Origin: a virus | Length of the DNA stretch: 42,384 nt | Direction: 5' to 3' (one strand) | IMG/VR virus record: IMGVR_UViG_3300038318_000271 | Location: 1 to 42,384 of that record | Shown here: piece after piece, positions 1 to 42,384 of the stretch | Layout: each line of letters starts with the position of its first letter | How positions within the stretch are numbered: position 1 is the stretch's first letter | Notes under the pieces: model-generated | Told to the model about the DNA's origin: nothing | The model's database searches: none | Seen by the model: only the letters and a program-made list of their open reading frames with translations | Position numbers and translations under genes: made by a program

Positions 1-161
1 GAGGTATGGCTCGGTATCGCTGCGTTCCATGCCTGAGAGTGGCCGCCATAGCATAAAAAATTACTGTACTTGGAGTCTCCATACTCCATCAGACCATAGA
101 GACAATTAGTGCTGTAGTCTCTCAAAAGAGGGTCATCAGGCGGGTCTAGCAGGACCAGGGC
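1..161. repeat. Terminal direct repeat, read as the assembly overlap of a circular genome (identical to 42224..42384)
   Basis: Read by eye: bases 1-161 recur exactly at 42224-42384. The repeat cuts through the 5' end of the integrase ORF, so 1-54 duplicate the integrase N-terminal codons. Confidence 0.9.
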
Positions 162-274
162 GACCCGCTTGCCCGCCCACGATGCCTGCACCCACACCCG
201 GGCGCTTGACCCGGACGCACGCGCGGGGGCCCGAGTCCCGGCTATCGCATCAGAACTTCAAGTAAGAATCCCCC

Positions 275-290
275 CACGCCTATAAAGCGA
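275..290 (+). promoter_or_regulatory. TATA-box-like element upstream of the CRISPR-repeat-like cluster
   Basis: cctataaagcg (tataaa at 281-286) lies about 40 nt upstream of the first repeat-like element and is the only AT-rich box in an otherwise GC-rich spacer. Confidence 0.3.
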
Positions 291-323
291 CACTTTTATC
301 TGGTCGCCCGGCCACCTCTTCAT

Positions 324-354
324 GTCGCACCCCCGCGGGCGCGTGGATTGAAAT
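324..354 (+). CRISPR. Solitary type I-C-like CRISPR repeat unit (no adjacent cognate repeat)
   Basis: GTCGCACCCCCGCGGGCGCGTGGATTGAAAT shares the GTCGCAC...GCGTGGATTGAAAT ends of canonical I-C repeats (recalled from memory). The internal stem GCACCC/GGGCGC has one A-C mismatch. Confidence 0.55.
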
Positions 355-374
355 CATACTCTATTGCCTCAGGA

Positions 375-462
375 CAATTCCCCGGCCTCCGGGGATGAAC
401 CGACATTGTACAACGAAAACGTTGTAAGGTGCGGTTGTTCCCCTCTCTGAGGGGATCCCTCG
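375..462 (+). CRISPR. Two type I-E-like 28-nt hairpin repeats flanking one 32-nt spacer (mini-array or repeat decoy)
   Basis: 375-402 CAATTCCCCGGCCTCCGGGGATGAACCG and 435-462 TTGTTCCCCTCTCTGAGGGGATCCCTCG. The stems show compensatory changes, and the gap 403-434 is exactly 32 nt. Confidence 0.5.
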
Positions 463-514
463 ATTTTAGTACTCGTCCTCCCTACCCACAACTAGTTTCG
501 TCAAGGTTAACCGG

Positions 515-559
515 CAGTTATATATACTTGTATATCCAATAGATATATTATAAGAGGTG
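515..559 (+). promoter_or_regulatory. AT-rich promoter region plus RBS for the plus-strand operon
   Basis: ttatatatacttgtatatccaatagatatattataa contains multiple TATA-like boxes. aggtga lies 9 nt before the ATG at 569. Confidence 0.45.
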
Positions 560-568
560 AACAAAAAC

Positions 569-1096
569 ATGCCTGAAAATTTTGTAGGGAAGATTGAGGA
601 CGGCGCGATGGTCGAGGCCCCTATCTACGAGGCCCACTCTCGCGGCAAGAACTGGATGGCGACGATCGAGGCAGACCCGGCAGCCCCCGGGGGCCTGGCG
701 CGAGAGTTTATCAGGAACGGGCGCGGCCGGTATCTATATATCGTCGGCCCGGAGGTCGTCGGCAAAGCGGTCGAGATCGCTGCCGACTACACGAGCAGCG
801 GAGGTAAGCGCCACCCCAAGCGCTGGTATGGGGTGGTGCGGAACGTGACCGACCGGGAGATCGTAATTGACCGCCACGAGACCTCGGAGCAGGCGATCAG
901 GGCTGCACGGTCTCGCGCGGCGTTCGACGCGCAGATCCGCGACCACTTTGAACATATCAAGCCCGATACCGGAGATGTCTCCGACTACTTCGTCCACGAC
1001 ACCGTTGCCCCTGACCGGGCGGCGCTGGAGGAGGAGCGGGCGCGGCTGCTCGCCCGGGTCGCGGAGATCGACGCGGTGCTCGGAGGCGGGGAGTAA
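569..1096 (+). CDS. Hypothetical protein (first gene of the plus-strand accessory operon)
   Basis: ORF 557..1096. The ATG at 569 is preferred because it is preceded by aggtga. The stop abuts the next ATG (TAAATG). No recognisable motif. Confidence 0.7.
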   Translation: MPENFVGKIEDGAMVEAPIYEAHSRGKNWMATIEADPAAPGGLAREFIRNGRGRYLYIVGPEVVGKAVEIAADYTSSGGKRHPKRWYGVVRNVTDREIVIDRHETSEQAIRAARSRAAFDAQIRDHFEHIKPDTGDVSDYFVHDTVAPDRAALEEERARLLARVAEIDAVLGGGE

Positions 1097-1819
1097 ATGG
1101 GCCCCCTCACCCTCTCCCTCGACTACGACCGCCCGGTCGCGCTCATGGAGCCCGACGGCGACGGACAGCCCCGGAGGATCCTACTCGTCATCGACTGGGC
1201 GAGCGAGACTATCAGCGCCGAGACCCGGGCGCACGACGACAACACCCGATCTGGATACCGCTGGCGCGGTATGGAGGACGCCTACACGCTCCCGCCGCTC
1301 GTGGACGCGACGCAGCTCCGCGAGTGGGTCAAGGAGGAGGTGCTCCCGCGCGCCGCACCGCTCGCTGACGCATACCGGACGGTCTGGGAGGACGTCGAGC
1401 AGTACGGCCGGTTCCCCGGCCACGAGCGGGAGAAGGAGGATTTCGACGCCTGGATGGGGTCACACGAGCCGCCGCTCCACGACGGGGGCCTGTGGCGGGT
1501 CGAGGATTGGCTCTCTGGGGGAGTCACGGAGATCGGCCCCGAGACCACGGATGCCGCGATCGAGTCGCTCGCCGACACGATCGTCGACGAGGCTGCGGCT
1601 GAAAACGTGGTGGTTGTCGCGGGGCGCGAGGCCGTCCGGGCCTACCTCCTCGACTATCGACAGGAGCTCCGCGACGCGATCCCGGAGCCGGACTGCTACC
1701 AGATCCGGGGATACGCTGTGCTGGAGGGCACCGCTAAAAATTTCGGGGGCACGGCGCACGTCACAGTGCCGCGGAAATACTCCGGTAAGCGGGTCAAGAT
1801 CGTAGTGCTGGAACCCTGA
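1097..1819 (+). CDS. Hypothetical protein with a C-terminal DUF2080/AbrB-like swapped-hairpin motif
   Basis: The C-terminus GGTAHVTVPRKYSGKRVKIVVLEP matches the G-x-x-x-x-V-x-V-P-x-K-W/Y-x-G-K-x-V-K-V pattern of archaeal DUF2080 proteins (from memory). Confidence 0.7.
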   Translation: MGPLTLSLDYDRPVALMEPDGDGQPRRILLVIDWASETISAETRAHDDNTRSGYRWRGMEDAYTLPPLVDATQLREWVKEEVLPRAAPLADAYRTVWEDVEQYGRFPGHEREKEDFDAWMGSHEPPLHDGGLWRVEDWLSGGVTEIGPETTDAAIESLADTIVDEAAAENVVVVAGREAVRAYLLDYRQELRDAIPEPDCYQIRGYAVLEGTAKNFGGTAHVTVPRKYSGKRVKIVVLEP

Positions 1820-1894
1820 GACTTCCGGCAAATTTGCCGGAAGGTCTTACCCGCGAGAGATTAAATTTATCATCTACGACGACGGAGTAATATC

Positions 1895-2131
1895 ATGAAA
1901 CGGGAGAACGAAGCGAGGCCGGAACCGACGATCGAAACCGCCGCCTCCGCGCTGAGGGCGTCGCTCCTCGCCTCCGCTGATTTGCTCAAACGGCAGAGAA
2001 CCGCCAGACCAGGGGAAGAGCGCATCGCATCCGAATATTCCGAGGGCTACAATCAGGGATATGAGGATGCCTTCCGAGACGCAGCAGAGTTGGTGAAAAC
2101 GTTCGCCAAAGAAAATTGTTCGAACCACTAA
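1895..2131 (+). CDS. Hypothetical small protein
   Basis: 78-aa ORF, last gene of the plus-strand block, convergent with the minus-strand lipoprotein gene. Confidence 0.5.
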   Translation: MKRENEARPEPTIETAASALRASLLASADLLKRQRTARPGEERIASEYSEGYNQGYEDAFRDAAELVKTFAKENCSNH

Positions 2132-2177
2132 TCCCACATTAACATCTATAGATGGCGGTTTAATCCGTTTTTCTCGT

Positions 2178-2555
2178 CTACTTTTTGAGCCCGATAATCC
2201 CGGCAGTCCCAGCGGCGCCACCATCATGATCGATTTTGACCATGAGTTTATCGTACGCGGCCCTGTCCTTGATCTGCTTTTGTTCCTGGCCGAATCCATC
2301 GGCGTAGCGCCACCACTCCCCCGTGGCCGCGTTTTTGCGGACCGCGTCGACCGCGTACTGGTCGGTGTCGCGGTCGTACCAGACGATCACGTGCGCCCCC
2401 GAATCCGGCGCCGCCGCAGGTGCCACGATATCGCCCCGGTCAAACGTGTTTGGTCCGGAGGAAGTACATCCGGCCGTCACCACGACGAGCAGCACGGCCC
2501 CGATCACCGCGCCGATGCGCGCCGGGGTCCAGAAAGATGATTGAGCATCAGTCAT
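2178..2555 (-). CDS. Putative lipoprotein or membrane-anchored protein
   Basis: N-terminal hydrophobic helix IGAVIGAVLLVVVTAGC ends in a lipobox-like TAGC. Confidence 0.65.
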   Translation of the reverse strand: MTDAQSSFWTPARIGAVIGAVLLVVVTAGCTSSGPNTFDRGDIVAPAAAPDSGAHVIVWYDRDTDQYAVDAVRKNAATGEWWRYADGFGQEQKQIKDRAAYDKLMVKIDHDGGAAGTAGIIGLKK

Positions 2556-2588
2556 GTGAGAGAATAGGGGGAGGAGGTATTTATAGGG

Positions 2589-3767
2589 TTACCATGCGCC
2601 GGTCTCCGCGAACACTTTGTACGCAGGGATATCGGCTTTCCGGGCGGATTTGACCTCCATCTTTGTTATCGTGACTGGATTGTTGCGCCCATCACCACCA
2701 TAAGTCGCTTTTATGACGATGGTGTCTCCCGCTTTACCCCCGCCAGTTGTATCAAATGTTTTATATAAATCTTGATATGCATTCATACTCCCCGTTCCAA
2801 TTTGCACCCCGTTCCGCTCTACAACAAACTCGATTCCGATCGTGTAATTAGATGATGTCTTAGTAATCCCAATTCGGAGATTCGAGTCAAATTCAGTCGA
2901 ATAATCTGCTGGGATTGTAAACGACACAAGCGTTTTCGATTCCGTGGAATTGATGACAATGTTGGGGGTAAATGTTTTTCGCACAACGTCTCCTGGGACG
3001 TCAACGAACCCCGTCCGGGCACCGATGTTCCCGGTCTGGTTCTGGAGCGCCCCGATGTTCACGATATCCTGCCCCTGCCAGTTTTTCGGGCCGTCGATAT
3101 TAATATCCGAGATCCCAAATCCCCCGATCTTTGCCGCGAGTTCTGAGTCCACATATCCCTTCCGCGCCGCGTCCGTCGCTGCGCTCGGCACGGGGAGCTC
3201 CGTCAGCGCCTGCCCTTGCATGTTCACCGGGGCGACCACTTCCAACTGTGAGGAGGGCACATAGGCCGGGCACGCCACGCCGCAGAGGGACGCATCCCCC
3301 CGCTCGTCAGTGATCTTCGCGGGTAGGATCAAGGTAGCCCCTGCATCCACCCGGACCTGCGCGAGCGAGAGTTCCCAGGTCTCCGCCGTCCGGGTCAGGG
3401 CCGGCGCGGCGGGCTCCGGGGCAGCGGTCCCGGGCTTCACGACGATATCGATCGTCCGGCCGGGAGAGGCGTTCAGTCGCACGACTACCCGATCGATCCG
3501 GGGGTAGGTCGCGTGGGCCGTCGGCACCGCCAGTGTCAGCGCCGCATCGTTCTCGCAGAACCGGCCCTGCACCATCGCGGTCCCGGTCCCGACCAGGACG
3601 GTCATCGCCGGCGGGTCCGTCACCGTGACGGCCATCTCGTTCCCGTCCTCGTGGACGATCCCGTCCCGGATCTGCTTAGCCATCATCCTGCACAGGAGCG
3701 CCGCGGAATACACCCGGTCGGGGTTCTGCGGATCGCTCACGTCGAAAATGCCAGTGTTCAAGGTCAT
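2589..3767 (-). CDS. Tail fibre / receptor-binding protein (distal)
   Basis: Last gene of the tail operon, ATGA-coupled to the upstream gene. The N-terminal domain is typical of siphovirus fibre/baseplate proteins. The C-terminal ~150 aa are encoded by visibly lower-G+C DNA. Confidence 0.6.
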   Translation of the reverse strand: MTLNTGIFDVSDPQNPDRVYSAALLCRMMAKQIRDGIVHEDGNEMAVTVTDPPAMTVLVGTGTAMVQGRFCENDAALTLAVPTAHATYPRIDRVVVRLNASPGRTIDIVVKPGTAAPEPAAPALTRTAETWELSLAQVRVDAGATLILPAKITDERGDASLCGVACPAYVPSSQLEVVAPVNMQGQALTELPVPSAATDAARKGYVDSELAAKIGGFGISDINIDGPKNWQGQDIVNIGALQNQTGNIGARTGFVDVPGDVVRKTFTPNIVINSTESKTLVSFTIPADYSTEFDSNLRIGITKTSSNYTIGIEFVVERNGVQIGTGSMNAYQDLYKTFDTTGGGKAGDTIVIKATYGGDGRNNPVTITKMEVKSARKADIPAYKVFAETGAW

Positions 3768-5200
3768 CGTCTTGTCTCCGCGTTATCTCGCTTCACGGTC
3801 CGGAGCAGGCTGATTAAGTCTGGCCACTCCTTCCCGAGCCCGAGCACGATCTTGCCGCTCGGATACTGTTCGGTCACGGCGACGATCCGGGCCTGCATCG
3901 TAGCAACGCCCGGATACTCGGCGCTCACGATATCGCCCAAATCAAAATCAGTCATGTAGCGGTAGGTCGGGGTCGGGAGATACTCGACCTCCAGGGTCGT
4001 CGTCTCGCCCCGGTCCGCCAGCAGCTCCTGCCCCCGGGCCGTCAACTCGTCAGTCGTCGCAAGGTCCCGGGCGTCGATGTAGACCTCGCGCCGACTCCAC
4101 CCGGTCGCCGTCCCGACCTCGGTGATCGTCCGGAGGTCTGCCTCTCCCTGCCCGGCCACGATCGCCAGGGTCGGGGCGTCCGAGAGGCAGGCCCGGTAGC
4201 CGGCGATCAGGCAGTTGCCGAGCCTCGGAGAGAGCAGGATCTCGGCGGACCGGTCCGCCCCCTCCAGCGCGTCGAAGAGGATCTCGCCGGTGTCAGGGGA
4301 CCAGAGGATGCCCCACCCGAGCCCGGACTGGAGGGCGATGGATTCCAGGATCTCCGGCAGCGATTGGAACCGGGCCCGGACCTGCACCATCGCCCCTCTG
4401 CCCTGGTCAACCAGCATCAGGTCGAGACCCGGGATCGCCCTGTCTGGGTCGGTCGGATTAACCGCGTTTACCTCGACATAGTGGCGCATGGCCGTCTCCG
4501 CGATGGCGTCGATCTGCTCGTCGTAGCCGGTGCCGGCAGAGACCCCGTGCAGGCAGATCCGGTCTTGCAGGATCGCGCCGAGGTCCCGGCCCGCGACCGT
4601 CCACGACTCTGATATCTCTCCCTCGTCGGTCATCTGCCCTTCGATACTCTCGATGGTGCCGACCAGGTGCCGCCCCCGGCGGGGAAGGGAGATGAACCGG
4701 CCTTCCCGGAGTTCGTCTGCCCCCGTCGCATACCGAGAGATCACGGCCTGCCAGGACCCCGGACCCCGCCACCGCCGCGTCCACTCGACCGCCTCGTAGG
4801 CATCGATCACGGCCTTGAGCACGAGCGTGCTCCCGGACCGCTCGTAGACCCGCAACGGCTCCGGCGGGGTGTCCTCAGGTTCGAGCGCCGGCCCGATCTC
4901 CATCTGGAAGTATCCAGCCGCCGGGAGCGTGGTGGCGGTCCCGTCCCCCCAGAGCAGCCGGACCTGCACATTGTAGGTGCCCGGGTGCACAGTATCCTCC
5001 GGGCCGAACGCACAGAGTAGCGCCCCGGTTGCAGCGTCCTCGACGGTCATCGGCTGCCGAATTTGCCAGCCGGAGTACCGGGCATGTATGGCATACAGCG
5101 TCGCCATCACGCCGGCGAGAGGGAGGGGGTCCGCCCCCCGCGACAGGGTCAATCGGTAGAGTGGCCACGTCCCGGCCTGGGCGATGGTGATGTCGGTCAT
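3764..5200 (-). CDS. Tail-associated structural protein (Sipho_Gp37-like) with an N-terminal Ig-like BppU_N-type domain
   Basis: 478 aa. The motif block RWRGPGSWQ...GRFISLPRRGRHLVGTIESIEG resembles the ReqiPepy6 Gp37-like family (from memory). The N-terminal 110 aa are paralogous to the product of 5197..5529. Confidence 0.6.
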   Translation of the reverse strand: MTDITIAQAGTWPLYRLTLSRGADPLPLAGVMATLYAIHARYSGWQIRQPMTVEDAATGALLCAFGPEDTVHPGTYNVQVRLLWGDGTATTLPAAGYFQMEIGPALEPEDTPPEPLRVYERSGSTLVLKAVIDAYEAVEWTRRWRGPGSWQAVISRYATGADELREGRFISLPRRGRHLVGTIESIEGQMTDEGEISESWTVAGRDLGAILQDRICLHGVSAGTGYDEQIDAIAETAMRHYVEVNAVNPTDPDRAIPGLDLMLVDQGRGAMVQVRARFQSLPEILESIALQSGLGWGILWSPDTGEILFDALEGADRSAEILLSPRLGNCLIAGYRACLSDAPTLAIVAGQGEADLRTITEVGTATGWSRREVYIDARDLATTDELTARGQELLADRGETTTLEVEYLPTPTYRYMTDFDLGDIVSAEYPGVATMQARIVAVTEQYPSGKIVLGLGKEWPDLISLLRTVKRDNAETRR

Positions 5201-5529
5201 GCCAGCGAGTCCTCAATAGTGAGGGAATAATAGCCGGTCGTCGGCAGGACCAGGACGGCGCCGTTGCCGAACGTCACGATGATCTCTGCCTGGCAGATCT
5301 CGCCTCCGTGGAACTCATCGCCCTCCCGGGTGAGTTGGCAGAGGCCAGCGAGCGGGTCAAGGATCTCCAGCGACTTATTGATCACCGTTGCTCCGGTGAA
5401 CCGGGACTTCGCGACCAGGCGCACTTCTGCGCCGGTCAGGACGAGTGGGGTCGTGGGGTTATCCGGCCGGCTCAGCGTGACCTGGTAGATAGGGAGCGTG
5501 CTCCCGCGCTTGAACTGAATGTCTGTCAT
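5197..5529 (-). CDS. Small Ig-like (BppU_N-type) baseplate protein
   Basis: True start is the ATG at 5529 (MTDIQFKRGS...), ATGA-overlapping the upstream stop. The longer track ORF to 5892 is Arg-rich off-frame extension. Confidence 0.65.
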   Translation of the reverse strand: MTDIQFKRGSTLPIYQVTLSRPDNPTTPLVLTGAEVRLVAKSRFTGATVINKSLEILDPLAGLCQLTREGDEFHGGEICQAEIIVTFGNGAVLVLPTTGYYSLTIEDSLA

Positions 5530-6164
5530 ATCGGATACACCTCCGCGAACGTCACCGCGACGCCTCCGGAGACGTCCGGCACTGCATACGACCTCCCTGC
5601 GAGGTAGCCGCCGGCAGCGGCGATCGCCGCCAACCGGTCCGCGGCGACCAGCGGATCTCGCGTGGCCGCCAGGGTAGCCGCGGCCCCTGCAACCGCGCCC
5701 GGGCGAGACTGGAGGGTACCTGGGACGGAGAACCGGGACAGCCCGAACCGCCGGGCCCCGGGCATCACGTATGACGGAGCGGCGGCCAGGTATGCCTGTG
5801 CGTCCAGCAAGACCTCCAGGGGGGCCTCTACTGCGACGGTCCTGGGTGCCGCTGCAAACGAACGTGTGGCGTCCAGAGATCCCCCTCCACATTCGACAGC
5901 AACCCCACGAGATTGCAATGTACCCGGCATGCCATAGCGAGACGGGCCAAACCGCCGCATCCCAGGAATGAGATACGACGGAGCGGCGGCACGGTACGCC
6001 GATGCGTCAACGGCCCCCGAGCCGGGGGCCTCGACCTCAGCATGCCGGCTTGCGGCAACAAACGACCGGGTGGCGTCAACAGTAGCACTCTCGCCTGCAA
6101 CCTCGACGGCGCGAGACTGCCGGGTGCCGGGGGTGGCAAACCCCGCGAGGGTGTACCGCCGCAT
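5526..6164 (-). CDS. Tail/baseplate protein made of three ~68-aa tandem repeats
   Basis: The units (M/A)RR(Y/F)...PGT(R/L)QSR...ATRSF.AA...AY.AAAPSY..PG occur three times. Coupled at both ends. Confidence 0.6.
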   Translation of the reverse strand: MRRYTLAGFATPGTRQSRAVEVAGESATVDATRSFVAASRHAEVEAPGSGAVDASAYRAAAPSYLIPGMRRFGPSRYGMPGTLQSRGVAVECGGGSLDATRSFAAAPRTVAVEAPLEVLLDAQAYLAAAPSYVMPGARRFGLSRFSVPGTLQSRPGAVAGAAATLAATRDPLVAADRLAAIAAAGGYLAGRSYAVPDVSGGVAVTFAEVYPI

Positions 6165-6167
6165 GGC

Positions 6168-6461
6168 TTACACCCCTGCTGCCATCGCCCATCCGAGGAT
6201 CTCGCTTTCTGCCGAAGCCAGGTAGGCTCTCCCGGCGTCCGTGAGGACCTGCCGGGATCCCTGCCGTTCCAGGTACGCCGGTGACGGCAGCGCCCACCAG
6301 ACCACTTTCTCCCGGTATTCATACTCGGGGCGCGTGCCCATCTCGTCCTCGATCTCAACCTGCCGGATATCCCAGCGGCAAAGGATCCTGACGGATCCGT
6401 TCTTGACTACGTCGATACCGATCGCCGTCGGCTCGACGGTGCTTCTAACCAGTTTGGACAT
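6168..6461 (-). CDS. Hypothetical protein (tail module)
   Basis: 97-aa ORF. Its 5' end overlaps the RT 3' end by 55 nt. Confidence 0.5.
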   Translation of the reverse strand: MSKLVRSTVEPTAIGIDVVKNGSVRILCRWDIRQVEIEDEMGTRPEYEYREKVVWWALPSPAYLERQGSRQVLTDAGRAYLASAESEILGWAMAAGV

Positions 6462-7498
6462 TTGATACCCTTCATTTCTACAGCATAGTCAACAGCGGTA
6501 CGGATCGCGGGGTTCTCGTAGAGATACGTCCGCGCAAAGTTGTAACAGTCACAATGTTTCAGCCACCCATGATACGCTCCTAACGAGCCCAGGATCTCGT
6601 CTGGGTTCATTGTCTGGTAGTTCTGCTCAATCTCGCGAACCCGCTTCTTGAGCCGCCGAGCGGAAGATTTTCTGAGGATCGTGTGCGTCCTAAACGAACG
6701 GTACCCGAGGAAGTCTACTCCGCATCGGTCGACCGGAAAGATCGATGTTTTCGGGTTCAACTTGAGCCCGAGCGTGTCGAAGTACTCCTCGATCCGGGGG
6801 AGGAGGTCCTGCAACCACCCCTTATCGCGATGCAGGATCACGCCATCGTCACAGTACCGAATGTAGTATCGCGCCCGAATTTTCTCCTTTAGCCAATGAT
6901 CAAACGGCGTCAGGTACAAGTTGCTGAAGTACTGGCTCAAGTAATTCCCGATCGGGACCCCGGCGTTCGGGGTGCTGTAGATCACGTTTCGGAGGATGCC
7001 GAGTACTCCCGGATCCTTTACGGTCCGTTGCACGATCTCGAATAACTTGTCCGGCCGAATTGATGGATAGAACTTCGATATGTCAAATTTCAGGCAGTAC
7101 CGGGTCTGGTCGGCATTCTTCAGGAACCGGTGGAGCCGATACGAGCCGGCGTGCAGCCCCTTCCCCGGGATCGCAGAGAACAGGCCGTGAATGAACAGCC
7201 GGTCCCAGATCCGCCGCATCACCTGCATGATCGCATGGTGCACGACCCTATCGGGGAGATACGGGAGTTTGAAGATCACCCGCTGCTTCGGTTCGTAGAC
7301 AATTTTCGTCGTGTAAGATGACGTCGTGAACGTCCCGCTGATGAGGGCCTCCTGGAGGTCTAAGAGGTACGGGTCCGGGTCGGCATCAACCATCCGAACA
7401 GCCTCGTAGTGCCCCTTCCCCTTACGGGCGTTCAGGTGCGCCAGGCGGAGGTTCTCTATCGAGACAAGCGTCGAGAAGAGGTTGCCCTGGCGTTTCAT
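6407..7498 (-). CDS. Diversity-generating retroelement reverse transcriptase
   Basis: RT motifs include the DGR-specific PIGNYLSQYFSNLYL (I/LGxxxSQ) and the catalytic YCDD. Lies immediately 3' of the TR. Confidence 0.93.
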   Translation of the reverse strand: MKRQGNLFSTLVSIENLRLAHLNARKGKGHYEAVRMVDADPDPYLLDLQEALISGTFTTSSYTTKIVYEPKQRVIFKLPYLPDRVVHHAIMQVMRRIWDRLFIHGLFSAIPGKGLHAGSYRLHRFLKNADQTRYCLKFDISKFYPSIRPDKLFEIVQRTVKDPGVLGILRNVIYSTPNAGVPIGNYLSQYFSNLYLTPFDHWLKEKIRARYYIRYCDDGVILHRDKGWLQDLLPRIEEYFDTLGLKLNPKTSIFPVDRCGVDFLGYRSFRTHTILRKSSARRLKKRVREIEQNYQTMNPDEILGSLGAYHGWLKHCDCYNFARTYLYENPAIRTAVDYAVEMKGIKCPNWLEAPSSRRRSVST

Positions 7499-7643
7499 GC
7501 CGACCCCCGCAGCCCTGCCGACAGAGGAGAGCGTTCCGCCGCTCTGCAGGTACTAACACCCCTCTGCGGACCGGTTGTGTTTTTGACCCCAGGATGTCCG
7601 GGATTCGGGTCTGTGCGCTGTTCAGGGCCGCCCAGAGGGTAAG

Positions 7644-7762
7644 GTCTGAGCTCGACGTGGGTGCAATTGTTCCGATTGGAATTCGTCGGACTGTTATTCG
7701 CATTCCGGTAGCCGGGTCCTGCATTCAGCGCATTGTTCCAATTGCCCCCTGCATGCAGGATA
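7644..7762 (-). repeat. DGR template repeat (TR)
   Basis: 115-119 nt aligned to the VR. On the coding strand it is rich in AAC/AAT codons (GGNWNNALNAGPGYRNANNSPTNSNRNNC). It sits 145 nt upstream of the RT start. Confidence 0.93.
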
Positions 7763-7822
7763 CCCGGGGAGCCCCCACGTTTACGCGCACGAACCAATCT
7801 CATTGTACGTTCTTCTCCTCCT

Positions 7823-8044
7823 TCAAGTTAACGTGAAGTAGCGGTTGATTTTCTTGATCGTTGCGAGGAACGGTAGGTGTTCCTGGTATCGCTCCAACTG
7901 CTCGGTAAGGACCTGAGATCCCGTAAAGATCACATGTTTCTCGTCATCTATCTCAAATTGGATGGTGGTGTACAGTCCGTCTTCCTTGAACTGGCTTTTC
8001 TGGCCGGCTCTGAATGCAGTGATCAGGATCTCCTTGTTGAGCAC
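7823..8044 (-). CDS. DGR accessory-position ORF (73 aa, not Avd-like)
   Basis: Sits between the target gene and TR, where avd normally lies. Low G+C. Short and apparently beta-rich rather than a ~120-aa basic helical bundle. Confidence 0.55.
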   Translation of the reverse strand: MLNKEILITAFRAGQKSQFKEDGLYTTIQFEIDDEKHVIFTGSQVLTEQLERYQEHLPFLATIKKINRYFTLT

Positions 8045-8105
8045 ATCCTCAACTCCCCACTTTTTACCGTCAAGAGCAGGTTTCTCATTTGAGAACTCTG
8101 AAAAT

Positions 8106-9662
8106 TTAGGATGCGTGGGGCAATCCCTCCTCTAATTGGCGGAGCTCGACGCGGGCGCAACTGCCCCGAGAGGAACTCGTCGGACCGTTATACGCATCCC
8201 GGTAGCCGGGCCCCGCAACCAGCGCACCGTACCAACCGCCCCCCGCACGCAGGATATTTCCGTTCGCCGTAACGGCGTACAACTGATCTGTGAGATACGT
8301 GTCCGAACTTCCGCTTGTCGCGGACGGTATGAACGCAAGCCCCGCAAGATCGTCGTGGAGCAATCCTGAGATATACCCGGTTGTCGTCGCCATCCCAGTG
8401 CCTGCCTCGTAGGACCCGTCGGCCAGCGTGCCTGCCAGAGTGCCGAGACCGTCCCTGCGGATCAGGCGGAAAGACCCATCAAGGTCGACGTTTGTCCCGA
8501 TGATGAATTTCCAGGTGTTCCCGTAAGGGTTTTCGATCCCTCGCCAGCAGACCGGGGTCTGCCCGTTGACTTCATCCCCAGTGCCGGTGCCGTTCTCGGC
8601 GAGCCTGGAGTCGATGTTGTCTGCCCCGGTCAGTTTCCCGGCGAAGTTCTCGCCGGTCGGCAGATCGACGATCCCCTTGCCGAGTGCGGTCTGGATGTCG
8701 AACGTACCGTACTCAATATACATCAGGAGTTGGTCCGCACAGTAGCCCCAGAACGATTCGCAGCCGGCGTTGCCGGGCGAGATTCGGGAGGCGTAGAGTT
8801 CGGCATCGTCGATGTGGAATCTGCCACTGTTAGGCAGATCCGAATAGGCTACCCCCCCGGTGATAGGGATTTTTCCGGAGGCGGAACCGAGCCGGAACTC
8901 CCCGTTGTAGATGAGCCCGTACGACTCGTAGGCGCCGCCGTACATGTATGGGGCCGGGACCCCGCCGCCCCGCATGTAGAAGTACGGGTGCAGCGAGAAC
9001 CCTGCAGCCGGCCGGGCAGAGACCCACCGGCGGGCAAGGTCAGTGCCGTCGTCGAACTCGTGTTTGGCGTAATAGGCTGGTTTCCGGACGAGCACGTCGC
9101 CGGCGGTACCGTCGAGGGTCAGGCCGTCACCCCGGGCGTTTGCACCGAACGAGATCTGTGCGGTCGCCCGGTCCCTGACGCAGCGCCACCGGCCGCCGAA
9201 GACCAGATGCCGGTCGAAGAAGTCGGGCGAGATCGCTTCGATCTCGTGCCCGAGCGCGTCGATCCGGGTCAGGGTCGGTGACGAGGACATGGTATCCCAT
9301 TCGATCCCGATGATCGGGGAGTTTTTCGCCGAGATGACGTCGATCTGCGCCTGAGCACTCACGGCCCGCTGCTGCAACGAATTCATATCGTACGCTGCAA
9401 TCCCGCGGAACACATACGTCCCGGCGGGCCAGGTCGCGGTGGGAGTGCCGGGGAGTTTGACGACTCCGATCAGGTTGTTCCCGTCCTTCGCGGCGTACCG
9501 AAACTCCCCGGAGACGGCTCCCGAGAGACAGGCGATGTTTGGGGCGTCGGGGGTTTTCGCCGCGTCGACAACAGTCATCGTGGCAGCACCAGTCGTGTAT
9601 GGTGCTGCAAGAGTGGTGTAGGGGGACCCTACCTGCGCAGGATAGAGGTCAGGTAATCCCAT
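8106..9662 (-). CDS. DGR target protein: tail fibre/receptor-binding protein with a C-terminal C-type-lectin/FGE-like variable domain
   Basis: 518 aa. Contains CWRGIENPYGNTWKF and a C-terminal GGGWYGALVAGPGYRDAYNGPTSSSRGSCARVEL that carries the VR. Located just after Dit. Confidence 0.9.
   Translation of the reverse strand: MGLPDLYPAQVGSPYTTLAAPYTTGAATMTVVDAAKTPDAPNIACLSGAVSGEFRYAAKDGNNLIGVVKLPGTPTATWPAGTYVFRGIAAYDMNSLQQRAVSAQAQIDVISAKNSPIIGIEWDTMSSSPTLTRIDALGHEIEAISPDFFDRHLVFGGRWRCVRDRATAQISFGANARGDGLTLDGTAGDVLVRKPAYYAKHEFDDGTDLARRWVSARPAAGFSLHPYFYMRGGGVPAPYMYGGAYESYGLIYNGEFRLGSASGKIPITGGVAYSDLPNSGRFHIDDAELYASRISPGNAGCESFWGYCADQLLMYIEYGTFDIQTALGKGIVDLPTGENFAGKLTGADNIDSRLAENGTGTGDEVNGQTPVCWRGIENPYGNTWKFIIGTNVDLDGSFRLIRRDGLGTLAGTLADGSYEAGTGMATTTGYISGLLHDDLAGLAFIPSATSGSSDTYLTDQLYAVTANGNILRAGGGWYGALVAGPGYRDAYNGPTSSSRGSCARVELRQLEEGLPHAS
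8138..8256 (-). repeat. DGR variable repeat (VR)
   Basis: Hand alignment to the TR gives 22 mismatches in 115 nt, every one at a TR adenine on the coding strand (T on the plus strand). No indels. Confidence 0.93.
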
Positions 9663-10010
9663 CTACGCCACCGCCGGGAGGGTGATAGTCAGCACCACGG
9701 CGCCGGCATCGGCCGCCAGGACCAGGAGGAGGGGTTCGACACTCTCTGCAGCAGAGAGTGGGTCTCCCCCGCTCACGGCCTCGTAGAGCCGGACCTGCTC
9801 GATCTGGCAGGGCAGGGTGACGTCCGCCCCCGTAACCGGTAGCGAGAACGTCATCGGCGTGACGCCGGCAGCCGACGTGCGGTGCGATGCCAGAGCATAC
9901 CTGGCACAGGCGGCCGATCCGTCGCCCGTCTGAAGTTCAGCATACCATTCGATCACGGGCGTGCGCTCGCGGAGCGCCTCATACCCGTCTGCGTTGAGAT
10001 TGACTGTCAT
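9663..10010 (-). CDS. Hypothetical tail/baseplate protein
   Basis: 115-aa ORF packed between Dit and the DGR target. Confidence 0.6.
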   Translation of the reverse strand: MTVNLNADGYEALRERTPVIEWYAELQTGDGSAACARYALASHRTSAAGVTPMTFSLPVTGADVTLPCQIEQVRLYEAVSGGDPLSAAESVEPLLLVLAADAGAVVLTITLPAVA

Positions 10011-10012
10011 GG

Positions 10013-10891
10013 TTAGACTCCTGTATAGCGGGATGCATACTCGATCGAGACCACGACGCTCCCGCTCGGCGTCGAAAAGGTCACGATGTTCTCACCCGGC
10101 TGCAACTGCCAGAACGTCGAGTCTGACGACAGGTACTGCATGGCGTTGGTCTGGGTGCCGTTCGCGGCCTGCAGCCGGCAGAGCAGGTTGCCGTAGGCGG
10201 TGTCGATGAGGATCGTCTGTCCCTCCAGGACATCCAGCGTCAGGGCGATCTGCTCCCCTGTCGTCAGGTTCTCCACGACCGGGTTCAGGCAGGGGCCGGG
10301 GATCTCAATCCGGATCGGGGCGGCGATATCGCCCTCGTTGACGACGATCATCGTCGATCCCATCGCCGCGAACGAGGCCGGGAATGAGGCCGGGAACGCG
10401 AGCCCGCCGGTCAGCCCGGCGAGCGGCAGCGTGGTCGCGGCAGCGTCGAACCAGCACGGGTCCGGCGCCTGCAGGTCCACCACGACTTCCTGCCAGACCC
10501 GGCCCTGTGCCTGCCGGCCGGGAGTGAACGAGGGCGAGCCGGAGAGGGCCACGCACCGGAGCGCATACTGCGTCCCGTCTTCCTGCGTCCAGACAAGGGT
10601 GCCGGGGGCGTAGCGAGGGTTGAAGGCCGCGGCGATCCGCCGGCGCTTCTGCTCGACTCCTGCCCGGTCCGGTGCGAGGAGGAGGAACCGGACCATCAGC
10701 GTGCGGGGCGAGAGCCGGACGGTCTGCAGAGTCGTGCCGTCCTGGTAGGCTCCCCGCCGGGTCTGGATCTCGTTGTCGGTGCCGCCGAACCCGTCGCTAG
10801 AGAGGTAGTGGAACATCGGCTCGGGGGCGGCCTGTGACGGGTCTGCGATCACCAGCGTGTCGCCGTTCGCGGCGAACCAGGTCAGGTGCAT
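10013..10891 (-). CDS. Distal tail protein (Dit, Sipho_tail family)
   Basis: Lies immediately downstream of the tape measure gene with a 1-nt overlap. Size and N-terminal sequence are typical of siphovirus tail component proteins. Confidence 0.75.
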   Translation of the reverse strand: MHLTWFAANGDTLVIADPSQAAPEPMFHYLSSDGFGGTDNEIQTRRGAYQDGTTLQTVRLSPRTLMVRFLLLAPDRAGVEQKRRRIAAAFNPRYAPGTLVWTQEDGTQYALRCVALSGSPSFTPGRQAQGRVWQEVVVDLQAPDPCWFDAAATTLPLAGLTGGLAFPASFPASFAAMGSTMIVVNEGDIAAPIRIEIPGPCLNPVVENLTTGEQIALTLDVLEGQTILIDTAYGNLLCRLQAANGTQTNAMQYLSSDSTFWQLQPGENIVTFSTPSGSVVVSIEYASRYTGV

Positions 10892-13668
10892 CAGAGCACC
10901 ACCTGTGTCCCGATGTTCCGGAGGGTGCGTTTCGTCGTGTTCATCATTGTCGAGGCGTCGGCGGCCGGGGAGTTGACCACGAGATCACCCTGGATTACGA
11001 CCCCGGGCGAGCCCCATCCGGGCGGCCGGTGCAGCGAGGTTGCCAGGTCGCCGGAGACTTCATCCGGCACGGCCGGGCCGGCCTCTGCGGCTGCGGTCGT
11101 TCCTGCACCCCCGGCCACACTGGCAGCGGACTCGGTCGCGACCCCAAACGCCGGCGAGGCGTAGGACGGCGTCTGGATGTCGAGTTTGGGGATCTGCGGC
11201 AGACCGCCGATCGGGTTGCCTCCCTCGTCGTACTCGACGTGGTAGGTTCGGGCGATGGCTGGGTTGTCGTTTACATACTTGACGTATTCCGCCCAGTTTG
11301 CAGACTTGACGTCCAGCGCCTCGTTTTCTATCTGGCTCATCAGGTTCTCGTGGGCGATCTGCGCCTCCTCCCGCTTCTCCAGCGCAACGTCGAGTTTCTC
11401 CTGCTCGTCTTCGAGCATCTGGCTGATCTCGTCAAGCCGCGCCTGGGCGCTGGAGACACTCTCGCCGTTCAACTCAGTCTCGATATCGATCCGCTCCTGC
11501 TGCGCGGTGCTTGCTGCATCGAGTGCATCTTGATACCGATCCTGCGCGTCGGCTACATCGAGCACCGCCTCCCGCTCCCGGAGGAGGAGGTCTTCGAGTT
11601 CCCGCTTTGCGTCGGCGTCGCCGCCCGCCGCCTCCGCCCGCTTCTGCTTGATCTCTTCCCGGAGGTCGACAAGGTCGCGTTCTGCCCGGATACGCCGGAT
11701 ATCGGCCCGCTCGACCTCACGATTAGCATCCTCGATCTCGTCGTCGATACCGAGCGCCCGGTCGATCGTTTCCTTGAGTGCGTCGTACTCTTTCTGGAGC
11801 CCGGTGACTTTCCTCTGGTGCGCCGTGACGGCCTTCGACGCCTGATCGTATGCGGTTTTTGCCCCGCTTGCGAGTCGTCGATTGGCGGTCTCGGCCTCCC
11901 GCACCGCTTGGGCTGTCCGATTCTCGGCGAGCTCCAGATCGAGCGCAGAAAGTCGGGCGTCCTTCTGCGCCTGGTTTAGGTCCCCAAGGGCAAGTGTGCC
12001 ATCCTCCATTGCGTCGGTCGTGCCGCGAAATTCCTTGGTGAGGTCGCCGGCGGCGAGCTTATGCCATCCGGTGGCCTCGGCCGATCGCCGGGTGGATAAC
12101 GTCTGCCGGTCCGTGGCCGGGGTATACTGCGACCGGAGGAGGTCGATCTGCCTTCTGATCTCCTGCTCCCGCTCCTTAAGTACCCCGACCTCATCCTCGA
12201 TCTCCTCGGTCGTCTTGCCGGTAAGATCCATCGTCTCCCGAAGCACGGTGTTATACTCCTCTTGGGCTTCGGTGGCGTCCCCCGTGGACGCGATCAGCGG
12301 GAGGAGCACGGCCCCGAGGGTGGTAACCCCAATAATGGCCAGTCCTAGTGGGTTGGCCATGATGGCGCCCGTAAAGCCCTTGGTTGCGATCGTGGCGGCG
12401 ATGGTCGATGCCTGATAGGTGCGGTAAAGCGTGATCGTTGACCCTAGGGAGCCGGCGAGTGTACCTACCGCCCAGATCGCCGGCCCGGTCGCGGCGGCGA
12501 AAAGTCCAGTGGTGACGATCACTCGCTGCGTCCCCTCGTCGAGGTTCGAGAGCCAGTTGGCAAGGCTTGTCGCGCCATCGATCGCGGGCATGATGGCCTC
12601 AGCGATGAGGTCGCCGAACGTGATGTTGAGGGTCTCAACGGCGCCCTCCAGTTCGCGGAGGGATCCGCCGACGCCGCCCTCCATCGTCTCGGCCATCCGC
12701 AACGCGGCGCCGTCGCAGTCTTCGAGGGCGGCGGTATATTTCTCAATACCGTCACCGCCCGCTCGGATCAGGGCGAGCATCGCCGGCCCGGCCCGGTCGC
12801 CGAAGAGCGTCATGGCGTCACCGGTGGAGAGACCTGCAGCGCCGAGTGTATCGATGATCTCGGCGAGGCTGTGTACCTGCGGGTCGACGTCGGCCGCGGT
12901 TAGGCCGTAGGCTGCGAGAGTGTCTGTCGCCTGTTTTGTCGGCGCGAGGAGTGATGATAGCGCCCCTCTGAGCGCCGTGCCGGCCATCGTGCCCTGAATG
13001 CCGGAGTTGCTCATCACCTGGATAGCAGCGGTCGTCTCCTCGATCGAGAGCCCGGCAGACGACGCGACCGGCCCGACATAGGCCATCGCGTGCCCGAGCT
13101 GCTCGACGGAGGTGTTCGACGAGGACGCTGCCTGTGCGAGCACGTCTGAGACATGGGCGAGGTCGCTCACCTCCAGGTTAAACCCGGAGAGGACGTTGGT
13201 GGAGATGTCGGCTGCGACCCCCAACTCCATCGCCCCGGCAGACGCGAGGCTGAGCATCTGCGGCGTGGCCTCAAGGATCTCGTTCGTCGAGAGCCCGGCC
13301 ATACCGAGATACTGCATGGCGGCGGCGGACTCGGACGCGGACCAGGCGGTTGAAGCGCCGAGGTCGATCGCCTGCTGTCGGAGTCGGTCGAACTGGTCCC
13401 CGGTAGCCCCCGTGACGGCGGAGACCTTCCGCATGGAGTCGTCGAAGTCGGCGGCAGTCTTGATCATCAGCCCTCCGGCAAGAGCGAGCGGAGCGGTCAC
13501 CTTCAGCGAGAGGTCGGAGCCGACGCTCGTCAGGGATTTGCCGATGCTCTTGAGGTCACCCTCAAACCCTTCGGTCTGCTTCTTCGCTTCCTCGTAGGCT
13601 CGCGTCAGCCCGGCGATGTCGCCGACGATCTCGACGACGAGTTTTCCCGCGACGGTCTCACCGGCCAT
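10891..13668 (-). CDS. Tail tape measure protein
   Basis: 925 aa. The N-terminal third has the TP901-type TMP core (VSAVTGATGDQFDRLRQQAIDLGASTAWSASESAAAMQYLGMAGL). Central transmembrane-like and coiled-coil regions. Confidence 0.92.
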   Translation of the reverse strand: MAGETVAGKLVVEIVGDIAGLTRAYEEAKKQTEGFEGDLKSIGKSLTSVGSDLSLKVTAPLALAGGLMIKTAADFDDSMRKVSAVTGATGDQFDRLRQQAIDLGASTAWSASESAAAMQYLGMAGLSTNEILEATPQMLSLASAGAMELGVAADISTNVLSGFNLEVSDLAHVSDVLAQAASSSNTSVEQLGHAMAYVGPVASSAGLSIEETTAAIQVMSNSGIQGTMAGTALRGALSSLLAPTKQATDTLAAYGLTAADVDPQVHSLAEIIDTLGAAGLSTGDAMTLFGDRAGPAMLALIRAGGDGIEKYTAALEDCDGAALRMAETMEGGVGGSLRELEGAVETLNITFGDLIAEAIMPAIDGATSLANWLSNLDEGTQRVIVTTGLFAAATGPAIWAVGTLAGSLGSTITLYRTYQASTIAATIATKGFTGAIMANPLGLAIIGVTTLGAVLLPLIASTGDATEAQEEYNTVLRETMDLTGKTTEEIEDEVGVLKEREQEIRRQIDLLRSQYTPATDRQTLSTRRSAEATGWHKLAAGDLTKEFRGTTDAMEDGTLALGDLNQAQKDARLSALDLELAENRTAQAVREAETANRRLASGAKTAYDQASKAVTAHQRKVTGLQKEYDALKETIDRALGIDDEIEDANREVERADIRRIRAERDLVDLREEIKQKRAEAAGGDADAKRELEDLLLREREAVLDVADAQDRYQDALDAASTAQQERIDIETELNGESVSSAQARLDEISQMLEDEQEKLDVALEKREEAQIAHENLMSQIENEALDVKSANWAEYVKYVNDNPAIARTYHVEYDEGGNPIGGLPQIPKLDIQTPSYASPAFGVATESAASVAGGAGTTAAAEAGPAVPDEVSGDLATSLHRPPGWGSPGVVIQGDLVVNSPAADASTMMNTTKRTLRNIGTQVVL

Positions 13669-13912
13669 CTATCTCCCTCCTGATCCTGGACCCATACCGC
13701 TGCTCGATCCGCTCGACGTCGGGTCCATCCCCCTCCTGCGGGGGCGGGCTCGTATGGGTCTCGGGCACCACAGCTCCTGTCAGCTCCCTCGCATATGCGT
13801 CGAACATGATCACCTGCGGCCACGATAGGCGATCGAGGCAGTAATCCGGCGTCCACCCGTAGACTCGGCACAGGTGGGCGACGATCCGACCTGCCTCGAT
13901 TACGGGTTTTTT
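13658..13912 (-). CDS. gpT-like -1 frameshift extension of the tail assembly chaperone (G-T fusion)
   Basis: Hand translation of the -1 frame from the slippery site is open to the TGA at 13660..13658: KKPVIEAGRIVAHLCRVYGWTPDYCLDRLSWPQVIMFDAYARELTG...REIDGR. It has no start codon of its own. Confidence 0.65.
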   Translation of the reverse strand, partial: KKPVIEAGRIVAHLCRVYGWTPDYCLDRLSWPQVIMFDAYARELTGAVVPETHTSPPPQEGDGPDVERIEQRYGSRIRREIDGR

Positions 13913-14268
13913 GCACCCCCCTCCTGTTTAGGGGTCTGCCGGTTCCCGCCCTCCCAGTGTCGATATGCCTGCATCTGGACGACTGCGGTCAATCCCGCGA
14001 GCTGCGGCCGGGTGAGTTTGATCTCCAGCCACTCGGCGGTGATCCGAGGGTTGGCCTGCTTGCAGATGGCCGCGATCGCAGGGATCATCTCGTCATCGGG
14101 GATCTTGTCCCATCCGCCGTGTTCCTGCGTCGCCTGTGTCAGGAGCAGCGTCGCCCGGGCTGGCACGACGGTGAGATCAATCTCCTCGATCTCGTCACCG
14201 TTGCCGATCCGGACGATCACCCGCTTCGGCGAGAGGGTGGAGAGATCAATGACCTCTACCATGCTCAC
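13900..14268 (-). CDS. Tail assembly chaperone (gpG-like)
   Basis: 122 aa, positioned between the major tail protein and the tape measure. ATGA-coupled upstream. Confidence 0.75.
   Translation of the reverse strand: MSMVEVIDLSTLSPKRVIVRIGNGDEIEEIDLTVVPARATLLLTQATQEHGGWDKIPDDEMIPAIAAICKQANPRITAEWLEIKLTRPQLAGLTAVVQMQAYRHWEGGNRQTPKQEGGAKNP
13906..13912 (-). promoter_or_regulatory. Programmed -1 ribosomal frameshift slippery heptamer A AAA AAC
   Basis: Minus strand reads GCA AAA AAC CCG TAA at the end of the chaperone ORF, which fits X XXY YYZ. Confidence 0.6.
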
Positions 14269-14828
14269 GCCGCCGGGGTCTTCGGGGCCTGCATATCGAC
14301 GATCTCGAAGAGCTGTTCGCCCTCCGTCTTCGCGAGGTCCTGCACGCCGGTGAACTCCAGAGGGATTGCAGCGGGGGCGAGGTCCGCGTCCGGGCTGAAC
14401 GCTTGTTCGAGCCCCTTCGTCACCTGCGCCTTATAGACCGTCACCTGATAGGTCTTCCCGCCCGCATTGGTGTTCGTCAGCCGCACGGAGATATACCCGA
14501 GGTCCGTTTTCCCACCGGTTTTGAACGTGTCCGTCCCGGCGGCACTCTCGATCGTATCGAGTGACCCCCGGAGTGCGGCGAGCCCCGTCAGCGTCGGTTC
14601 TATCCACTCGCAGGTGACGACGACGGTTTGGTCCTTGACCTTGCGGATCGGCGGGGTGTTGTCGGGCGCGATGGTCGCGATCTCGATCTGTTCTGCGAGC
14701 TTCACATTGCGCGCCGCCCCAATCTCCACGTACACTGGTGTGGTCTCGTCGTACGGCGCTACCTCTATCTTGCACGATCCGAGCCGGATCGCGTCCTCGT
14801 TTATGATTTCCGTCTGGAATTTTGCCAT
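14265..14828 (-). CDS. Major tail protein
   Basis: 187 aa. Conserved position directly upstream of the G/GT chaperones. Confidence 0.75.
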   Translation of the reverse strand: MAKFQTEIINEDAIRLGSCKIEVAPYDETTPVYVEIGAARNVKLAEQIEIATIAPDNTPPIRKVKDQTVVVTCEWIEPTLTGLAALRGSLDTIESAAGTDTFKTGGKTDLGYISVRLTNTNAGGKTYQVTVYKAQVTKGLEQAFSPDADLAPAAIPLEFTGVQDLAKTEGEQLFEIVDMQAPKTPAA

Positions 14829-14830
14829 GT

Positions 14831-15211
14831 TTATACCTCCAGGTAAGTTACGCTGAGATCGACAGGGATCCAGTAGATCCCGGTCGTCTCATCGTGGTCG
14901 TCATGCTGTCCGAGATAGCGGACCTGTTCGATTCGTGCACCGTCCCGGACGCCTCGGTAGCCGTGCAGGGCGCACCGCACCGCGTCGGCGAGGTCGGCGA
15001 CGGCGCGCCACGATTCCGCCATGCAGGTGTACTGCATCCGTGCCTGCACGAGCCCAGTCAGGCTATCCTGCGGGCGGCTGATCATCTGGTAGATAATCGC
15101 CGGGACCGTCGGCTCTCGCGGGAGGTGCATCTGGTAGGCGCGGGCTCCGATCAGCGCAGCGACGTCAGGATCGGCGACAAGGATAGATCGGAGGACAGAC
15201 TCAATCTGCAC
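14831..15211 (-). CDS. Tail completion/terminator protein (DUF3168-like)
   Basis: N-terminus LRSILVADPDVAALIGARAYQMHLPREPTVPAIIY matches the DUF3168 pattern (from memory). Synteny supports it. Confidence 0.6.
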   Translation of the reverse strand: MQIESVLRSILVADPDVAALIGARAYQMHLPREPTVPAIIYQMISRPQDSLTGLVQARMQYTCMAESWRAVADLADAVRCALHGYRGVRDGARIEQVRYLGQHDDHDETTGIYWIPVDLSVTYLEV

Positions 15212-15638
15212 GAGCCGCCCTCCTCGCTACAATGTCCGCGACCGCGCCCCGGAACTCTTCCACAGCGGCACCTTTGTTCTCGTCGAGCGCTGGCCGGATG
15301 TGCGGTCGGGCGGCCTGGTTGTAAAACCGTCCGAGCACGTCGCGGCCGACGAACCCATACTCGAGCCGGGGACCCTGTGGCTGATCGTTCCCGACGATGA
15401 CCGTGCACCGCTCAGGGGTTTTCTCGACGGTTTCCAGGTGCCACCCGCGGCGGTAGGTGCCGGTCTTGTAGGGGGTGCGGCCGCCCTCCGGCTCGGTGAT
15501 CCGCACCTGGTTGAGTACCAGGAGCGCCGCCGCCCGGGTGGCTGCTTCGAGCGCCGGCCCCCGGATGTCGTCGGCCAGGGAGGCGAAGGCCTTCGCGAGG
15601 TCCTTGCCCCCCTTGAGGGTGATCCCCGGGCTGCTCAT
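15201..15638 (-). CDS. HK97 gp10-family neck/tail component
   Basis: Sequence pattern ...TGTYRRGWH...RLEYGF...ARPHIRPALDE is typical of the HK97 gp10 family. Synteny supports it. Confidence 0.65.
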   Translation of the reverse strand: MSSPGITLKGGKDLAKAFASLADDIRGPALEAATRAAALLVLNQVRITEPEGGRTPYKTGTYRRGWHLETVEKTPERCTVIVGNDQPQGPRLEYGFVGRDVLGRFYNQAARPHIRPALDENKGAAVEEFRGAVADIVARRAARAD

Positions 15639-15868
15639 CGGAGCCAGCCTCCGGAAGCAAGCGCGGTGAAGAACGCGACGACCGCAGAGATGGCCACGGC
15701 GATCACGCCGTCCCGCCCGGTCTGCTTATCCTGCCGCGCCTTGATCTCGGCGATGCGTTCATCCTGCGCCTGGTTAGCTTCCTTGATCTCCTTGAGCGTG
15801 TCTTTGATCCACCGGACGTCCTGCCGAGTCTCGTAGATCATCGCCTGGAGAGCGGTATCGTCGGTCAC
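15635..15868 (-). CDS. Small coiled-coil protein with a C-terminal transmembrane helix
   Basis: 77 aa, C-terminal VIAVAISAVVAFFTALASGGW. ATGA-coupled on both sides inside the connector gene set. Confidence 0.55.
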   Translation of the reverse strand: MTDDTALQAMIYETRQDVRWIKDTLKEIKEANQAQDERIAEIKARQDKQTGRDGVIAVAISAVVAFFTALASGGWLR

Positions 15869-16236
15869 CGCACCACCTCGCAGGAGAGTGTGGTCATCGT
15901 GCCGAGGATCGACTCTACGAGCAGGATGTTGTAGGTCACGCCATCGGCAATCGCCCGGTCGCTCTCCTTGATATCAGGATAATGACCCTGCAGGGCGATC
16001 GAAAAGTTGGCGACGACGTAGGTCTGATCCTTGCGCTTGATCTCCCGGCCCGCGCTCCCGTTCCTACTGGCAGCTGAGGCCACGTTGCACGGCACATCGA
16101 CGTGCCGGTCCTTCCAGACCTCCGTTACCTGCCCGTCATCGTCCACACCCTCCGTCAGGTATTGCACCTGACAGAGGCTCGGGAAATGGCTCTGTAATGC
16201 CCCCATGAGCCGGGGGTCGACGAAGGCCGGCCTCAT
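15865..16236 (-). CDS. Head closure / head-tail joining protein
   Basis: Start refined to the ATG at 16236 (ATGA overlap with the upstream stop). Typical size and position. Confidence 0.6.
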   Translation of the reverse strand: MRPAFVDPRLMGALQSHFPSLCQVQYLTEGVDDDGQVTEVWKDRHVDVPCNVASAASRNGSAGREIKRKDQTYVVANFSIALQGHYPDIKESDRAIADGVTYNILLVESILGTMTTLSCEVVR

Positions 16237-16592
16237 AGACCCCTCCGGAGGCCGGCCGAGAACGGCGTCCACGGTCCCGGGATGATCTCGATGAGGTCCT
16301 CGTCGTCAGTCGCCGCCTGGGTACGGAGGCTCTCCGCCTGGGCGTGCAGGGCGTTCGCGACCGCCTGCCCGTTCGTCCGCAGCCCGTTGGTCTCGATGTA
16401 CTTGAGGATCAGGACCTGCGAGGCGGCGATCTGGTCGAGCGCCATCGCGGCTGCGAGACGGACATCCTGCTCGTTGAGCCCGAGGAAGACACCGATCTCT
16501 TCGTCGGTAAAGATCTCGTAGTCAGGATCGCGGTCGGTGCAGAGCAGCCGCACAGTGCCGGTCGGGGTACCGGGGATGTAGGTGAACGTCAC
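16233..16592 (-). CDS. Head-tail connector (gp6-like adaptor)
   Basis: 119 aa with a GTG start that overlaps the stop of a small upstream ORF. Lies downstream of the capsid gene. Confidence 0.55.
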   Translation of the reverse strand: MTFTYIPGTPTGTVRLLCTDRDPDYEIFTDEEIGVFLGLNEQDVRLAAAMALDQIAASQVLILKYIETNGLRTNGQAVANALHAQAESLRTQAATDDEDLIEIIPGPWTPFSAGLRRGL

Positions 16593-16729
16593 GGTTTCGG
16601 CTCCTTGAGGCGCCGGAGTTTCGGCCGCTCGCCCTCGGTCTTCATGAGAGCGATGATCTCATCGTTCTGCTGCACAATCCGGGCGAGATAGACGTCCGTG
16701 GTGGTTACCGGGCGCGGTAGACTATCCAT
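16589..16729 (-). CDS. Small hypothetical protein (46 aa, below the track threshold)
   Basis: Hand-translated as MDSLPRPVTTTDVYLARIVQQNDEIIALMKTEGERPKLRRLKEPKP. Its TGA overlaps the next GTG. Confidence 0.35.
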   Translation of the reverse strand: MDSLPRPVTTTDVYLARIVQQNDEIIALMKTEGERPKLRRLKEPKP

Positions 16730-16752
16730 GTCAGATCACCCGGAAAGGGGGG

Positions 16753-17940
16753 TTAGGACGATCCCGCCCCGGCGGATCCCGCCCCGGTGGATCCCACGGT
16801 GAAGCGGTAATCTCCCTGCCTACCGCCGAACACCGCCCGGACCTTATACTGGATCGAGTCGGTGTCGAAATCGCCGTCGAAGGCACTTGCGGCGGTCCCG
16901 GAGAGCCCGATCGCGTTGGAGCTCTTCATGAAGATCGCCGGGGCCTCGTGCCCGCGAAGGTGCGCCACCTCGACCGCCCCGCGACCCTCGGCCGGATCGG
17001 CGAACAGATACCACTGTGTGTGGGCGTTGGCAGTCGACGCGATGATCGGCGCGTAGGGGAGAACCACCGGTTTGAGCCCGCCGGCCTTGATCCAATTCGT
17101 GGTCTCGATCTCCTGCTCGGTCGACCCGCCGCCGGCGGTCTTCGCCCGAATGGTGAGCGCGTTGATGATGTTGTTGGCGGTCACTTCGAGCGCCGGAGGC
17201 ACTGCAAGGACCGTTGGCCGGTTCAGGATCGGCTCCCCGCCCGCGTCAGTCATCTCACTCATCGCGGCAAAGCCCGCCTGCACTCCGGCGACGGAGAGCG
17301 GATCGGTGAGGAGGTTGCCCTGCGCCGAGGAGTAAAGCGTGCTGTCAGGGCCGGATGCGCCGACGATCAGGCCAGTCGCGAACTTCTCCTCCGTCCGCGC
17401 GGCAGCCAGGCCGAACCGCTTCGGGATGTCGGCAAACGCGCCCATTGCGTCGTTCCGGATCATCTCCCAGGAGAGCGGGATCCGCGTCCCGTATTTCTTA
17501 ACGCGGAAGGTGGCCTTCGACTCGGAGAGGTTGGTCGCCGGGTATTCGTTCTGCTGCCCGACCTCCGGGAGCGTGCCGTCGCCACCCGCGACCTCATAGC
17601 GAGCCGCGTCGCGAAAGTCCGGGACGGTGCCCACCTTCGCCCAATCGCGGTAGGACGTCGGCCAGGTCTTGTATGCGCCGACCATGACCTGCTCCAGCGC
17701 GACACCCATCAGGAGGGGGAAGTCGCTGGTACCCATCGCTTCGGCAAGCCGGTTGATCCCGATGTCGCCCCGGCTCGTGGCCTCTACGAGGTCCAGAGCG
17801 CGACCGACGCGGTTCAGGAGGTCGGCTTTGTTTTCTGCACGGATGAGAGCCCGACTGACCGGAGTTCCTGCCTCCGTGAAGAACTGCTTGATCGATGCAT
17901 CGGTCACATCGACGGTTTCGAATAGTTTATCCATCGTCAT
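16753..17940 (-). CDS. Major capsid protein (HK97 fold)
   Basis: 395 aa. Lies downstream of the scaffold and decoration genes. Sequence resembles phage major head subunits. Confidence 0.85.
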   Translation of the reverse strand: MTMDKLFETVDVTDASIKQFFTEAGTPVSRALIRAENKADLLNRVGRALDLVEATSRGDIGINRLAEAMGTSDFPLLMGVALEQVMVGAYKTWPTSYRDWAKVGTVPDFRDAARYEVAGGDGTLPEVGQQNEYPATNLSESKATFRVKKYGTRIPLSWEMIRNDAMGAFADIPKRFGLAAARTEEKFATGLIVGASGPDSTLYSSAQGNLLTDPLSVAGVQAGFAAMSEMTDAGGEPILNRPTVLAVPPALEVTANNIINALTIRAKTAGGGSTEQEIETTNWIKAGGLKPVVLPYAPIIASTANAHTQWYLFADPAEGRGAVEVAHLRGHEAPAIFMKSSNAIGLSGTAASAFDGDFDTDSIQYKVRAVFGGRQGDYRFTVGSTGAGSAGAGSS

Positions 17941-18318
17941 TCAGATCCCTCCCTTGAGGGCGACCGGAATCTCTGCGACGACCGCATCGGTCGCACCCGC
18001 GGCGATCGCTTTGAGCGCGACGCCGAACTCTTTGCCCGTGGTCGCGTTGGCATCGATGATCGCCGGAGTCTCTCCGGACGGGGCTGTGTAGTACACCGTG
18101 TCCCCTTCGTCGATTGCCTCGTTCTTGGTTCCGTCGTGTCCGGTGACAGAGAGCTTGAAAACCCCCTTCACGCGGACGGGGGCGTTGCCTGCCGCGTCAC
18201 GGTCCTCCAGTGCCACGCCAGCGATGGTGCCGACGACGACCGGATCCCCGCTCTCGGTCCCTGCCGGGACGGGGAGCGGGAGCGTGTCGCCCGGATAGTA
18301 GACTTCATTTTTAGCCAT
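17941..18318 (-). CDS. Capsid decoration/cement protein (DUF2190-like)
   Basis: 125 aa, PGD...V.VKGVFKL...G..VY pattern, immediately upstream of the major capsid gene. Confidence 0.65.
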   Translation of the reverse strand: MAKNEVYYPGDTLPLPVPAGTESGDPVVVGTIAGVALEDRDAAGNAPVRVKGVFKLSVTGHDGTKNEAIDEGDTVYYTAPSGETPAIIDANATTGKEFGVALKAIAAGATDAVVAEIPVALKGGI

Positions 18319-18320
18319 GC

Positions 18321-19403
18321 TCAGAACCCTCCAAATGATTTGATTCTCTCTGCGAACGCCTTCTCCGCCTCTTCGAGCGTCTTCTCGGTCGGAGCGCCCG
18401 CGCCCATACCGACGATCTTACCGGCGCCGAGTTTCGCGAGATACTCGGCCTCAGTCTTGACAGCCGCCTCGATCTTCGCGGTGTAGGTCGCCTCATCGAG
18501 TTTGCCGTCCTTGACGACAGGGCTCTTGCCGAGCGACTCGACGATCCGCGCCTTGGTGAGGTCGGGGATCTTGGCGTCCTTGACCTTTGCCTCGACGAAC
18601 GTCTTTGCCTCGACGAGAAGCTGCGCCTCCTTCAGGCGGGCGTTCTCGGTCTGTGCTGCTTCGAGGGCTGTCTCGGTCTCTTTGAGTTTCTTCTCCTGCT
18701 GTGCCTGCGCCTCCTTCATGGCGGCGCTGTTCTCGATCTCCGTCCGGAGCGCCTCGATGATCTCGGGGTGGTCCTTGTGGAGAGATTCGAGCGTGAGTTT
18801 CGGTGTAGGGGTAGGTTCTCCCATGCTGGATTCTCCTGCTGCTTTCTGTTCGTCTGTCGGTACTGGAGGGCCGGCAGCCCGGAACGCTTCCGCGATGGCG
18901 CCGCCGCGGCCGGGCACGGTCACAAAATCGACCGAGCGGGCGGCGGCAATCCGGGTGATCACATCACCTTTCTTGCCCTCCGCCTCGCCCGGTTTCGATT
19001 CTCCCCATACGTAGTGGGAGAGCCCGATGTGCGGCCCCATCTCCGCGACGTGGTCGCGGTAGGCGCTGAACACCTTCGCCCGCGAGTAGAGCCCTGGTCC
19101 TTTCGACCCCTGTTCATCCCACCGGGCGTCTTCGGTCAGGACGCCCGCGAGGTCGCGGAGGTCGCGTTCGGGGCGCTCTTTCTCGTCGCTCTTGCTCGGG
19201 TGGTTCCAATACATCTGGAGCCCGGCCGCGTAGACCCGGGCGTTAGCCGCCTGCTGGAGCACCTCGCGGGAGTAGTAGCCCGACGAGCCCCACCCGGCGT
19301 CGATGATCTTGACAGGGATCGTGCCGTTACCGTCAGTCTTTGCCTCAATCAGCGGGACGATGCCCGCTATGAACTCTGTCACACTGTCCTGCCCTCCACT
19401 CAT
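18321..19403 (-). CDS. Scaffolding protein, possibly fused to a prohead protease domain
   Basis: Start refined to the ATG at 19403 (ATGA overlap). The C-terminal half is a K/E/A-rich coiled coil. The N-terminal domain reads GWGSSGYYSREVL...WNHPS. Confidence 0.65.
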   Translation of the reverse strand: MSGGQDSVTEFIAGIVPLIEAKTDGNGTIPVKIIDAGWGSSGYYSREVLQQAANARVYAAGLQMYWNHPSKSDEKERPERDLRDLAGVLTEDARWDEQGSKGPGLYSRAKVFSAYRDHVAEMGPHIGLSHYVWGESKPGEAEGKKGDVITRIAAARSVDFVTVPGRGGAIAEAFRAAGPPVPTDEQKAAGESSMGEPTPTPKLTLESLHKDHPEIIEALRTEIENSAAMKEAQAQQEKKLKETETALEAAQTENARLKEAQLLVEAKTFVEAKVKDAKIPDLTKARIVESLGKSPVVKDGKLDEATYTAKIEAAVKTEAEYLAKLGAGKIVGMGAGAPTEKTLEEAEKAFAERIKSFGGF

Positions 19404-20206
19404 GTTGATGCCCTCCTGCGGTACAGGATGGCGCACCGGCACCCGGGGAACCGGGGGGCGTGCTGGTGGCCACTCGGAAACGGTTCGTCGACCGAGATCC
19501 ATCCCGTCTGCCCGTTCGTCCGACACCCGTCAGAGACCCGGTCGTCGCCGACGGTGCTCCACGACTTTTCCATCTCCAGGCCGACCGCCGCCATCTCGTC
19601 GACGACGAGCCGGTTCCCCTCCTCGTACGCCTCCGCGGCTTCCGTGACCGCGATCAGCTCGGCCCGGTTGCGGATGTGCGCCTGCGGTTTGCCGACGCCA
19701 AACTCTTCGTACTTCGCGACGATCTGCCGGGCGACCTTCTGGTAGTTGTAGCCCTCCTCCATCCCCTGCGTGACGATCCGGGCGATCTCCTCGCGGGTGG
19801 TCGCGTCGATCTCCGTGACCGCAGCGGCCGCACGGTCTTTGATGGCGGCGACCGCCCGGGGGTTTTTGAGGTCGAATGCATAATCGACGCCGAACTCCGC
19901 GACCCGGTGCCGAGCGGCGGCGGCGATAGCTGCTCCGGCCGCCTCCTCGATCGGGCCGGTGAAGAGATCGAGCGTCGTCTGGTAGGCAACTTCGAGTGCT
20001 CCCTCGATTACAGGCGGGATACTTGCCTCGCCGAGGATCCTCGGGCCGAGCCGCTCGAACTCCCGCATGAAGGCGGCCCGGTGTGCCCGGAACGCCTTCG
20101 CCATCTGCCGGGTGAGTTTTGTCTCGATAGGTTTGAGTGCCCGGTCTCGCTTCCAGATCTTCGTCAGGGTGGCGATGTTTTCGAGGAGGTCGCGGAGCGA
20201 GGTCAT
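19400..20206 (-). CDS. Minor head morphogenesis protein (Mu F / SPP1 gp7 family)
   Basis: C-terminal block ELIAVTEAAEAYEEGN...WSTVGDDRVSDGCRTNGQ...HPGCRCAILY-type motif. Lies directly after the portal gene. Confidence 0.8.
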   Translation of the reverse strand: MTSLRDLLENIATLTKIWKRDRALKPIETKLTRQMAKAFRAHRAAFMREFERLGPRILGEASIPPVIEGALEVAYQTTLDLFTGPIEEAAGAAIAAAARHRVAEFGVDYAFDLKNPRAVAAIKDRAAAAVTEIDATTREEIARIVTQGMEEGYNYQKVARQIVAKYEEFGVGKPQAHIRNRAELIAVTEAAEAYEEGNRLVVDEMAAVGLEMEKSWSTVGDDRVSDGCRTNGQTGWISVDEPFPSGHQHAPRFPGCRCAILYRRRAST

Positions 20207-21807
20207 GCCGCCGCCTCCCGGAGGTATGCTTCCAGTTTCCCGATCGCCGTCGCGAGCGCGGCCTCGCTATCCGCCGGCGGCTGCTCCTCACCCTGCGGGA
20301 ACCACTCGTCGACGAGGTCCTGCGCGTTCGGATCCCCGAGCGCATCGAGGAGGAGTTTCGTCAGGTGCCGGACCGGGATCGTGCCGGCGACCGGAGCCCC
20401 TTTGAGCGTGCCAGCGTGGACAATAGCATCGACCATCTCAAGGGGGTCGTGCTGCAGGATCGGCGGGAACTTGACCTCGACTTTGCGATTCATCGGCTCC
20501 CCAGTCTCCGGGTCCTTGCCGAGGGTCACGATCCGGTCGCCGTCATCGTCGATCTCGATCGTCGCACCTGCACGGAGCGGGCCGGATGGCACCATCGCTG
20601 CCTGGTCAACGATGTAGCCGAGGATATTGCCGAGGACCGAGGACCAGAGCGATTGCCGGGCGGTGAACTGGAGCTCCATCGGCCGCTCCATCGATTTGGC
20701 CGTGGCGAGGTTGCCGGTGCTCGGGTCGCCGGTGAGGTAGGGCTCGTTGATGCCGGTCGCCGAGCAGACCATCAGCATCAGCCGGCGGGCGTCGTCCATG
20801 CTCGTGGTGATGCCAGAGGTACGGATCGGTTCCAGTTTCGTGCCCGGTGTCGTGGCCAGGATGCCGCCGACCTGCCCGCCGCTCTGCGCCCGGGCCTCGG
20901 CAAGATTCTGCTGCAGGCTCGGGAGCATCGCCTGGAGTTTGGAGACGGCACCAGTGACGGCCTTCTTGTTCGCGCCGGTGAGCTGCATCGCGAACTTACT
21001 GAGGGCGTCGATGATCGTGACCCACTTTTCGAGGAACACCTTGTAGGCGTTCGCCCAATCGCAGGCCGCGTACATCTCGGAGACGCCGAACTGCATGTCG
21101 TCAAGCCGGTTGACGCTGACGTGGTAGATCGGGGTGTCCGCCCGGACCGGGATGCCGGCGATGTGCGAGGGGTGGCCGCCGGTCGGGTTATAGCGCCAGT
21201 CAGGGTAGTAGGCTTTGTGCTGCTTGACTTCGCTCACACTGGTCGTGGGGTTGTATGTCGTTGAGGTCCAGACGCGGAGGTAGTACCGCGGGTCCTGGGC
21301 GTCCTCGGGGTTGGCGATGATGGCGGCGATCTCGTCGAACGGGATCGTCCGGATCTTGACATGGCCGGTGCTCGGATTGACGAAGAACACGAAGAAGAGG
21401 TTCGCGAAGAGCTGAAGTCCTGTCTCCAGCCGCATCCAGGCTTCGACGTCGCCGAAGACGGTTCGGTTCGTCGGGTCGGTGAGGACCCGCTGCACGACAG
21501 TGTCGACGGTCGGGTGCGTTGCCCGGAGGGTTGCCCCCTGCCCCCACACGTAGAGGCACTGGACGGCGACTGCCCGCTTGATCAACGGGTTCTTGAGCCA
21601 CCTGAGCCTGACCATCTTCGAGAGCGCCCGGAGCCCTTCGCGGCTGAAGTCGCGGTCGCTGCCGCCGATCCGCTGCCACCCCTGCTCGCCGAGCTGATCT
21701 TCCAGGACAGCGAGCCGCTCGGTCAGGAGTTCGTAGTTGTCGAGGACTGCGACGACCTGCTCGGCGAACCGCTGCAGGTCGTGTTGCGGGGCAGCGGCGG
21801 CGCTCAC
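20203..21807 (-). CDS. Portal protein
   Basis: About 534 aa, upstream of the MuF-like gene. Start proposed at the GTG at 21807, preceded by GGAGGGG and GTGA-overlapping the upstream stop. The maximal ORF extends to the ATG at 21930. Confidence 0.8.
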   Translation of the reverse strand: MSAAAAPQHDLQRFAEQVVAVLDNYELLTERLAVLEDQLGEQGWQRIGGSDRDFSREGLRALSKMVRLRWLKNPLIKRAVAVQCLYVWGQGATLRATHPTVDTVVQRVLTDPTNRTVFGDVEAWMRLETGLQLFANLFFVFFVNPSTGHVKIRTIPFDEIAAIIANPEDAQDPRYYLRVWTSTTYNPTTSVSEVKQHKAYYPDWRYNPTGGHPSHIAGIPVRADTPIYHVSVNRLDDMQFGVSEMYAACDWANAYKVFLEKWVTIIDALSKFAMQLTGANKKAVTGAVSKLQAMLPSLQQNLAEARAQSGGQVGGILATTPGTKLEPIRTSGITTSMDDARRLMLMVCSATGINEPYLTGDPSTGNLATAKSMERPMELQFTARQSLWSSVLGNILGYIVDQAAMVPSGPLRAGATIEIDDDGDRIVTLGKDPETGEPMNRKVEVKFPPILQHDPLEMVDAIVHAGTLKGAPVAGTIPVRHLTKLLLDALGDPNAQDLVDEWFPQGEEQPPADSEAALATAIGKLEAYLREAAA

Positions 21808-22283
21808 GGCGTCCCCTCCGCTCTCAGCGTCAGCCAGGCGTAGTATCTCCGGTGCCAGAACGGCACGTCGACCGATCCGCAGAAGCGCGGCCAGAGCGCC
21901 CACAGGAGCCTCTGCAGGGGCGTCTGCCACTCCGCCGTGAGATACTCCATGTCATCCGCCGGCTGCCCGACCGCGTGTAGGAGTTCGTGCCAGAGTCGGA
22001 GGATCACCACGGCATCCGAGTCCTCCGGTCGGACGCGGATGGCTGCCCGGAGATCCATCCCGCCGCCGAGAGCCCGAGCGGGGATCGCGTCGTCGAATAC
22101 GTAGGCGTCGCCCGCGTCGACCGGGAACGGAAACCCGTTCCAAGTCTCGTCGGGGGCAAAGTAGCGGATCTCCGGCGTCCCGGTCCGGACCCCGAACTGG
22201 AAGAACGGCGGAATCTGCGGGAGGAGAGGGACCAACCTCCGCCGCAACGCCTCGGTCTTGAAGTAGATGACAAAGCAGGGCAT
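21804..22283 (-). CDS. Small HExxH zinc-metallopeptidase-like protein
   Basis: 159 aa starting from the ATG at 22283. Contains the motif LWHELLHAVG. The track ORF extension to 22382 runs through the tRNA-like element. Confidence 0.55.
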   Translation of the reverse strand: MPCFVIYFKTEALRRRLVPLLPQIPPFFQFGVRTGTPEIRYFAPDETWNGFPFPVDAGDAYVFDDAIPARALGGGMDLRAAIRVRPEDSDAVVILRLWHELLHAVGQPADDMEYLTAEWQTPLQRLLWALWPRFCGSVDVPFWHRRYYAWLTLRAEGTP

Positions 22284-22297
22284 TATACTCCTCGAAA

Positions 22298-22370
22298 AAC
22301 CGCCGGAGGGACTCGAACCCCCTGCCCCCCGGTTACAGATCCGGCGCGCTGCCGGTAGCGCCTCGGCGGC
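22298..22370 (-). tRNA. tRNA-like gene with a non-canonical anticodon arm
   Basis: Hand fold: acceptor GCCGCCG/CGGCGGU, D arm GCGC-UACCGGCA-GCGC, T arm GGGGG-UUCGAGU-CCCUC. The anticodon arm has only a 4-bp stem CCGG/CCGG with an 8-nt loop AUCUGUAA. Followed by TTTTT. It fills a 95-nt intergenic gap. Confidence 0.5.
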
Positions 22371-22378
22371 GGTTGTGC

Positions 22379-22627
22379 TCATGCCTCGGGCTCCGCCTGC
22401 ACGACCGCGAGCCAGTTAGTCCCGGCTGTGACGATCTCGCGGACCTCGTCCTCGGTTATCTTGCCGTCGTCGATTGCATCACAGATGACGTCGACGGCGT
22501 CCCGGGTCGCGTGCACCGCACGGAGCGCCCTGCGCCCCCACGCCCGGCCTGCGAGCGCGGAGAGGGTAGCGGTCCCGGCGATCGCGGCGACAGGGATGAG
22601 GAGATCGAGGGGGAGTGCCTCAATCAT
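22379..22627 (-). CDS. Small membrane protein
   Basis: 82 aa with an N-terminal hydrophobic helix LLIPVAAIAGTATLSALAG. Confidence 0.55.
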   Translation of the reverse strand: MIEALPLDLLIPVAAIAGTATLSALAGRAWGRRALRAVHATRDAVDVICDAIDDGKITEDEVREIVTAGTNWLAVVQAEPEA

Positions 22628-22920
22628 TCGCCCCTCCCGGACCCGACGACCTGCCCGTCACGGATCACGTAATACCCGCCCGGATACCGGAGGGTGAAGG
22701 AGGTTGCGCCGGCGGCCTCGTACTGCTCGATCTGCTCGACAAGCGATGCCTGGATCTCCTTGGTGTGGCCGTCGAGGACAAAGGAGCGGACGGCCGGAGA
22801 GATCGGACGCGGGCCGGGCGAGGTGCTCGGGGGCGCGAGAGGGTCCGGGGGCGTGGACTGGGAGAAGAGCGCGCGGATTGCCCCAAAGAGACCGATTATT
22901 AAGGATATTAGTTTCGACAT
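22624..22920 (-). CDS. Membrane-anchored protein with a Pro-rich linker
   Basis: Start refined to the ATG at 22920 (MSKLISLIIGLFGAIRALF...). First gene after an AT-rich promoter-like region. Confidence 0.55.
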   Translation of the reverse strand: MSKLISLIIGLFGAIRALFSQSTPPDPLAPPSTSPGPRPISPAVRSFVLDGHTKEIQASLVEQIEQYEAAGATSFTLRYPGGYYVIRDGQVVGSGRGE

Positions 22921-23029
22921 GTCGTTGGCCTCCAAAATACCGTTGCGGAGATTATAGACGCTCAAATACTTAAAGGGGCGAGAATTTTAAAATCTTAAAA
23001 AAGTAGGGGTTTTAAATAGTAGGATACTT
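22921..23029 (-). promoter_or_regulatory. AT-rich promoter-like intergenic region ahead of the membrane-protein/head operon
   Basis: Contains several TATA-like boxes on the minus strand (tttaaaa, ttttaaaattc, tataatc). It contrasts sharply with the flanking G+C-rich DNA. Confidence 0.4.
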
Positions 23030-23047
23030 CCCGGCAGTATTGCCGGG
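23030..23047 (-). terminator. Hairpin downstream of gene 23051..23443
   Basis: cccggca-gtat-tgccggg forms a perfect 7-bp stem, followed on the minus strand by T-rich tracts. Confidence 0.4.
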
Positions 23048-23050
23048 ATG

Positions 23051-23443
23051 TCACTCGCCGCGGGCCGGCTCGATCAGCGCGTGGATCGCGTCGGCCATCG
23101 TCTCCCCGTAGCGCATATGGGTCGCGAGCCGGTCGCGGTCGGCGCGGTAGATGCGGATGTTGACGTATTTTTGAGGTAAGTACTCGTCAGGAAGAGATAT
23201 AAGGTCATCTTCTGTGATCTCAAGCCCGTTCCCCTCCTGAAGTGAGTCCAGAATCTCGCTCTCCATGAATATGAAATACGGTCGCTCAGCCTCGGCTCCA
23301 GCAAACTTGAAGTATTCCTCTAATGTCATGTTTGGCCGGTCCATGTGATCGATCCTGATGTTATCGAGCGTGAGGGGATTTTGCCCCTCCTGCACATCGA
23401 GCCGGATACCATACTCGTATCCCTGCGAGTTCTTAAAAATCAT
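23051..23443 (-). CDS. Hypothetical protein (accessory island)
   Basis: 130 aa with visibly lower G+C than the genome. No motif recognised. Confidence 0.6.
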   Translation of the reverse strand: MIFKNSQGYEYGIRLDVQEGQNPLTLDNIRIDHMDRPNMTLEEYFKFAGAEAERPYFIFMESEILDSLQEGNGLEITEDDLISLPDEYLPQKYVNIRIYRADRDRLATHMRYGETMADAIHALIEPARGE

Positions 23444-23800
23444 TTAGATCGCCTCCCGCACCTTGCTCGCGACCTGCCCGAGCATCTCAGCCGGGAACCC
23501 GGTTGTCTCAAGGTCCGCACCCACCTGCTTCATGACCCACGCCGCTGTCGTTAGCGCGGTGCTGGGCGCGATCTTCTCCCAGATGAACGGCTTGAGGTAA
23601 TAGCTGTTTCCGGCCTCCTTCAACTGGCTCTTCGGAACCCAGACCTCTTTCTCCCGGCCGGTCGCGAAGATGTTGTATCCGGACCCGGCGATCTGCGGGG
23701 CGCGGATCAGGATTGCCTTCTCAGTCTCTTTCAGGAAGGGGAACACGATGCAGATATCCCCGTGCTTTGTGGTGGTTTTCAGTCCAATGGTTTGAGTCAT
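23444..23800 (-). CDS. Hypothetical protein (accessory island)
   Basis: 118 aa. Preceded by an AT-rich intergenic region containing a palindrome. Confidence 0.6.
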   Translation of the reverse strand: MTQTIGLKTTTKHGDICIVFPFLKETEKAILIRAPQIAGSGYNIFATGREKEVWVPKSQLKEAGNSYYLKPFIWEKIAPSTALTTAAWVMKQVGADLETTGFPAEMLGQVASKVREAI

Positions 23801-23865
23801 TCTCTTTCACCTCTTACAATAATTACATTAGATGTAATAATATAAATAAGTATCGTAGGTTGAGA

Positions 23866-25332
23866 TCACACCGGGCTGATACTCACCTCGTCGCTATACG
23901 TGACGACCTCGCCCTCGTGCGACCCGAGCGCCTTGAGTAGCTCCACGAGCGAGGCGTGAGCGCCGGAGAGTGCGTCCACCTGGTCGTCGTGGGCGCCGTC
24001 CGGGAAATACTCTAGCTCCTGGAGGAACGTCCGGTTCCACTCGCCCCGGACCAGGATGACCTTGCCGTGCTCGGCGGCACTGGAGATAGGTTTGGCCCGC
24101 AGGATCTTGCTGCCGGTCGACGGCCGGCCGACGACCGCGAACCCAGGCAGGGCATCGACGAGGTTGTCGATGTGGTAGAGTGAGGCGCTGCCGGGCTCCT
24201 GCTCGACGACGATCGGGGTCAGTGGGCCATCCATCGCCGCCGTTGCCGCGACGGTCTCCATGACGGTGCCGGGACTCTCCTGGAGCCGGACGACGTCGAG
24301 GACGTGGAAGTACGGTGGCTTGTAGCCGAGCAGGAGCCCGACCGTCCAGTCCGGGTCGTTATTCCGGGTGCTGCGCCGGGACCCGGCGAAGTCCCAGTAC
24401 CGGACGGCAAGGTCGGGTTCCGGCGGGGCGTCGGCGATCTCGAACCATTCTCGCCGGAAATACATCCCGGCGACCGGGCGGATCTTCCAGTTGCCGTTGA
24501 GCAACCGCTCGCGCTCGACGCGGTCCAGCGCCATGAGTTTGCCGCGGTAGGCCGGGTCTTTGCTTGTCAGCGCGGGGTTGTCTTCCAACTTCGCCGGGAT
24601 GAACGTGACCGACATCGGGATGGAGTCCGGGTAGCGCTCACTGAGTTCCTCGGCGGTATCAGCCCAGATGAGGTCGTCGCCGAACTGCACGAACCACCGG
24701 AGGACGCCGGCCCGCTCAGGGACAGGGAACCCCGTGTCCTGGTCAATCCACCAGGCGATGAACTCCGCGACCCATGAGTCGGCGTCGGGGTTGGTCGTCG
24801 CCATGATCCGGGGCCTGACGCCGCAGGTGCTCCGGTTGCGGCTGAACATGTAGGAGAATTGCCGCCAGGTGAAGTGCGTGAGCTCGTCGAACCCGATCAG
24901 GCAGATCTGCGAGCCCTGCCAGTCGAGGCGGTTGCGCTCGTACTCCATATGGGCGAAGGAGACGGAGGCGCCGCCGGGGAACCGCCATTCGAGTTGCTGC
25001 TCCCGGGGTGTGGCCTCGAGCGCGGGATAGATCTCGGCACTGTCGTCCCAGAGACCTCCCTCGGCCCGGACCTGCACGGTGGTCCGGCGGAAGATGACCG
25101 CTCCGAACCCGGGGACGTGCGACCACTGGAGCGGGGCGAGGAGGAGGCCGAAGGATTTCCCGCCGCCGGCCGCCCCGCCATAAATGGTAATGTCTGCCTC
25201 GGACCGGAGGAAGGTCGCCTGTGGTCCAGGTTGCGGGCGGAGGCCGAGCCGGTCCCAGAGGTCCGGCGGCGTGAGTGTGGGGCAGAGGTGCCGGGCGATG
25301 GCATCGGCGAAGGGGTTACGGGGCGAGGGCAT
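23866..25332 (-). CDS. terL: Terminase large subunit
   Basis: Walker A motif YGGAAGGGKS, with a C-terminal nuclease region. Start refined to the ATG at 25332, preceded by GGAGG. The maximal ORF extends to 25380. Confidence 0.9.
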   Translation of the reverse strand: MPSPRNPFADAIARHLCPTLTPPDLWDRLGLRPQPGPQATFLRSEADITIYGGAAGGGKSFGLLLAPLQWSHVPGFGAVIFRRTTVQVRAEGGLWDDSAEIYPALEATPREQQLEWRFPGGASVSFAHMEYERNRLDWQGSQICLIGFDELTHFTWRQFSYMFSRNRSTCGVRPRIMATTNPDADSWVAEFIAWWIDQDTGFPVPERAGVLRWFVQFGDDLIWADTAEELSERYPDSIPMSVTFIPAKLEDNPALTSKDPAYRGKLMALDRVERERLLNGNWKIRPVAGMYFRREWFEIADAPPEPDLAVRYWDFAGSRRSTRNNDPDWTVGLLLGYKPPYFHVLDVVRLQESPGTVMETVAATAAMDGPLTPIVVEQEPGSASLYHIDNLVDALPGFAVVGRPSTGSKILRAKPISSAAEHGKVILVRGEWNRTFLQELEYFPDGAHDDQVDALSGAHASLVELLKALGSHEGEVVTYSDEVSISPV

Positions 25333-25870
25333 AGAGCCTCCGTGCGATTCTGTCCCGGTATTCGTCGGGGATCTCTTCATCGAGGACCACGAGGATCTGC
25401 CGGAACTCGGGCGACTGGAGGAGGTTCACGTTCACGTTCACTGTCGGCTTTCCGTCGCGCAGTTCCCCGGTGATCTTCGCGAGGAACTCCAGGGTCCGCC
25501 GGACCTCGCTGAGCGCGAGACAGGCTTCCCGGGTGCCTTCCTTCTCGGCGTTGTCGAGGATCGCGATCGCCCGGGTTTTGAGCGTGGTCACTTGCTGGAG
25601 GAGGGTCTCGGCTTCGGCAACGGTCTTTTCCTCTTGTTCTTCCACGATCTTTTTAAGCGAGGCGGCCCCCTTTATCTCTTTCTTTTGCGCCGCTTTTGCG
25701 ATATGCTCAGTGATATGACCGTTTCTCTTATGTCGTCCAGCAGCCTCACGTGACACGCCGTACTGCCTCGCGATGGCACGATATGACACACCGGCGACGA
25801 GGGCTGTGTCAATCTCGATCCTCTGCGGGTGGTTGCAGATCGTGCACTGGGCCCCGGGAGTCCTATCCAT
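25316..25870 (-). CDS. terS: Terminase small subunit-like DNA-binding protein (N-terminal CxxC plus HTH)
   Basis: CTICNHPQRIEIDTALVAGVSYRAIARQYGVSREA forms an HTH, followed by a coiled-coil region. Lies directly upstream of terL. Confidence 0.65.
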   Translation of the reverse strand: MDRTPGAQCTICNHPQRIEIDTALVAGVSYRAIARQYGVSREAAGRHKRNGHITEHIAKAAQKKEIKGAASLKKIVEEQEEKTVAEAETLLQQVTTLKTRAIAILDNAEKEGTREACLALSEVRRTLEFLAKITGELRDGKPTVNVNVNLLQSPEFRQILVVLDEEIPDEYRDRIARRLYALAP

Positions 25871-26033
25871 CGGCTTCCCCCTCCGGCTGAGGCTTGAGAT
25901 CGTCCCACCCTTCCTTCTCGGCGAGAGCGTCGAGCGCCTTCTCCGCGACTACGTCGAGGCTCTTGGCCCGGAGCCGATGTTTCATCATCCAGGCGCGGGT
26001 GTGCTGTTTTTTGGAGACAGGGATGCCCTTCAT
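25863..26033 (-). CDS. Small hypothetical protein (56 aa)
   Basis: The ATG at 26033 forms an ATGA overlap with the upstream stop. The rest of track ORF 25863..26240 is Arg/Pro-rich off-frame extension. Confidence 0.45.
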   Translation of the reverse strand: MKGIPVSKKQHTRAWMMKHRLRAKSLDVVAEKALDALAEKEGWDDLKPQPEGEADG

Positions 26034-26449
26034 GGCACGGCCTCCTCTGCCAGGGCATCGTAGACGGGGAGCATGTCCTCCGGCATCGGCCGGATCTCCT
26101 CGGCGACGTAGCGGTAGACGGGCATCCCGAGGCTCCGGGCGAGGCGATACTCCCGGAGAGCCCCGGGGGACTTGGTCCACGACCCGACCATGCAGATCGC
26201 GTCGGCCCGGCGGAGGAGTTCGAGGTCCCCCTGGATCCATGTCTCGTAGGGGATGCCGGCGGCGTGCTCGAACCCGGCGCAGTTTTTATGCGGGCAGTGC
26301 ACCGCCCACCCGTCCCGCCAGGCGATAAGGGCCGCCTCAGAGGCCTGCAGAATGTTTTTCGGGATGCCGTGCACCGGGTCGGGGTGGCTGAACGGGCCGG
26401 AGATGTAGAGGACCCTGGGGCCGGAGGGAGTCGGCGGAGTCACAGGCAC
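26030..26449 (-). CDS. DUF4406 / nucleoside 2-deoxyribosyltransferase-like protein (paralog 1)
   Basis: N-terminal VLYISGPFS motif and overall pattern match this family. Paralogous to 34093..34476. Confidence 0.6.
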   Translation of the reverse strand: MPVTPPTPSGPRVLYISGPFSHPDPVHGIPKNILQASEAALIAWRDGWAVHCPHKNCAGFEHAAGIPYETWIQGDLELLRRADAICMVGSWTKSPGALREYRLARSLGMPVYRYVAEEIRPMPEDMLPVYDALAEEAVP

Positions 26450-26724
26450 ACCCCCACGGCGCCGATGCTACAGAGGGTCAGAGCCAGCACCAGGAGCATC
26501 AGCGTGTCGTCCCGGTTTTTCATCAGCCAGAGTGGGGGGAGAGGCTTGGTTACTTGCCGGCGCGCCCACCTATCGTACGTCGTAGCGACTGAGAGGATCT
26601 TGTCGTATGCGACCTCGCAGAGGTCCCCAATCCTGTGGGCGATCACACCTCCAATAACCACGATGACTGCGAGAGCCCCTAGGAGATACAGGGGCAATCT
26701 CGCGATCCGTCTTCGGAGCCTCAT
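26440..26724 (-). CDS. Small membrane protein (two predicted TM helices)
   Basis: Start refined to the ATG at 26724 (ATGA overlap). Contains LPLYLLGALAVIVVIGGVIA and LMLLVLALTLCSIGAVGV. Confidence 0.5.
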   Translation of the reverse strand: MRLRRRIARLPLYLLGALAVIVVIGGVIAHRIGDLCEVAYDKILSVATTYDRWARRQVTKPLPPLWLMKNRDDTLMLLVLALTLCSIGAVGVCL

Positions 26725-27002
26725 GCCTGCCCCCCGTCGGTCGTGCTCCGTGCGTAACGGGGCGGGCCGTAGAGGTCGACGGTCGCCTTGATGTGCGTGG
26801 CGTTGCGGTCGAGGTTGCGCAGGAACGCGGGGAGGTCTTCCGGGCGCAGACAGATCGAGATCTCGACCTCGAACTCGGTGCCGTGCCGGTTGACGTGCGT
26901 CTGAGTGGAATTTGGCACGACCCCGCCGAGTGCCTGCATGGCGCCATCGAAGATCCACGAGGTCTTCTCGCGGGAGAGCCCGGGGATCGGAGTTGGGGTC
27001 AT
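26721..27002 (-). CDS. Hypothetical protein
   Basis: 93 aa, ATGA-coupled on both sides. Confidence 0.55.
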   Translation of the reverse strand: MTPTPIPGLSREKTSWIFDGAMQALGGVVPNSTQTHVNRHGTEFEVEISICLRPEDLPAFLRNLDRNATHIKATVDLYGPPRYARSTTDGGQA

Positions 27003-27526
27003 GGCCGCTCTCCGGTCAGCCCCTCGGCGAGGTTCTCCCAGCGACGATCGCCCGCCAGGAGGTGATCGCGGTAGTGCATCGCGAGGCTTGATAGGGAGAG
27101 GATCTGGAACTCATCCGGATACTTCGCTGCGGTGAGGATGCCGTCGCTTACCAACCCCCCCCATGCATTGAGTTCTGCCATCTGCCGCAGCAGCGCGAGG
27201 AGGTCCCCCCAGCGCATCACTGCCAGGGCGCCCTCTCGGTTGCGTTTGAACACCAAAAGCGGGATAAGTCCCACTTTTGAGGCGTTGCACTCGCACTGTT
27301 TCCACCACGCCGGGAGCGCGATCGCTTCCTGGTGCTTGCACTCGACCCCGAACGGGAACCGCTCGCGGGCGGCCGGGGAGAGGTAGAGGTCGCAGCCCCC
27401 CTGCCCCATCGCCGTGCTCAGGATGTCGCCGGGGTCGATGCCGAGGCAGTCGATCAGGTCCTGCCGGACCGCCTGCTGCAGCCGGCGGCCCTTGGCCTTG
27501 CGGGAGGCTGGGGTGGTAGCGACCAC
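26999..27526 (-). CDS. PD-(D/E)xK nuclease, Holliday-junction-resolvase-like
   Basis: Motif GGCDLY...FGVECKH gives the D...E-x-K signature. First gene after the iteron region. Confidence 0.6.
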   Translation of the reverse strand: MVATTPASRKAKGRRLQQAVRQDLIDCLGIDPGDILSTAMGQGGCDLYLSPAARERFPFGVECKHQEAIALPAWWKQCECNASKVGLIPLLVFKRNREGALAVMRWGDLLALLRQMAELNAWGGLVSDGILTAAKYPDEFQILSLSSLAMHYRDHLLAGDRRWENLAEGLTGERP

Positions 27527-27578
27527 TCAGAGACCCCCTGTAGAACTGGGGCAGGAAGGGAACGAAGGATCGTAACTT

Positions 27579-27926
27579 TTTCTATACGCGCGTATAGGAA
27601 AAATCATGATCTTAAATGCCATTCCTGCCCTGACATCATTTTGGGGCACGAAAGGCACGAAATTCCGGAAAGTATCTTGCAACCCTGTAGTTCCAGAACT
27701 CCCGCTACCTCGTGCCCTTCGTGCCCGGCCCCTGACTTGGGGCATGTAGGGCATGAAAAACCGGAAACTTTTTTGGAGTCCCGTAACTCTCGGAAACTCT
27801 CGAATCTTCGTGCCTTTCGTGCCCGGCCCCTGACTTGGGGCATGTAGGGCATGAAAAACCGGAAACTTTTTTGAGGTCGGGAGTTCCAGAACTCCCGCTA
27901 CCTCGTGCCTTTCGTGCCCTGACATC
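27579..27926. repeat. Iteron-rich putative replication origin
   Basis: 16-bp palindrome ctatacgcgcgtatag at 27582-27597. Four dyads of TTCGTGCC at 27645-27661 (inverted), 27710-27726, 27807-27824 and 27902-27919. A 58-bp direct repeat at 27718-27775 and 27816-27873. A 28-bp repeat at 27689-27716 and 27882-27909. A/T tracts are also present. Confidence 0.6.
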
Positions 27927-30185
27927 TCAGAGCATCCCCTGTGCTGACCCTGCTGCTGCATCCCTTCCTGCCTCCATTGTGTTCTTGATCCTGAGTCCTT
28001 CCCATACCCATGCCCCGCCCATCTTCCGCTCCCCGAACTGCTTCTCCCGAAGATACTTGATCAGCATCCGGTTCGAGACTGGGCGCTCGCTCTCGTCCTC
28101 GCACCACTTGGTATAGATTTTGTAGAGCACCGCCCGCTCGATCGTCCCTATCGGCTCCGCGACCATCTCGTCGGCGAGGAACCGCCCGATCACATCGTTC
28201 TCTGAGCGGAACCGCTGCGTCGCCGCAACCACCTTCGTCGGAGGGCAGAGCCGCCTGCCATTCTCATAGTACCGCCGAAGCCCGGCAAGACACCAGTTCA
28301 AAATCCCGGCCCCTTCCGCCTCTAGGTGTTCGAGGATGCGCGGGTCGCGCCGGGCCTCCGGGATCGTCACCACGAACGGCAACAGCCAGAGCCGCCGCCA
28401 GATACCCTCGTCCGTCCCCCGGATCCGGGGCTCGTGGTTCGTCGCGAGGAAGATCTTCGCGCCGGGCTTGAACTCGAACTCGTTTTCGTAGAGCCGCCGC
28501 ACCGTGACCACATCGTCGCCGGTGAGCTGTTTCACCACGCCTTCTGCGAGATACGCGCCGCTCTCCCCTTCTGACGCCGTAACCATCCGCGCCCCTTTTA
28601 GGCGGGCAAGGTCCGACCGCGGCCCCTCGTTCCGCCGCACCATCAGGCTCTCAGCGGCGATATTGACCGCGTAATCCTCCCATACGCGGGCCAGCGCCCC
28701 GATCGTCACACTCTTCCCATTCTTCCCGATGCCGTAGAGGATCGCCATGATCTGCTCAGGGTTCTCCTGTAGGAGGGCGTATCCACAGAGTTCCTGGAAT
28801 CCGCGAATATACTCTCCATCACCGGCGAACACCAGGTTCAGGTGCTCAAGCCAGGTTGGGCACTCGGCCGCCGGATCGTAGGTCACCCCACAGCATTTCG
28901 TGAGCAGGTCCTCCCGCCGCGCCTCCCGAAACTCCATGGTATCGAGATCCAGCGTGCCGTTCCGACAGTTCCAGAGGTTCTGGCGGGCGTCTAGCTGCTC
29001 AGGCGTCACCGCGACCGCCGGGCTCGCGCACTCGATCATGGCCCGCAGCCGGGGCAGCATCCCGGACGCAACCGCCCACTTCCCAACCTTCTCCCGCCGG
29101 TCGTCGCTGGCCGTTGCGGCCTCGATATAGATCGTGCGGCAGACGCGCTTCGCGACCGCCAGCATACGCCGCGTCTCGTCCCGCTCCCATCGGATGCCGG
29201 ACCAGACGTACCATGCCCGCTCCGCGTCACAGTAGCGGATCGAGTCCCGGTATTGCGCGACCAGCCGAGAACCGTTGCCGTCGTCGGTGCAGTCGAACTC
29301 CTGCGTCACCGGGGGCGGCGTCGGGTCGGGCAGGTCAACGCCGACGTTGATGACATACTGGATCGTCCGGGCATCGCGATACCCCCCCTCCCGCACAATC
29401 GCTGCCGCCGACCGCCGCCGCACTTCTGCGATCATATCGGGATGCAGGAGCATGGTCCGGAGGAGCGATCGGGCTTCGGCCTCGGAGAGGTCGTTCGGGT
29501 CCGGCACCGGGTCGGGGTAGATCTTCGCCCACTCTCGGATCGCGGTAACTACCCGACCCCCCGTCCACCCGTCGATGAGGTGCAGCGGGATCGCGGCCTC
29601 GGGAATGGCGGGGTCCATAGTAGGCGTGGATACCCGAGTTTCCGTGCCGCTCTGAGGACCCAGATCGTTCGCAGGCTCTGTCCCCCCTCCATCCGGCGAC
29701 CCATCCGGCGCCCTCGCACCGGAGCAATCGACAGTGCAACCCACGTCTCGCAGCGCCACGGGTTCCGGTGCCCCGGCAACCGTCGCCGCCGCCGGACAGT
29801 CAGAGGCCTCTGATCTGTCCCCTTCGCTCGATTTCTCCCAATTCGCATCGCATATCATCTCCCAAAATCGCCCTATCAGCGCCCCCGCGATCCACGCAGC
29901 CTTGCCTGCATCGAGCGCCGCCTGCACCTCCGCTGGCCACCGGCCGCCGAGCAGCACCTCCACCCCGTCCCGGGTGCGGCGGTTGCCGTTCGGCATCCAG
30001 TCCGTCTGGAGCGGGATATATGCCGCATCCTCGGCCGCGACCGTGATGCCAGTCCATCCCGCGACCCGGGCGAGGATCTCCTGCCGCTCGTGATGCGTCG
30101 CAGCCGGGAACGGTTTCCGCAGCACTTCGAGCGCGTCGTGAAACGCTGTTGACTCGTAGGGGATCTTTAGAACAATGGAACTCAC
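27927..30185 (-). CDS. D5/P4-type primase-helicase (SF3 helicase with D5_N-like domain)
   Basis: Walker A motif GIGKNGKS. Resembles the phage/plasmid primase P4-family C-terminal region (NLWNCRNGTLDL...TNHEPRIRGTDEGIWRR). Start proposed at the GTG at 30185 (GTGA overlap). The maximal ORF extends to 30302. Confidence 0.85.
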   Translation of the reverse strand: MSSIVLKIPYESTAFHDALEVLRKPFPAATHHERQEILARVAGWTGITVAAEDAAYIPLQTDWMPNGNRRTRDGVEVLLGGRWPAEVQAALDAGKAAWIAGALIGRFWEMICDANWEKSSEGDRSEASDCPAAATVAGAPEPVALRDVGCTVDCSGARAPDGSPDGGGTEPANDLGPQSGTETRVSTPTMDPAIPEAAIPLHLIDGWTGGRVVTAIREWAKIYPDPVPDPNDLSEAEARSLLRTMLLHPDMIAEVRRRSAAAIVREGGYRDARTIQYVINVGVDLPDPTPPPVTQEFDCTDDGNGSRLVAQYRDSIRYCDAERAWYVWSGIRWERDETRRMLAVAKRVCRTIYIEAATASDDRREKVGKWAVASGMLPRLRAMIECASPAVAVTPEQLDARQNLWNCRNGTLDLDTMEFREARREDLLTKCCGVTYDPAAECPTWLEHLNLVFAGDGEYIRGFQELCGYALLQENPEQIMAILYGIGKNGKSVTIGALARVWEDYAVNIAAESLMVRRNEGPRSDLARLKGARMVTASEGESGAYLAEGVVKQLTGDDVVTVRRLYENEFEFKPGAKIFLATNHEPRIRGTDEGIWRRLWLLPFVVTIPEARRDPRILEHLEAEGAGILNWCLAGLRRYYENGRRLCPPTKVVAATQRFRSENDVIGRFLADEMVAEPIGTIERAVLYKIYTKWCEDESERPVSNRMLIKYLREKQFGERKMGGAWVWEGLRIKNTMEAGRDAAAGSAQGML

Positions 30186-30376
30186 TGTGACGCCCCCTTG
30201 CGGGCGAAATATTCCTGCACGTGGTAGCACCGCTCCCGGAGTATCGCTACGTTGCTGCACTTGATCCCGGTCGGCGAGTGCTGCCGGCAGAACCAGTCCC
30301 ACTCGCCTTTTCGGTCATCGTAGGTCGGCCACCGGCAACCGAGACAGTAATCGGGGGGCATCAGGTCCCCGGTCAC
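30182..30376 (-). CDS. Small Cys-rich protein
   Basis: 64 aa, with CLGC...C...C cysteines. ATGA/GTGA-coupled. Confidence 0.55.
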   Translation of the reverse strand: MTGDLMPPDYCLGCRWPTYDDRKGEWDWFCRQHSPTGIKCSNVAILRERCYHVQEYFARKGASQ

Positions 30377-31107
30377 GTCCGTCGCCTCCCATTCTCACCG
30401 TGCTCGAACCGGGCAGACCTTGCGGACCCACAAGCGCGCTTTACAAGGGTCTGATATTTTTTAGACGCGCCCTCTTTGAAACAGACCGCTCCTTTGTAGG
30501 GGAATACTTCAAATCCGAAGTGGTTCTCCGGGGGGTGCCCCCCTCCAGAGGGGGTATTCCAGTCACATGGTTCGCACTCGCACGGCCCCCCTAGAGGACT
30601 AAGATCACCTTCTGGGAGAGTGAACTGCATGCATCTTGGGCAGGGGTAGTTCAACATCTCTATGACGAAATGATAGGGGTCTCCCGTAAGAACGCGCCCA
30701 GATACGGTCGGATATTCGACATAGCGTATTACGTTAGTAAATCCATGTGGGCACTTAACGCACGGCGGGGCGTCGGTCGGGGTCGATTCGTAATCTGCGG
30801 CCTCCTGGCAAGTATAACATGGGATCCCGCGCTTCCGCTCGTCCCCCTCCAACATGTCGATTAACGCGGCAAGTTTCCCGTCATCGGCCTCATGGGTTGG
30901 TTTCACCTCATAGAACCAGGTAGCCCCATCGAGGCTCTTGATCCGGAAGTCGGGGAGATACCCGCGCCCGTCCGGCAACGTGTATCCTTCGGACTCATAC
31001 TCCCATGGGAGCCCGATCTCATCGAAGAACACGGCCCACCTGGCCTCAAGACGGCTCCGGAAGCGGTATCCTTTGTAAACAGTCTCGATCGGTTTAATGT
31101 TGGTCAC
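30373..31107 (-). CDS. PD-(D/E)xK endonuclease (TnsA/Vsr-like N-terminal domain) fused to a Cys-rich zinc domain
   Basis: RFRSRLEARWAVFFDEIGLPWEYE...YLPDF...FYEVKP. The C-terminus has multiple CxxC pairs. Start proposed at the GTG at 31107, with AGGAGG 9 nt upstream. The maximal ORF extends to 31167. Confidence 0.65.
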   Translation of the reverse strand: MTNIKPIETVYKGYRFRSRLEARWAVFFDEIGLPWEYESEGYTLPDGRGYLPDFRIKSLDGATWFYEVKPTHEADDGKLAALIDMLEGDERKRGIPCYTCQEAADYESTPTDAPPCVKCPHGFTNVIRYVEYPTVSGRVLTGDPYHFVIEMLNYPCPRCMQFTLPEGDLSPLGGPCECEPCDWNTPSGGGHPPENHFGFEVFPYKGAVCFKEGASKKYQTLVKRACGSARSARFEHGENGRRRT

Positions 31108-31322
31108 TAATAATCGCCTCCTGAAATTGGCGCCATTTCCGGGCGCGTCGTCGTCATCTTCGGGCACGTCGCGGTCTGCCGGAACGTCGTCCCCGACACC
31201 CCACAGACCCGGATCGTCCGGTCGCGATACTGTCGAATCTCAACATCCTGGCACCCGAAACAGTCCCGCGCGGACGGCCGCACCCCGCCCCGGATCCGGG
31301 CGGGAACGTAGTCATCGCTCAC
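31107..31322 (-). CDS. Small CxxC protein, paralog A
   Basis: GTG start. The sequence SDDYVPARIRGGVRPSARDCFGCQDVEIRQYRDRTIRVCGVSGTTFRQT is near-identical to the product of 33236..33484. Confidence 0.55.
   Translation of the reverse strand: MSDDYVPARIRGGVRPSARDCFGCQDVEIRQYRDRTIRVCGVSGTTFRQTATCPKMTTTRPEMAPISGGDY
31174..31301. repeat. 128-bp near-identical dispersed repeat, copy A (partner 33336..33463)
   Basis: Hand alignment shows 2 mismatches in 128 bp. The flanks diverge. Confidence 0.85.
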
Positions 31323-31414
31323 GCGACCACCGCCATCGCCGCGAGCCAGAGCAGCCCGAGCGCCGTCACCACGACCCCGAGCAGGAACCCCGCGGTGAAC
31401 CAGAGGAACCTCAT
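31319..31414 (-). CDS. Possible 31-aa transmembrane peptide
   Basis: Hand-translated as MRFLWFTAGFLLGVVVTALGLLWLAAMAVVA. The ATG abuts the upstream stop and its TGA overlaps the next GTG. Confidence 0.3.
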   Translation of the reverse strand: MRFLWFTAGFLLGVVVTALGLLWLAAMAVVA

Positions 31415-31870
31415 TCAGACCGCCAGCCCGGTGTAGTATCCCTCTGATGAACATACCGGGTCCGATAGACCCTTGTTCATCCAGCACAGGAATTCTTCGA
31501 GGTTGAGGACTGCGAACACTTTTTCGCCATCCACTTGTGCCTTCAGCCAGGCCACTGCCCCGGGCTTGTGCCCCCCTCCCGCAATGACAATCACAGCAGG
31601 GCACGGGAACACCTGCCGGACGTTCTCGACCAGATAGGGGAACTTCTCGTCGGCGGAGCCCCCGCTCCCCTGCCACTTTGACTCGATGATGAGGCCGCCG
31701 GGAAACTCGGGGATATTGGAAACAAAGAAGTCGCAGTACAACTTGTGGCCGTAGATACTCTTGCCGAGATACGCCTGCCTCTCGAACGAGTATCCCCTCT
31801 CGCGAAGCATACATGCGATTACTCGCTCGGCCCGCTGGCCGGTCTGGTTTGCGCGGGTGCCGTCAGTCAT
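31415..31870 (-). CDS. PD-(D/E)xK nuclease superfamily protein
   Basis: CDFFV...LIIESKWQGSGGSADEKFPYL gives the D...E-x-K signature. Start refined to the ATG at 31870 (ATGA overlap). Confidence 0.6.
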   Translation of the reverse strand: MTDGTRANQTGQRAERVIACMLRERGYSFERQAYLGKSIYGHKLYCDFFVSNIPEFPGGLIIESKWQGSGGSADEKFPYLVENVRQVFPCPAVIVIAGGGHKPGAVAWLKAQVDGEKVFAVLNLEEFLCWMNKGLSDPVCSSEGYYTGLAV

Positions 31871-32103
31871 ACTAGAAATCCCCCGGAAAAACCCATGCCC
31901 TCGAACCACGGCGGCGCTGTTGCGTCAACAACACGAGACAGGATAACTATCCTGTGCCCCTCCTCTTTCAGCTGCGTGTATACTGACTGAGCCTCCTCTC
32001 CGGTTGCACACACATGGAATGCGAGAGTATAACACTCAAGTTCATCGCCGAGGGTTTCGTCATCCTCGGCGATCCACGAAACCACCCATGACAATTCAGT
32101 CAT
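31867..32103 (-). CDS. Hypothetical protein
   Basis: 78 aa, coupled on both sides. Confidence 0.55.
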   Translation of the reverse strand: MTELSWVVSWIAEDDETLGDELECYTLAFHVCATGEEAQSVYTQLKEEGHRIVILSRVVDATAPPWFEGMGFSGGFLV

Positions 32104-33229
32104 ACTGCATCATCTCCTCCTCCTCGATCGCCCGGTAGATCGGGCCGTGGTGCTTGAAGCAGTGATAAAAGTCCTGCTCGTGGTCTCCGAGATAGAAGAT
32201 CGCAGACGGGAACGGCGCCGAGTTAGAGGTCTTCATCCCAGGAGTTGAGAAGAGGAGCCGCCCCTCGACGGCGCACCACGTCGCGCCGTAATTGACAAGC
32301 AAGTTGAACCACCGCGTATCCGTCCGAGCGGCAATCAAGATGATTGCTTCAGATATGTTGCCGGCCTGATACTCGGCAGAGACCTTCTCGACCCACTGCG
32401 CCACCTCGCGACCGTATGGCGGGTTCATGTAGACTTTGCCGTGCCATGCCCTGGAGAGCCCGTCGTCTTCGCGAGTATAGTGCTCCTTCGCCGGCACGTT
32501 CGCGTCGGCGCCCTTCCCGTTGCTGCACGGGTCAAGGTCGATCGCCCCGAAGAGTTCGAGGACAGACTCGATGATAATCTCCGGGGTATACCACTCCGGG
32601 GTCTCGCTGGTATAGAGCTGCTTCGCAGTCTCCGTGATCGCCTTCTGCGGAAGCTTCGTCGCGCCACTCAGGATCTTCTGTTTTGCCTCGTCGCCGTAGG
32701 TGTCAGCGATCGCGTCCACGGCGTCGGCGAACTTCTCGGCGTTCTTGACGGTCCGGTCTGAGACATTGAACTGCTCGGCGATGCGCTCGGCGGTTTTTGG
32801 AAGGGGGAAATTGTTTCCTCTTTCCATTGTGTACTGATTGCCCGTGTGTTCGCCCTGCTCCTTCTTCGTCTCCCGGTAGATCTTTCCGATCAGGTATGCC
32901 CGCTGCTCCGAGGTGATGTTCCGGCGGCCGATCTGGTTGAAAATAATCCAGTTCTTCGCAGCCTCACGGTCGGGGAAATTTTTGTAATCTATCCGGTATG
33001 AGAGGTTGTGCGCCTGGCAGATCGCGTAACGGTGGTGCCCGTCGAGGAGAACTGGTAGGAGGGTCTTGTCGGAGATCCACACAATCAGGGCGTCCCGGCA
33101 CCCCTCGGCGAGGAGGTTCTCTTCAAGTTGCGTGAACTCTCCCTGTGATAAGGGCATCACCCAGTCACGGAACTCGGGGTCGATACGGATCGTGGGTTGA
33201 TTACAAGTAGTAGGTAGTGATTCTATCAT
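32096..33229 (-). CDS. ParB-like nuclease domain fused to a DNA N6-adenine methyltransferase
   Basis: N-terminal LLDGHHRYAIC (ParB/Srx-like). C-terminal DLDPCSN...VYMNPPYGRE...ARTDTRWF (phage Dam-type N6A methyltransferase). Confidence 0.85.
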   Translation of the reverse strand: MIESLPTTCNQPTIRIDPEFRDWVMPLSQGEFTQLEENLLAEGCRDALIVWISDKTLLPVLLDGHHRYAICQAHNLSYRIDYKNFPDREAAKNWIIFNQIGRRNITSEQRAYLIGKIYRETKKEQGEHTGNQYTMERGNNFPLPKTAERIAEQFNVSDRTVKNAEKFADAVDAIADTYGDEAKQKILSGATKLPQKAITETAKQLYTSETPEWYTPEIIIESVLELFGAIDLDPCSNGKGADANVPAKEHYTREDDGLSRAWHGKVYMNPPYGREVAQWVEKVSAEYQAGNISEAIILIAARTDTRWFNLLVNYGATWCAVEGRLLFSTPGMKTSNSAPFPSAIFYLGDHEQDFYHCFKHHGPIYRAIEEEEMMQYD

Positions 33230-33235
33230 TGTCGA

Positions 33236-33484
33236 TCACTCGTGTAATGCTGTGGTCGTCCGGGCGGGCCGGTCAACTGCCAGGGAGACGGTCCGCTCGT
33301 CCATGTTCTTCTTGCTCAACTTCGGGCATACAGGAGTCTGCCGGAACGTCGTCCCCGACACCCCACAGACCCGGATCGTCCGGTCGCGATACTGTCGAAT
33401 CTCAAGATCCTGGCAGCCGAAACAGTCCCGCGCGGACGGCCGCACCCCGCCCCGGATCCGGGCAGGGATGTAGGGGTCGCTCAT
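33236..33484 (-). CDS. Small CxxC protein, paralog B
   Basis: Start at the ATG at 33484 (ATGA overlap). Reads MSDPYIPARIRGGVRPSARDCFGCQDLEIRQYRDRTIRVCGVSGTTFRQT... Confidence 0.55.
   Translation of the reverse strand: MSDPYIPARIRGGVRPSARDCFGCQDLEIRQYRDRTIRVCGVSGTTFRQTPVCPKLSKKNMDERTVSLAVDRPARTTTALHE
33336..33463. repeat. 128-bp near-identical dispersed repeat, copy B (partner 31174..31301)
   Basis: See copy A. Confidence 0.85.
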
Positions 33485-33678
33485 GGAGTATACACCTCCG
33501 TACCCCATGATCCCGGGTCAACATACCCGCCGTCGCATTTAGTGGGCTGGAAACGGTATTCGCTCCCGTCTGCGGCGCGAGTATATCTGCAACGCACCTT
33601 GTCGCTGCACCATGCTCGTCCCACCTGGTTTTTGTGGAGGTGGGATCCGCACCAGGGGCACCGTTCTCCGTCGGTCAC
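33481..33678 (-). CDS. Small zinc-ribbon protein (65 aa)
   Basis: The GTG at 33678 overlaps the upstream TGA. Contains ...ERCPWCGSHLHKNQVGRAWCSDKVRC.... The N-terminal part of track ORF 33481..34053 is off-frame. Confidence 0.45.
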   Translation of the reverse strand: MTDGERCPWCGSHLHKNQVGRAWCSDKVRCRYTRAADGSEYRFQPTKCDGGYVDPGSWGTEVYTP

Positions 33679-34073
33679 GCCCGCACCCCCATCCGCACCG
33701 GCCCCGGGTCCGGGATCATCTCCGAGACCACGGCATCCAACCAGTGGTCCCCCGCGCCCCGGGTGACACTCCGGGCAACCCCGGCGAGCCCCACGCGCGA
33801 GACCGAAAACAACCGGCCCGGGAAGCAGGGGAACCAGAACGCAACCCCTTTCCGCTGCCCATCCGCGCAGGGGTTGGTGAGCCGCGCCCGGCCGTATGCC
33901 TTGTTTTCGAGGAGCCCGAACTGCCGCCCGACGGGGATCGACTCCGCTCGCTCCTGGAGCAGGGCAGAGACGTCCGGGATCGTCAGATTGAACACGTACT
34001 CGATGGCGCCGTCCCAGATCACCAGGCGGACTATGCCGTCGCCGGGAGTGCACTGGCCGCAGTTCAAAAACAT
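33675..34073 (-). CDS. Hypothetical protein
   Basis: 132 aa with ordinary amino-acid composition. Confidence 0.55.
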   Translation of the reverse strand: MFLNCGQCTPGDGIVRLVIWDGAIEYVFNLTIPDVSALLQERAESIPVGRQFGLLENKAYGRARLTNPCADGQRKGVAFWFPCFPGRLFSVSRVGLAGVARSVTRGAGDHWLDAVVSEMIPDPGPVRMGVRA

Positions 34074-34092
34074 GCGTGGGCCTCCGTTCGGC

Positions 34093-34476
34093 TCATCGCA
34101 CCCACCTCCGGATCGATGCAGGCGGGATCGCCTCCGGGGTCGTTGGTGGATCGAAGACCTCTAGATTAAGGTGGATCGCCCAATCTCGCTCTAACCGCGC
34201 GCCTCTGCTCCCCTCCCATCCCGGTAGCAGCAATACGGCCACACCTGCATGAGAGAGAGCCCGGAGGATCGTCAGATCCCCATCCAGCCACTCTTGGTGC
34301 GAGACATTCGGGCAAAAATCCTCGAAATGAGCGGTATTGAGGTGCGGCGTGAACGGCATCCAGCCCTTCCGCGCCGCAGCCTCTGCGTGTGCCCGGGCGA
34401 CCGCGATGTTGTCTTCAACGGTGCGCCCGTGCCCGGCGGAGTATGGGCCGCTGATGTAGAGGATCGGGCGGGTCAC
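34093..34476 (-). CDS. DUF4406 / nucleoside 2-deoxyribosyltransferase-like protein (paralog 2)
   Basis: ILYISGPYS motif. GTG start at 34476 (GTGA overlap), or alternatively the ATG at 34497. Confidence 0.6.
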   Translation of the reverse strand: MTRPILYISGPYSAGHGRTVEDNIAVARAHAEAAARKGWMPFTPHLNTAHFEDFCPNVSHQEWLDGDLTILRALSHAGVAVLLLPGWEGSRGARLERDWAIHLNLEVFDPPTTPEAIPPASIRRWVR

Positions 34477-34661
34477 GCGACCGCCCCCTCGGGCCATGTG
34501 GCCGGGCGCTCATAGGCAGAGCATCCCTCAGTAGCGAGGCACCCGAGCGGGCAGGAGAATCCCACCACGTTACCGTCGAGCCCGCAGAAATCGAGCTCAA
34601 AGATCCACCAGTGCCGCTCGCGATAGTGCGACCGGCAGCCGGTGCAGGTGCTCGGTCTCAC
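34473..34661 (-). CDS. Small Cys-rich protein
   Basis: 62 aa with 7 Cys residues. ATGA-coupled upstream. Confidence 0.45.
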   Translation of the reverse strand: MRPSTCTGCRSHYRERHWWIFELDFCGLDGNVVGFSCPLGCLATEGCSAYERPATWPEGAVA

Positions 34662-34804
34662 GCGATCGCCTCCCCGAACAGATACCCGAGAATCCGCAGC
34701 GACGCGGAGGCGTCAGCCAGCCCCCGCCGGTCGCCGCACGACCGGCACCGTTCGACCTCGGCTGTGAGGCGCCGCCGGCGCTCCTCGGCAAGAGTGCCGC
34801 TCAC
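34658..34804 (-). CDS. Small hypothetical protein (CxxC)
   Basis: GTG at 34804 forms a GTGA overlap with the upstream stop. The maximal ORF extends to 34846. Confidence 0.4.
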   Translation of the reverse strand: MSGTLAEERRRRLTAEVERCRSCGDRRGLADASASLRILGYLFGEAIA

Positions 34805-35136
34805 GCACTCGCCTCCGTAGGGTGTCTGCGAGCATAGTTGCTGCACGCCACTGAGCAGAACCTCGGCATAGGGCGCCCTCGTCGTTCACGACTCTCAAGG
34901 TCGCCGCGGCGGTGCCGCATCTCTTTCCCACAATGTCCGCAGGTGAGGGTGACCCACTTCGGGAGGGGCGCGAGGGCCGGGGGTGCGGCTCGTCGCAGTG
35001 CGTAGCGCTCTCGGTTCAGCGCATTGACACACTCCGCGCACCGGTCCTTCCGCCCGTCTGGGTGGCTCCGGTCCTGGTGGAACGCGGAGAGGGGTTTAAC
35101 CTCGCCGCAGTTCCGGCACTGCTTGGTGTCGGTCAT
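34801..35136 (-). CDS. Zinc-finger protein (phage CxxC...KPLSAF...C..C type)
   Basis: CRNCGEVKPLSAFHQD...DGRKDRCAECV plus a second CGHCG...C pair. The ATG at 35136 is ATGA-coupled. Confidence 0.55.
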   Translation of the reverse strand: MTDTKQCRNCGEVKPLSAFHQDRSHPDGRKDRCAECVNALNRERYALRRAAPPALAPLPKWVTLTCGHCGKEMRHRRGDLESRERRGRPMPRFCSVACSNYARRHPTEASA

Positions 35137-35309
35137 CCCGTCACCTCCAGGCACTCATCCGCGATCCAGGAGATGCCCTTGCTCGCGGGGAACTCGACGA
35201 GGCACTGCCCGGCCACCGGGTAATGCTTCAGAATCGTCCCGGTAAATCCGCGAAAAACAGAGGGGGCGTGGATCTGCACCCGCGCCCGAGGCACGAGGTG
35301 GTCGGTCAC
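35133..35309 (-). CDS. Small hypothetical protein (58 aa, below the track threshold)
   Basis: Hand-translated as MTDHLVPRARVQIHAPSVFRGFTGTILKHYPVAGQCLVEFPASKGISWIADECLEVTG. GTGA and ATGA overlaps at its ends. Confidence 0.4.
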   Translation of the reverse strand: MTDHLVPRARVQIHAPSVFRGFTGTILKHYPVAGQCLVEFPASKGISWIADECLEVTG

Positions 35310-36223
35310 ACGATCACCCGCCGCAGGGCACTGAGGGGGTAGACCCGGGCCGGGCCATCGTCGTCGGGGAACTCCACCGACGCGAATTTGCTGCGGACGT
35401 TGACGATAACCGCAGTACCGACGAGGCCGGGGTCATCGACCAGGGCGACGCGGTCGCCGCGGACTATCGGCTCACACGCATCGATCGGCCGGTCGCACAT
35501 CATGCCGTCCATCATATCCGCGTGCAGCGCCCGGGCGTCGCCATAGAGGCCCTTGCCGGCCGGCTCCTCGCACTGTGTGACCGGGACCTGGTCGCCGGCG
35601 AAGTCGGGGAGGGGGCCGTCCGCTCCGTGCCGGCGCGGCCTGATCTTTTGGTAGTATCGGCTCTTGATCGCTGCATCGGTGCGGCTGGAGCCAGGGTACG
35701 CAGCCCGGTAGAGATGGATAGCCTCGGCCGGTGTCGAGGCCTCGTACATGGCCTCCTCCTGCTCCCGAGTCCACCCTCGCGGGTCCAGATGCTCCCCATC
35801 AGCCAGGGGAGATGCCTCGTAGACCGACTCCTCCTCCGGGACCGGTTCCGGGAACTCGGGTTCCGGCTCTACTACGTAGGTGTGGAGCCGCCCCGGGTCG
35901 GCGATCGCTGGCGTCTCCGTCTTGTAGACCGCCTCCCCGGCCGTCATATCGGCGTCCTGCTCGGCTTTCTCGGCCTCGCAGGCGTCCCGCATCCGGGCGA
36001 CCTCGGACATCGCGTAGCAGGCATCCTTGACGGGGCAGAGGATCTCGGGGTTGTCGAGGTGCGGGCACCGCCCGTCGTCGTAGGAGTAGGTGCACCGATA
36101 CGGAGTACCGTCCTCGCAATGCACGCACGGGCCGCTCTCCTGCGCCCGGAGGAGGATGGGCTGCGTCTCCAGTGAGGGAGTGACGAGCGCCCGGATCTCG
36201 TCGGGGCTGCCGATGAGGATCAT
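35306..36223 (-). CDS. Hypothetical protein with Cys-rich N-terminus, acidic linker, Myb/SANT-like segment and KOW/Tudor-like C-terminus
   Basis: 305 aa starting from the ATG at 36223. The domain calls are pattern-level guesses only. Confidence 0.5.
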   Translation of the reverse strand: MILIGSPDEIRALVTPSLETQPILLRAQESGPCVHCEDGTPYRCTYSYDDGRCPHLDNPEILCPVKDACYAMSEVARMRDACEAEKAEQDADMTAGEAVYKTETPAIADPGRLHTYVVEPEPEFPEPVPEEESVYEASPLADGEHLDPRGWTREQEEAMYEASTPAEAIHLYRAAYPGSSRTDAAIKSRYYQKIRPRRHGADGPLPDFAGDQVPVTQCEEPAGKGLYGDARALHADMMDGMMCDRPIDACEPIVRGDRVALVDDPGLVGTAVIVNVRSKFASVEFPDDDGPARVYPLSALRRVIV

Positions 36224-36861
36224 TATGGCGCCTCCATGCAAGCCTTACAGAGCGTTTTGCTCATGAACAACTGCGAGAGTTTCGCCTGTGCCTTGGTCGT
36301 TTCCGCACCGCACCGCTCGCAGATTACGAGGTCGTAAGGGTCAGAGGCCTCCGATTTGGGCGGTGCGGCGGGCGGCTTGATACACGTCATGACCGCTGCC
36401 GCCGCCTGCTCTGCAGGAGTGGGTACTTTTGACGCAGCGACCCGGGCGTTGTGGTCGGCCTGGAGTCGATTGAGATCCGCCGTCAACTTGTCGGCATGCT
36501 GCTGGCGCGAGACGGCATCCGCTACGGGGGGAGCCGGCATCTGCTTAGGGGGCGGAGAGGCCCGATCAAAGGTTGCGGGCGTGGAGGCCTTCGCGGGCGG
36601 CGGGATCGGGGTAGGTGCCCCGACGTCCGGCACCTTGTCGAGCGGCGTCGAGGTGATCGAGGAGACCACCTGCCGCACCGTGAGCCGATCCGCGTCGGAG
36701 GCGGAGTTGGTATACTTGAGGAGTTTGCGGCCGAATATCACGACCGCATCGTCGATATCCCGCTCGGCCTCGATATGCCCGGCGACGGAGATAGTTACAG
36801 AGCCGCCGTTTTCGAGCGGCACCGACGCACCGACGATGATCTCTTTTGGGGCGAAACTCAT
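36223..36861 (-). CDS. Hypothetical protein with Pro-rich linker and C-terminal zinc ribbon
   Basis: Start refined to the ATG at 36861 (ATGA overlap). C-terminal CERCG...CKAC. Confidence 0.55.
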   Translation of the reverse strand: MSFAPKEIIVGASVPLENGGSVTISVAGHIEAERDIDDAVVIFGRKLLKYTNSASDADRLTVRQVVSSITSTPLDKVPDVGAPTPIPPPAKASTPATFDRASPPPKQMPAPPVADAVSRQQHADKLTADLNRLQADHNARVAASKVPTPAEQAAAAVMTCIKPPAAPPKSEASDPYDLVICERCGAETTKAQAKLSQLFMSKTLCKACMEAP

Positions 36862-37748
36862 TCCGACACCTCCCGGAGATCCTGAACCCTTGCAAGGTAT
36901 GCAGTATGGAGGTTCTTGGGGTTCGCGCAGTTGTGCTGCTTGCACTCCTCCGCGACATACCGAGCGACGAGGGGCATAGCCTTCCGAACCTCGAAGAACT
37001 CAGCACCGAGATCGGCGTATGCCTTCTCGATTGCACCAGAGATCTCAGACTCCGGAAGCATCGGGAGCGTCACAACACCCGGCACATCTAGCCGGGGGAT
37101 CTTCTCCAGTTTCGGCGTGTCGTGCTTCTCCTTGAAGTAAACAATGCCGCGTTTGGTGCCTGCCCCTTCGCCACAGTTCCAGGGCGTTTCATCCCAAATC
37201 TTCCCGACAACACCCTCTTTGCCGCGTTCCAGCGCTGCCGTGAGCATCTGGTCTTTGAACTCAAAGAGGGCGTCACGGGTCGCGACGTTGCAGGTGCCGA
37301 TGAGTTCCACGCAGGGTAACCCAAAGTGCCAGCAATGCTGATGCACCTGCGTGTAGTTCATGAACCGGTTGGCCTTCGTGCTCCAGATATCGAACACGAT
37401 GAACTTGTCCCGGTCGTGAGTCTCCATCCCCGTCGGGGATCTGCCCTTCCGGCACAACTCTCCAAAGACGACGTATTCGTCGCCCCATGTCTGCGCGTCG
37501 AACAGGAGATCATAGATGCCTTCGGACTCGTCGGACTCAGAGAACGCGCGGTAGAAGTCCTCTGATGCCTTCGTTTGATTCCGGCTCCGAAGTTGAACCT
37601 GCCCCTCTCCGTCCAGATATGCGCCGATGTTTGACCCGTCCTCTTTGATCGTCCAGTAAATCTCCTTGCCCAGAACGATCTCGGGGTTCGGATACAGCAA
37701 CAGGAGGCGGTCGAGGTGAGGATACTTGATTGAATCTATGTCGATCAT
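36858..37748 (-). CDS. ATP-dependent RNA/DNA ligase (covalent nucleotidyltransferase superfamily)
   Basis: Motif I IKEDGSN, motif III YVVFGEL, motif IIIa FIVFDIW, motif IV EGVVGK, motif V YFKEK. Start at the ATG at 37748 (ATGA overlap). Confidence 0.75.
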   Translation of the reverse strand: MIDIDSIKYPHLDRLLLLYPNPEIVLGKEIYWTIKEDGSNIGAYLDGEGQVQLRSRNQTKASEDFYRAFSESDESEGIYDLLFDAQTWGDEYVVFGELCRKGRSPTGMETHDRDKFIVFDIWSTKANRFMNYTQVHQHCWHFGLPCVELIGTCNVATRDALFEFKDQMLTAALERGKEGVVGKIWDETPWNCGEGAGTKRGIVYFKEKHDTPKLEKIPRLDVPGVVTLPMLPESEISGAIEKAYADLGAEFFEVRKAMPLVARYVAEECKQHNCANPKNLHTAYLARVQDLREVSE

Positions 37749-38446
37749 GCCTGCGCCCCCTTCTGCTCGTTCCACCACTTGCCGAAGCACTCGATACAGA
37801 GCACCTTCGGCGTGTGGGGCCGGGTCTTGTCCCTGATATCCGCAGGCACCGGGACCCCGCAGACCTCGCATGTCGTCGGGGTCGCGGGCGGCACCTCGGA
37901 GACATAACGCGGCTCCGGTCGGTCGCCGGTGTCGATCTCCTCTGGGCTGTACAGGCCGCTGATGCCGAAAGCCCGGCGAAGGGCGTGAGACTCCGCGACC
38001 TTGGTGATCATCGTCTTCGGCTTCTCCCGCCAGAATTTCGTGACCTCACCCTGCTTGTTACGCTGGATGTACTCGGCGAATGGCACCTCGACGACGAACG
38101 GGTGCGACATATCCTTCCGGTAGACCTTGCACCAGCCGATGAGTTCGCCGTTCTCGTCCAGCCGGGTCCCGGACTCCATGCCGTCAAAATTACCGTTCCG
38201 GTGTGCGATCGCGATGAATCCATCCCTGCCGCAGAAAATCGCCGCCGGTGCGTTGGGATACTTGACCGCCCAGATCTGTTTTGCGAACGGGTCTAGGCCA
38301 TAGGTCCGCGAGAGCTGCATCAACAGGAGGAACTCGTTATCGGTGCAGTCCCGGGCGCACATGTCCCGGATCAGCTGGATCTGCTGCTGATTGTACTGCG
38401 CCGGGACGATACCGCCGGCGCCAGTGGTCGCGGGTAGGTCTGACAT
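37745..38446 (-). CDS. recT: RecT/Bet-family single-strand annealing recombinase with C-terminal zinc ribbon
   Basis: LDPFAKQIWAVKY...CGRDGFIAIAHRNGNFDGMESG...KPKTMITKVAESHALRRAF. Confidence 0.85.
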   Translation of the reverse strand: MSDLPATTGAGGIVPAQYNQQQIQLIRDMCARDCTDNEFLLLMQLSRTYGLDPFAKQIWAVKYPNAPAAIFCGRDGFIAIAHRNGNFDGMESGTRLDENGELIGWCKVYRKDMSHPFVVEVPFAEYIQRNKQGEVTKFWREKPKTMITKVAESHALRRAFGISGLYSPEEIDTGDRPEPRYVSEVPPATPTTCEVCGVPVPADIRDKTRPHTPKVLCIECFGKWWNEQKGAQA

Positions 38447-38739
38447 CAGTCCACCTCCACCGGCATCACGGCGACGCAGCCCATCTGCGTATCGCCGAAC
38501 CGAGCCTCGCCGTCGAGCCCGACCAGGAGTAAGTGTGTCCGGCCGGAGCGCTCGATACTACCGACCTCGACGTCGTCGTAGCCGCACGCCTTGAGCGCCC
38601 TGAGCGCCCGAATGACAGTCTCGATCCGATACTCGCCGACATGGTGCGGGGTGTCGCCGTCCTCGAACGCAGCGACGTAGAACGCGCCTGCGGGGGTCTC
38701 GGAGTCTGCGAAGGTACCGCAGGGGAGAGCGGGGATCAT
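38446..38739 (-). CDS. Hypothetical protein
   Basis: 97 aa, coupled. Confidence 0.5.
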   Translation of the reverse strand: MIPALPCGTFADSETPAGAFYVAAFEDGDTPHHVGEYRIETVIRALRALKACGYDDVEVGSIERSGRTHLLLVGLDGEARFGDTQMGCVAVMPVEVD

Positions 38740-39041
38740 TCCTCTCCCCCCTGCTCCTCGCGGCTGAGGTCGATCCCAAACTCAGAGAGCGACGTGCCCC
38801 GGTCGGACTCGATCCGGACCTCTAACTCTGCCTTGAGCGAGACGGGAGCACACTCCACGGAGACGTAGCGGCGCCCGGCCACCGCCAGGAAGAATCGCTG
38901 GAGTTTGTCACGAGCATCGATCACAGCCTCTTCGGGGCTCGCACCCTTGCCGGTGACCGGGTAACCCTTGATGTCGGCGACCCAGACCTCAGCATCATCG
39001 TTGTACTTTGCAGTGGTAGAGATGTGGATGAGGTCGATCAT
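38736..39041 (-). CDS. HicB/UPF0150-like fold protein (tentative)
   Basis: AEVWVADIKGYPVTGKGASPEEAVIDARDKL resembles the HicB N-terminal domain pattern. Confidence 0.45.
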   Translation of the reverse strand: MIDLIHISTTAKYNDDAEVWVADIKGYPVTGKGASPEEAVIDARDKLQRFFLAVAGRRYVSVECAPVSLKAELEVRIESDRGTSLSEFGIDLSREEQGGEE

Positions 39042-39553
39042 TCCACCGCCTCCGGGCGCTCATACTCGACACTGACGCCGATCTCTTTGACCTCGACCTC
39101 GCAACAGTCATCTAGCGCGGATTTGCCAAGCAGCGCCTCGGCCTTGCCGATTGCGACCGTGCAGCACTCAACAAACGCCTCTGCACCGTGCTTGGCGAAA
39201 AACAGTTTCGGTACGACGGTGCGGGTTTTCCGGGTGCGGATCTTGAGGACATAGTTCCCCATCTTGCTGACACCGGCAGTCTTCGCCTGCGCGATGCAGT
39301 TGTGCCGCTCCTCCTCGCACCGGTCGATCCGGCGCTTGAGTTCGATTACCTCCTCGCGCTCGTTGAACTCGTCCTGGAGCGCCTTGAGTTCAGCTCGATG
39401 CTCGTCGCCGCGGAGTCGAGCCATGAACGCCCGCTCGAGGAGATTGTCACCGGGCAGAACCGCATGGCCGCACTCTGCTGGATCCATGCTGCACTCACTT
39501 CCATCCCCCTTGCACTCGCGGCAGGGGTTCTCGCAGTCGCAGGCCATCAGCAT
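39038..39553 (-). CDS. Hypothetical protein (Cys-rich N-terminus, coiled coil; possibly Gp157-like)
   Basis: 171 aa. Lies upstream of the RecT module. The family assignment is weak. Confidence 0.5.
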   Translation of the reverse strand: MLMACDCENPCRECKGDGSECSMDPAECGHAVLPGDNLLERAFMARLRGDEHRAELKALQDEFNEREEVIELKRRIDRCEEERHNCIAQAKTAGVSKMGNYVLKIRTRKTRTVVPKLFFAKHGAEAFVECCTVAIGKAEALLGKSALDDCCEVEVKEIGVSVEYERPEAVE

Positions 39554-39732
39554 CCAACCCCCACATTGAGTGCCGCGACTAACTCCGCTATCTCATCGCG
39601 GTTGTCAGAAAACGCGCCTTGGTATTCGACGTTGCCGCCGTGCAGGGGCTCATCCGGGTCCTTCTGCCGCCCGGCGATGTACATCTTCCGGTCGTTGATG
39701 ACTTGACTCATGATTTGCCAGGGGCCGGCCAT
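39547..39732 (-). CDS. Hypothetical small protein
   Basis: 61-aa ORF. Confidence 0.45.
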   Translation of the reverse strand: MAGPWQIMSQVINDRKMYIAGRQKDPDEPLHGGNVEYQGAFSDNRDEIAELVAALNVGVGC

Positions 39733-39902
39733 CAGTACCGCCTCCTCATCGCATCAGCGATCGCCGCGAGCGATTGTGCGCTCGTCAGGTCGCCGCACTG
39801 GTTCCGCCCAGCGTTCCACAGCGCGCAATCGGCACCGATACAGGAGCAGAGTCCCCCGTCATCCGGGCAGACCTGGCGCGGGCAGTAGACCCCGACGTCC
39901 AT
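39732..39902 (-). CDS. Small Cys-rich protein (56 aa)
   Basis: The ATG at 39902 overlaps the upstream stop by 1 nt. Reads MDVGVYCPRQVCPDDGGLCSCIGADCALW.... The track ORF extension to 40082 is off-frame and overlaps another gene. Confidence 0.4.
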   Translation of the reverse strand: MDVGVYCPRQVCPDDGGLCSCIGADCALWNAGRNQCGDLTSAQSLAAIADAMRRRY

Positions 39903-40246
39903 CAGCACCGCCCCCACTCGACCTGCATCTCCTCCAGCACGGAGACGGGGAGGTCCTCGACGTGTCGGACCCGGTGGATGCGGCACTGCCTGGCCTGCTC
40001 CGCGGCTCGCTCCTCGCGCATCGCATCGGCGCAGGCGGGGCAAACATCGCTGCTCTGTGTCTCCGCGCCACAGCTGCGGCACAGACGCGCCCGCCCGTGC
40101 AGGAGATCGTCGTTCGCCGGCGCGTTCGCGCGAGCCGAAACCATAATGCTCTCGAAAACAGTACTCTGGTTAACGCCCGCGGGGATCTGATGGTTGGCGC
40201 CTCTGAAATCCCGGGCGTTATCTGGGTTTATACAGTTGTCTTGCAT
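39902..40246 (-). CDS. Zinc-ribbon protein
   Basis: 114 aa, with CRSCGAETQSSDVCPAC. Confidence 0.55.
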   Translation of the reverse strand: MQDNCINPDNARDFRGANHQIPAGVNQSTVFESIMVSARANAPANDDLLHGRARLCRSCGAETQSSDVCPACADAMREERAAEQARQCRIHRVRHVEDLPVSVLEEMQVEWGRC

Positions 40247-40365
40247 TCCTTATCCTCTACATAGACGATTTTTCCGTCTCGCTCAGCTCGGTTTAGGAGC
40301 GCGACCCAAAACGGATTCCCCTCCTTTCGGACGGCATCGGCCGCCCATCGAGGCGTCTCGATCAT
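40228..40365 (-). CDS. Small hypothetical protein (45 aa)
   Basis: Hand-translated as MIETPRWAADAVRKEGNPFWVALLNRAERDGKIVYVEDKECKTTV. ATGA-coupled to the RHH gene. Confidence 0.35.
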   Translation of the reverse strand: MIETPRWAADAVRKEGNPFWVALLNRAERDGKIVYVEDKECKTTV

Positions 40366-40514
40366 AGGTTCGCTCCTTTCAGGAGTTCTGTTGCCGCGAG
40401 GTCGATGGCCCGCATAACGGCGTCCATCTCGTTCTTGGCGTGGCCCGTACTGACCATAACCTCAATGACCCGCTTTCGTCGTGGGGTCAGAGTGATCAGT
40501 TTTTTATGCTGCAT
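40362..40514 (-). CDS. Ribbon-helix-helix regulator (first gene of the leftward early operon)
   Basis: Hand-translated as MQHKKLITLTPRRKRVIEVMVSTGHAKNEMDAVMRAIDLAATELLKGANL, which shows an RHH pattern. Confidence 0.5.
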   Translation of the reverse strand: MQHKKLITLTPRRKRVIEVMVSTGHAKNEMDAVMRAIDLAATELLKGANL

Positions 40515-40714
40515 GTTTCTGTGACTCCTATATACATGCATGTGGTTACAGAGTATATATATTTTTGTAAACTCTCACGCCTTTTGTATACCAAACACTA
40601 CTGTTTTGCGTGTTTTTAGTGAGGCGTGGAGGCAAAAACGCGCTTTTTGGTTTACTGGTGCACCGACAGTCTGCTCAAAAAACTATATATGTACACCGCG
40701 CAGAGTGAGAGTGC
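40515..40714. promoter_or_regulatory. Divergent promoter/operator region (candidate lysis-lysogeny switch)
   Basis: AT-rich with TATA-like boxes facing both ways (ctatatac, gtatatatattttt, ctatatatgtac). Imperfect inverted repeat gcgtgttttt...aaaaacgcgc. Confidence 0.5.
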
Positions 40715-40966
40715 ATGGGTGAGAATGAGCCATCCGTCCCGGTCCAGATCCGGTTCCCTCCGGAAGTGGTCCGCAGGATTGACATGAAAGTCGATTCTGG
40801 AGAGTTTTCTAGCCGTGCGGATTACGTGCGGTATGTAGTCATAAAGTCGTTTGAGGATGTGGATGAGGTGGACCACCTGAAGGTCGCACTCTATGATCTC
40901 CTGTCGAGCGGAGTAGCAGACGACATTCTAAAGGAGCAGATCAAGAAAATATATCGTGATATGTGA
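40715..40966 (+). CDS. CopG/RHH-family transcriptional regulator
   Basis: VQIRFPPEVVRRIDMKVDSGEFSSRADYVRYVV is a typical RHH N-terminal domain. Divergent from the early operon and adjacent to the integrase. Confidence 0.7.
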   Translation: MGENEPSVPVQIRFPPEVVRRIDMKVDSGEFSSRADYVRYVVIKSFEDVDEVDHLKVALYDLLSSGVADDILKEQIKKIYRDM

Positions 40967-41077
40967 CGATTCACTTTCGCAGTGCGCACAAGAAACAGTT
41001 TTATTGGGGGGGGTAATCCTCATACATGGACCACACTGATCTCTTCCTCTTCCTCCGCTCCGACGCGGCGCGAGACC

Positions 41078-42277
41078 TCATTCGTCAACGACTGTCCGAT
41101 CTTGGTTTAGTTTCCCCTCTGCCGCCTGCATCAGAGCATCCGCAACTTCCGGGTACTCCCTCAGCATTGCTGCAAGTAACATCTCGACAGTATACTTCGC
41201 GTCACGAGTGAACGGGCAGCCACATACATAACACGCGGGACTATTTGGCGCGTTGACGGTGTCACACTGCGGGCACTGGATCGGTTTAAGCTCTTCTTGA
41301 GTATCTTCGCGCTGACGAATCCCTGCGTGCTCCAGCACCGCTTTATCGATGGCCGCATCCGATACGTGCGCGTAGGTCGCGAGCATCGGGGATTTCAGGT
41401 TCCCCCAGGACTGCAGTTTAATCACCGACTCGCTGAGGCCCGTCTCGACCCAATGCGTGATCCGGCTATGTCGGAACAAGTAGGGGTGTATCTCCTTCTC
41501 GACCCCTGCCCGCTGCGCGGCCCGGTCGATGATCTTCCGCATCGCGCCCCGGGTGATCCGGGCAGGCGATCCCCGCGAGCGCAGGAACACCGGGGCGTCG
41601 CCAGTCGCGTCACCGGGATAGTCTGCCTGCCATGCCGCGAGGTATTGGGCCGACATGAGTAGGCGGATGTGGCGGCGCTTGCCTGTCTTGCCGTCGGTGA
41701 TCAGCTTCGCGCCGTAGCGGTCAAACTCGATCTGCCGCCAGTCAAGATCCGTCACCTCGATAGGCCGGAGAGCGCCCTCGTAGAGCACCGCGAGCATGGC
41801 CCGGTCCCGGGAGGTGCGGCACCCCTTGATGACCCGCTGCACCTCGTCGATGGTGAGCATCTGCGAGGGGGTCTTGGTGACCCATTCGGCGGCCGGAGCC
41901 TTCACGCGGCCGATCTTGGAGATATCAATATCGATGATGCCGCGCTCGTCGAGCCAGCCGATAAAAGTCTTGAGGTGCTGCAGGTACTTCCTCTCTGTGT
42001 TCGGGCGGAGGTGCAGCCGCCGGATCGTCGAGACTGCCTTCATAATATCGGATGTTGTGCACCGCTCGAACTCTGGCATGTGCCCCCGGAGCAGGGCGAT
42101 ATATGAGGCAGAGGTCCGGACAGTCTCATCAGAGGTGCCGCGCTGCGCCTGCCGCTCGTAGAGGTGGTCGAGGATGAGGTCGGCGTCTGATTTGGTGATA
42201 TGCCCATCGGCTATTTGCTTCGTGAGGTATGGCTCGGTATCGCTGCGTTCCATGCCTGAGAGTGGCCGCCATAGCAT
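41078..42277 (-). CDS. int: Tyrosine recombinase/integrase with C-terminal zinc ribbon extension
   Basis: Catalytic-domain motifs RPIEVTDL, HPYLFRHSRITHW (HxxR) and LATYAHV (Tyr). Followed by CPQCDTVNAPNSPACYVCGC. Confidence 0.9.
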   Translation of the reverse strand: MLWRPLSGMERSDTEPYLTKQIADGHITKSDADLILDHLYERQAQRGTSDETVRTSASYIALLRGHMPEFERCTTSDIMKAVSTIRRLHLRPNTERKYLQHLKTFIGWLDERGIIDIDISKIGRVKAPAAEWVTKTPSQMLTIDEVQRVIKGCRTSRDRAMLAVLYEGALRPIEVTDLDWRQIEFDRYGAKLITDGKTGKRRHIRLLMSAQYLAAWQADYPGDATGDAPVFLRSRGSPARITRGAMRKIIDRAAQRAGVEKEIHPYLFRHSRITHWVETGLSESVIKLQSWGNLKSPMLATYAHVSDAAIDKAVLEHAGIRQREDTQEELKPIQCPQCDTVNAPNSPACYVCGCPFTRDAKYTVEMLLAAMLREYPEVADALMQAAEGKLNQDRTVVDE

Positions 42278-42384
42278 AAAAAATTACTGTACTTGGAGTC
42301 TCCATACTCCATCAGACCATAGAGACAATTAGTGCTGTAGTCTCTCAAAAGAGGGTCATCAGGCGGGTCTAGCAGGACCAGGGC
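42224..42384. repeat. Terminal direct repeat (copy of 1..161)
   Basis: Exact repeat of the window start. Confidence 0.9.

Follow-up and report, generated by a model that had tools for sequence, protein, structure and literature searches.

CreR elements are mini-CRISPRs in which the first pseudo-repeat (ψR1) keeps the 5' handle and the second (ψR2) keeps the hairpin, and the published examples usually lie upstream of the cas genes; for type I-C, a CreR has been predicted only, not tested (bioRxiv 10.1101/2023.03.10.532045). The viral mimic of such a cellular regulator (CreR or CreA) is termed a Cracr and is recognized by a threshold of at least 9 PAM-proximal nt shared with the regulator; co-encoded Cracrs are reported always to target the same type, and the hosts covered belong only to Pseudomonadota, Bacillota, and Actinomycetota, the word "archaea" being absent from the preprint (bioRxiv 10.1101/2024.10.29.618823). 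The mechanisms of CreR and of viral Cracr have both been demonstrated experimentally in bacteria (bioRxiv 10.1101/2024.10.29.618823; bioRxiv 10.1101/2023.03.10.532045). Alternatively, viruses may encode Racrs, which are solitary repeat units that act as bare repeats by sequestration and have been validated for types I-C and I-E (Camara-Wilpert et al. 2023, PMC10651486).

The DNA analyzed here (hereafter, the window) is the whole 42,384-nucleotide IMG/VR record IMGVR_UViG_3300038318_000271, in which an earlier note had drawn attention to a CRISPR-like repeat at 324-354. In the reading that we regard as reasonably likely, positions ~310-468 would encode one short non-coding RNA, a two-unit array of CreR mimics ("Cracr") of a temperate virus that would boost host autorepression, and this viral RNA probably makes the CRISPR machinery of Methanoculleus switch itself off. 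The locus resembles Cracrs in being viral and outside a CRISPR-cas locus, in its pseudo-repeat that resembles the host repeat, in its short guide with partial complementarity to a cas 5' region beside a PAM, and in the stacking of several units in one array-like transcription unit; it differs in that the host is a methanogenic archaeon and that I-C and I-E units are fused, the I-C unit being bounded by an I-E hairpin with no I-C second repeat. Like a Racr, it is a repeat mimic on a virus that directly follows a putative promoter, is unlinked to cas genes, and matches the host subtype; unlike Racrs, it has a conserved guide seed whose match lies on the chromosome. As to CreRs, an element in the Methanoculleus locus L260 and an I-E element in locus L390 are likewise degenerate mini-CRISPRs whose seeds match the start or promoter region of an effector operon beside a canonical PAM, but the Methanoculleus I-C element stands after the array and not upstream of the cas genes, and the window copy is viral rather than cellular. 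Medvedeva and colleagues are said to have described in 2019 that viruses of Sulfolobales carry mini-CRISPR arrays of one or two spacers relying on host Cas proteins, reportedly with full spacers directed at related viruses and repeats that are nearly perfect. In the window, by contrast, the repeats are degenerate and no viral protospacer was found in IMG/VR.

The viral genome and its integration site

The window is the genome of a Methanoculleus tailed virus of ~42.2 kb, circular (or terminally redundant), the circularity being deduced from the end of the window, which repeats its first 161 nt. The genome encodes a terminase, tail proteins, a D5-type primase-helicase, and a tyrosine integrase, and partly matches Methanoculleus virus Blf4 (86.6%). 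The integrase gene (41078-42255, minus strand; PF00589, E = 1.7e-18), whose start codon was taken from the gene call in L122, the episomal form of the virus, is the divergent neighbor of the RNA locus across the circular junction; because of the terminal 161-nt repeat the two adjoin, which bears out the integrase-proximal, non-coding location described in the earlier note. Downstream of the RNA module, a 175-aa ORF (569-1096, plus strand) has a putative AT-rich promoter of its own (about 520-560). Neither this ORF nor the other downstream ORFs matched Pfam or PHROG, and a connection with acr or aca genes was therefore not obtained. The protein of ORF 569-1096 was found on five public contigs; other lineages carry a different gene in its place.

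The same virus also occurs integrated (L121) beside the F430-biosynthesis (cfb) and fasciclin genes of a methanogen, where the switch from host to virus places the att core TCCATCAG at window positions 85-92, separate from the RNA locus. This core lies where a conserved 87-aa host gene has its start codon; the empty attB is in L126 (13838-13846), and the empty site is seen in Methanoculleus sp. ZNE14_Bin75, the nearest genome. Host homology across 76 Methanomicrobiales loci stops at position 9524 of L121, which is about window position 92, and nothing from window positions 93-568 is present in these uninfected loci. Because the integrated copy places the att core at 85-92, the repeat is neither attP nor host DNA; this possibility, which the earlier note had named among those that would overturn its reading, was checked and rejected.

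The repeat at 324-354

The 31-nt sequence GTCGCACCCCCGCGGGCGCGTGGATTGAAAT lies on the plus strand at 324-354 and is present in a single copy in the window at up to 3 mismatches, in agreement with the lack of a partner repeat observed earlier; 0 copies were expected by chance (100 shuffles), and the exact 31-mer had zero matches in genome contigs or viral contigs. It conforms to the type I-C pattern GTCGCNCCCC-N(2-6)-GGGNGCGTGGATTGAAA, by which at least 120 genuine arrays were retrieved from genome contigs, and it has the ends of the type I-C family (GTCGC... and ...GCGTGGATTGAAA[C/T]) as well as the internal GC-rich hairpin. The closest real I-C repeat, among the matches listed, is 2 edits away. 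The I-C ends recognized in the earlier note are thus confirmed by the pattern and by this near relative, and the classification of the repeat family, which had been suggested as a check, returns type I-C. At the level of the genus, the host lineage Methanoculleus has both an I-C cas operon and a closely similar repeat.

The copy is 31 nt long as against 32-33 nt for real I-C repeats (99 of 100 sampled distinct repeats have 32-34 nt), its loop is 1 nt short in comparison with them, and its 7-bp stem (326-332/337-343, from C326-G343 to C332-G337) contains one mismatch, A329.C340, the single A-C mismatch reported before; it departs from the family, therefore, both in length (32-33 nt) and in the full pairing of the stem. 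In the sister lineage L202, an A-T pair takes the place of this mismatch. Because the repeat in the window has 31 nt and an A.C mismatch, its recognition by Cas5c is not assured. A search of Rfam gave no significant family at the gathering or E-value threshold, the top match being CRISPR-DR58 with 18 bits against a cutoff of 38. The locus is not a bona fide CRISPR array, as the I-C-like unit is single and the two I-E-like units differ from each other, and no cas genes were found within 10 kb or among the scanned ORFs of the window. For M. bourgensis, a type I-U system with a 36-nt repeat has been described.

Architecture of the putative RNA module

The module (281-469) is read on the plus strand. 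It opens with TATAAA at 281-286, 38 nt upstream of 324, where the earlier note had placed a TATA-like box, and this sequence may serve as a putative archaeal promoter of a non-coding RNA. The I-C ψR1 (324-354) comprises the 7-bp stem followed by TGGATTGAAAT at 344-354, the stretch that is kept as the 5' handle in I-C crRNA. The guide segment of this unit (ψS, 355-374) begins with the seed CATACTCTATTG at 355-366, and its 20 nt are the distance to the first I-E-like repeat given previously. An I-C-type second pseudo-repeat is lacking, and an I-E hairpin bounds the I-C unit instead. Specifically, an I-E-type ψR1 (375-402) with the hairpin CCCCGG-CCT-CCGGGG and an intact 8-nt handle ATGAACCG (395-402) is followed by a 31-nt I-E ψS (403-433), which has the seed ACATTGTACAAC and contains an inner 7-bp hairpin (TACAACG/CGTTGTA), and by an I-E-type ψR2 (434-462), in which the 5' part and the hairpin are retained (GTTGTTCCCCTCTCTGAGGGGAT) and the 3' end is degenerate (CCCTCG). 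The T-run ATTTTAG (463-469) is the likely archaeal terminator of an RNA of ~150 nt; the related module in L203 closes with a hairpin and TTTTT. The predicted fold of 310-470 has four hairpins (I-C ψR, I-E ψR1, inside the spacer, and I-E ψR2) and is more stable than shuffled sequence (z = -2.64).

Conservation of the module in viruses and mobile elements

Relatives of the module were first reached through the protein of the neighboring ORF (569-1096), and scanning for GGATTGAAATCATACTCTATTG and for a longer variant of it yielded 16 loci, which were reduced by removal of duplicates to about 10 viral or mobile-element contexts. Common to these divergent contexts is a block made up of a covarying hairpin, then GTGGATTGAAAT, then CATACTCTATTG; the handle stretch reads GCGT(GT)GGATTGAAAT, also written GCGTGGATTGAAAT, and again leads into CATACTCTATTG. 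The sequence of the hairpin varies among lineages, and its pairing is always kept. Homology at ψR1 starts at the repeat itself and runs through the next 20 nt, with unrelated sequence upstream. In all retrieved modules the seed CATACTCTATTG is invariant and divergence begins after nt 12, an invariance that is partly by construction because the retrieval patterns contained the 12-nt seed; what is informative in these alignments is the divergence on both sides of the seed, together with the identity of the seed to a host element. In each related module, an AT-rich, TATA-like box of its own precedes the first pseudo-repeat by about 25-35 nt, and sister viruses carry the module without an adjacent integrase. 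The description of the I-C-like repeat as a solitary unit, as in the earlier note, does not hold in a functional sense in the light of these relatives, in which it is always accompanied by the conserved 12-nt guide seed.

CRISPR-Cas systems of the host genus

The I-C arrays of potential hosts were reached by protein searches, by which further I-E loci were likewise added. Cas1 of the metagenomic array locus L212 has relatives of 87-88% in M. frigidifontis, ZNE14_Bin75, and Yes49-05, all of which are Methanoculleus. In M. frigidifontis, a full I-C operon (cas3-cas5-csd1-cas7-cas4-cas1-cas2) with at least 91 repeats is found beside an orphan I-E array, and a full I-C operon including the signature Csd1 is also present in L260. 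In ZNE14_Bin75, a close Cas1c adjoins the I-C repeat GTCGCACCCTTCACGGGTGCGTGGATTGAAAT, with which the viral I-C copy shares its first 9 nt and 17 of the last 18; in the L202 copy, all of the last 18 nt are the same (18/18). The parts of the I-C repeat common to the Methanoculleus hosts and the viral copy are GTCGCACCC...GGGTGCGTGGATTGAAAT, and those of the I-E repeat are TTCCCC...GGGGATGAACCG. Type I-E is represented by Methanoculleus UBA208, in which a full operon (cas3-cse1-cse2-cas7-cas5-cas6e) lies behind repeats of the sequence GAGTTCCCCACGCACGTGGGGATGAACCG, and, among the matches listed, by arrays in Methanoculleus MH98A and UBA430, in whose flanks no cas genes were found; MH98A has Cas1c in addition to its I-E array. 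A literature search on type I-E in Methanoculleus returned no paper. The question raised earlier, whether candidate hosts encode both I-C and I-E systems with matching repeats, is thus answered in the affirmative at genus level.

Spacers connect these systems with the virus. In the sister virus L213, three I-C spacers of Methanoculleus Yes49-05 have matches of 34/34, 32/37, and 31/34 positions, each protospacer being preceded by TTC, from which the I-C PAM was derived independently; against the window, the I-C spacers of Yes49-05 reach 29-32 matches of 34-37, and I-E spacers match these viruses at 26-27/32. On this spacer record, Methanoculleus I-C systems target this virus family.

The chromosomal counterpart and the start of cas5c

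After their last repeat, the chromosomal I-C arrays in L208, L211, L212, L217, and L260 carry the same block of hairpin, handle, and seed; these are genuine array ends with Cas1, Cas2, and 80-112 repeats. Within ~100 nt after the last regular repeat, there is a TATA-like box and then a degenerate repeat GTCACGCTCCCTGGGGCGTGTGGATTGAAAT, followed by the seed CATACTCTATTG in a spacer-like segment of ~36 nt and by a second, more degenerate repeat; in L260, the element occupies 19234-19330. This locus is assigned to Methanoculleus because its flanking serA is 85-92% identical to named Methanoculleus proteins, and a single Methanoculleus lineage was found to have the chromosomal counterpart. Between the viral element and those of all five loci, 12/12 PAM-proximal nt are identical.

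On the minus strand of L260, TTC|CATACACTATTA at 5823-5812 overlaps the GTG start of cas5c (5817), and CATACACTATTA is mismatched to the seed only at positions 6 and 12. In the host guide of L260, positions 19-24 also match the GGAGGT ribosome-binding site of cas5c. The combination of TTC and CATACACTATTA over the cas5c start recurs in L261 and L263, and in ZNE14_Bin75 (L222) 14 of the first 16 nt of the window guide are paired, the exceptions being 6 and 12, next to CTC; these matches come from L260, L261, L263, and ZNE14_Bin75, and the PAM side in this nearest genome is CTC as against TTC at all three confirmed protospacers. In Methanoculleus Yes49-05, which carries many spacers against these viruses, position 8 of the seed is mismatched. 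In Cas7-backbone (type I) complexes, every sixth base of the guide is flipped out and unpaired, and positions 6 and 12 are such positions. About 6e-4 matches of TTC with a 10-nt seed would be expected in the 21-kb locus L260. Elsewhere in all fetched loci, the seed pattern had only 3 matches, which are chance-like and none of which has a PAM. The I-C guide has no self-target in the virus at up to 3 mismatches (window) and no protospacer in IMG/VR apart from the modules.

By the published sequence criteria, the I-C unit is of the Cracr type and not of the Racr type, because at least 9 PAM-proximal nt (here 12) are shared with a cellular CreR-like element. It is carried by a tailed-virus genome outside CRISPR-cas loci, and its guide is partially complementary to a cas 5' region beside a PAM (cas5c, TTC/CTC). 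It is, like a Racr, solitary, intergenic, and promoter-proximal with no cas genes nearby; the extended match to a cellular CreR/CreA spacer (12/12 nt) is what Racrs lack. Of the earlier proposal of an RNA anti-CRISPR of the Racr type, the viral mimicry of a repeat stands, and a viral, promoter-proximal mimic of CRISPR repeats is supported by the features above; the assignment to the Racr class is not supported, given the 12-nt CreR-like seed.

The type I-E half

The motif TTCCCC-N7-GGGGAT occurs 2 times in the window against 0.03 expected. The I-E ψR1 has TTCCCC and GGGGATGAACCG in common with the Methanoculleus I-E repeat GAGTTCCCCACGCACGTGGGGATGAACCG, its handle ATGAACCG is exactly the one carried by Methanoculleus I-E repeats, and its stem varies with retention of pairing in L202, L214, and L218. 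Similarly, the I-E ψR2 (GTTGTTCCCC...GGGGAT and CCCTCG) has a hairpin that covaries with that of L214 (CCCCGTGCTGTGGGG). Five lineages keep the sequence ACATTGTACAACGAA after the I-E ψR1; in L214, a change at position 6 is the sole difference. An intact handle in ψR1, a 31-nt spacer, and a ψR2 with hairpin and degenerate 3' end together make up the layout of a type I-E CreR mini-CRISPR (375-462), and not two independent decoys.

For the viral I-E guide, no target was found in the fetched loci, and the host I-E loci examined contain no cellular counterpart with the same seed; in IMG/VR, the only protospacer-like match of the I-E spacer is the module itself. Matches of the I-E seed within a coding gene of L191 and in two loci of Parasutterella were rejected as being at chance level. 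A cellular mini-CRISPR built in the same way, its hairpins 15 nt long, is present in the methanogen I-E loci L390 and L391; its seed is not that of the viral I-E unit and finds its match in the cas3-cse1 spacer at ATG|TAGTGGAATTAGGA, positions 6 and 12 being the only mismatched ones. Such CreR-like elements of Methanoculleus I-C and of methanogen I-E systems appear to be undescribed.

Alternative explanations

In a pure decoy of the Racr kind, the pseudo-repeats would sequester Cas5c/Cas7 and Cas6e/Cas7 into aberrant complexes, and the sequence downstream of them would have no guiding role. A viral repeat mimic with its own promoter, located away from cas genes and matching the repeats of the host subtypes, is in keeping with that idea, as are the Racrs validated for both subtypes (PMC10651486), and the Cracr model, too, includes competition for Cas proteins. 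However, a decoy would not require that the 12 nt following the handle equal the chromosomal seed, that they match cas5c beside a PAM, or that the mismatches fall at 6 and 12, and the succession of conserved seed and divergence recurs after the I-E ψR1; we consider a pure decoy unlikely. The presence of the same block at the ends of chromosomal arrays, and the A.C mismatch and the loop 1 nt short in the window copy, could also be taken to mean that the trailer end of an I-C array and a piece of an I-E array were captured by recombination and are now drifting as a non-functional souvenir. This would be a highly improbable history for a block that is kept in about 10 viral or mobile-element backgrounds with unrelated flanks, in which each copy has its own TATA-like box, the stems change yet stay paired, only the functional parts (hairpin, handle, and seed) are conserved, and the fold exceeds shuffles in stability (z = -2.64).

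A virus-borne mini-CRISPR against competing viruses (superinfection exclusion), of the kind reported for Sulfolobales viruses, would account for the repeat-spacer-repeat form of the I-E part and for its 31-nt spacer of normal I-E length, but the spacer-like segments match only modules in IMG/VR and nothing elsewhere in the window, only their first 12-15 nt and not whole spacers are conserved, and the repeats are degenerate and unlike each other, which leaves this explanation a very slim chance. Finally, the integrase-proximal, non-coding location and the series of GC-rich hairpins before a T-run might suggest part of attP, an arm site of the integrase, or terminator or attenuator hairpins of the flanking genes. 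The crossover core (85-92) is about 230 nt away, the region is absent from the 76 uninfected Methanomicrobiales loci, sister viruses carry the module with no integrase alongside, and conserved CRISPR handles are not expected in plain terminators; against these observations, an att or terminator origin is scarcely credible.

Proposed mechanism and implications

In the preferred reading of a two-unit array of CreR mimics, a single transcript would supply two crRNA-like guides. The hairpin and handle of the pseudo-repeat would be bound by I-C Cas proteins of the host, giving a Cascade complex, and the 12-16-nt seed would pair with host chromosomal DNA over the start codon and ribosome-binding site of cas5c, which is the first Cascade gene, beside a TTC/CTC PAM. 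Because complementarity ends after the seed region, the I-C complex is expected to bind with no recruitment of Cas3 and no cleavage, thus forming a roadblock that would tighten the host autorepression of cas5c-cas8c-cas7; the viral RNA may at the same time compete with antiviral crRNAs for Cas proteins. The second unit (375-462) is presumed to act likewise on an I-E system. We infer transcription, processing, loading into Cascade, repression, and any benefit to the virus from the sequence.

A more specific version, which is offered tentatively and which we hold to be rather doubtful, is that one viral RNA of ~150 nt reprograms two type I effector complexes through cross-subtype processing, with the I-E hairpin doing double duty. 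Cas5c would then set the 5' end of the I-C guide silencing cas5c-cas8c-cas7, and the I-E-type hairpin would be both the 3' hairpin of the I-C guide and the Cas6e site from which the I-E guide is released. If true, this version would contradict the reported rule of a single subtype for Cracr arrays. The earlier note had not seen a tandem of two subtypes described before, and this holds for the Cracr preprint, in which two subtypes per transcription unit, an archaeal-virus host, and a mixed I-C/I-E array are not reported (bioRxiv 10.1101/2024.10.29.618823).

If the array of CreR mimics is confirmed, viral hijacking of CRISPR self-regulation would extend from bacteria to archaea, including methanogens relevant to biogas, and one compact RNA gene would be aimed at two CRISPR subtypes of one host genus. 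The comparison also points to CreR-like autoregulators for I-C and I-E in Methanomicrobiales, in both of which the seed/target pairs miss only positions 6 and 12, and it gives a testable triplet of guide, target, and PAM for CRISPR interference in methanogens. For virus Blf4, replication despite matching host spacers has been noted as a puzzle (PMC8540584), and an RNA of the kind proposed here may help to explain how Methanoculleus viruses replicate in spite of such spacers.

Integration Site and Flanks of the Viral Module

The virus integrates through an 8-bp att core, TCCATCAG, which is found at positions 85-92 of the window, at 9517-9524 of L121 (a contig that carries the same virus in integrated form) and at 13838-13846 of L126 (the empty attB). 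Overlapping this core are the stop of one gene and the start codon of the next, a conserved Methanoculleus gene of 87 aa; the site lies outside any tRNA gene.

A GC-rich non-coding block (window 160-270), which the sister viruses lack, separates the att core from the TATA box. It contains an inverted repeat (215-234/325-344) that can pair with the I-C pseudo-repeat at 80% complementarity. In a more distant relative, L203 (IMGVR_UViG_3300006482_000006, 1-200), the module sits directly 3' of two tRNA-like genes and consists of the I-C unit only, with a hairpin plus T5 at its end.

Other Features of the Window

The only tRNA-like gene of the window (22298-22370, minus strand; Rfam tRNA, 35.7 bits) was reported by ARAGORN with a 4-base anticodon (ctgt) and a type that the program could not assign; the gene may encode a tRNA that is degenerate or resembles a frameshift suppressor.

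Separately, a diversity-generating retroelement occupies 6407-9662 on the minus strand. It comprises a reverse transcriptase (6407-7498; PF00078; PHROG 1423, E = 3e-112), a small ORF (7495-7803) and a template-like repeat (7648-7706) whose variable copy (8142-8200) falls within the 3'-terminal part of a tail-protein gene (8106-9662); at nearly all differences between the two copies, the template-like repeat has T (A on the coding strand) and the variable copy another base.

Candidate Cellular CreR Elements and Host I-C Loci

A candidate archaeal I-E CreR, that is, a crRNA-like autoregulator of the host, is the cellular I-E mini-CRISPR located 5' of cas3 in a biogas-reactor methanogen (L390 6773-6861, target 9746-9762; L391 likewise). 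Its seed matches the cas3-cse1 spacer, where an ATG PAM adjoins the match; only positions 6 and 12 are mismatched. The candidate I-C CreR of Methanoculleus (L260 19234-19330; also L208, L211, L212 and L217) is situated beyond the array trailer and adjoins a tRNA gene, not 5' of the cas genes; its guide shows a further match, at positions 19-24, to the cas5c ribosome-binding site.

Methanoculleus Yes49-05 holds many spacers against this virus family. Its cas5c target (L223 5835-5849) is mismatched with seed position 8 (CATACCCAATTG), which may reflect escape from the viral guide. M. frigidifontis has a decaying orphan I-E array of four repeats (L220, about 3130-3350, minus strand) immediately 5' of its I-C cas3 gene, and an RNase_T-family exonuclease gene adjoins the array.

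A Spacer against the Module

A third CRISPR type is represented by the array of L215 (LFRM01168380.1), in which a 30-nt repeat, GTTTGAATTGGACTAAGATAGGATTGAAAC, occurs 57 times. One of its spacers (1293-1328) derives from the pseudo-repeat-handle-seed module itself (GGGCGTGGATTGAAATCATACTCTATTGCCGTACCC), and the array also matches window 25574-25609 at 34/36; some host has thus acquired immunity to the putative anti-CRISPR locus.

Follow-up and report, generated by a model that had tools for sequence, protein, structure and literature searches.

The closest described counterparts of the locus reported here are the Cracr RNAs, viral crRNA-like RNAs whose repression of cas promoters has been shown experimentally in a preprint, including the case of a type I-E array acting against the casA promoter. 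In that preprint, an RNA is assigned to this class when its spacer portion matches that of a host CreR or CreA over at least 9 PAM-proximal positions, and psi-repeats with a loop one nucleotide shorter than canonical are also noted. The host side of the same picture, summarised in the Cracr preprint, is represented by CreR, a Cas-regulating crRNA-like RNA of the host encoded upstream of type I or type V-A cas genes. Repeat mimicry without guidance is instead known from the Racr elements (RacrIC1, RacrIE1/2; Camara-Wilpert et al. 2023, PMC10651486), solitary repeat units that need no spacer and lead to aberrant Cas subcomplexes. Finally, mini-arrays of Sulfolobales viruses carry spacers that match related viruses over their full length and bring about interviral exclusion (Medvedeva et al. 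2019, PMC6858448).

The window, that is, the whole stretch of 42,384 nucleotides that was analysed, corresponds to a temperate siphovirus of Methanoculleus with a 42.2-kb genome, which is complete as judged from its 161-nt terminal direct repeat. In its tape-measure protein it shares 52% identity with Methanoculleus virus Blf4, and an integrated copy (L002) adjoins methanogen genes for F430 synthesis, with the provirus-host junction at about window position 84. The families recognised by Pfam include capsid, terminase, D5 primase-helicase, PDDEXK nuclease, tape-measure and tail proteins, together with a reverse transcriptase, RecT, an RNA ligase, Dam and an integrase. No Cas family was found among the virus proteins tested with Pfam, small ORFs without matches being a possible exception, so that the absence of cas genes claimed in an earlier note on this DNA held for every protein tested. 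The virus encodes, outside any CRISPR-Cas locus, a CRISPR-like locus placed between the divergent integrase gene and the early operon, about 240 nt from the integration junction; a role as attachment site for integration into host arrays was considered and ruled out on the position of that junction. An integrase-based search returned no close relatives in viral or genome collections, the exact integrase protein not being on record, and GenBank phages gave no DNA match to the region. The features of the locus and of its surroundings are the following.

281-300, plus strand: candidate archaeal TATA-like boxes (TATAAAG at 281-287 and CTTTTATC at 293-300), suitably placed for a putative transcription start at or just before 324.
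324-354, plus strand: copy of a type I-C CRISPR repeat, GTCGCACCCCCGCGGGCGCGTGGATTGAAAT, with a hairpin at 326-343 and an 11-nt 'handle', TGGATTGAAAT, at 344-354.
355-374, plus strand: conserved sequence after the I-C copy, CATACTCTATTGCCTCAGGA, of which CATACTCTATTG is identical in five viruses.
375-402, plus strand: I-E psi-repeat 1, CAATTCCCCGGCCTCCGGGGATGAACCG, with a hairpin at 379-395 followed by ATGAACCG (395-402), the predicted 8-nt 5' handle of a mature RNA.
403-434, plus strand: 32-nt spacer-like guide (psi-spacer), ACATTGTACAACGAAAACGTTGTAAGGTGCGG, homologous to CreR-like guides of the host.
435-462, plus strand: I-E psi-repeat 2, TTGTTCCCCTCTCTGAGGGGATCCCTCG, with a hairpin at 439-455 (predicted Cas6e 3' hairpin) and a degenerate 3' tail.
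463-470, plus strand: T-run, ATTTTAGT, a terminator-like site and the likely end of a small transcript.
518-568, plus strand: AT-rich region serving the downstream gene (ORF 569-1096) as promoter and for ribosome binding, separate from the RNA locus and conserved in all relatives; a further copy of 44 nt, inverted, is located at 23806-23849.

The two 28-nt elements at 375-402 and 435-462 had been reported in the earlier note with exact sequences and coordinates, and the 3-nt loops described there stand; the stems, given as 6 bp, fold instead as 7 bp, a CCCC core plus a U-A closing pair, with predicted energies of -12.9 and -11.7 kcal/mol. The motif TTCCCC-N7/8-GGGGAT occurs twice in the window, both times in these elements, against an expectation of 0.04, and in 0 of 100 shuffled sequences were two matches reached. 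As in a type I-E array, at least two direct repeats of the I-E family, whose members have about 28-29 nt, a G+C-rich hairpin and a 3' end of the form GGGGAT(A/G)AACCG, are present and match those of a plausible host, and the gap between them (403-434) has exactly the canonical spacer length of 32 nt, as noted earlier. The near-identity of array repeats is instead missing, since repeat 1 and repeat 2 agree at 16 of 28 positions, and the two elements are therefore classed as degenerate psi-repeats of the kind found in crRNA-like RNA genes. Repeat 2 retains GTTCCCC...GGGGAT and also scores as a terminator-like site. In Rfam, no family reaches its gathering score in the region, the weak match of element 2 to CRISPR-DR58 (E=1.3) being the sole one. 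The guide consists of a conserved, target-matching part (403-417) and a lineage-specific part (418-434) that pairs back onto the 5' half: the 32-mer is predicted to fold as an imperfect hairpin (-9.8 kcal/mol), in which the 3' half pairs with the seed region.

When compared with the arrays of plausible hosts, as the earlier note had proposed, the viral elements find a similar repeat in the type I-E systems of Methanoculleus, which share with them the form TTCCCC...GGGGATGAACCG. Specifically, the 18 nt of TTCCCC-N7-GGGGATGAACCG in repeat 1 are identical to Methanoculleus I-E repeats, and the handle ATGAACCG is identical to the 3' end of the real repeats GCGTTCCCCATG(C/T)ACGTGGGGATGAACCG and GTGTTCCCCATGCACGTGGGGATGAACCG, which goes beyond the likeness to the E. 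coli handle pointed out in the earlier note. The repeats of the clade have the form (G/C)(A/C/T)GTTCCCCATG(C/T)ACGTGGGGAT(G/T)AACCG, and its I-E loci have complete cas3-cse1-cse2-cas7-cas5-cas6e-cas1-cas2 operons. The central reading of the earlier note, a cas-less, single-spacer mini-array of I-E geometry that depends on host Cascade, is supported, and the host genus has I-E systems with the same handle and stem base. I-E loci of the P0015 type, from a sampling series shared with one relative of the virus, have another handle (ATTAACCG) and no recognisable CreR; the M. bourgensis strains so far studied have type I-U (I-G) and not I-E systems.

In three host I-E loci (L224, L230-232 and L233), a mini-array is located upstream of cas3, and that of L224 shows the viral geometry of 28-32-28 nt with 3-nt loops. 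In its own locus, each of these host guides partially matches a PAM-flanked site within the region upstream of cse1. The target sites of L224 (AAG followed by ATATCTTATAATAAG) and L230 (AAG followed by ATATCATACAATAAC) start 115 nt upstream of the cse1 start codon, and that of L233 (ATG followed by GTATCATACAAAGAC) directly after the cse1 start as called, a call that is probably placed too far upstream. Positions 6 and 12 of a type I Cascade guide are not read. Within nt 1-14, the guide of L230 agrees with its site at 12 of 12 read positions and departs from it at 6 and 12 alone, and that of L233 agrees at 12 of 13; moreover, guide and promoter target co-vary between strains. By this sequence comparison, the Methanoculleus mini-arrays upstream of cas3 fit the definition of a host CreR, namely a guide partially matching the promoter of its own cas genes. 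Two-repeat remnants also occur beyond the trailers of host arrays (L081, L021), with repeats that in L081 differ from the viral ones by 2 nt each; they were considered as regulators and rejected, their guides being unrelated between orthologous loci, and are probably old array ends.

The viral guide is related to those of the host mini-arrays, with 10-12 of the first 15 nt identical to each of the three host guides, which differ from it at positions 1, 2 or 5; in the related viruses L098 and L100 this homology reaches the 3' end (TCTG(G)TTCCTC). Its best target (L241:370) is located 115 nt upstream of cse1 in an I-E locus of the Methanoculleus clade from an anaerobic digester, a metagenome other than that of the virus, with the ATGAACCG handle. 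The site consists of AAG and ACATTTTACCATGAA, and nt 1-15 of the window's guide match it at 12 of 13 read positions, with the whole seed perfect and guide position 10 as the single mismatch; the guide's 3' half finds no match there, with agreement at 2 of the 14 remaining read positions. Among 337,566 host positions scanned, non-self matches of at least 11/13 were limited to this site and its counterpart in L239 (11/13), and the guide of L098 matches the L241 site at 14 of 15 positions over nt 1-18. Partial PAM-flanked complementarity to a host cas promoter, a property of Cracr RNAs, is thus found at L241:370. The seed of viral guide and L241 promoter is ACATT, versus ATATC and GTATC in the recovered host CreR guides; the CreR of L241 lies off its contig, and the comparison covers the three recovered guides. 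No match at 11/13 or better was found in the I-E loci of the P0015 type and of Wushi-C6, a search for viral copies of the ATATC and GTATC guide variants gave unrelated bacterial elements only, and a scan of genome contigs for PAM plus 15-nt guide returned, among the matches listed, chance ones in AT-rich bacteria. L241 is the best target among the I-E loci recovered, which do not include that of the actual lysogenic host.

No such correspondence emerged for a true protospacer. The search of viral and metagenomic contigs for the 32-mer, suggested in the earlier note, gave only the homologous locus when exact matches were looked for in 2.9 million viral contigs, only homologous loci there with positions 6, 12 and 18 left free, and homologous loci plus one AT-rich chance match in 241 million metagenome records under the same conditions; a second site in the virus itself was not found either. 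In the viral and metagenome collections, no mobile element was found with the full or near-full, PAM-flanked match to the spacer that a true array would lead one to expect. Among the functions first put forward for the locus, the evidence favours host-gene targeting or a decoy, with the host I-E cse1 promoter as a named target, whereas the exclusion of competing viruses gained no support in the collections searched.

Comparison with related viruses adds a further line of evidence. At least four viral lineages, with differing flanking genes, keep the locus at one and the same location, and the left boundary of the homology between viruses coincides exactly with the I-C repeat copy. The guide is 32 nt long also in L088, L098 and L100, as in the host locus L224, and this length is kept across all three lineages. 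Over nt 1-15, the three viral versions of the guide differ at positions 6 and 12 only, the two unread ones, a placement of two variable sites that has a chance of 1 in 105. Their 3' halves are identical at just 7 of 17 positions. All five viruses having repeat 1 carry the handle ATGAACCG unchanged. In repeat 2 the hairpin is kept, one of its pairs having changed on both sides, and a T-run, which in L098 and L100 begins right after GGGGA, has taken the place of the 3' tail. As the earlier note had anticipated, it is the parts needed for a mature crRNA, handle and repeat-2 hairpin, that are best preserved. The stem changes of psi-repeat 1 preserve pairing as G-U or U-G on the plus strand only, which suggests that selection acts on the RNA strand; formal covariation over six sequences (87.9% of cells paired, a value reached in 36 of 500 shuffles) is not significant. 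The hairpin formed by the spacer, claimed earlier and confirmed as a predicted fold, is specific to the window's lineage and absent from the relatives, and a conservation of three hairpins across the spacer, which would have pointed away from CRISPR, is not seen; palindromes occur in the guides of the window (TTGTACAA) and of L100 (CATTGTACAATG). L099 has only repeat 1 of the I-E part, with neither guide nor repeat 2, and another relative (L092/L097) is without the entire I-E part, so that the I-E guide is dispensable in some lineages.

The limits first drawn for the locus left out a third CRISPR repeat copy, of type I-C, at 324-354, which makes the locus composite. A 29-nt stretch of this copy exactly matches the terminal repeat of a real array. 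Taken whole, it is nearly identical to GTCGCACCCTTCACGGGTGCGTGGATTGAAAT, a Methanoculleus array repeat with 35 copies, and it belongs to a repeat family published for I-C systems. It is found in 6 of 6 related viruses, with differing stems and the same handle, and in relatives with unrelated upstream flanks AT-rich TATA-like boxes lie 20-45 nt upstream of it; in L097 the I-C unit is followed by a hairpin and TTTTT. As the sole such site in the window, it has the single-repeat feature of Racr elements, a copy of the host's subtype without a partner repeat inside about 100 bp, which the I-E part, with its two repeats 32 nt apart, lacks. The conserved sequence after it may belong to a type I-C guide-like segment, of which it would be the 5' part, and its first 11 nt equal those that, in a Methanoculleus I-C-type array, come after a degenerate repeat at the trailer end. 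No target of this flank was found in 551,642 positions of methanogen loci, which include no Methanoculleus I-C cas locus; as a guide, it would imply a site of TTC plus CATACTCTATT in host I-C-type cas promoters.

Taken together, the anatomy of the locus, its identity with host repeats, the host mini-arrays with targets in their own promoters and the match of the viral guide to that same site favour, with a probability of roughly 65%, a viral crRNA-like anti-CRISPR RNA (Cracr), copied from a CreR-type gene of the host and silencing the host I-E cse1 promoter. Specifically, positions ~324-467 would encode a single small non-coding transcript of CRISPR repeat mimics, which host Cas6e would cut at the two I-E hairpins to give an RNA of ~61 nt in which AUGAACCG is followed by the 32-nt guide and a 3' hairpin. 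Once assembled with host Cascade, this RNA would pair through its first ~15 guide nucleotides with the PAM-flanked site on the TATA region of the cse1 promoter, 115 nt upstream of the start codon. Pairing being partial, Cascade would bind without recruiting Cas3 and repress the cse1-cse2-cas7-cas5-cas6e operon, and the viral RNA, if abundant, would also vie for Cas proteins with immune crRNAs. The I-C copy with its conserved 3' flank would most likely be the counterpart, as a Racr or a Cracr, aimed at the second CRISPR type of the host genus. The pairing of the 3' half of the guide with the seed, as predicted by folding, could hinder loading or target binding, and the promoter match could in part stem from the capture of a host CreR and not from a present function.

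This last consideration leads to the alternative of a pure decoy, similar to Racr, in which the repeat mimics would sequester Cas6e and Cas7 of the I-E system and Cas5c of the I-C one in unproductive complexes, the promoter likeness being an unused leftover of CreR. We hold this to be unlikely, yet deserving of attention, given that L099, with the I-C copy and I-E repeat 1 only, has the solitary-repeat layout of the validated RacrIC1 and RacrIE1/2, that the I-C copy is solitary in the window as well, and that the window's guide folds back onto its own seed. A pure decoy, however, would not constrain its guide, and therefore the restriction of variation within nt 1-15 to the unread positions 6 and 12 across three lineages, with the 3' half free, counts against it; so do the exact 32-nt length in all three and the ACATT seed common to viral guide and L241 promoter and found in none of the recovered host CreR guides. 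A classical virus-borne mini-array, whose 32-mer would be a true spacer sending host Cascade-Cas3 against a competing virus or plasmid (superinfection exclusion), would account for the canonical repeat-spacer-repeat order and the 32-nt spacer, and mini-arrays of interviral conflict are known in archaeal viruses (PMC6858448). It appears rather improbable, as neither the 2.9 million viral contigs, nor the 241 million metagenome records, nor the virus itself offers a protospacer, conservation between lineages is limited to the 5' half of the spacer, and the best and sole strong matches are to the host cas promoter.

The locus might also be an inert passenger, a piece of a CRISPR locus from the host, either array trailer or CreR region, acquired by recombination and drifting without function, and the similar two-repeat remnants beyond host array trailers, the homology boundary placed exactly at the I-C copy and the missing or truncated I-E part in two relatives would all be in line with such an origin. 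Drift is, nevertheless, hard to reconcile with at least four lineages that keep the location, the invariant handles, the hairpins, the exact guide length and the T-runs after repeat 2, or with substitutions that avoid the read positions in the 5' half of the guide; in addition, with the provirus junction ~240 nt away, imprecise excision at this site is excluded, and we give the passenger little credit. Least credible of all is a locus unrelated to CRISPR, with its three or four hairpins acting as terminators, attachment site, structured regulatory RNA or DNA operator for the integrase and early genes. Its position between integrase gene and early operon, the palindromes in the guide and the terminator-like element 2 could be read in this sense, but integration takes place elsewhere (junction at ~84), element 1 agrees with host CRISPR repeats over 18 nt and the I-C copy does so in full, no other Rfam family is recognised and the spacer hairpin is not conserved in relatives.

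Within the reading preferred here, that of a Cracr, the locus shares with the published members of the class its viral location outside a cas locus, the degenerate repeats flanking a guide homologous to a host CreR guide, the partial PAM-proximal match to a cas promoter, the psi-repeat loop one nucleotide short of canonical and the predicted double action of repression and competition. It differs in several respects: the host is an archaeal methanogen, versus bacteria of three phyla as targets of the 219 published candidates; the guide has the full 32 nt, versus 21-24 nt in the published I-E examples; and it is fused with an I-C repeat copy, while Cracrs encoded together in the published cases always address variants of one type. 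With respect to CreR, the viral locus is homologous to the Methanoculleus mini-arrays in its 28-32-28 layout, handle family, promoter site and related guide, but has no nearby cas genes and carries the seed ACATT in place of ATATC or GTATC in the three host guides; those host elements are themselves described by sequence analysis only. The mimicry of repeats of the host subtypes and the solitary-repeat layout, seen in the I-C copy and in the relative with repeat 1 only, recall Racr, from which the I-E part is set apart by its guide, its second repeat and a constraint on the guide like that of a targeting one. The Sulfolobales mini-arrays also are one-spacer arrays with host-type repeats in cas-less archaeal viruses, but here no viral protospacer was found in the collections searched and the match is a partial one, to a host promoter.

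More tentatively, and as a possibility that we consider doubtful, one ~145-nt transcript might disarm the I-C and I-E systems at once, the first I-E hairpin being shared as Cas6e site and as 3' end of an I-C-type RNA and each unit silencing its own cas promoter. This would represent the first Cracr of an archaeal virus, the first fusion across types and the first evidence of CreR autoregulation in a methanogen I-E system. The proposed fusion of mimics of two subtypes in one small transcript is a layout not described for such RNAs.

The proposed silencing makes precise predictions, namely an RNA of ~61 nt and, in the promoter, a named site of 15 nt with an AAG PAM; in the host itself (the MAG behind contig ERZ27283064 k119_148489), the cse1 promoter would hold a PAM-flanked ACATTNTAC... 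site (ACATTNTACAANGAA). If true, viral RNA-guided self-silencing of CRISPR, reported only in a preprint and in bacteria only, would extend to archaea and to the methanogens of biogas reactors. The findings also point to a CreR-type autoregulation in the I-E systems of Methanoculleus, with viruses that appear to track particular promoter variants. They would bear on virus-host dynamics in anaerobic digesters and, in addition, would offer a compact natural CRISPRi guide for the methanogen I-E system.

The locus occupies part of a 515-nt stretch that separates the integrase gene (minus strand, end near 30-54) from the plus-strand operon that begins at 569. The coordinates and sequences reported for 375-462 in the earlier note, made from the sequence alone, are exactly confirmed, and they are preceded by an element absent from that account:

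324-354: copy of a type I-C family repeat (GTCGCACCCCCGCGGGCGCGTGGATTGAAAT), by repeat-family match, directly upstream of the I-E unit and followed by a conserved 20-nt flank (to 374)
375-402: I-E repeat 1, 28 nt
403-434: guide, 32 nt
435-462: I-E repeat 2, 28 nt

Each 28-nt element folds as a 7-bp hairpin with a 3-nt loop, and two occurrences of the motif TTCCCC-N7/8-GGGGAT are found in the window where 0.04 would be expected. When one genome per species was scanned with TTCCCC-N7-GGGGATGAACCG, several Methanomicrobiales gave matches. In particular, Methanoculleus sp. NL_3.1 carries a genuine array with the repeat GCGTTCCCCATGCACGTGGGGATGAACCG and 32-nt spacers, and complete I-E operons with such arrays are found in several Methanoculleus-clade genomes and in digester metagenomes. 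Since Methanoculleus-clade I-E loci share both the element 1 stem base and its handle ATGAACCG, these are of the host genus type. The handle likeness, previously noted for E. coli, is thereby grounded in Methanoculleus-clade repeats, and the suggested comparison with candidate hosts does find arrays that use a matching repeat.

Regarding the upstream element, 29 nt of 324-354 are an exact match to a genuine array's terminal repeat, and a similar repeat, GTCGCACCCTTCACGGGTGCGTGGATTGAAAT, is present in 35 copies in one Methanoculleus MAG. Its family has been published for I-C systems in Bacillus halodurans and in Bifidobacterium longum, and on the basis of this repeat family the copy is putatively assigned to type I-C. 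It is solitary, with no second copy in the virus. The first 11 nt of its flank coincide with the segment following a degenerate repeat in the trailer of a Methanoculleus I-C-type array, and no target of this guide-like flank was found in the methanogen loci scanned. Copy and flank probably form the equivalent device for the genus's second array type, acting as a solitary-repeat decoy (Racr) or as a guide; such decoys have been validated for I-C and I-E.

The first 161 bases of the window recur exactly at its end, so the genome is complete and circularly permuted, with 42,223 bp. It encodes a capsid protein, large terminase, tape measure and siphovirus tail proteins, together with a D5-type primase-helicase, RecT, RNA ligase, Dam methylase, reverse transcriptase and tyrosine integrase; in line with the earlier claim that cas genes are lacking, no Cas family was found among the window proteins tested. 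Several biogas and fermentation metagenomes contain the same virus, and on one contig (L002) it is integrated beside genes for the synthesis of coenzyme F430, so that the host can be identified as a methanogen. Moreover, the tape measure protein shares 52% identity with its counterpart in Methanoculleus virus Blf4, which makes the host a Methanoculleus or a close relative; M. bourgensis isolates are described as carrying type I-U instead of I-E. The provirus-host junction falls at about position 84 of the window, hence the attachment site is elsewhere than the CRISPR-like region. This junction (window ~55-90; L002 9500-9530) sits right where a small host ORF of 87 aa (winged-helix-like) begins, rather than within a tRNA gene. 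Further features of the genome are:

518-561: AT-rich region with the promoter and ribosome-binding sequences for ORF 569, conserved in all relatives; upstream of the terminase-side operon it recurs inverted at 23806-23849 (75% over 44 nt)
6407-7498, minus strand: reverse transcriptase gene (Pfam RVT_1), near tail genes
7648-7762 and 8142-8256: 115-nt repeat pair, 81% identical, adjoining the reverse transcriptase gene
22298-22370, minus strand: tRNA-like gene (Rfam tRNA, 35.7 bits; 75% G+C) with a four-base anticodon (ctgt) in ARAGORN, unassignable
27549-27630 and 27601-27919: 43-nt palindrome and ~97-nt unit three times in tandem, adjoining the D5-type primase-helicase gene (27927-30302)
31154-31321 and 33316-33483: direct repeat of 168 nt with 91% identity, the copies lying 2.2 kb apart among the replication/modification genes

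The 518-561 element and its inverted copy are probably a shared viral promoter/operator, the reverse transcriptase with the 115-nt pair has the layout of a putative diversity-generating retroelement (template and variable repeat), and 27549-27919 could be an iteron-containing replication origin.

The locus also occurs on five other viral contigs, giving six viruses with the window:

Window, L088, L098, L100: full I-E unit (repeat 1, 32-nt guide, repeat 2)
L099: I-E repeat 1 alone
L092/L097: no I-E part; I-C unit, then a hairpin and TTTTT

The I-C copy is kept in all six, with differing stems and the same 11-nt tail, and is followed by CATACTCTATTG in five. Upstream flanks are unrelated across lineages; TATA-like boxes lie 20-45 nt before the I-C copy in most, and T-runs follow repeat 2, which suggests a single small plus-strand transcript of ~145 nt. 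On the plus strand, and only there, the stem substitutions of repeat 1 result in G-U or U-G pairs, and in repeat 2 both sides of one pair have changed; formal covariation counts over the six sequences are not significant. An unrelated viral contig (L246 1275-1340; 49% G+C) holds two full I-E repeats 7 nt apart, that is, tandem units without a spacer.

Three versions of the viral guide are known:

Window and L088: ACATTGTACAACGAAAACGTTGTAAGGTGCGG
L098: ACATTATACAACGAATGTGCAGTCTGGTTCCT
L100: ACATTGTACAATGAACGTGCAGTCTGGTTCCT

Within nt 1-15, the variable sites are 6 and 12 only. In type I Cascade the guide bases at every sixth position are flipped out and do not read the target; the probability that two variable sites land exactly on these positions is 1/105. 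The 3' halves, instead, have diverged (7/17 identical between window and L100). The imperfect hairpin noticed earlier within the 32 nt is borne out by folding, and among the relatives it is confined to the lineage of the window. Conservation limited to the PAM-proximal part is the published signature of crRNA-like regulatory RNAs, which bind a target without triggering cleavage.

Mini-arrays are also found in host loci, 5' of cas3. The one of Methanoculleus sp. Wushi-C6 (L224 2847-2934) consists of a 28-nt repeat ATGTTCCCCATCATATGGGGATAAACCG, a 32-nt guide and a 28-nt second repeat AAGTTCCCCATCATGTGGGGATGATCTG; this 28-32-28 layout is that of the virus, and the loops are one base shorter than in canonical repeats. 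Equivalents exist in two other lineages (L230-232, at L230 2789-2877; L233, ~2422-2510). For each, a PAM-flanked partial guide match is found upstream of cse1:

L224: guide beginning ATATCATACAACAAAG; promoter site ATATCTTATAATAAG after AAG; 11/15 read positions (guide bases that are not flipped out) over nt 1-18
L230: guide beginning ATATCGTACAACAAAG; site ATATCATACAATAAC after AAG; all read positions of nt 1-14, with mismatches solely at 6 and 12
L233: guide beginning GTATCGTACAATGAAA; site GTATCATACAAAGAC after ATG; 12/13

In L224 and L230 the site begins 115 nt 5' of the cse1 start codon, overlapping the TATA-like region; the L233 site comes immediately after the called start, which is probably placed too far upstream. 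Between strains, guide and promoter target co-vary. By every sequence criterion these mini-arrays qualify as CreR-type autorepressors, whose usual place is upstream of type I cas genes; no earlier description of them in methanogens was found, and some Methanoculleus I-E variants have neither a viral-guide match nor a visible CreR.

Other host loci hold related arrangements. In Methanoculleus sp. NL_3.1 (L032 253-480, minus strand) a canonical I-E array opens with a psi-repeat of 28 nt that immediately follows the PhoU/Pit genes and a promoter of CreR type; no cas genes intervene, as if recombination of a CreR repeat with the array had deleted the cas operon. In a Methanomicrobiales MAG (L030 11-2190), cas7-cas5-cas6e are directly followed by a mini-array of one spacer whose second repeat is degenerate, with no cas1/cas2 between. 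Two-repeat I-E remnants lie past array trailers, adjoining a DEDDh (RNase T-like) exonuclease gene, in the orthologous loci L081 (~990-1076, minus strand) and L021 (6286-6375), whose guides are not conserved; the L081 repeats are 2 nt each away from the viral ones, and part of its guide and repeat 2 are common to viral L098 and L100.

Viral and host guides are homologous, with 10-12 of the first 15 nt identical, and in L098 and L100 the homology also reaches the 3' end. Two further host loci carry promoter variants 115 nt upstream of cse1, namely ATATTTTATAATGAATGG (L239) and ACATTTTACCATGAATGA (L241, from an anaerobic digester, array repeat GTGTTCCCCATGCACGTGGGGATGAACCG), each after AAG. Over nt 1-15 the window guide matches the L241 site, which comes from a different metagenome, at 12/13 read positions, including the full seed (1-5, 7-8), the sole mismatch being position 10; its 3' half does not match (2/14 remaining read positions). 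Over nt 1-18, the L098 guide agrees with the L241 site at 14/15. In 337,566 methanogen-locus positions, the only non-self matches of at least 11/13 are the L239 and L241 promoter sites. Since the ACATT seed is in none of the three host guides recovered, the virus seems to follow one particular variant of the promoter, and this is an argument that the locus is more than a frozen copy from the hosts sampled here.

The following mechanism can be proposed. Host Cas6e would cut the plus transcript at both I-E hairpins, releasing a ~61-nt RNA that consists of the AUGAACCG handle, the guide of 32 nt and a hairpin at the 3' end; Cascade would assemble on this RNA. Pairing of ~15 nt beside the AAG PAM would keep Cascade on the cse1 promoter, the R-loop being too incomplete to recruit Cas3; transcription of the Cascade operon would then drop, and the viral RNA would vie for Cas proteins with immune crRNAs. 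These steps, here inferred from sequence, are those of the Cracr mechanism, demonstrated experimentally in bacterial phages, including an I-E array aimed at a casA promoter.

Other explanations fit less well. That the repeat mimics merely sequester Cas proteins is rather unlikely, as it leaves the position-specific constraint on the guide unexplained. A true spacer against a competing virus, an option raised in the earlier note, is improbable: large viral and metagenome collections returned no protospacer, and the 5'-only conservation of the guide would have no reason. Inert capture of host DNA could account for the two relatives lacking all or part of the I-E unit, which points to dispensability of the I-E guide in some lineages; it is nevertheless highly improbable, being hard to square with invariant handles, kept hairpins and exact guide length in lineages with differing flanking genes. 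Finally, a structure unrelated to CRISPR, or an attachment site, is scarcely credible in view of the repeat identities and the integration junction.

Viral crRNA-like anti-CRISPR RNAs are a recent subject, described in a preprint and for bacterial hosts only, and no prior description of such RNAs in Methanoculleus viruses was found in the literature. Published co-encoded Cracr units are always directed at the same subtype, whereas here an I-E unit is fused with an I-C mimic. On the Cracr reading, what is new with respect to the known examples would be an archaeal virus, the retention of a full-length 32-nt guide and this cross-subtype fusion.

Follow-up and report, generated by a model that had tools for sequence, protein, structure and literature searches.

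Organization of the locus

The window, that is, the whole 42,384-nt stretch of viral DNA analysed here (IMG/VR record IMGVR_UViG_3300038318_000271), is a circular ~42.2-kb genome of a temperate siphovirus related to Methanoculleus virus Blf4. The genome encodes an integrase. Its tail-tip module, with the Dit, tape-measure and Gp37-like genes, houses a cassette that is very probably a complete diversity-generating retroelement (DGR). The preliminary description had proposed such an element directed at the tail tip, and every part of it is indeed present and intact. The features of the region are as follows.

3764–5200: Gp37-like tail protein (Pfam Sipho_Gp37; PHROGs)
6166–9381, minus strand: 3.2-kb module absent from Blf4 (blastn of the window against Blf4)
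6407–7498, minus strand: DGR reverse transcriptase (RT), 363 aa (RVT_1, E 1e-18; PHROG 1423, E 3e-112; PDB 8ub7, E 3.6e-41)
7495–7803, minus strand: 102-codon open frame spanning the TR and the spacer; its TGA overlaps the RT ATG (ATGA)
7499–7647, minus strand: conserved spacer that separates the TR from the RT start and presumably forms the 3' part of the DGR RNA
7644–7666, minus strand: candidate IMH* at the TR 3' end (TTGCACCCACGTCGAGCTCAGAC), from the TR/VR comparison
7648–7762, minus strand: TR, 30 of whose 33 adenines occupy codon positions 1 and 2
7823–8116, minus strand: accessory gene, not Avd (a 73-aa ORF with a GTG start was called at 7823–8044)
8106–9662, minus strand: target, a receptor-binding tail protein of 518 aa (PHROG 5302 'tail protein', E 2.9e-37)
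8138–8160, minus strand: candidate IMH at the VR 3' end (TTGCGCCCGCGTCGAGCTCCGCC), G+C-rich and invariant among VR alleles
8161–8256, minus strand: diversified part of the VR, target codons ~470–501 (five-allele comparison)
9663–10010: 115-aa ORF between Dit and the target gene
10013–10891, minus strand: distal tail protein, Dit (Pfam SPP1_Dit/Sipho_tail; PHROGs)
10891–13668: tape-measure protein (Pfam PhageMin_Tail; PHROGs)

Where the head, tail and replication regions of the window align with Blf4, nucleotide identity is ~84%; the alignable part amounts to ~40% of positions 1–25000, and the aligned parts of 20000–25873 show the same ~84%. The backbone genes and nucleotide similarity held in common with Blf4, together with a Methanoculleus host, place the virus with Flagovirus and Pungoviridae, a placement by shared backbone and similarity that is separate from formal species or genus demarcation. 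In contig L010, the virus is joined to genes 82–92% identical to those of Methanoculleus chromosomes, and this virus–host junction in the assembled sequence indicates that the host is the methane-producing archaeon Methanoculleus. With such a host, the DGR belongs to an archaeal virus, as the preliminary description had allowed for. Its further suggestion that DGRs on archaeal viruses are relatively few proved overstated, because related RTs occur in ANMV-1 and in viruses that GenBank assigns to Methanosarcinales and Methanomassiliicoccales hosts.

Adenine-specific differences between the TR and VR

On the minus strand, the TR (7648–7762) and the VR (8142–8256) align without gaps over a 115-nt core, and their homology ends abruptly at both sides. 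All 22 mismatches in the core replace a TR adenine with another base in the VR, 11 of the 33 TR adenines are unchanged, and none of the 82 non-adenine positions differs (Fisher's exact p = 8.6e-16). The gapless alignment, the mismatch counts and the TR- and VR-encoded peptides given earlier were thus reproduced exactly, and the bias is far beyond chance. Over the slightly longer 119-nt span of the preliminary description, the differences comprise 17 A>G, 4 A>T and 3 A>C changes. The VR encodes residues ~470–507 of the 518-residue target and is followed by an 11-residue invariant tail; it therefore lies near the 3' end of the gene, as had been claimed, and stops short of the final 11 residues, which had been counted as part of it.

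At four positions within the 23-nt 3' end, every VR has G or C and every TR has A in the eight sequences compared (the window, L008, L012, L003, L007, L004, L002 and L006). Two of them, TR positions 101 and 105, belong to the 22 core mismatches, and the other two lie just 3' of the core (CAGAC vs CCGCC). From this alignment, the four 3'-terminal mismatches are best read as fixed IMH/IMH* differences and not as fresh mutagenesis. By analogy with BPP-1, the 3'-end sequence would function as an IMH.

VR diversity among related contigs

The TR is identical in four contigs from different samples (the window, L008/L014, L012 and L013), and near-identical contigs of other samples combine this same TR with different VRs. 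The five VR alleles, which are consensus contigs of different samples (assembled sequences, not reads), are polymorphic at 25 of the 33 TR-adenine sites vs 1 of the 82 other sites (p = 2.6e-17). Outside the VR, 16 of 1,762 nt distinguish contig L012 from the window; none of the 115 nt of the TR is changed, and 19 of 110 nt of the VR differ, all 19 at TR-adenine sites. The accessory gene of L008 is identical to that of the window. A degenerate scan of metagenome and viral collections, in which each A of the TR was allowed to be any nucleotide, retrieved three loci only, so the number of alleles stays small. The VRs of L010 and L011 are identical to that of the window, with no change among these three assemblies, which perhaps represent one population.

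Variation at the TR-adenine sites of the VR beneath an invariant TR had been put forward as a check on the element, and assembled contigs give a positive answer. Since VRs differ among near-identical genomes that have one TR, the comparison of these contigs indicates that the DGR has been active, and recently so, in this viral population.

The reverse transcriptase

The best relative of the RT among solved structures is the Bordetella phage bRT (8ub7, E 3.6e-41), followed at a distance by group II intron RTs (~1e-15), and its sequence is 33% identical to BPP-1 Brt from end to end. DGR RTs carry the signature [I/V/L]GxxxSQ in place of QGxxxSP (PMC7826257). The ORF at 6407–7498 contains IGNYLSQ and YCDD, as had been noticed, and so has both the signature and the YxDD box of the DGR clade. 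Furthermore, its residues R73 and I183 align with R74 and I181 of bRT, which promote adenine mutagenesis (PMC7826257).

The pattern could in principle have arisen by ordinary mutation under strong diversifying selection, or by recombination, next to an unrelated RT of a group II intron, retron or defence system. In its favour, the tips of receptor-binding proteins are frequently highly variable mosaics, a comparison with Blf4 shows that the distal module was swapped in its entirety, and the RT has sub-threshold NCBIfam matches to group II intron, retron and Drt models. Neither selection nor recombination, however, can confine differences to the adenines of a second, non-coding copy (25/33 vs 1/82). 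The NCBIfam matches (group II intron, Drt3a and retron RTs) are all far below the cut-offs and were discarded as family assignments; NCBIfam has no model for DGR RTs. Among structural relatives, bRT leads by 25 orders of magnitude, and an Rfam search of the cassette found no RNA family, including no group II intron or retron RNA. This explanation is effectively refuted, and we give it a very low probability.

The target protein

The target gene lies between the genes for Dit and the Gp37-like tail protein. It had been located just after Dit, which is not accurate, as the 115-aa ORF at 9663–10010 intervenes. The AlphaFold2 (AF2) model of the target (mean pLDDT 82) predicts a ~105-aa N-terminal anchor, a long helix and a C-terminal C-type-lectin/FGE-like domain that contains the VR. 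The first 105 residues are 75% identical to Blf4 QXM18644 and the remainder is unrelated to it. The best fold matches of the model are the Thermus aquaticus DGR variable protein TaqVP (PDB 5vf4, E 1.7e-9), PvdO (FGE-like) and Mtd (1yu0–1yu4), and some homologues of the target carry the Pfam Mtd_N domain. The target itself has no sequence match in Pfam or the PDB, and NCBIfam gave nothing useful; structure prediction was the informative approach here. The C-type-lectin/FGE fold anticipated for this protein is thus borne out by the predicted model, which supports a variable protein of the DGR type with a C-type-lectin fold, nearest to TaqVP and Mtd. A VR at the 3' end of the gene, in a domain with this predicted fold, is the arrangement found in DGR targets, whose VRs lie in C-type-lectin or Ig-like folds that can accommodate variation.

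A putative accessory protein distinct from Avd

The gene between the VR and the TR is longer than the 73-aa ORF called there. Homology to proteins of 97–109 aa extends upstream to an in-frame ACG (8114–8116), which is preceded by AGGAGG at 8126–8131, and in the window the conserved N-terminal part lacks a start of the ATG, GTG or TTG type. ACG stands in for ATG in no fewer than three diverged lineages (the window, L004 and L006) and probably in L002, where the sequence is partly N-masked. The accessory protein of these Methanomicrobiales viruses may be translated from a conserved ACG.

Avd is a basic helical bundle (Pfam bAvd PF22296 / PF05635). No ORF of the cassette matches bAvd, whereas BPP-1 Avd itself scores E 7e-36, and an hhalign comparison of the accessory family with BPP-1 Avd returns a probability of 0.5%. 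The AF2 model of the accessory protein is beta-rich (pLDDT 80), with weak, OB-like fold matches in the PDB and, in BFVD, matches to RT-fused domains and ssDNA-binding proteins. Its pI is ~6, vs 9.6 for Avd. The DGR has no Avd; in its stead, a ~97-aa protein, predicted to be beta-rich and OB-like, is encoded between the VR and the TR.

Members of the accessory family are 95–109 aa long with a pI of 5–9. They form 964 representative clusters at 50% identity, are fused to RVT_1 in four of these, adjoin an RT in 13 of 13 testable loci and include a protein of ANMV-1. The family is not archaea-specific, an idea rejected because bacterial MAGs, among them those of Desulfovibrio, Nitrospirae and Spirochaetaceae, have members too. 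The annotation as 'ribosomal protein L31' by JGI was likewise rejected (Pfam L31, E 0.037, below the cut-off). DGR accessory proteins have been classified as Avd, HRDC, MSL and CH1 (Wu et al. 2018, PMC5758913). By description, the protein fits none of these four classes: it has no HRDC or MutS_I Pfam match and is not a 160–169-aa acidic CH1 protein (PMC5758913). The comparison covers these four described classes; PMC5758913 names 'PAG1-4' candidates as well.

We therefore propose, tentatively and with slightly less than even confidence, that the ~97-aa OB-like protein represents a fifth, uncharacterised class of DGR accessory protein, which replaces Avd as the RT partner in a large set of DGRs (~1,000 clusters, from bacteria as well as archaeal viruses), with occasional fusion to the RT. 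If so, Avd-independent DGRs would have a dedicated cofactor of their own, and priming and template handling would depart from the BPP-1 paradigm. Common to ANMV-1 and hundreds of bacterial DGRs, the protein offers a specific candidate for the missing cofactor in 'Avd-less' DGRs, where the classification literature notes a gap, and is the most interesting lead of this analysis.

The spacer, its open frame and the VR flank

In an alignment of three lineages, the spacer between the TR and the RT start has a mean column identity of 86%, compared with ~74% identity among their RTs. A predicted hairpin at 7586–7604 shows compensatory changes, with double changes in three predicted pairs among the three sequences. 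The folding energy of the spacer is no better than that of shuffled sequence (z = -0.32), so the case for an RNA structure is a weak one, made by the conservation and the three covarying pairs. The 7495–7803 frame, which spans the TR and the spacer, keeps its phase, its length of 101–102 codons and its ATGA overlap in L004 and L002; whether it is protein-coding is uncertain. When the DNA 3' of the VR was folded for four lineages, no conserved hairpin or cruciform like that of BPP-1 emerged, and three of the four gave z-scores of +1.2 to +2.4.

Mobility and loss of the module

The 3.2-kb module at 6166–9381 comprises the distal four-fifths of the target gene, the accessory gene, the TR, the RT and a 97-aa ORF. 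Blf4 carries an unrelated 1.47-kb segment at the same place, and no RT, accessory homologue or TR was found in it. The comparison indicates that the DGR travels as a 3.2-kb module with the receptor-binding domain that it diversifies.

The order target–accessory–TR–RT is kept in a Methanogenium cariaci provirus (L004) and in Methanoculleus UBA77 (L002), which have adenine-specific TR/VR differences of their own; in L004, 17 of 18 substitutions are at A. The RT of L004 is frameshifted, and the TR and RT are deleted from L007, L003 and L006. Relatives have thus lost the TR and RT repeatedly, with their VR left frozen, and the cassette is dispensable.

These losses bear on whether the window itself holds a recently silenced fossil, whose VR was diversified in the past and which no longer works, for example because the start of the accessory gene was lost or host factors are missing. 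The deletions and the L004 frameshift show that decay is common in the lineage, the accessory gene has no ATG, GTG or TTG start for its conserved N-terminal part, and the VR is the same in the window, L010 and L011. Against this, the RT ORF is uninterrupted and retains every catalytic and DGR-specific residue, and the TR is 100% conserved in four contigs whose flanks differ by ~1–3%. Conservation of the ACG arrangement in three or more diverged lineages favours a functional gene over one damaged recently, and genomes with ~98% identical flanks have VRs that differ at ~19 sites. A disrupted RT alongside an identical VR in related genomes had been named as the case that would speak against the element. 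RT disruption does occur in some relatives; an identical VR does not accompany it. Since the VRs of the RT-disrupted relatives differ from that of the window, activity here is not refuted. We consider a silenced element improbable and favour one that was recently active.

Proposed mechanism

In a functional element, a transcript that contains the TR and the conserved downstream spacer would be made. From this RNA intermediate the RT, probably with the OB-like accessory protein in the place of Avd, would synthesize cDNA, misincorporating nucleotides opposite template adenines. The cDNA would then replace the VR at the 3' end of the receptor-binding protein gene, with directionality given by the fixed, G+C-rich IMH in the VR vs IMH* in the TR. 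Some 20 AAY-type codons on the ligand-binding face of the predicted C-type-lectin fold would thereby be rewritten, and the host surface structure bound by the virus would change.

Comparison with known systems

TaqVP is the best structural match of the target model (E 1.7e-9, probability 1.00). Unlike TaqVP, with which it shares 16% identity and a TM-score of only 0.36–0.49, the target has an additional N-terminal anchor and helix.

The cassette resembles the BPP-1 DGR (mtd-avd-TR-brt) in the order of its parts (a target with a 3' VR, a small accessory gene, TR, spacer and RT), in its full-length, 33%-identical RT with the same signature motifs, in the C-type-lectin fold predicted for its target, in adenine-only differences and in fixed differences at the VR and TR 3' ends (candidate IMH/IMH*). 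It differs in that its accessory protein is predicted to be beta-rich and has a pI of ~6, whereas Avd is a helical bundle with a pI of 9.6, in that no hairpin was detected after the VR, and in belonging to a siphovirus of an archaeal host with the target near Dit. With neither Avd nor a conserved post-VR hairpin, two features important in BPP-1 are missing here.

In ANMV-1, a virus of ANME-1 archaea, a tail-associated protein is the target of a DGR (Paul et al. 2015, PMC4372165; KP703175). The virus encodes a related RT and an accessory homologue, AJP62065.1 (41% identity, E 1e-16). In contrast to the window's target–accessory–TR–RT, its order is target–TR–RT–accessory, its RT is only ~30% identical, and its target AdtA has no detectable similarity to the present target at E 1e-4. 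Closer RTs (41–45% identity) are found in Caudoviricetes sp. vir525 (Methanosarcinales, BK063673) and vir215 (Methanomassiliicoccales). In vir525 an accessory homologue directly follows the RT and a tail-protein gene lies upstream; both viruses differ from the window in host order, gene order and target family.

Blf4 (Flagovirus limi, MZ171369) has the same virus backbone and a similar receptor-binding protein N-terminus. Its distal receptor-binding domain is unrelated in sequence, and the window genome has an integrase, whereas Blf4 was described as lytic (PMC8540584). To our knowledge, DGRs of archaeal viruses have been documented, with few examined in detail and none in a cultivable system, and Blf4, whose host is in culture, is the only isolated Methanoculleus virus that we know of. 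Because the virus of the window is close to Blf4, this host makes it realistic to test whether a DGR drives host-range switching in a methanogen, and in one of relevance to biogas production.

Receptor-binding protein and reverse transcriptase

The diversity-generating retroelement (DGR) lies in a gene order of tape-measure protein, Dit, a 115-aa ORF, a receptor-binding tail protein (the target), a small accessory ORF, the template repeat (TR), the reverse transcriptase (RT), three ORFs and a Gp37-like protein. This neighbourhood is a siphovirus tail-tip module. The three ORFs preceding the Gp37-like protein are small or uncharacterised, and two of them fall in a region homologous to Methanoculleus virus Blf4. 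The preliminary description had placed the target just after Dit; the tail-tip setting stands, but direct adjacency does not, as the 115-aa ORF separates the two genes. The target and the RT are:

8106-9662, minus strand: target, 518 aa, member of a PHROG tail-protein family
6407-7498, minus strand: reverse transcriptase, 363 aa, RVT_1, PHROG 1423 at E 3e-112

The RT carries IGNYLSQ, which conforms to the DGR-type [I/V/L]GxxxSQ signature, and YCDD, both as first read from the sequence. Its top match among all solved structures, covering the whole length, is 8ub7 (a 328-aa 'Reverse transcriptase', E 3.6e-41), which is, judged from the alignments, the sequence of Brt, the RT of Bordetella phage BPP-1; group II intron RTs score ~1e-15 in the same search. 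Compared directly, the window RT and Brt are 33% identical end to end. R73 and I183 are the alignment counterparts of R74 and I181 of the BPP-1 enzyme, residues shown to favour adenine mutagenesis (PMC7826257).

The target sequence has no match in Pfam, NCBIfam or the PDB. Its homologues number over 200, and some bear an Mtd_N domain. Its AlphaFold2 model, built with 43 homologues (mean pLDDT 82), has its best fold matches in TaqVP (E 1.7e-9), which is a DGR variable protein from Thermus aquaticus, in PvdO, which is FGE-like, and in Mtd; the C-type-lectin/FGE fold anticipated at the end of the protein is found in the prediction. Residues 1 to ~110 of the model resemble the N-terminal anchor domains of tailspikes.

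Template and variable repeats

The TR (7648-7762) and the variable repeat (VR, 8142-8256) form a gapless direct repeat of 115 nt on the minus strand, spaced 494 nt apart, and their similarity ends abruptly at either side. All 22 mismatches fall at adenines of the TR, 11 of its 33 adenines are unaltered, and the 82 non-adenine positions agree throughout (Fisher p = 8.6e-16). Re-alignment gave the same count as the preliminary description, and re-translation reproduced its TR/VR peptide pair exactly; the 119-nt span used there includes two further A-to-C differences (CAGAC vs CCGCC). Thirty of the 33 TR adenines occupy codon positions 1 or 2. An AAY design is typical of DGR templates.

Related contigs were found via the target protein and a degenerate TR pattern in which A was replaced by N. 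The TR is exactly alike in four of them, counting the window (the others are L008/L014, L012 and L013). L008 has an identical accessory gene, and its VR differs from that of the window at 18 positions, every one a TR-adenine site. In L012, 16 of the 1,762 nt compared outside the VR differ from the window, the 115 nt of the TR are unchanged, and 19 of 110 VR positions differ, again all 19 at TR-adenine sites. Among five VR alleles, including those of contigs L003 and L007, polymorphism is seen at 25 of 33 adenine sites vs one of 82 other sites (p = 2.6e-17), the sole non-adenine change being in L007. Population variation confined to TR-adenine sites of the VR, with an invariant TR, had been expected and is seen here across assembled contigs rather than reads; the pattern speaks for a working element. 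The VRs of L010 and L011, from two assemblies, equal that of the window, and all three may represent one and the same population. Of note, L003 (CAZSUO010000236.1) is a 2.3-kb contig with the target gene that was assigned, probably by mis-binning, to a MAG named 'uncultured Coriobacteriaceae bacterium'.

Identification of the element as a DGR is well supported by its DGR-clade RT, adenine-specific TR/VR differences, VR placement at the C-terminal end of a C-type-lectin fold and population variation.

Candidate cis-acting elements

Six adenine positions carry one shared substitution in all five VR alleles. The pair at the 3' end (TR positions 101 and 105, GCACCCAC vs GCGCCCGC), together with two positions just past the core, is also fixed in three independent lineages: L004 (a Methanogenium cariaci provirus), L002 (Methanoculleus UBA77) and L006. 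The 23-nt G+C-rich ends of the VR (8138-8160) and TR (7644-7666) are read, by analogy with BPP-1, as candidate IMH and IMH*, the 3'-end elements that set the direction of transfer. No conserved hairpin was found downstream of the VR. Two features connect the TR with the RT gene:

149 nt up to the RT start, minus strand: TR-RT spacer, 86% conserved in three lineages whose RT proteins are ~74% identical
7495-7803, minus strand (7880-8188 in L004, 5808-6113 in L002): open frame of 101-102 codons over the TR and the whole spacer

A spacer hairpin at 7586-7604 has compensatory changes in its favour; the folding energy of the spacer is unremarkable, and an Rfam search of it returned no family. In all three lineages the open frame begins, upstream of the TR, with M-x-L-[AV]-R-A-R, and its TGA overlaps the ATG of the RT (ATGA); all alignment gaps in it among the window, L004 and L002 are multiples of three. 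The frame could couple translation to that of the RT, or it could arise as a side effect of RNA constraint on G+C-rich sequence.

A widespread accessory protein other than Avd

Between the VR and the TR lies the accessory ORF:

7823-8044, minus strand: accessory ORF as called, 73 aa, GTG start

Its homologues are 97-109 aa long, and their N-termini align with the in-frame upstream sequence of the window (PKFSEFSNEKPALDGKK...), which offers no ATG, GTG or TTG start for this conserved N-terminal part. An in-frame ACG at 8114-8116 (minus strand) occupies the site of the ATG in distant homologues, with AGGAGG at 8126-8131. An ACG at this site is shared by three or more diverged loci from Methanomicrobiales, namely the window, L004 and L006, and probably by L002, where the sequence is partly N-masked and the frame less certain. 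The ACG may be a non-canonical start codon; alternatively, translation begins at an internal ATG or GTG, 5-7 codons ahead of LNKE, and yields 73-78 aa.

The AlphaFold2 model of the accessory protein is a small β-rich barrel with one helix (pLDDT 80). Its fold matches in the PDB are weak and mostly OB folds, and the top matches in a viral structure library are domains within RT-annotated proteins (one of them a crAss-like phage RT) and ssDNA-binding proteins. A profile search recovered a family of 964 representative clusters; in four of the longer hits the domain sits at the C-terminus of an RVT_1 protein. An RT adjoins the accessory gene in all 13 loci with a visible neighbourhood, seven of them in bacterial MAGs (Desulfovibrio, Nitrospirae, Deltaproteobacteria, Fibrobacterota and others); among the others are those of ANMV-1 (AJP62065.1) and of vir525, a Methanosarcinales virus. 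On the basis of this linkage and fusion, the accessory protein is a candidate RT cofactor.

An assignment to Avd was rejected, given no bAvd Pfam hit (BPP-1 Avd: E 7e-36), an hhalign probability of 0.5% and the β-rich model. The JGI name 'ribosomal protein L31' for 7823-8044 is spurious, because the Pfam L31 match (E 0.037) is well below the cut-off.

The virus and its host

The window ends in a 161-nt terminal direct repeat (1-161 = 42224-42384) and encodes a large terminase, a D5-type primase-helicase, RecT, a Dam-type methylase and a tyrosine integrase. By this repeat and gene content, it is the complete circular genome (~42.2 kb) of a temperate tailed virus. A tRNA-like gene at 22298-22370 (minus strand) is called by ARAGORN and Rfam (35.7 bits); ARAGORN leaves its identity undetermined, with a four-base anticodon 'ctgt'.

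The window shares ~84% nucleotide identity with Blf4 over aligned regions, which make up ~40% of positions 1-25000. L010, from an ENA metagenome, follows the window up to position 85 and continues into chromosomal genes nearest Methanoculleus (82-92% aa identity), namely a small ORF and fasciclin-domain genes; the transition is a virus-host junction. Relatedness to Blf4 and this junction together therefore make the host an archaeon of the genus Methanoculleus, in agreement with the archaeal host considered earlier. At the junction, 77 nt of L010 (15322-15398) match both the start repeat (161-85) and the end repeat (42384-42308) of the window; the attachment site may lie within this stretch, and the junction has no tRNA. 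Over 15.4 kb, L010 and L011 are otherwise identical to the window, with all 84 substitutions within 14840-15363 (524 nt, ~16% divergence); they mark a short recombined stretch of the tail-completion region.

Gain and loss of the cassette

Compared with Blf4, positions 6166-9381 are a 3.2-kb insertion-replacement, with 1.47 kb at the Blf4 site. The module spans the receptor-binding protein's distal four-fifths, the accessory gene, the TR, the RT and a 97-aa ORF. Over their first 105 aa the two receptor-binding proteins share 75% identity, and the RT, TR and accessory gene are all absent from Blf4. The DGR therefore travels with the domain it diversifies. The Blf4 protein (16581-18068) contains GNCWEW, ends in ...ALRGGNFGRGANCSLASL...VNADIGFRGVC and has a weak FGE-sulfatase match (E 0.14); its C-terminus looks like a C-type-lectin DGR target and may be a former one.

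Window positions 6478-7952 are cleanly deleted in L007 (at 7362/7363), L003 (~2042-2083) is without ~6595-8137, and in L006 (3717-4587) the DGR is reduced to its ends. The 3' part of the accessory gene, the TR and the RT were deleted independently in these relatives, leaving frozen VRs. The VR-bearing target is retained in all three and in L004. In the latter (= L009, M. cariaci JCM 10550) the RT is frameshifted near codon 301 (~9085; tblastn segments 8185-9084 and 9087-9275), which marks a pseudogene or, alternatively, an error in the draft assembly; 17 of 18 TR/VR substitutions there are at adenines.

Comparison with known DGRs

Unlike the BPP-1 element (mtd-avd-TR-brt), the window DGR has neither Avd nor a post-VR hairpin. 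Set against published class descriptions, its accessory protein fits none of the four classes of Wu et al. 2018 (Avd, HRDC, MSL and CH1); in that paper, 26-29% of DGRs have no known accessory gene (PMC5758913). In the ANMV-1 figure of Paul et al. 2015 (PMC4372165) an arrow is labelled 'Avd'; the accessory homologue of ANMV-1 is a hypothetical protein in GenBank. ANMV-1 carries another archaeal-virus DGR, and GenBank lists viruses with an RT whose assigned hosts are Methanosarcinales and Methanomassiliicoccales. Archaeal-virus DGRs being already known, the window element therefore adds a member to a known type, and the widespread non-Avd accessory family is a more novel lead than the DGR itself.

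Follow-up and report, generated by a model that had tools for sequence, protein, structure and literature searches.

Within the virus genome analysed here (the whole stretch of 42,384 bp, hereafter the window) lies a 73-nt element predicted to fold as a tRNA with an anticodon loop of eight nucleotides instead of seven, and the question that it raises is whether the virus possesses a tRNA evolved to read four bases, a working tRNA of the usual kind, or a damaged copy of one. The window genome is complete, carries direct terminal repeats (estimated completeness 100%) and is in parts ~84% identical at the DNA level to Methanoculleus virus Blf4/L4768; Blf4 and its relatives are among the few known viruses of methanogens. 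A single tRNA is predicted in the window by ARAGORN (22298..22370, minus strand; 73 nt), with the label 'tRNA-???' and the four-base anticodon (ctgt). The Rfam tRNA model RF00005 aligns to the same interval end to end (model positions 1-71) with a score of 35.7 bits (E = 5.6e-4), above the gathering score of 29 bits that is its cut-off. An earlier reading of this DNA, made before any search was run (the sequence-only reading), had placed a virus-encoded tRNA-like gene in this gap between two genes and had named ARAGORN and covariance models as ways to check it; both now recognise a tRNA here and agree on its coordinates. By comparison with its relatives the element is an aberrant allele of a tRNA-Thr(UGU)-family gene, identical at 68 of 73 positions to the canonical allele of loci L003-L006.

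Three of the four arms are regular. Numbering the tRNA such that position p corresponds to window coordinate 22371-p, we find on the minus strand a 7-bp acceptor stem with a G1.U72 pair, a GCGC/GCGC D stem closing an 8-nt D loop (UACCGGCA) that contains G18 G19, and a 5-bp T stem, one pair of which is G.U, closing the loop UUCGAGU, all as the sequence-only reading had drawn them. The conserved elbow bases (G18 G19, U54 U55 C56 and A58) are all present, the discriminator is U73, and CCA is not encoded. The same reading had remarked on A8 and U14 in place of U8 and A14, and these assignments are correct. It had also described a T5 tract following the gene; the run exists (22295..22299, minus strand), but its first two T belong to the tRNA itself, as positions 72 and 73, and only three come after the discriminator. 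The relatives have C72, then TTTT.

The element lies downstream of an 82-aa gene (22379..22627, minus strand) whose product is 78% identical to Blf4 gp09 by tblastn. Overlapping the TGA stop of this gene (22379..22381) is an ATG (22380..22382) from which a chance reading frame, 21804..22382, runs through the tRNA. The possibility that the tRNA region is translated as an N-terminal extension of the downstream gene was considered and rejected. That gene, P0002 (21804..22283, minus strand), encodes a 159-aa protein with an HExxH motif, and 17 of 17 P0002 homologs in IMG/VR align from residue 1, the Met encoded at 22283. A GAGGAG box resembling a ribosome-binding site (22288..22293, minus strand) stands 4 nt upstream of this ATG, and at loci L007 and L037 the equivalent Met comes directly after the stop of the preceding gene. 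These three observations identify 22283 as the true start of P0002, and the tRNA region is thus untranslated, as had been assumed earlier. The corresponding frame of Blf4 also reads through the tRNA without a stop, terminates at the portal start and connects to nothing, and the pattern of substitution across the tRNA is one of RNA-pair covariation. Beyond P0002 lies a portal-like gene (20203..21807, minus strand), homologous to Blf4 gp10 with 82% identity over gp10 residues 3-535; it begins with a GTG (21807) that overlaps the stop of P0002.

P0002 itself had no match to Pfam or PHROG families, and neither Blf4 nor the closest relatives of the window virus have it. Its motif reads HELLH, and the gene occurs at 17 IMG/VR loci (L081-L097). 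Its position relative to the tRNA varies: 3' in the window and in L010, 5' in L086, and at L007 and L037 it is found with no tRNA at all. In this it behaves like a mobile cassette of the tRNA/portal junction. The 7-nt sequence ATGAGCA flanks the tRNA and its spacer on both sides in Blf4 and the closest clade, covering the gp09 stop on the left and the portal start on the right (L001, about 4906..4912 and 4805..4811, minus strand; L003, about 1973..1979 and about 2074..2080). This pattern suggests that the tRNA may have been inserted into an ancestral ATGA-coupled gp09/portal junction, which would explain the chance ATG that opens a frame across it.

The window tRNA belongs to a family that had escaped annotation. 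In Blf4, the 97-nt gp09-gp10 gap holds a canonical tRNA-Thr(UGU) that scores 62.3 bits (L001 4828..4900, minus strand, corresponding to about 5102..5174, plus strand, of NC_074642.1). The RefSeq record NC_074642.1 lists 63 CDS and no tRNA feature, and the word tRNA is absent from the paper that describes Blf4 (PMC8540584). Among the 36 IMG/VR loci and six genome loci retrieved in a portal-protein search, a tRNA-Thr(tgt) stands immediately upstream of the portal gene at 13 IMG/VR loci and at two MAG-binned loci (three if L045, which is the L039 copy retrieved again, is counted). The window tRNA occupies the same place as in Blf4-like viruses, on the same strand, with the gp09 homolog on one side and the portal gene on the other, from which P0002 separates it as an extra gene. 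The viral tRNA-Thr(UGU) family is previously unannotated, and the window copy is a new, damaged member of it. Two of the loci examined (L040 and L042, JAKOVA01 contigs) are Blf4-like viral contigs binned into an 'Actinomycetes bacterium' MAG, one of them bearing the portal gene along with the tRNA-Thr; their assignment to this MAG is probably mistaken.

To compare members we used a gap-free alignment (A1) of 17 viral copies, 13 of them distinct, and the host tRNA-Thr(UGU). In A1 the cloverleaf accounts for pairing in 97.3% of cells, with double changes at 12 of 21 pairs, including all five of the anticodon stem. None of 500 shuffled alignments scored as high on any of five measures, and sliding the register reduced pairing to 40-56%. 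The covariation of the cloverleaf indicates that the family is a real tRNA whose structure is under selection. The window copy keeps the anticodon UGU, A37, A38, U73, C2-G71 and C3-G70 of this alignment.

Two further features of A1 concern positions outside the stems. At position 33 (window 22338), 16 of the 17 viral alleles have C, in loops reading CCUGUAA or UCUGUAA, and the host tRNA-Thr(UGU) has U; L010, with the loop AUUGUGA, is the sole viral allele with U33. U33 is near-universal in tRNAs, and C33 is unusual for an elongator. From its distribution, C33 could be a loop change specific to the family, for example one that provides escape from a host tRNA nuclease. The 8-14 pair (window 22363 and 22357) is U-A in the Blf4 clade, A-A in L013, L014, L039 and L010, and A-U in the window, L003, L008 and L086, and U-U is never seen in A1. 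Judged from these states, this looks like a tertiary pair that may have been swapped by way of an A-A intermediate.

The host tRNA-Thr(UGU), which is identical in three Methanoculleus genomes, has the length and layout of the viral family. Host and viral tRNAs have in common G1-C72, C2-G71, C3-G70 and U73 and are otherwise clearly different; the window has G1.U72 in place of the G1-C72 of both. In Haloferax volcanii U73 is a threonine determinant, and recognition by ThrRS generally uses acceptor-stem pairs together with anticodon bases (PMC9976931). An origin by recent capture from a host, or as an attP copy of one of its tRNAs, was examined and rejected, as no chromosomal near-copy was found in 26 Methanoculleus genomes: chromosomal matches were limited to 15-29 nt (E >= 0.03), and the sole near-copy lay on a viral contig binned into a MAG. 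By rough, ORF-based counts the codon ACA occurs 7.1 times per 1000 codons in the window, 6.3 in Blf4 and 3.9 in a host sample of about 16,000 codons, that is, ~1.7-fold more often in the virus, which fits the codon-supplement role usual for viral tRNAs.

What sets the window allele apart is its anticodon arm. The 5' strand of the stem, CCGG (positions 27-30; 22341..22344, minus strand), is identical in A1 to that of L003-L009 and together with A31 (22340) forms the CCGGA strand of the closest relatives. The 3' strand, CCGGG (positions 39-43; 22328..22332, minus strand), is of the type found in L086, and the closest relatives have UCCGG here. The two strands can be paired in two ways. In the standard register, the one used by Rfam, the loop is the 7-nt UCUGUAA, and G29.G41 and A31.C39 are left unpaired. 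In a register slipped by one base, a perfect CCGG/CCGG stem closes the 8-nt loop AUCUGUAA (22333..22340, minus strand), from which ARAGORN reads 'ctgt'; UGU lies at 22335..22337 and CUGU at 22335..22338 of the window, minus strand. Calculated inside the cloverleaf, the slipped register (-31.8 kcal/mol) is favoured over the standard one (-27.0 kcal/mol) by 4.8 kcal/mol, and with the other three helices held fixed it takes up ~0.56 of the ensemble as against <0.01, predictions that take no account of modifications or tertiary contacts. The 4-bp stem and 8-nt loop of the sequence-only reading are thus borne out as the energetically favoured register. A canonical tRNA has a 5-bp stem, a 7-nt loop and U33; in the standard register the window copy has G29.G41, A31.C39 and C33. 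When folded without constraint, moreover, the minimum-energy structure of the window copy is not the cloverleaf (-36.7 versus -33.3 kcal/mol), unlike that of L003 or L086, for which it is. The folding energy of the window copy was no better than that of shuffled sequences (z = -0.46), a comparison that is uninformative for a sequence so rich in GC; that the element exceeds chance is established by its covariance-model score and its orthologs, and folding energy forms no part of that case.

Comparison with the closest clade indicates how this arm may have arisen. The portal proteins of this clade are 90-93% identical to that of the window, and its eight contigs carry a single tRNA allele with the strands CCGGA and UCCGG, the loop UCUGUAA, a 5-bp stem and a 7-nt loop, which scores 56.9 bits. 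Of the 11 alleles scored, that of the window is the weakest, at 35.7 bits, 21 bits below this nearest normal relative. The window matches the clade over about 85 nt that end at the end of the anticodon loop, and the identity takes in the last ~72 nt of the upstream gene. Past the loop, 5 of 35 tRNA positions differ (39, 41, 44, 50 and 72), and by a simple calculation the chance that all five changes would fall in this 35-nt part at a uniform rate is ~0.002. In the spacer after the tRNA 5 of 12 positions differ, after which comes the non-homologous HExxH gene P0002, the marker of the foreign side of the junction. In the portal gene the sequence is again homologous to that of the clade, and a sliding identity profile there is mosaic, without a clear breakpoint for the right-hand junction.

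The second strand type is found in L086, which has a fully compensated anticodon stem of the other kind (CCCGG/CCGGG; 54.6 bits). The window stem thus combines the 5' strand of the clade type (CCGGA) with the 3' strand of the L086 type (CCGGG); C39 is common to the window and L086 only, and G41 is common to L086 and the Blf4 clade. Two pairs half-switched on one and the same strand, beside a foreign block, fit a crossover within the conserved loop and are unlike what stepwise compensated evolution leaves behind. Among the records searched, near-identical ones apart, the 8-nt arm is seen in the window only, and the other 16 viral alleles each combine a 5-bp frame with a 7-nt loop. Exact-pattern scans for the arm, for its core (in metagenomes), for the 3' half and for the loop with the 3' strand returned only L086 and unrelated chance matches, and no donor with the exact 3' half of the window was found in them, so that the case for a crossover is made from allele types and not from a traced source.

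Other members of the family bear on whether such exchange is exceptional. All four gametes are present at 23 of the 91 informative site pairs within the gene. L014 (1779..1851) has a Blf4-type 5' T-stem strand facing a clade-A-type 3' strand, with the mismatch C50.U64, and six alleles (L013, L015, L017, L022, L039 and L040) have C5 facing A68 in the acceptor stem; these seven also look chimeric. Recombination inside the tRNA gene is, as far as these site patterns indicate, common in the family. The window genome encodes a RecT recombinase (37745..38446, minus strand; PF03837, 9e-34).

Lesions and losses are frequent as well. L007 and L037 have no tRNA, and at most other loci with a P0002-like gene there is none nearby. 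L008-type alleles, recovered in three samples, have C28.U42 and G54; L010 lacks the GG of the D loop and has A55; L018 has U58, and L039 has C55. By our own count on A1, only 5 of the 13 distinct alleles show neither a mismatch nor a change at a universal position. From this distribution the viral tRNA-Thr family looks dispensable and often damaged.

Taken together, these observations lead us to think it likely that the window tRNA is a recombination-damaged copy of an accessory tRNA-Thr(UGU), hypomorphic or dead, and not an evolved four-base decoder. The family gene lies in the late operon of these tailed viruses and has no promoter-like box of its own, and so is probably co-transcribed with the genes that flank it. 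The tRNA would then be excised by host RNase P and tRNase Z and, since CCA is not encoded, would receive its CCA from the host. The G1-C72, C2-G71, C3-G70 and U73 that it shares with the host tRNA predict charging by host ThrRS, and the charged tRNA would read ACA, a codon commoner in the virus than in the host sample. The window copy appears to be a chimera that follows the clade allele through the end of the loop and a diverged stretch thereafter, on into the HExxH gene. CCGGA would thereby have come to face CCGGG, with loss of pairs 29-41 and 31-39, and the helix would re-pair one step out as CCGG/CCGG. The most likely cause is recombination of two viral alleles with its junction in the conserved loop. 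The most likely outcome is an RNA that may still be processed, given its intact acceptor, T and D arms, and that would decode badly or not at all, from an allele on its way to loss.

Several points count against parts of this account. Three point changes, or a deletion, an insertion and a transition, would give the same sequence as a crossover, and at the proposed junction the two allele types have a common core of only some 7 nt. G1.U72, G50.U64 and G44 preserve pairing or are neutral, as in a tRNA still under selection. The damage, too, may be partial, in that with its acceptor, D and T arms intact the RNA may be made, processed and even charged. Of the four functions that the sequence-only reading had offered (pseudo-tRNA, decoy for anticodon nucleases, frameshift-type tRNA and regulatory RNA), pseudo-tRNA is nonetheless the best fit, in view of the predicted 8-nt loop private to this genome, the mixed stem strands and the 21-bit deficit in score.

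The alternative that survives best is that the window gene encodes a working tRNA-Thr that reads ACA in the triplet frame, its weak stem tolerated or else held in place by modifications, by an A+.C pair or by the ribosome. The element does exceed the Rfam gathering threshold, and it retains the UGU anticodon, A37, A38, U73, C2-G71 and C3-G70. Two of its five private changes preserve pairing as G.U, the virus uses ACA more than the host sample does, and single mismatches occur in other alleles recovered from several samples, so that some imperfection seems to be tolerated. Set against this, two of the five anticodon-stem pairs are lost, the central one to a G.G mismatch, and the register that such a tRNA would need is 4.8 kcal/mol worse and near-absent from the ensemble. 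The minimum-energy fold departs from the cloverleaf that L003 and L086 adopt, the score falls 21 bits short of that of the sister allele, and G1.U72 replaces the G1-C72 of host and viral tRNA-Thr. We regard a working triplet-reading tRNA as unlikely on this evidence.

The 8-nt loop invites comparison with SufJ, a Salmonella tRNA-Thr that carries an inserted C31.5 and acts as a frameshift suppressor (PMC4238358). The window tRNA might by analogy be a natural +1 frameshift tRNA or four-base decoder, charged with threonine and reading ACA with a +1 shift at ACA-N or ACAG, and the virus would then recode some of its messages. In the register predicted to be favoured the loop does have eight nucleotides, with the extra base (A31) lying 5' of the anticodon, and CUGU would pair with ACAG. 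The sequence-only reading had listed a frameshift-type tRNA among its possibilities, but nothing in the genome supports it. In tblastn searches with the 63 Blf4 proteins, each homolog in the window matched in a single frame and none was split across frames. Among all ACAG sites in the window, none joins a coding-like upstream frame to a coding-like +1 frame, which leaves no credible ACAG junction. Nor is ACA followed by G avoided in frame: G follows ACA in 33 of 86 cases, compared with 39% G at first codon positions, so that ACA-G occurs at its expected frequency. Among the records searched the enlarged arm is confined to the window genome, its relatives all having 7-nt loops, and unlike in SufJ its stem is cut to 4 bp. 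The few natural tRNAs with odd loop sizes, moreover, are not known to frameshift (review, PMC5009743). That a recombination accident made a natural analogue of SufJ, charged and promoting +1 shifts at ACA-N, would thus be very improbable, as would a SufJ-like decoder of any origin. Were it so, the window would offer a snapshot of four-base decoding arising in nature in a single step.

It is similarly improbable that the element has a role apart from decoding, such as an RNase P/Z cleavage signal that parts the gp08-gp09 message from the one downstream, a decoy or resistant substitute against a tRNA-cleaving host defence, or a source of a small regulatory RNA. The element is embedded in an operon without its own promoter box, its acceptor and T arms are intact, C33 replaces the U33 of the host in every viral allele but one, and the family tolerates lesions at positions important for decoding; differences in the anticodon loop have been put forward as a means by which phage tRNAs evade anticodon nucleases (PMC10264068). 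The covariation of the anticodon stem and the invariant UGU nevertheless point to selection on decoding and not on shape alone, and some relatives do without the element. A further argument against such a role is that no tRNA-Thr nuclease is known in Methanoculleus hosts; no tRNA-cleaving defence is known for this host either. The sequence-only reading had linked the element to tRNA repair through an RNA ligase encoded in the same genome. An RNA_ligase-domain protein is indeed encoded at 36858..37871, minus strand (PF09414, 8e-14; PHROG 548 'RNA ligase'). T4-type viral tRNA repair, however, combines an RNA ligase with a polynucleotide kinase-phosphatase, and a search of the window genome with the one PNK-type kinase family tried (PF13671) gave no match. 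The ligase gene adjoins that of RecT, no Blf4 homolog of it was found by tblastn, and its link to the tRNA is weak.

Also improbable is a sequencing or assembly artefact, such as a chimeric contig of two strains or errors in a G-rich stretch, for although the genome is a metagenome-derived IMG/VR record, the allele occurs in no other record searched and the change adjoins G runs, three of the differences are scattered transitions (44, 50 and 72) and not homopolymer-length errors, the compensated parental alleles would share only ~7 nt at the junction, far below assembler k-mers, and direct terminal repeats close the contig, whose completeness is estimated at 100%.

If the window tRNA is a recombination-damaged copy, as we favour, the '4-base anticodon' reported by ARAGORN is explained by mismatched strands of two alleles, and such a call is not to be counted as a natural quadruplet decoder without evidence of expression and recoding. 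The methanogen viruses Blf4 and relatives carry an unannotated tRNA-Thr(UGU) with real covariation and with C33 in nearly every allele. Its 73-nt gene serves as a recombination junction, with cassettes swapped on either side, and would provide a clean, small example of how mosaic exchange breaks a structured RNA by mixing the strands of compensated helices. Since Blf4 and its host, M. bourgensis E02.3, are in culture, the canonical and damaged alleles can be compared directly.

The window tRNA can be set beside four kinds of known system. With SufJ it shares a tRNA-Thr body and, in its predicted favoured register, an 8-nt loop with an extra nucleotide 5' of the anticodon. SufJ, however, retains a 5-bp stem and owes its insertion to laboratory selection; the window loop would grow at the expense of a stem pair, and its genome has no frameshift to be suppressed. 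Natural tRNAs with odd loops, in yeast mitochondria, some phages and glass-sponge mitochondria (PMC5009743), likewise depart from seven nucleotides, but these are conserved within their lineages, whereas the window has a single such allele among relatives with 7-nt loops. Like the accessory tRNAs of phages (PMC10264068), the viral tRNA-Thr is a single gene among late genes, is patchily present, has a loop unlike that of the host and serves a codon, ACA, that is enriched in the virus; it differs in that the host is a methanogenic archaeon, in having gone unannotated in Blf4 and, in the window, in its broken anticodon stem. With tRNA pseudogenes of phages the window copy shares a low covariance score, mismatches in a stem, further lesions in its sisters and loss in its relatives. 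Unlike them it passes the Rfam threshold with three of its four arms intact, and its decay appears to be driven by recombination between alleles and not by point mutation alone.
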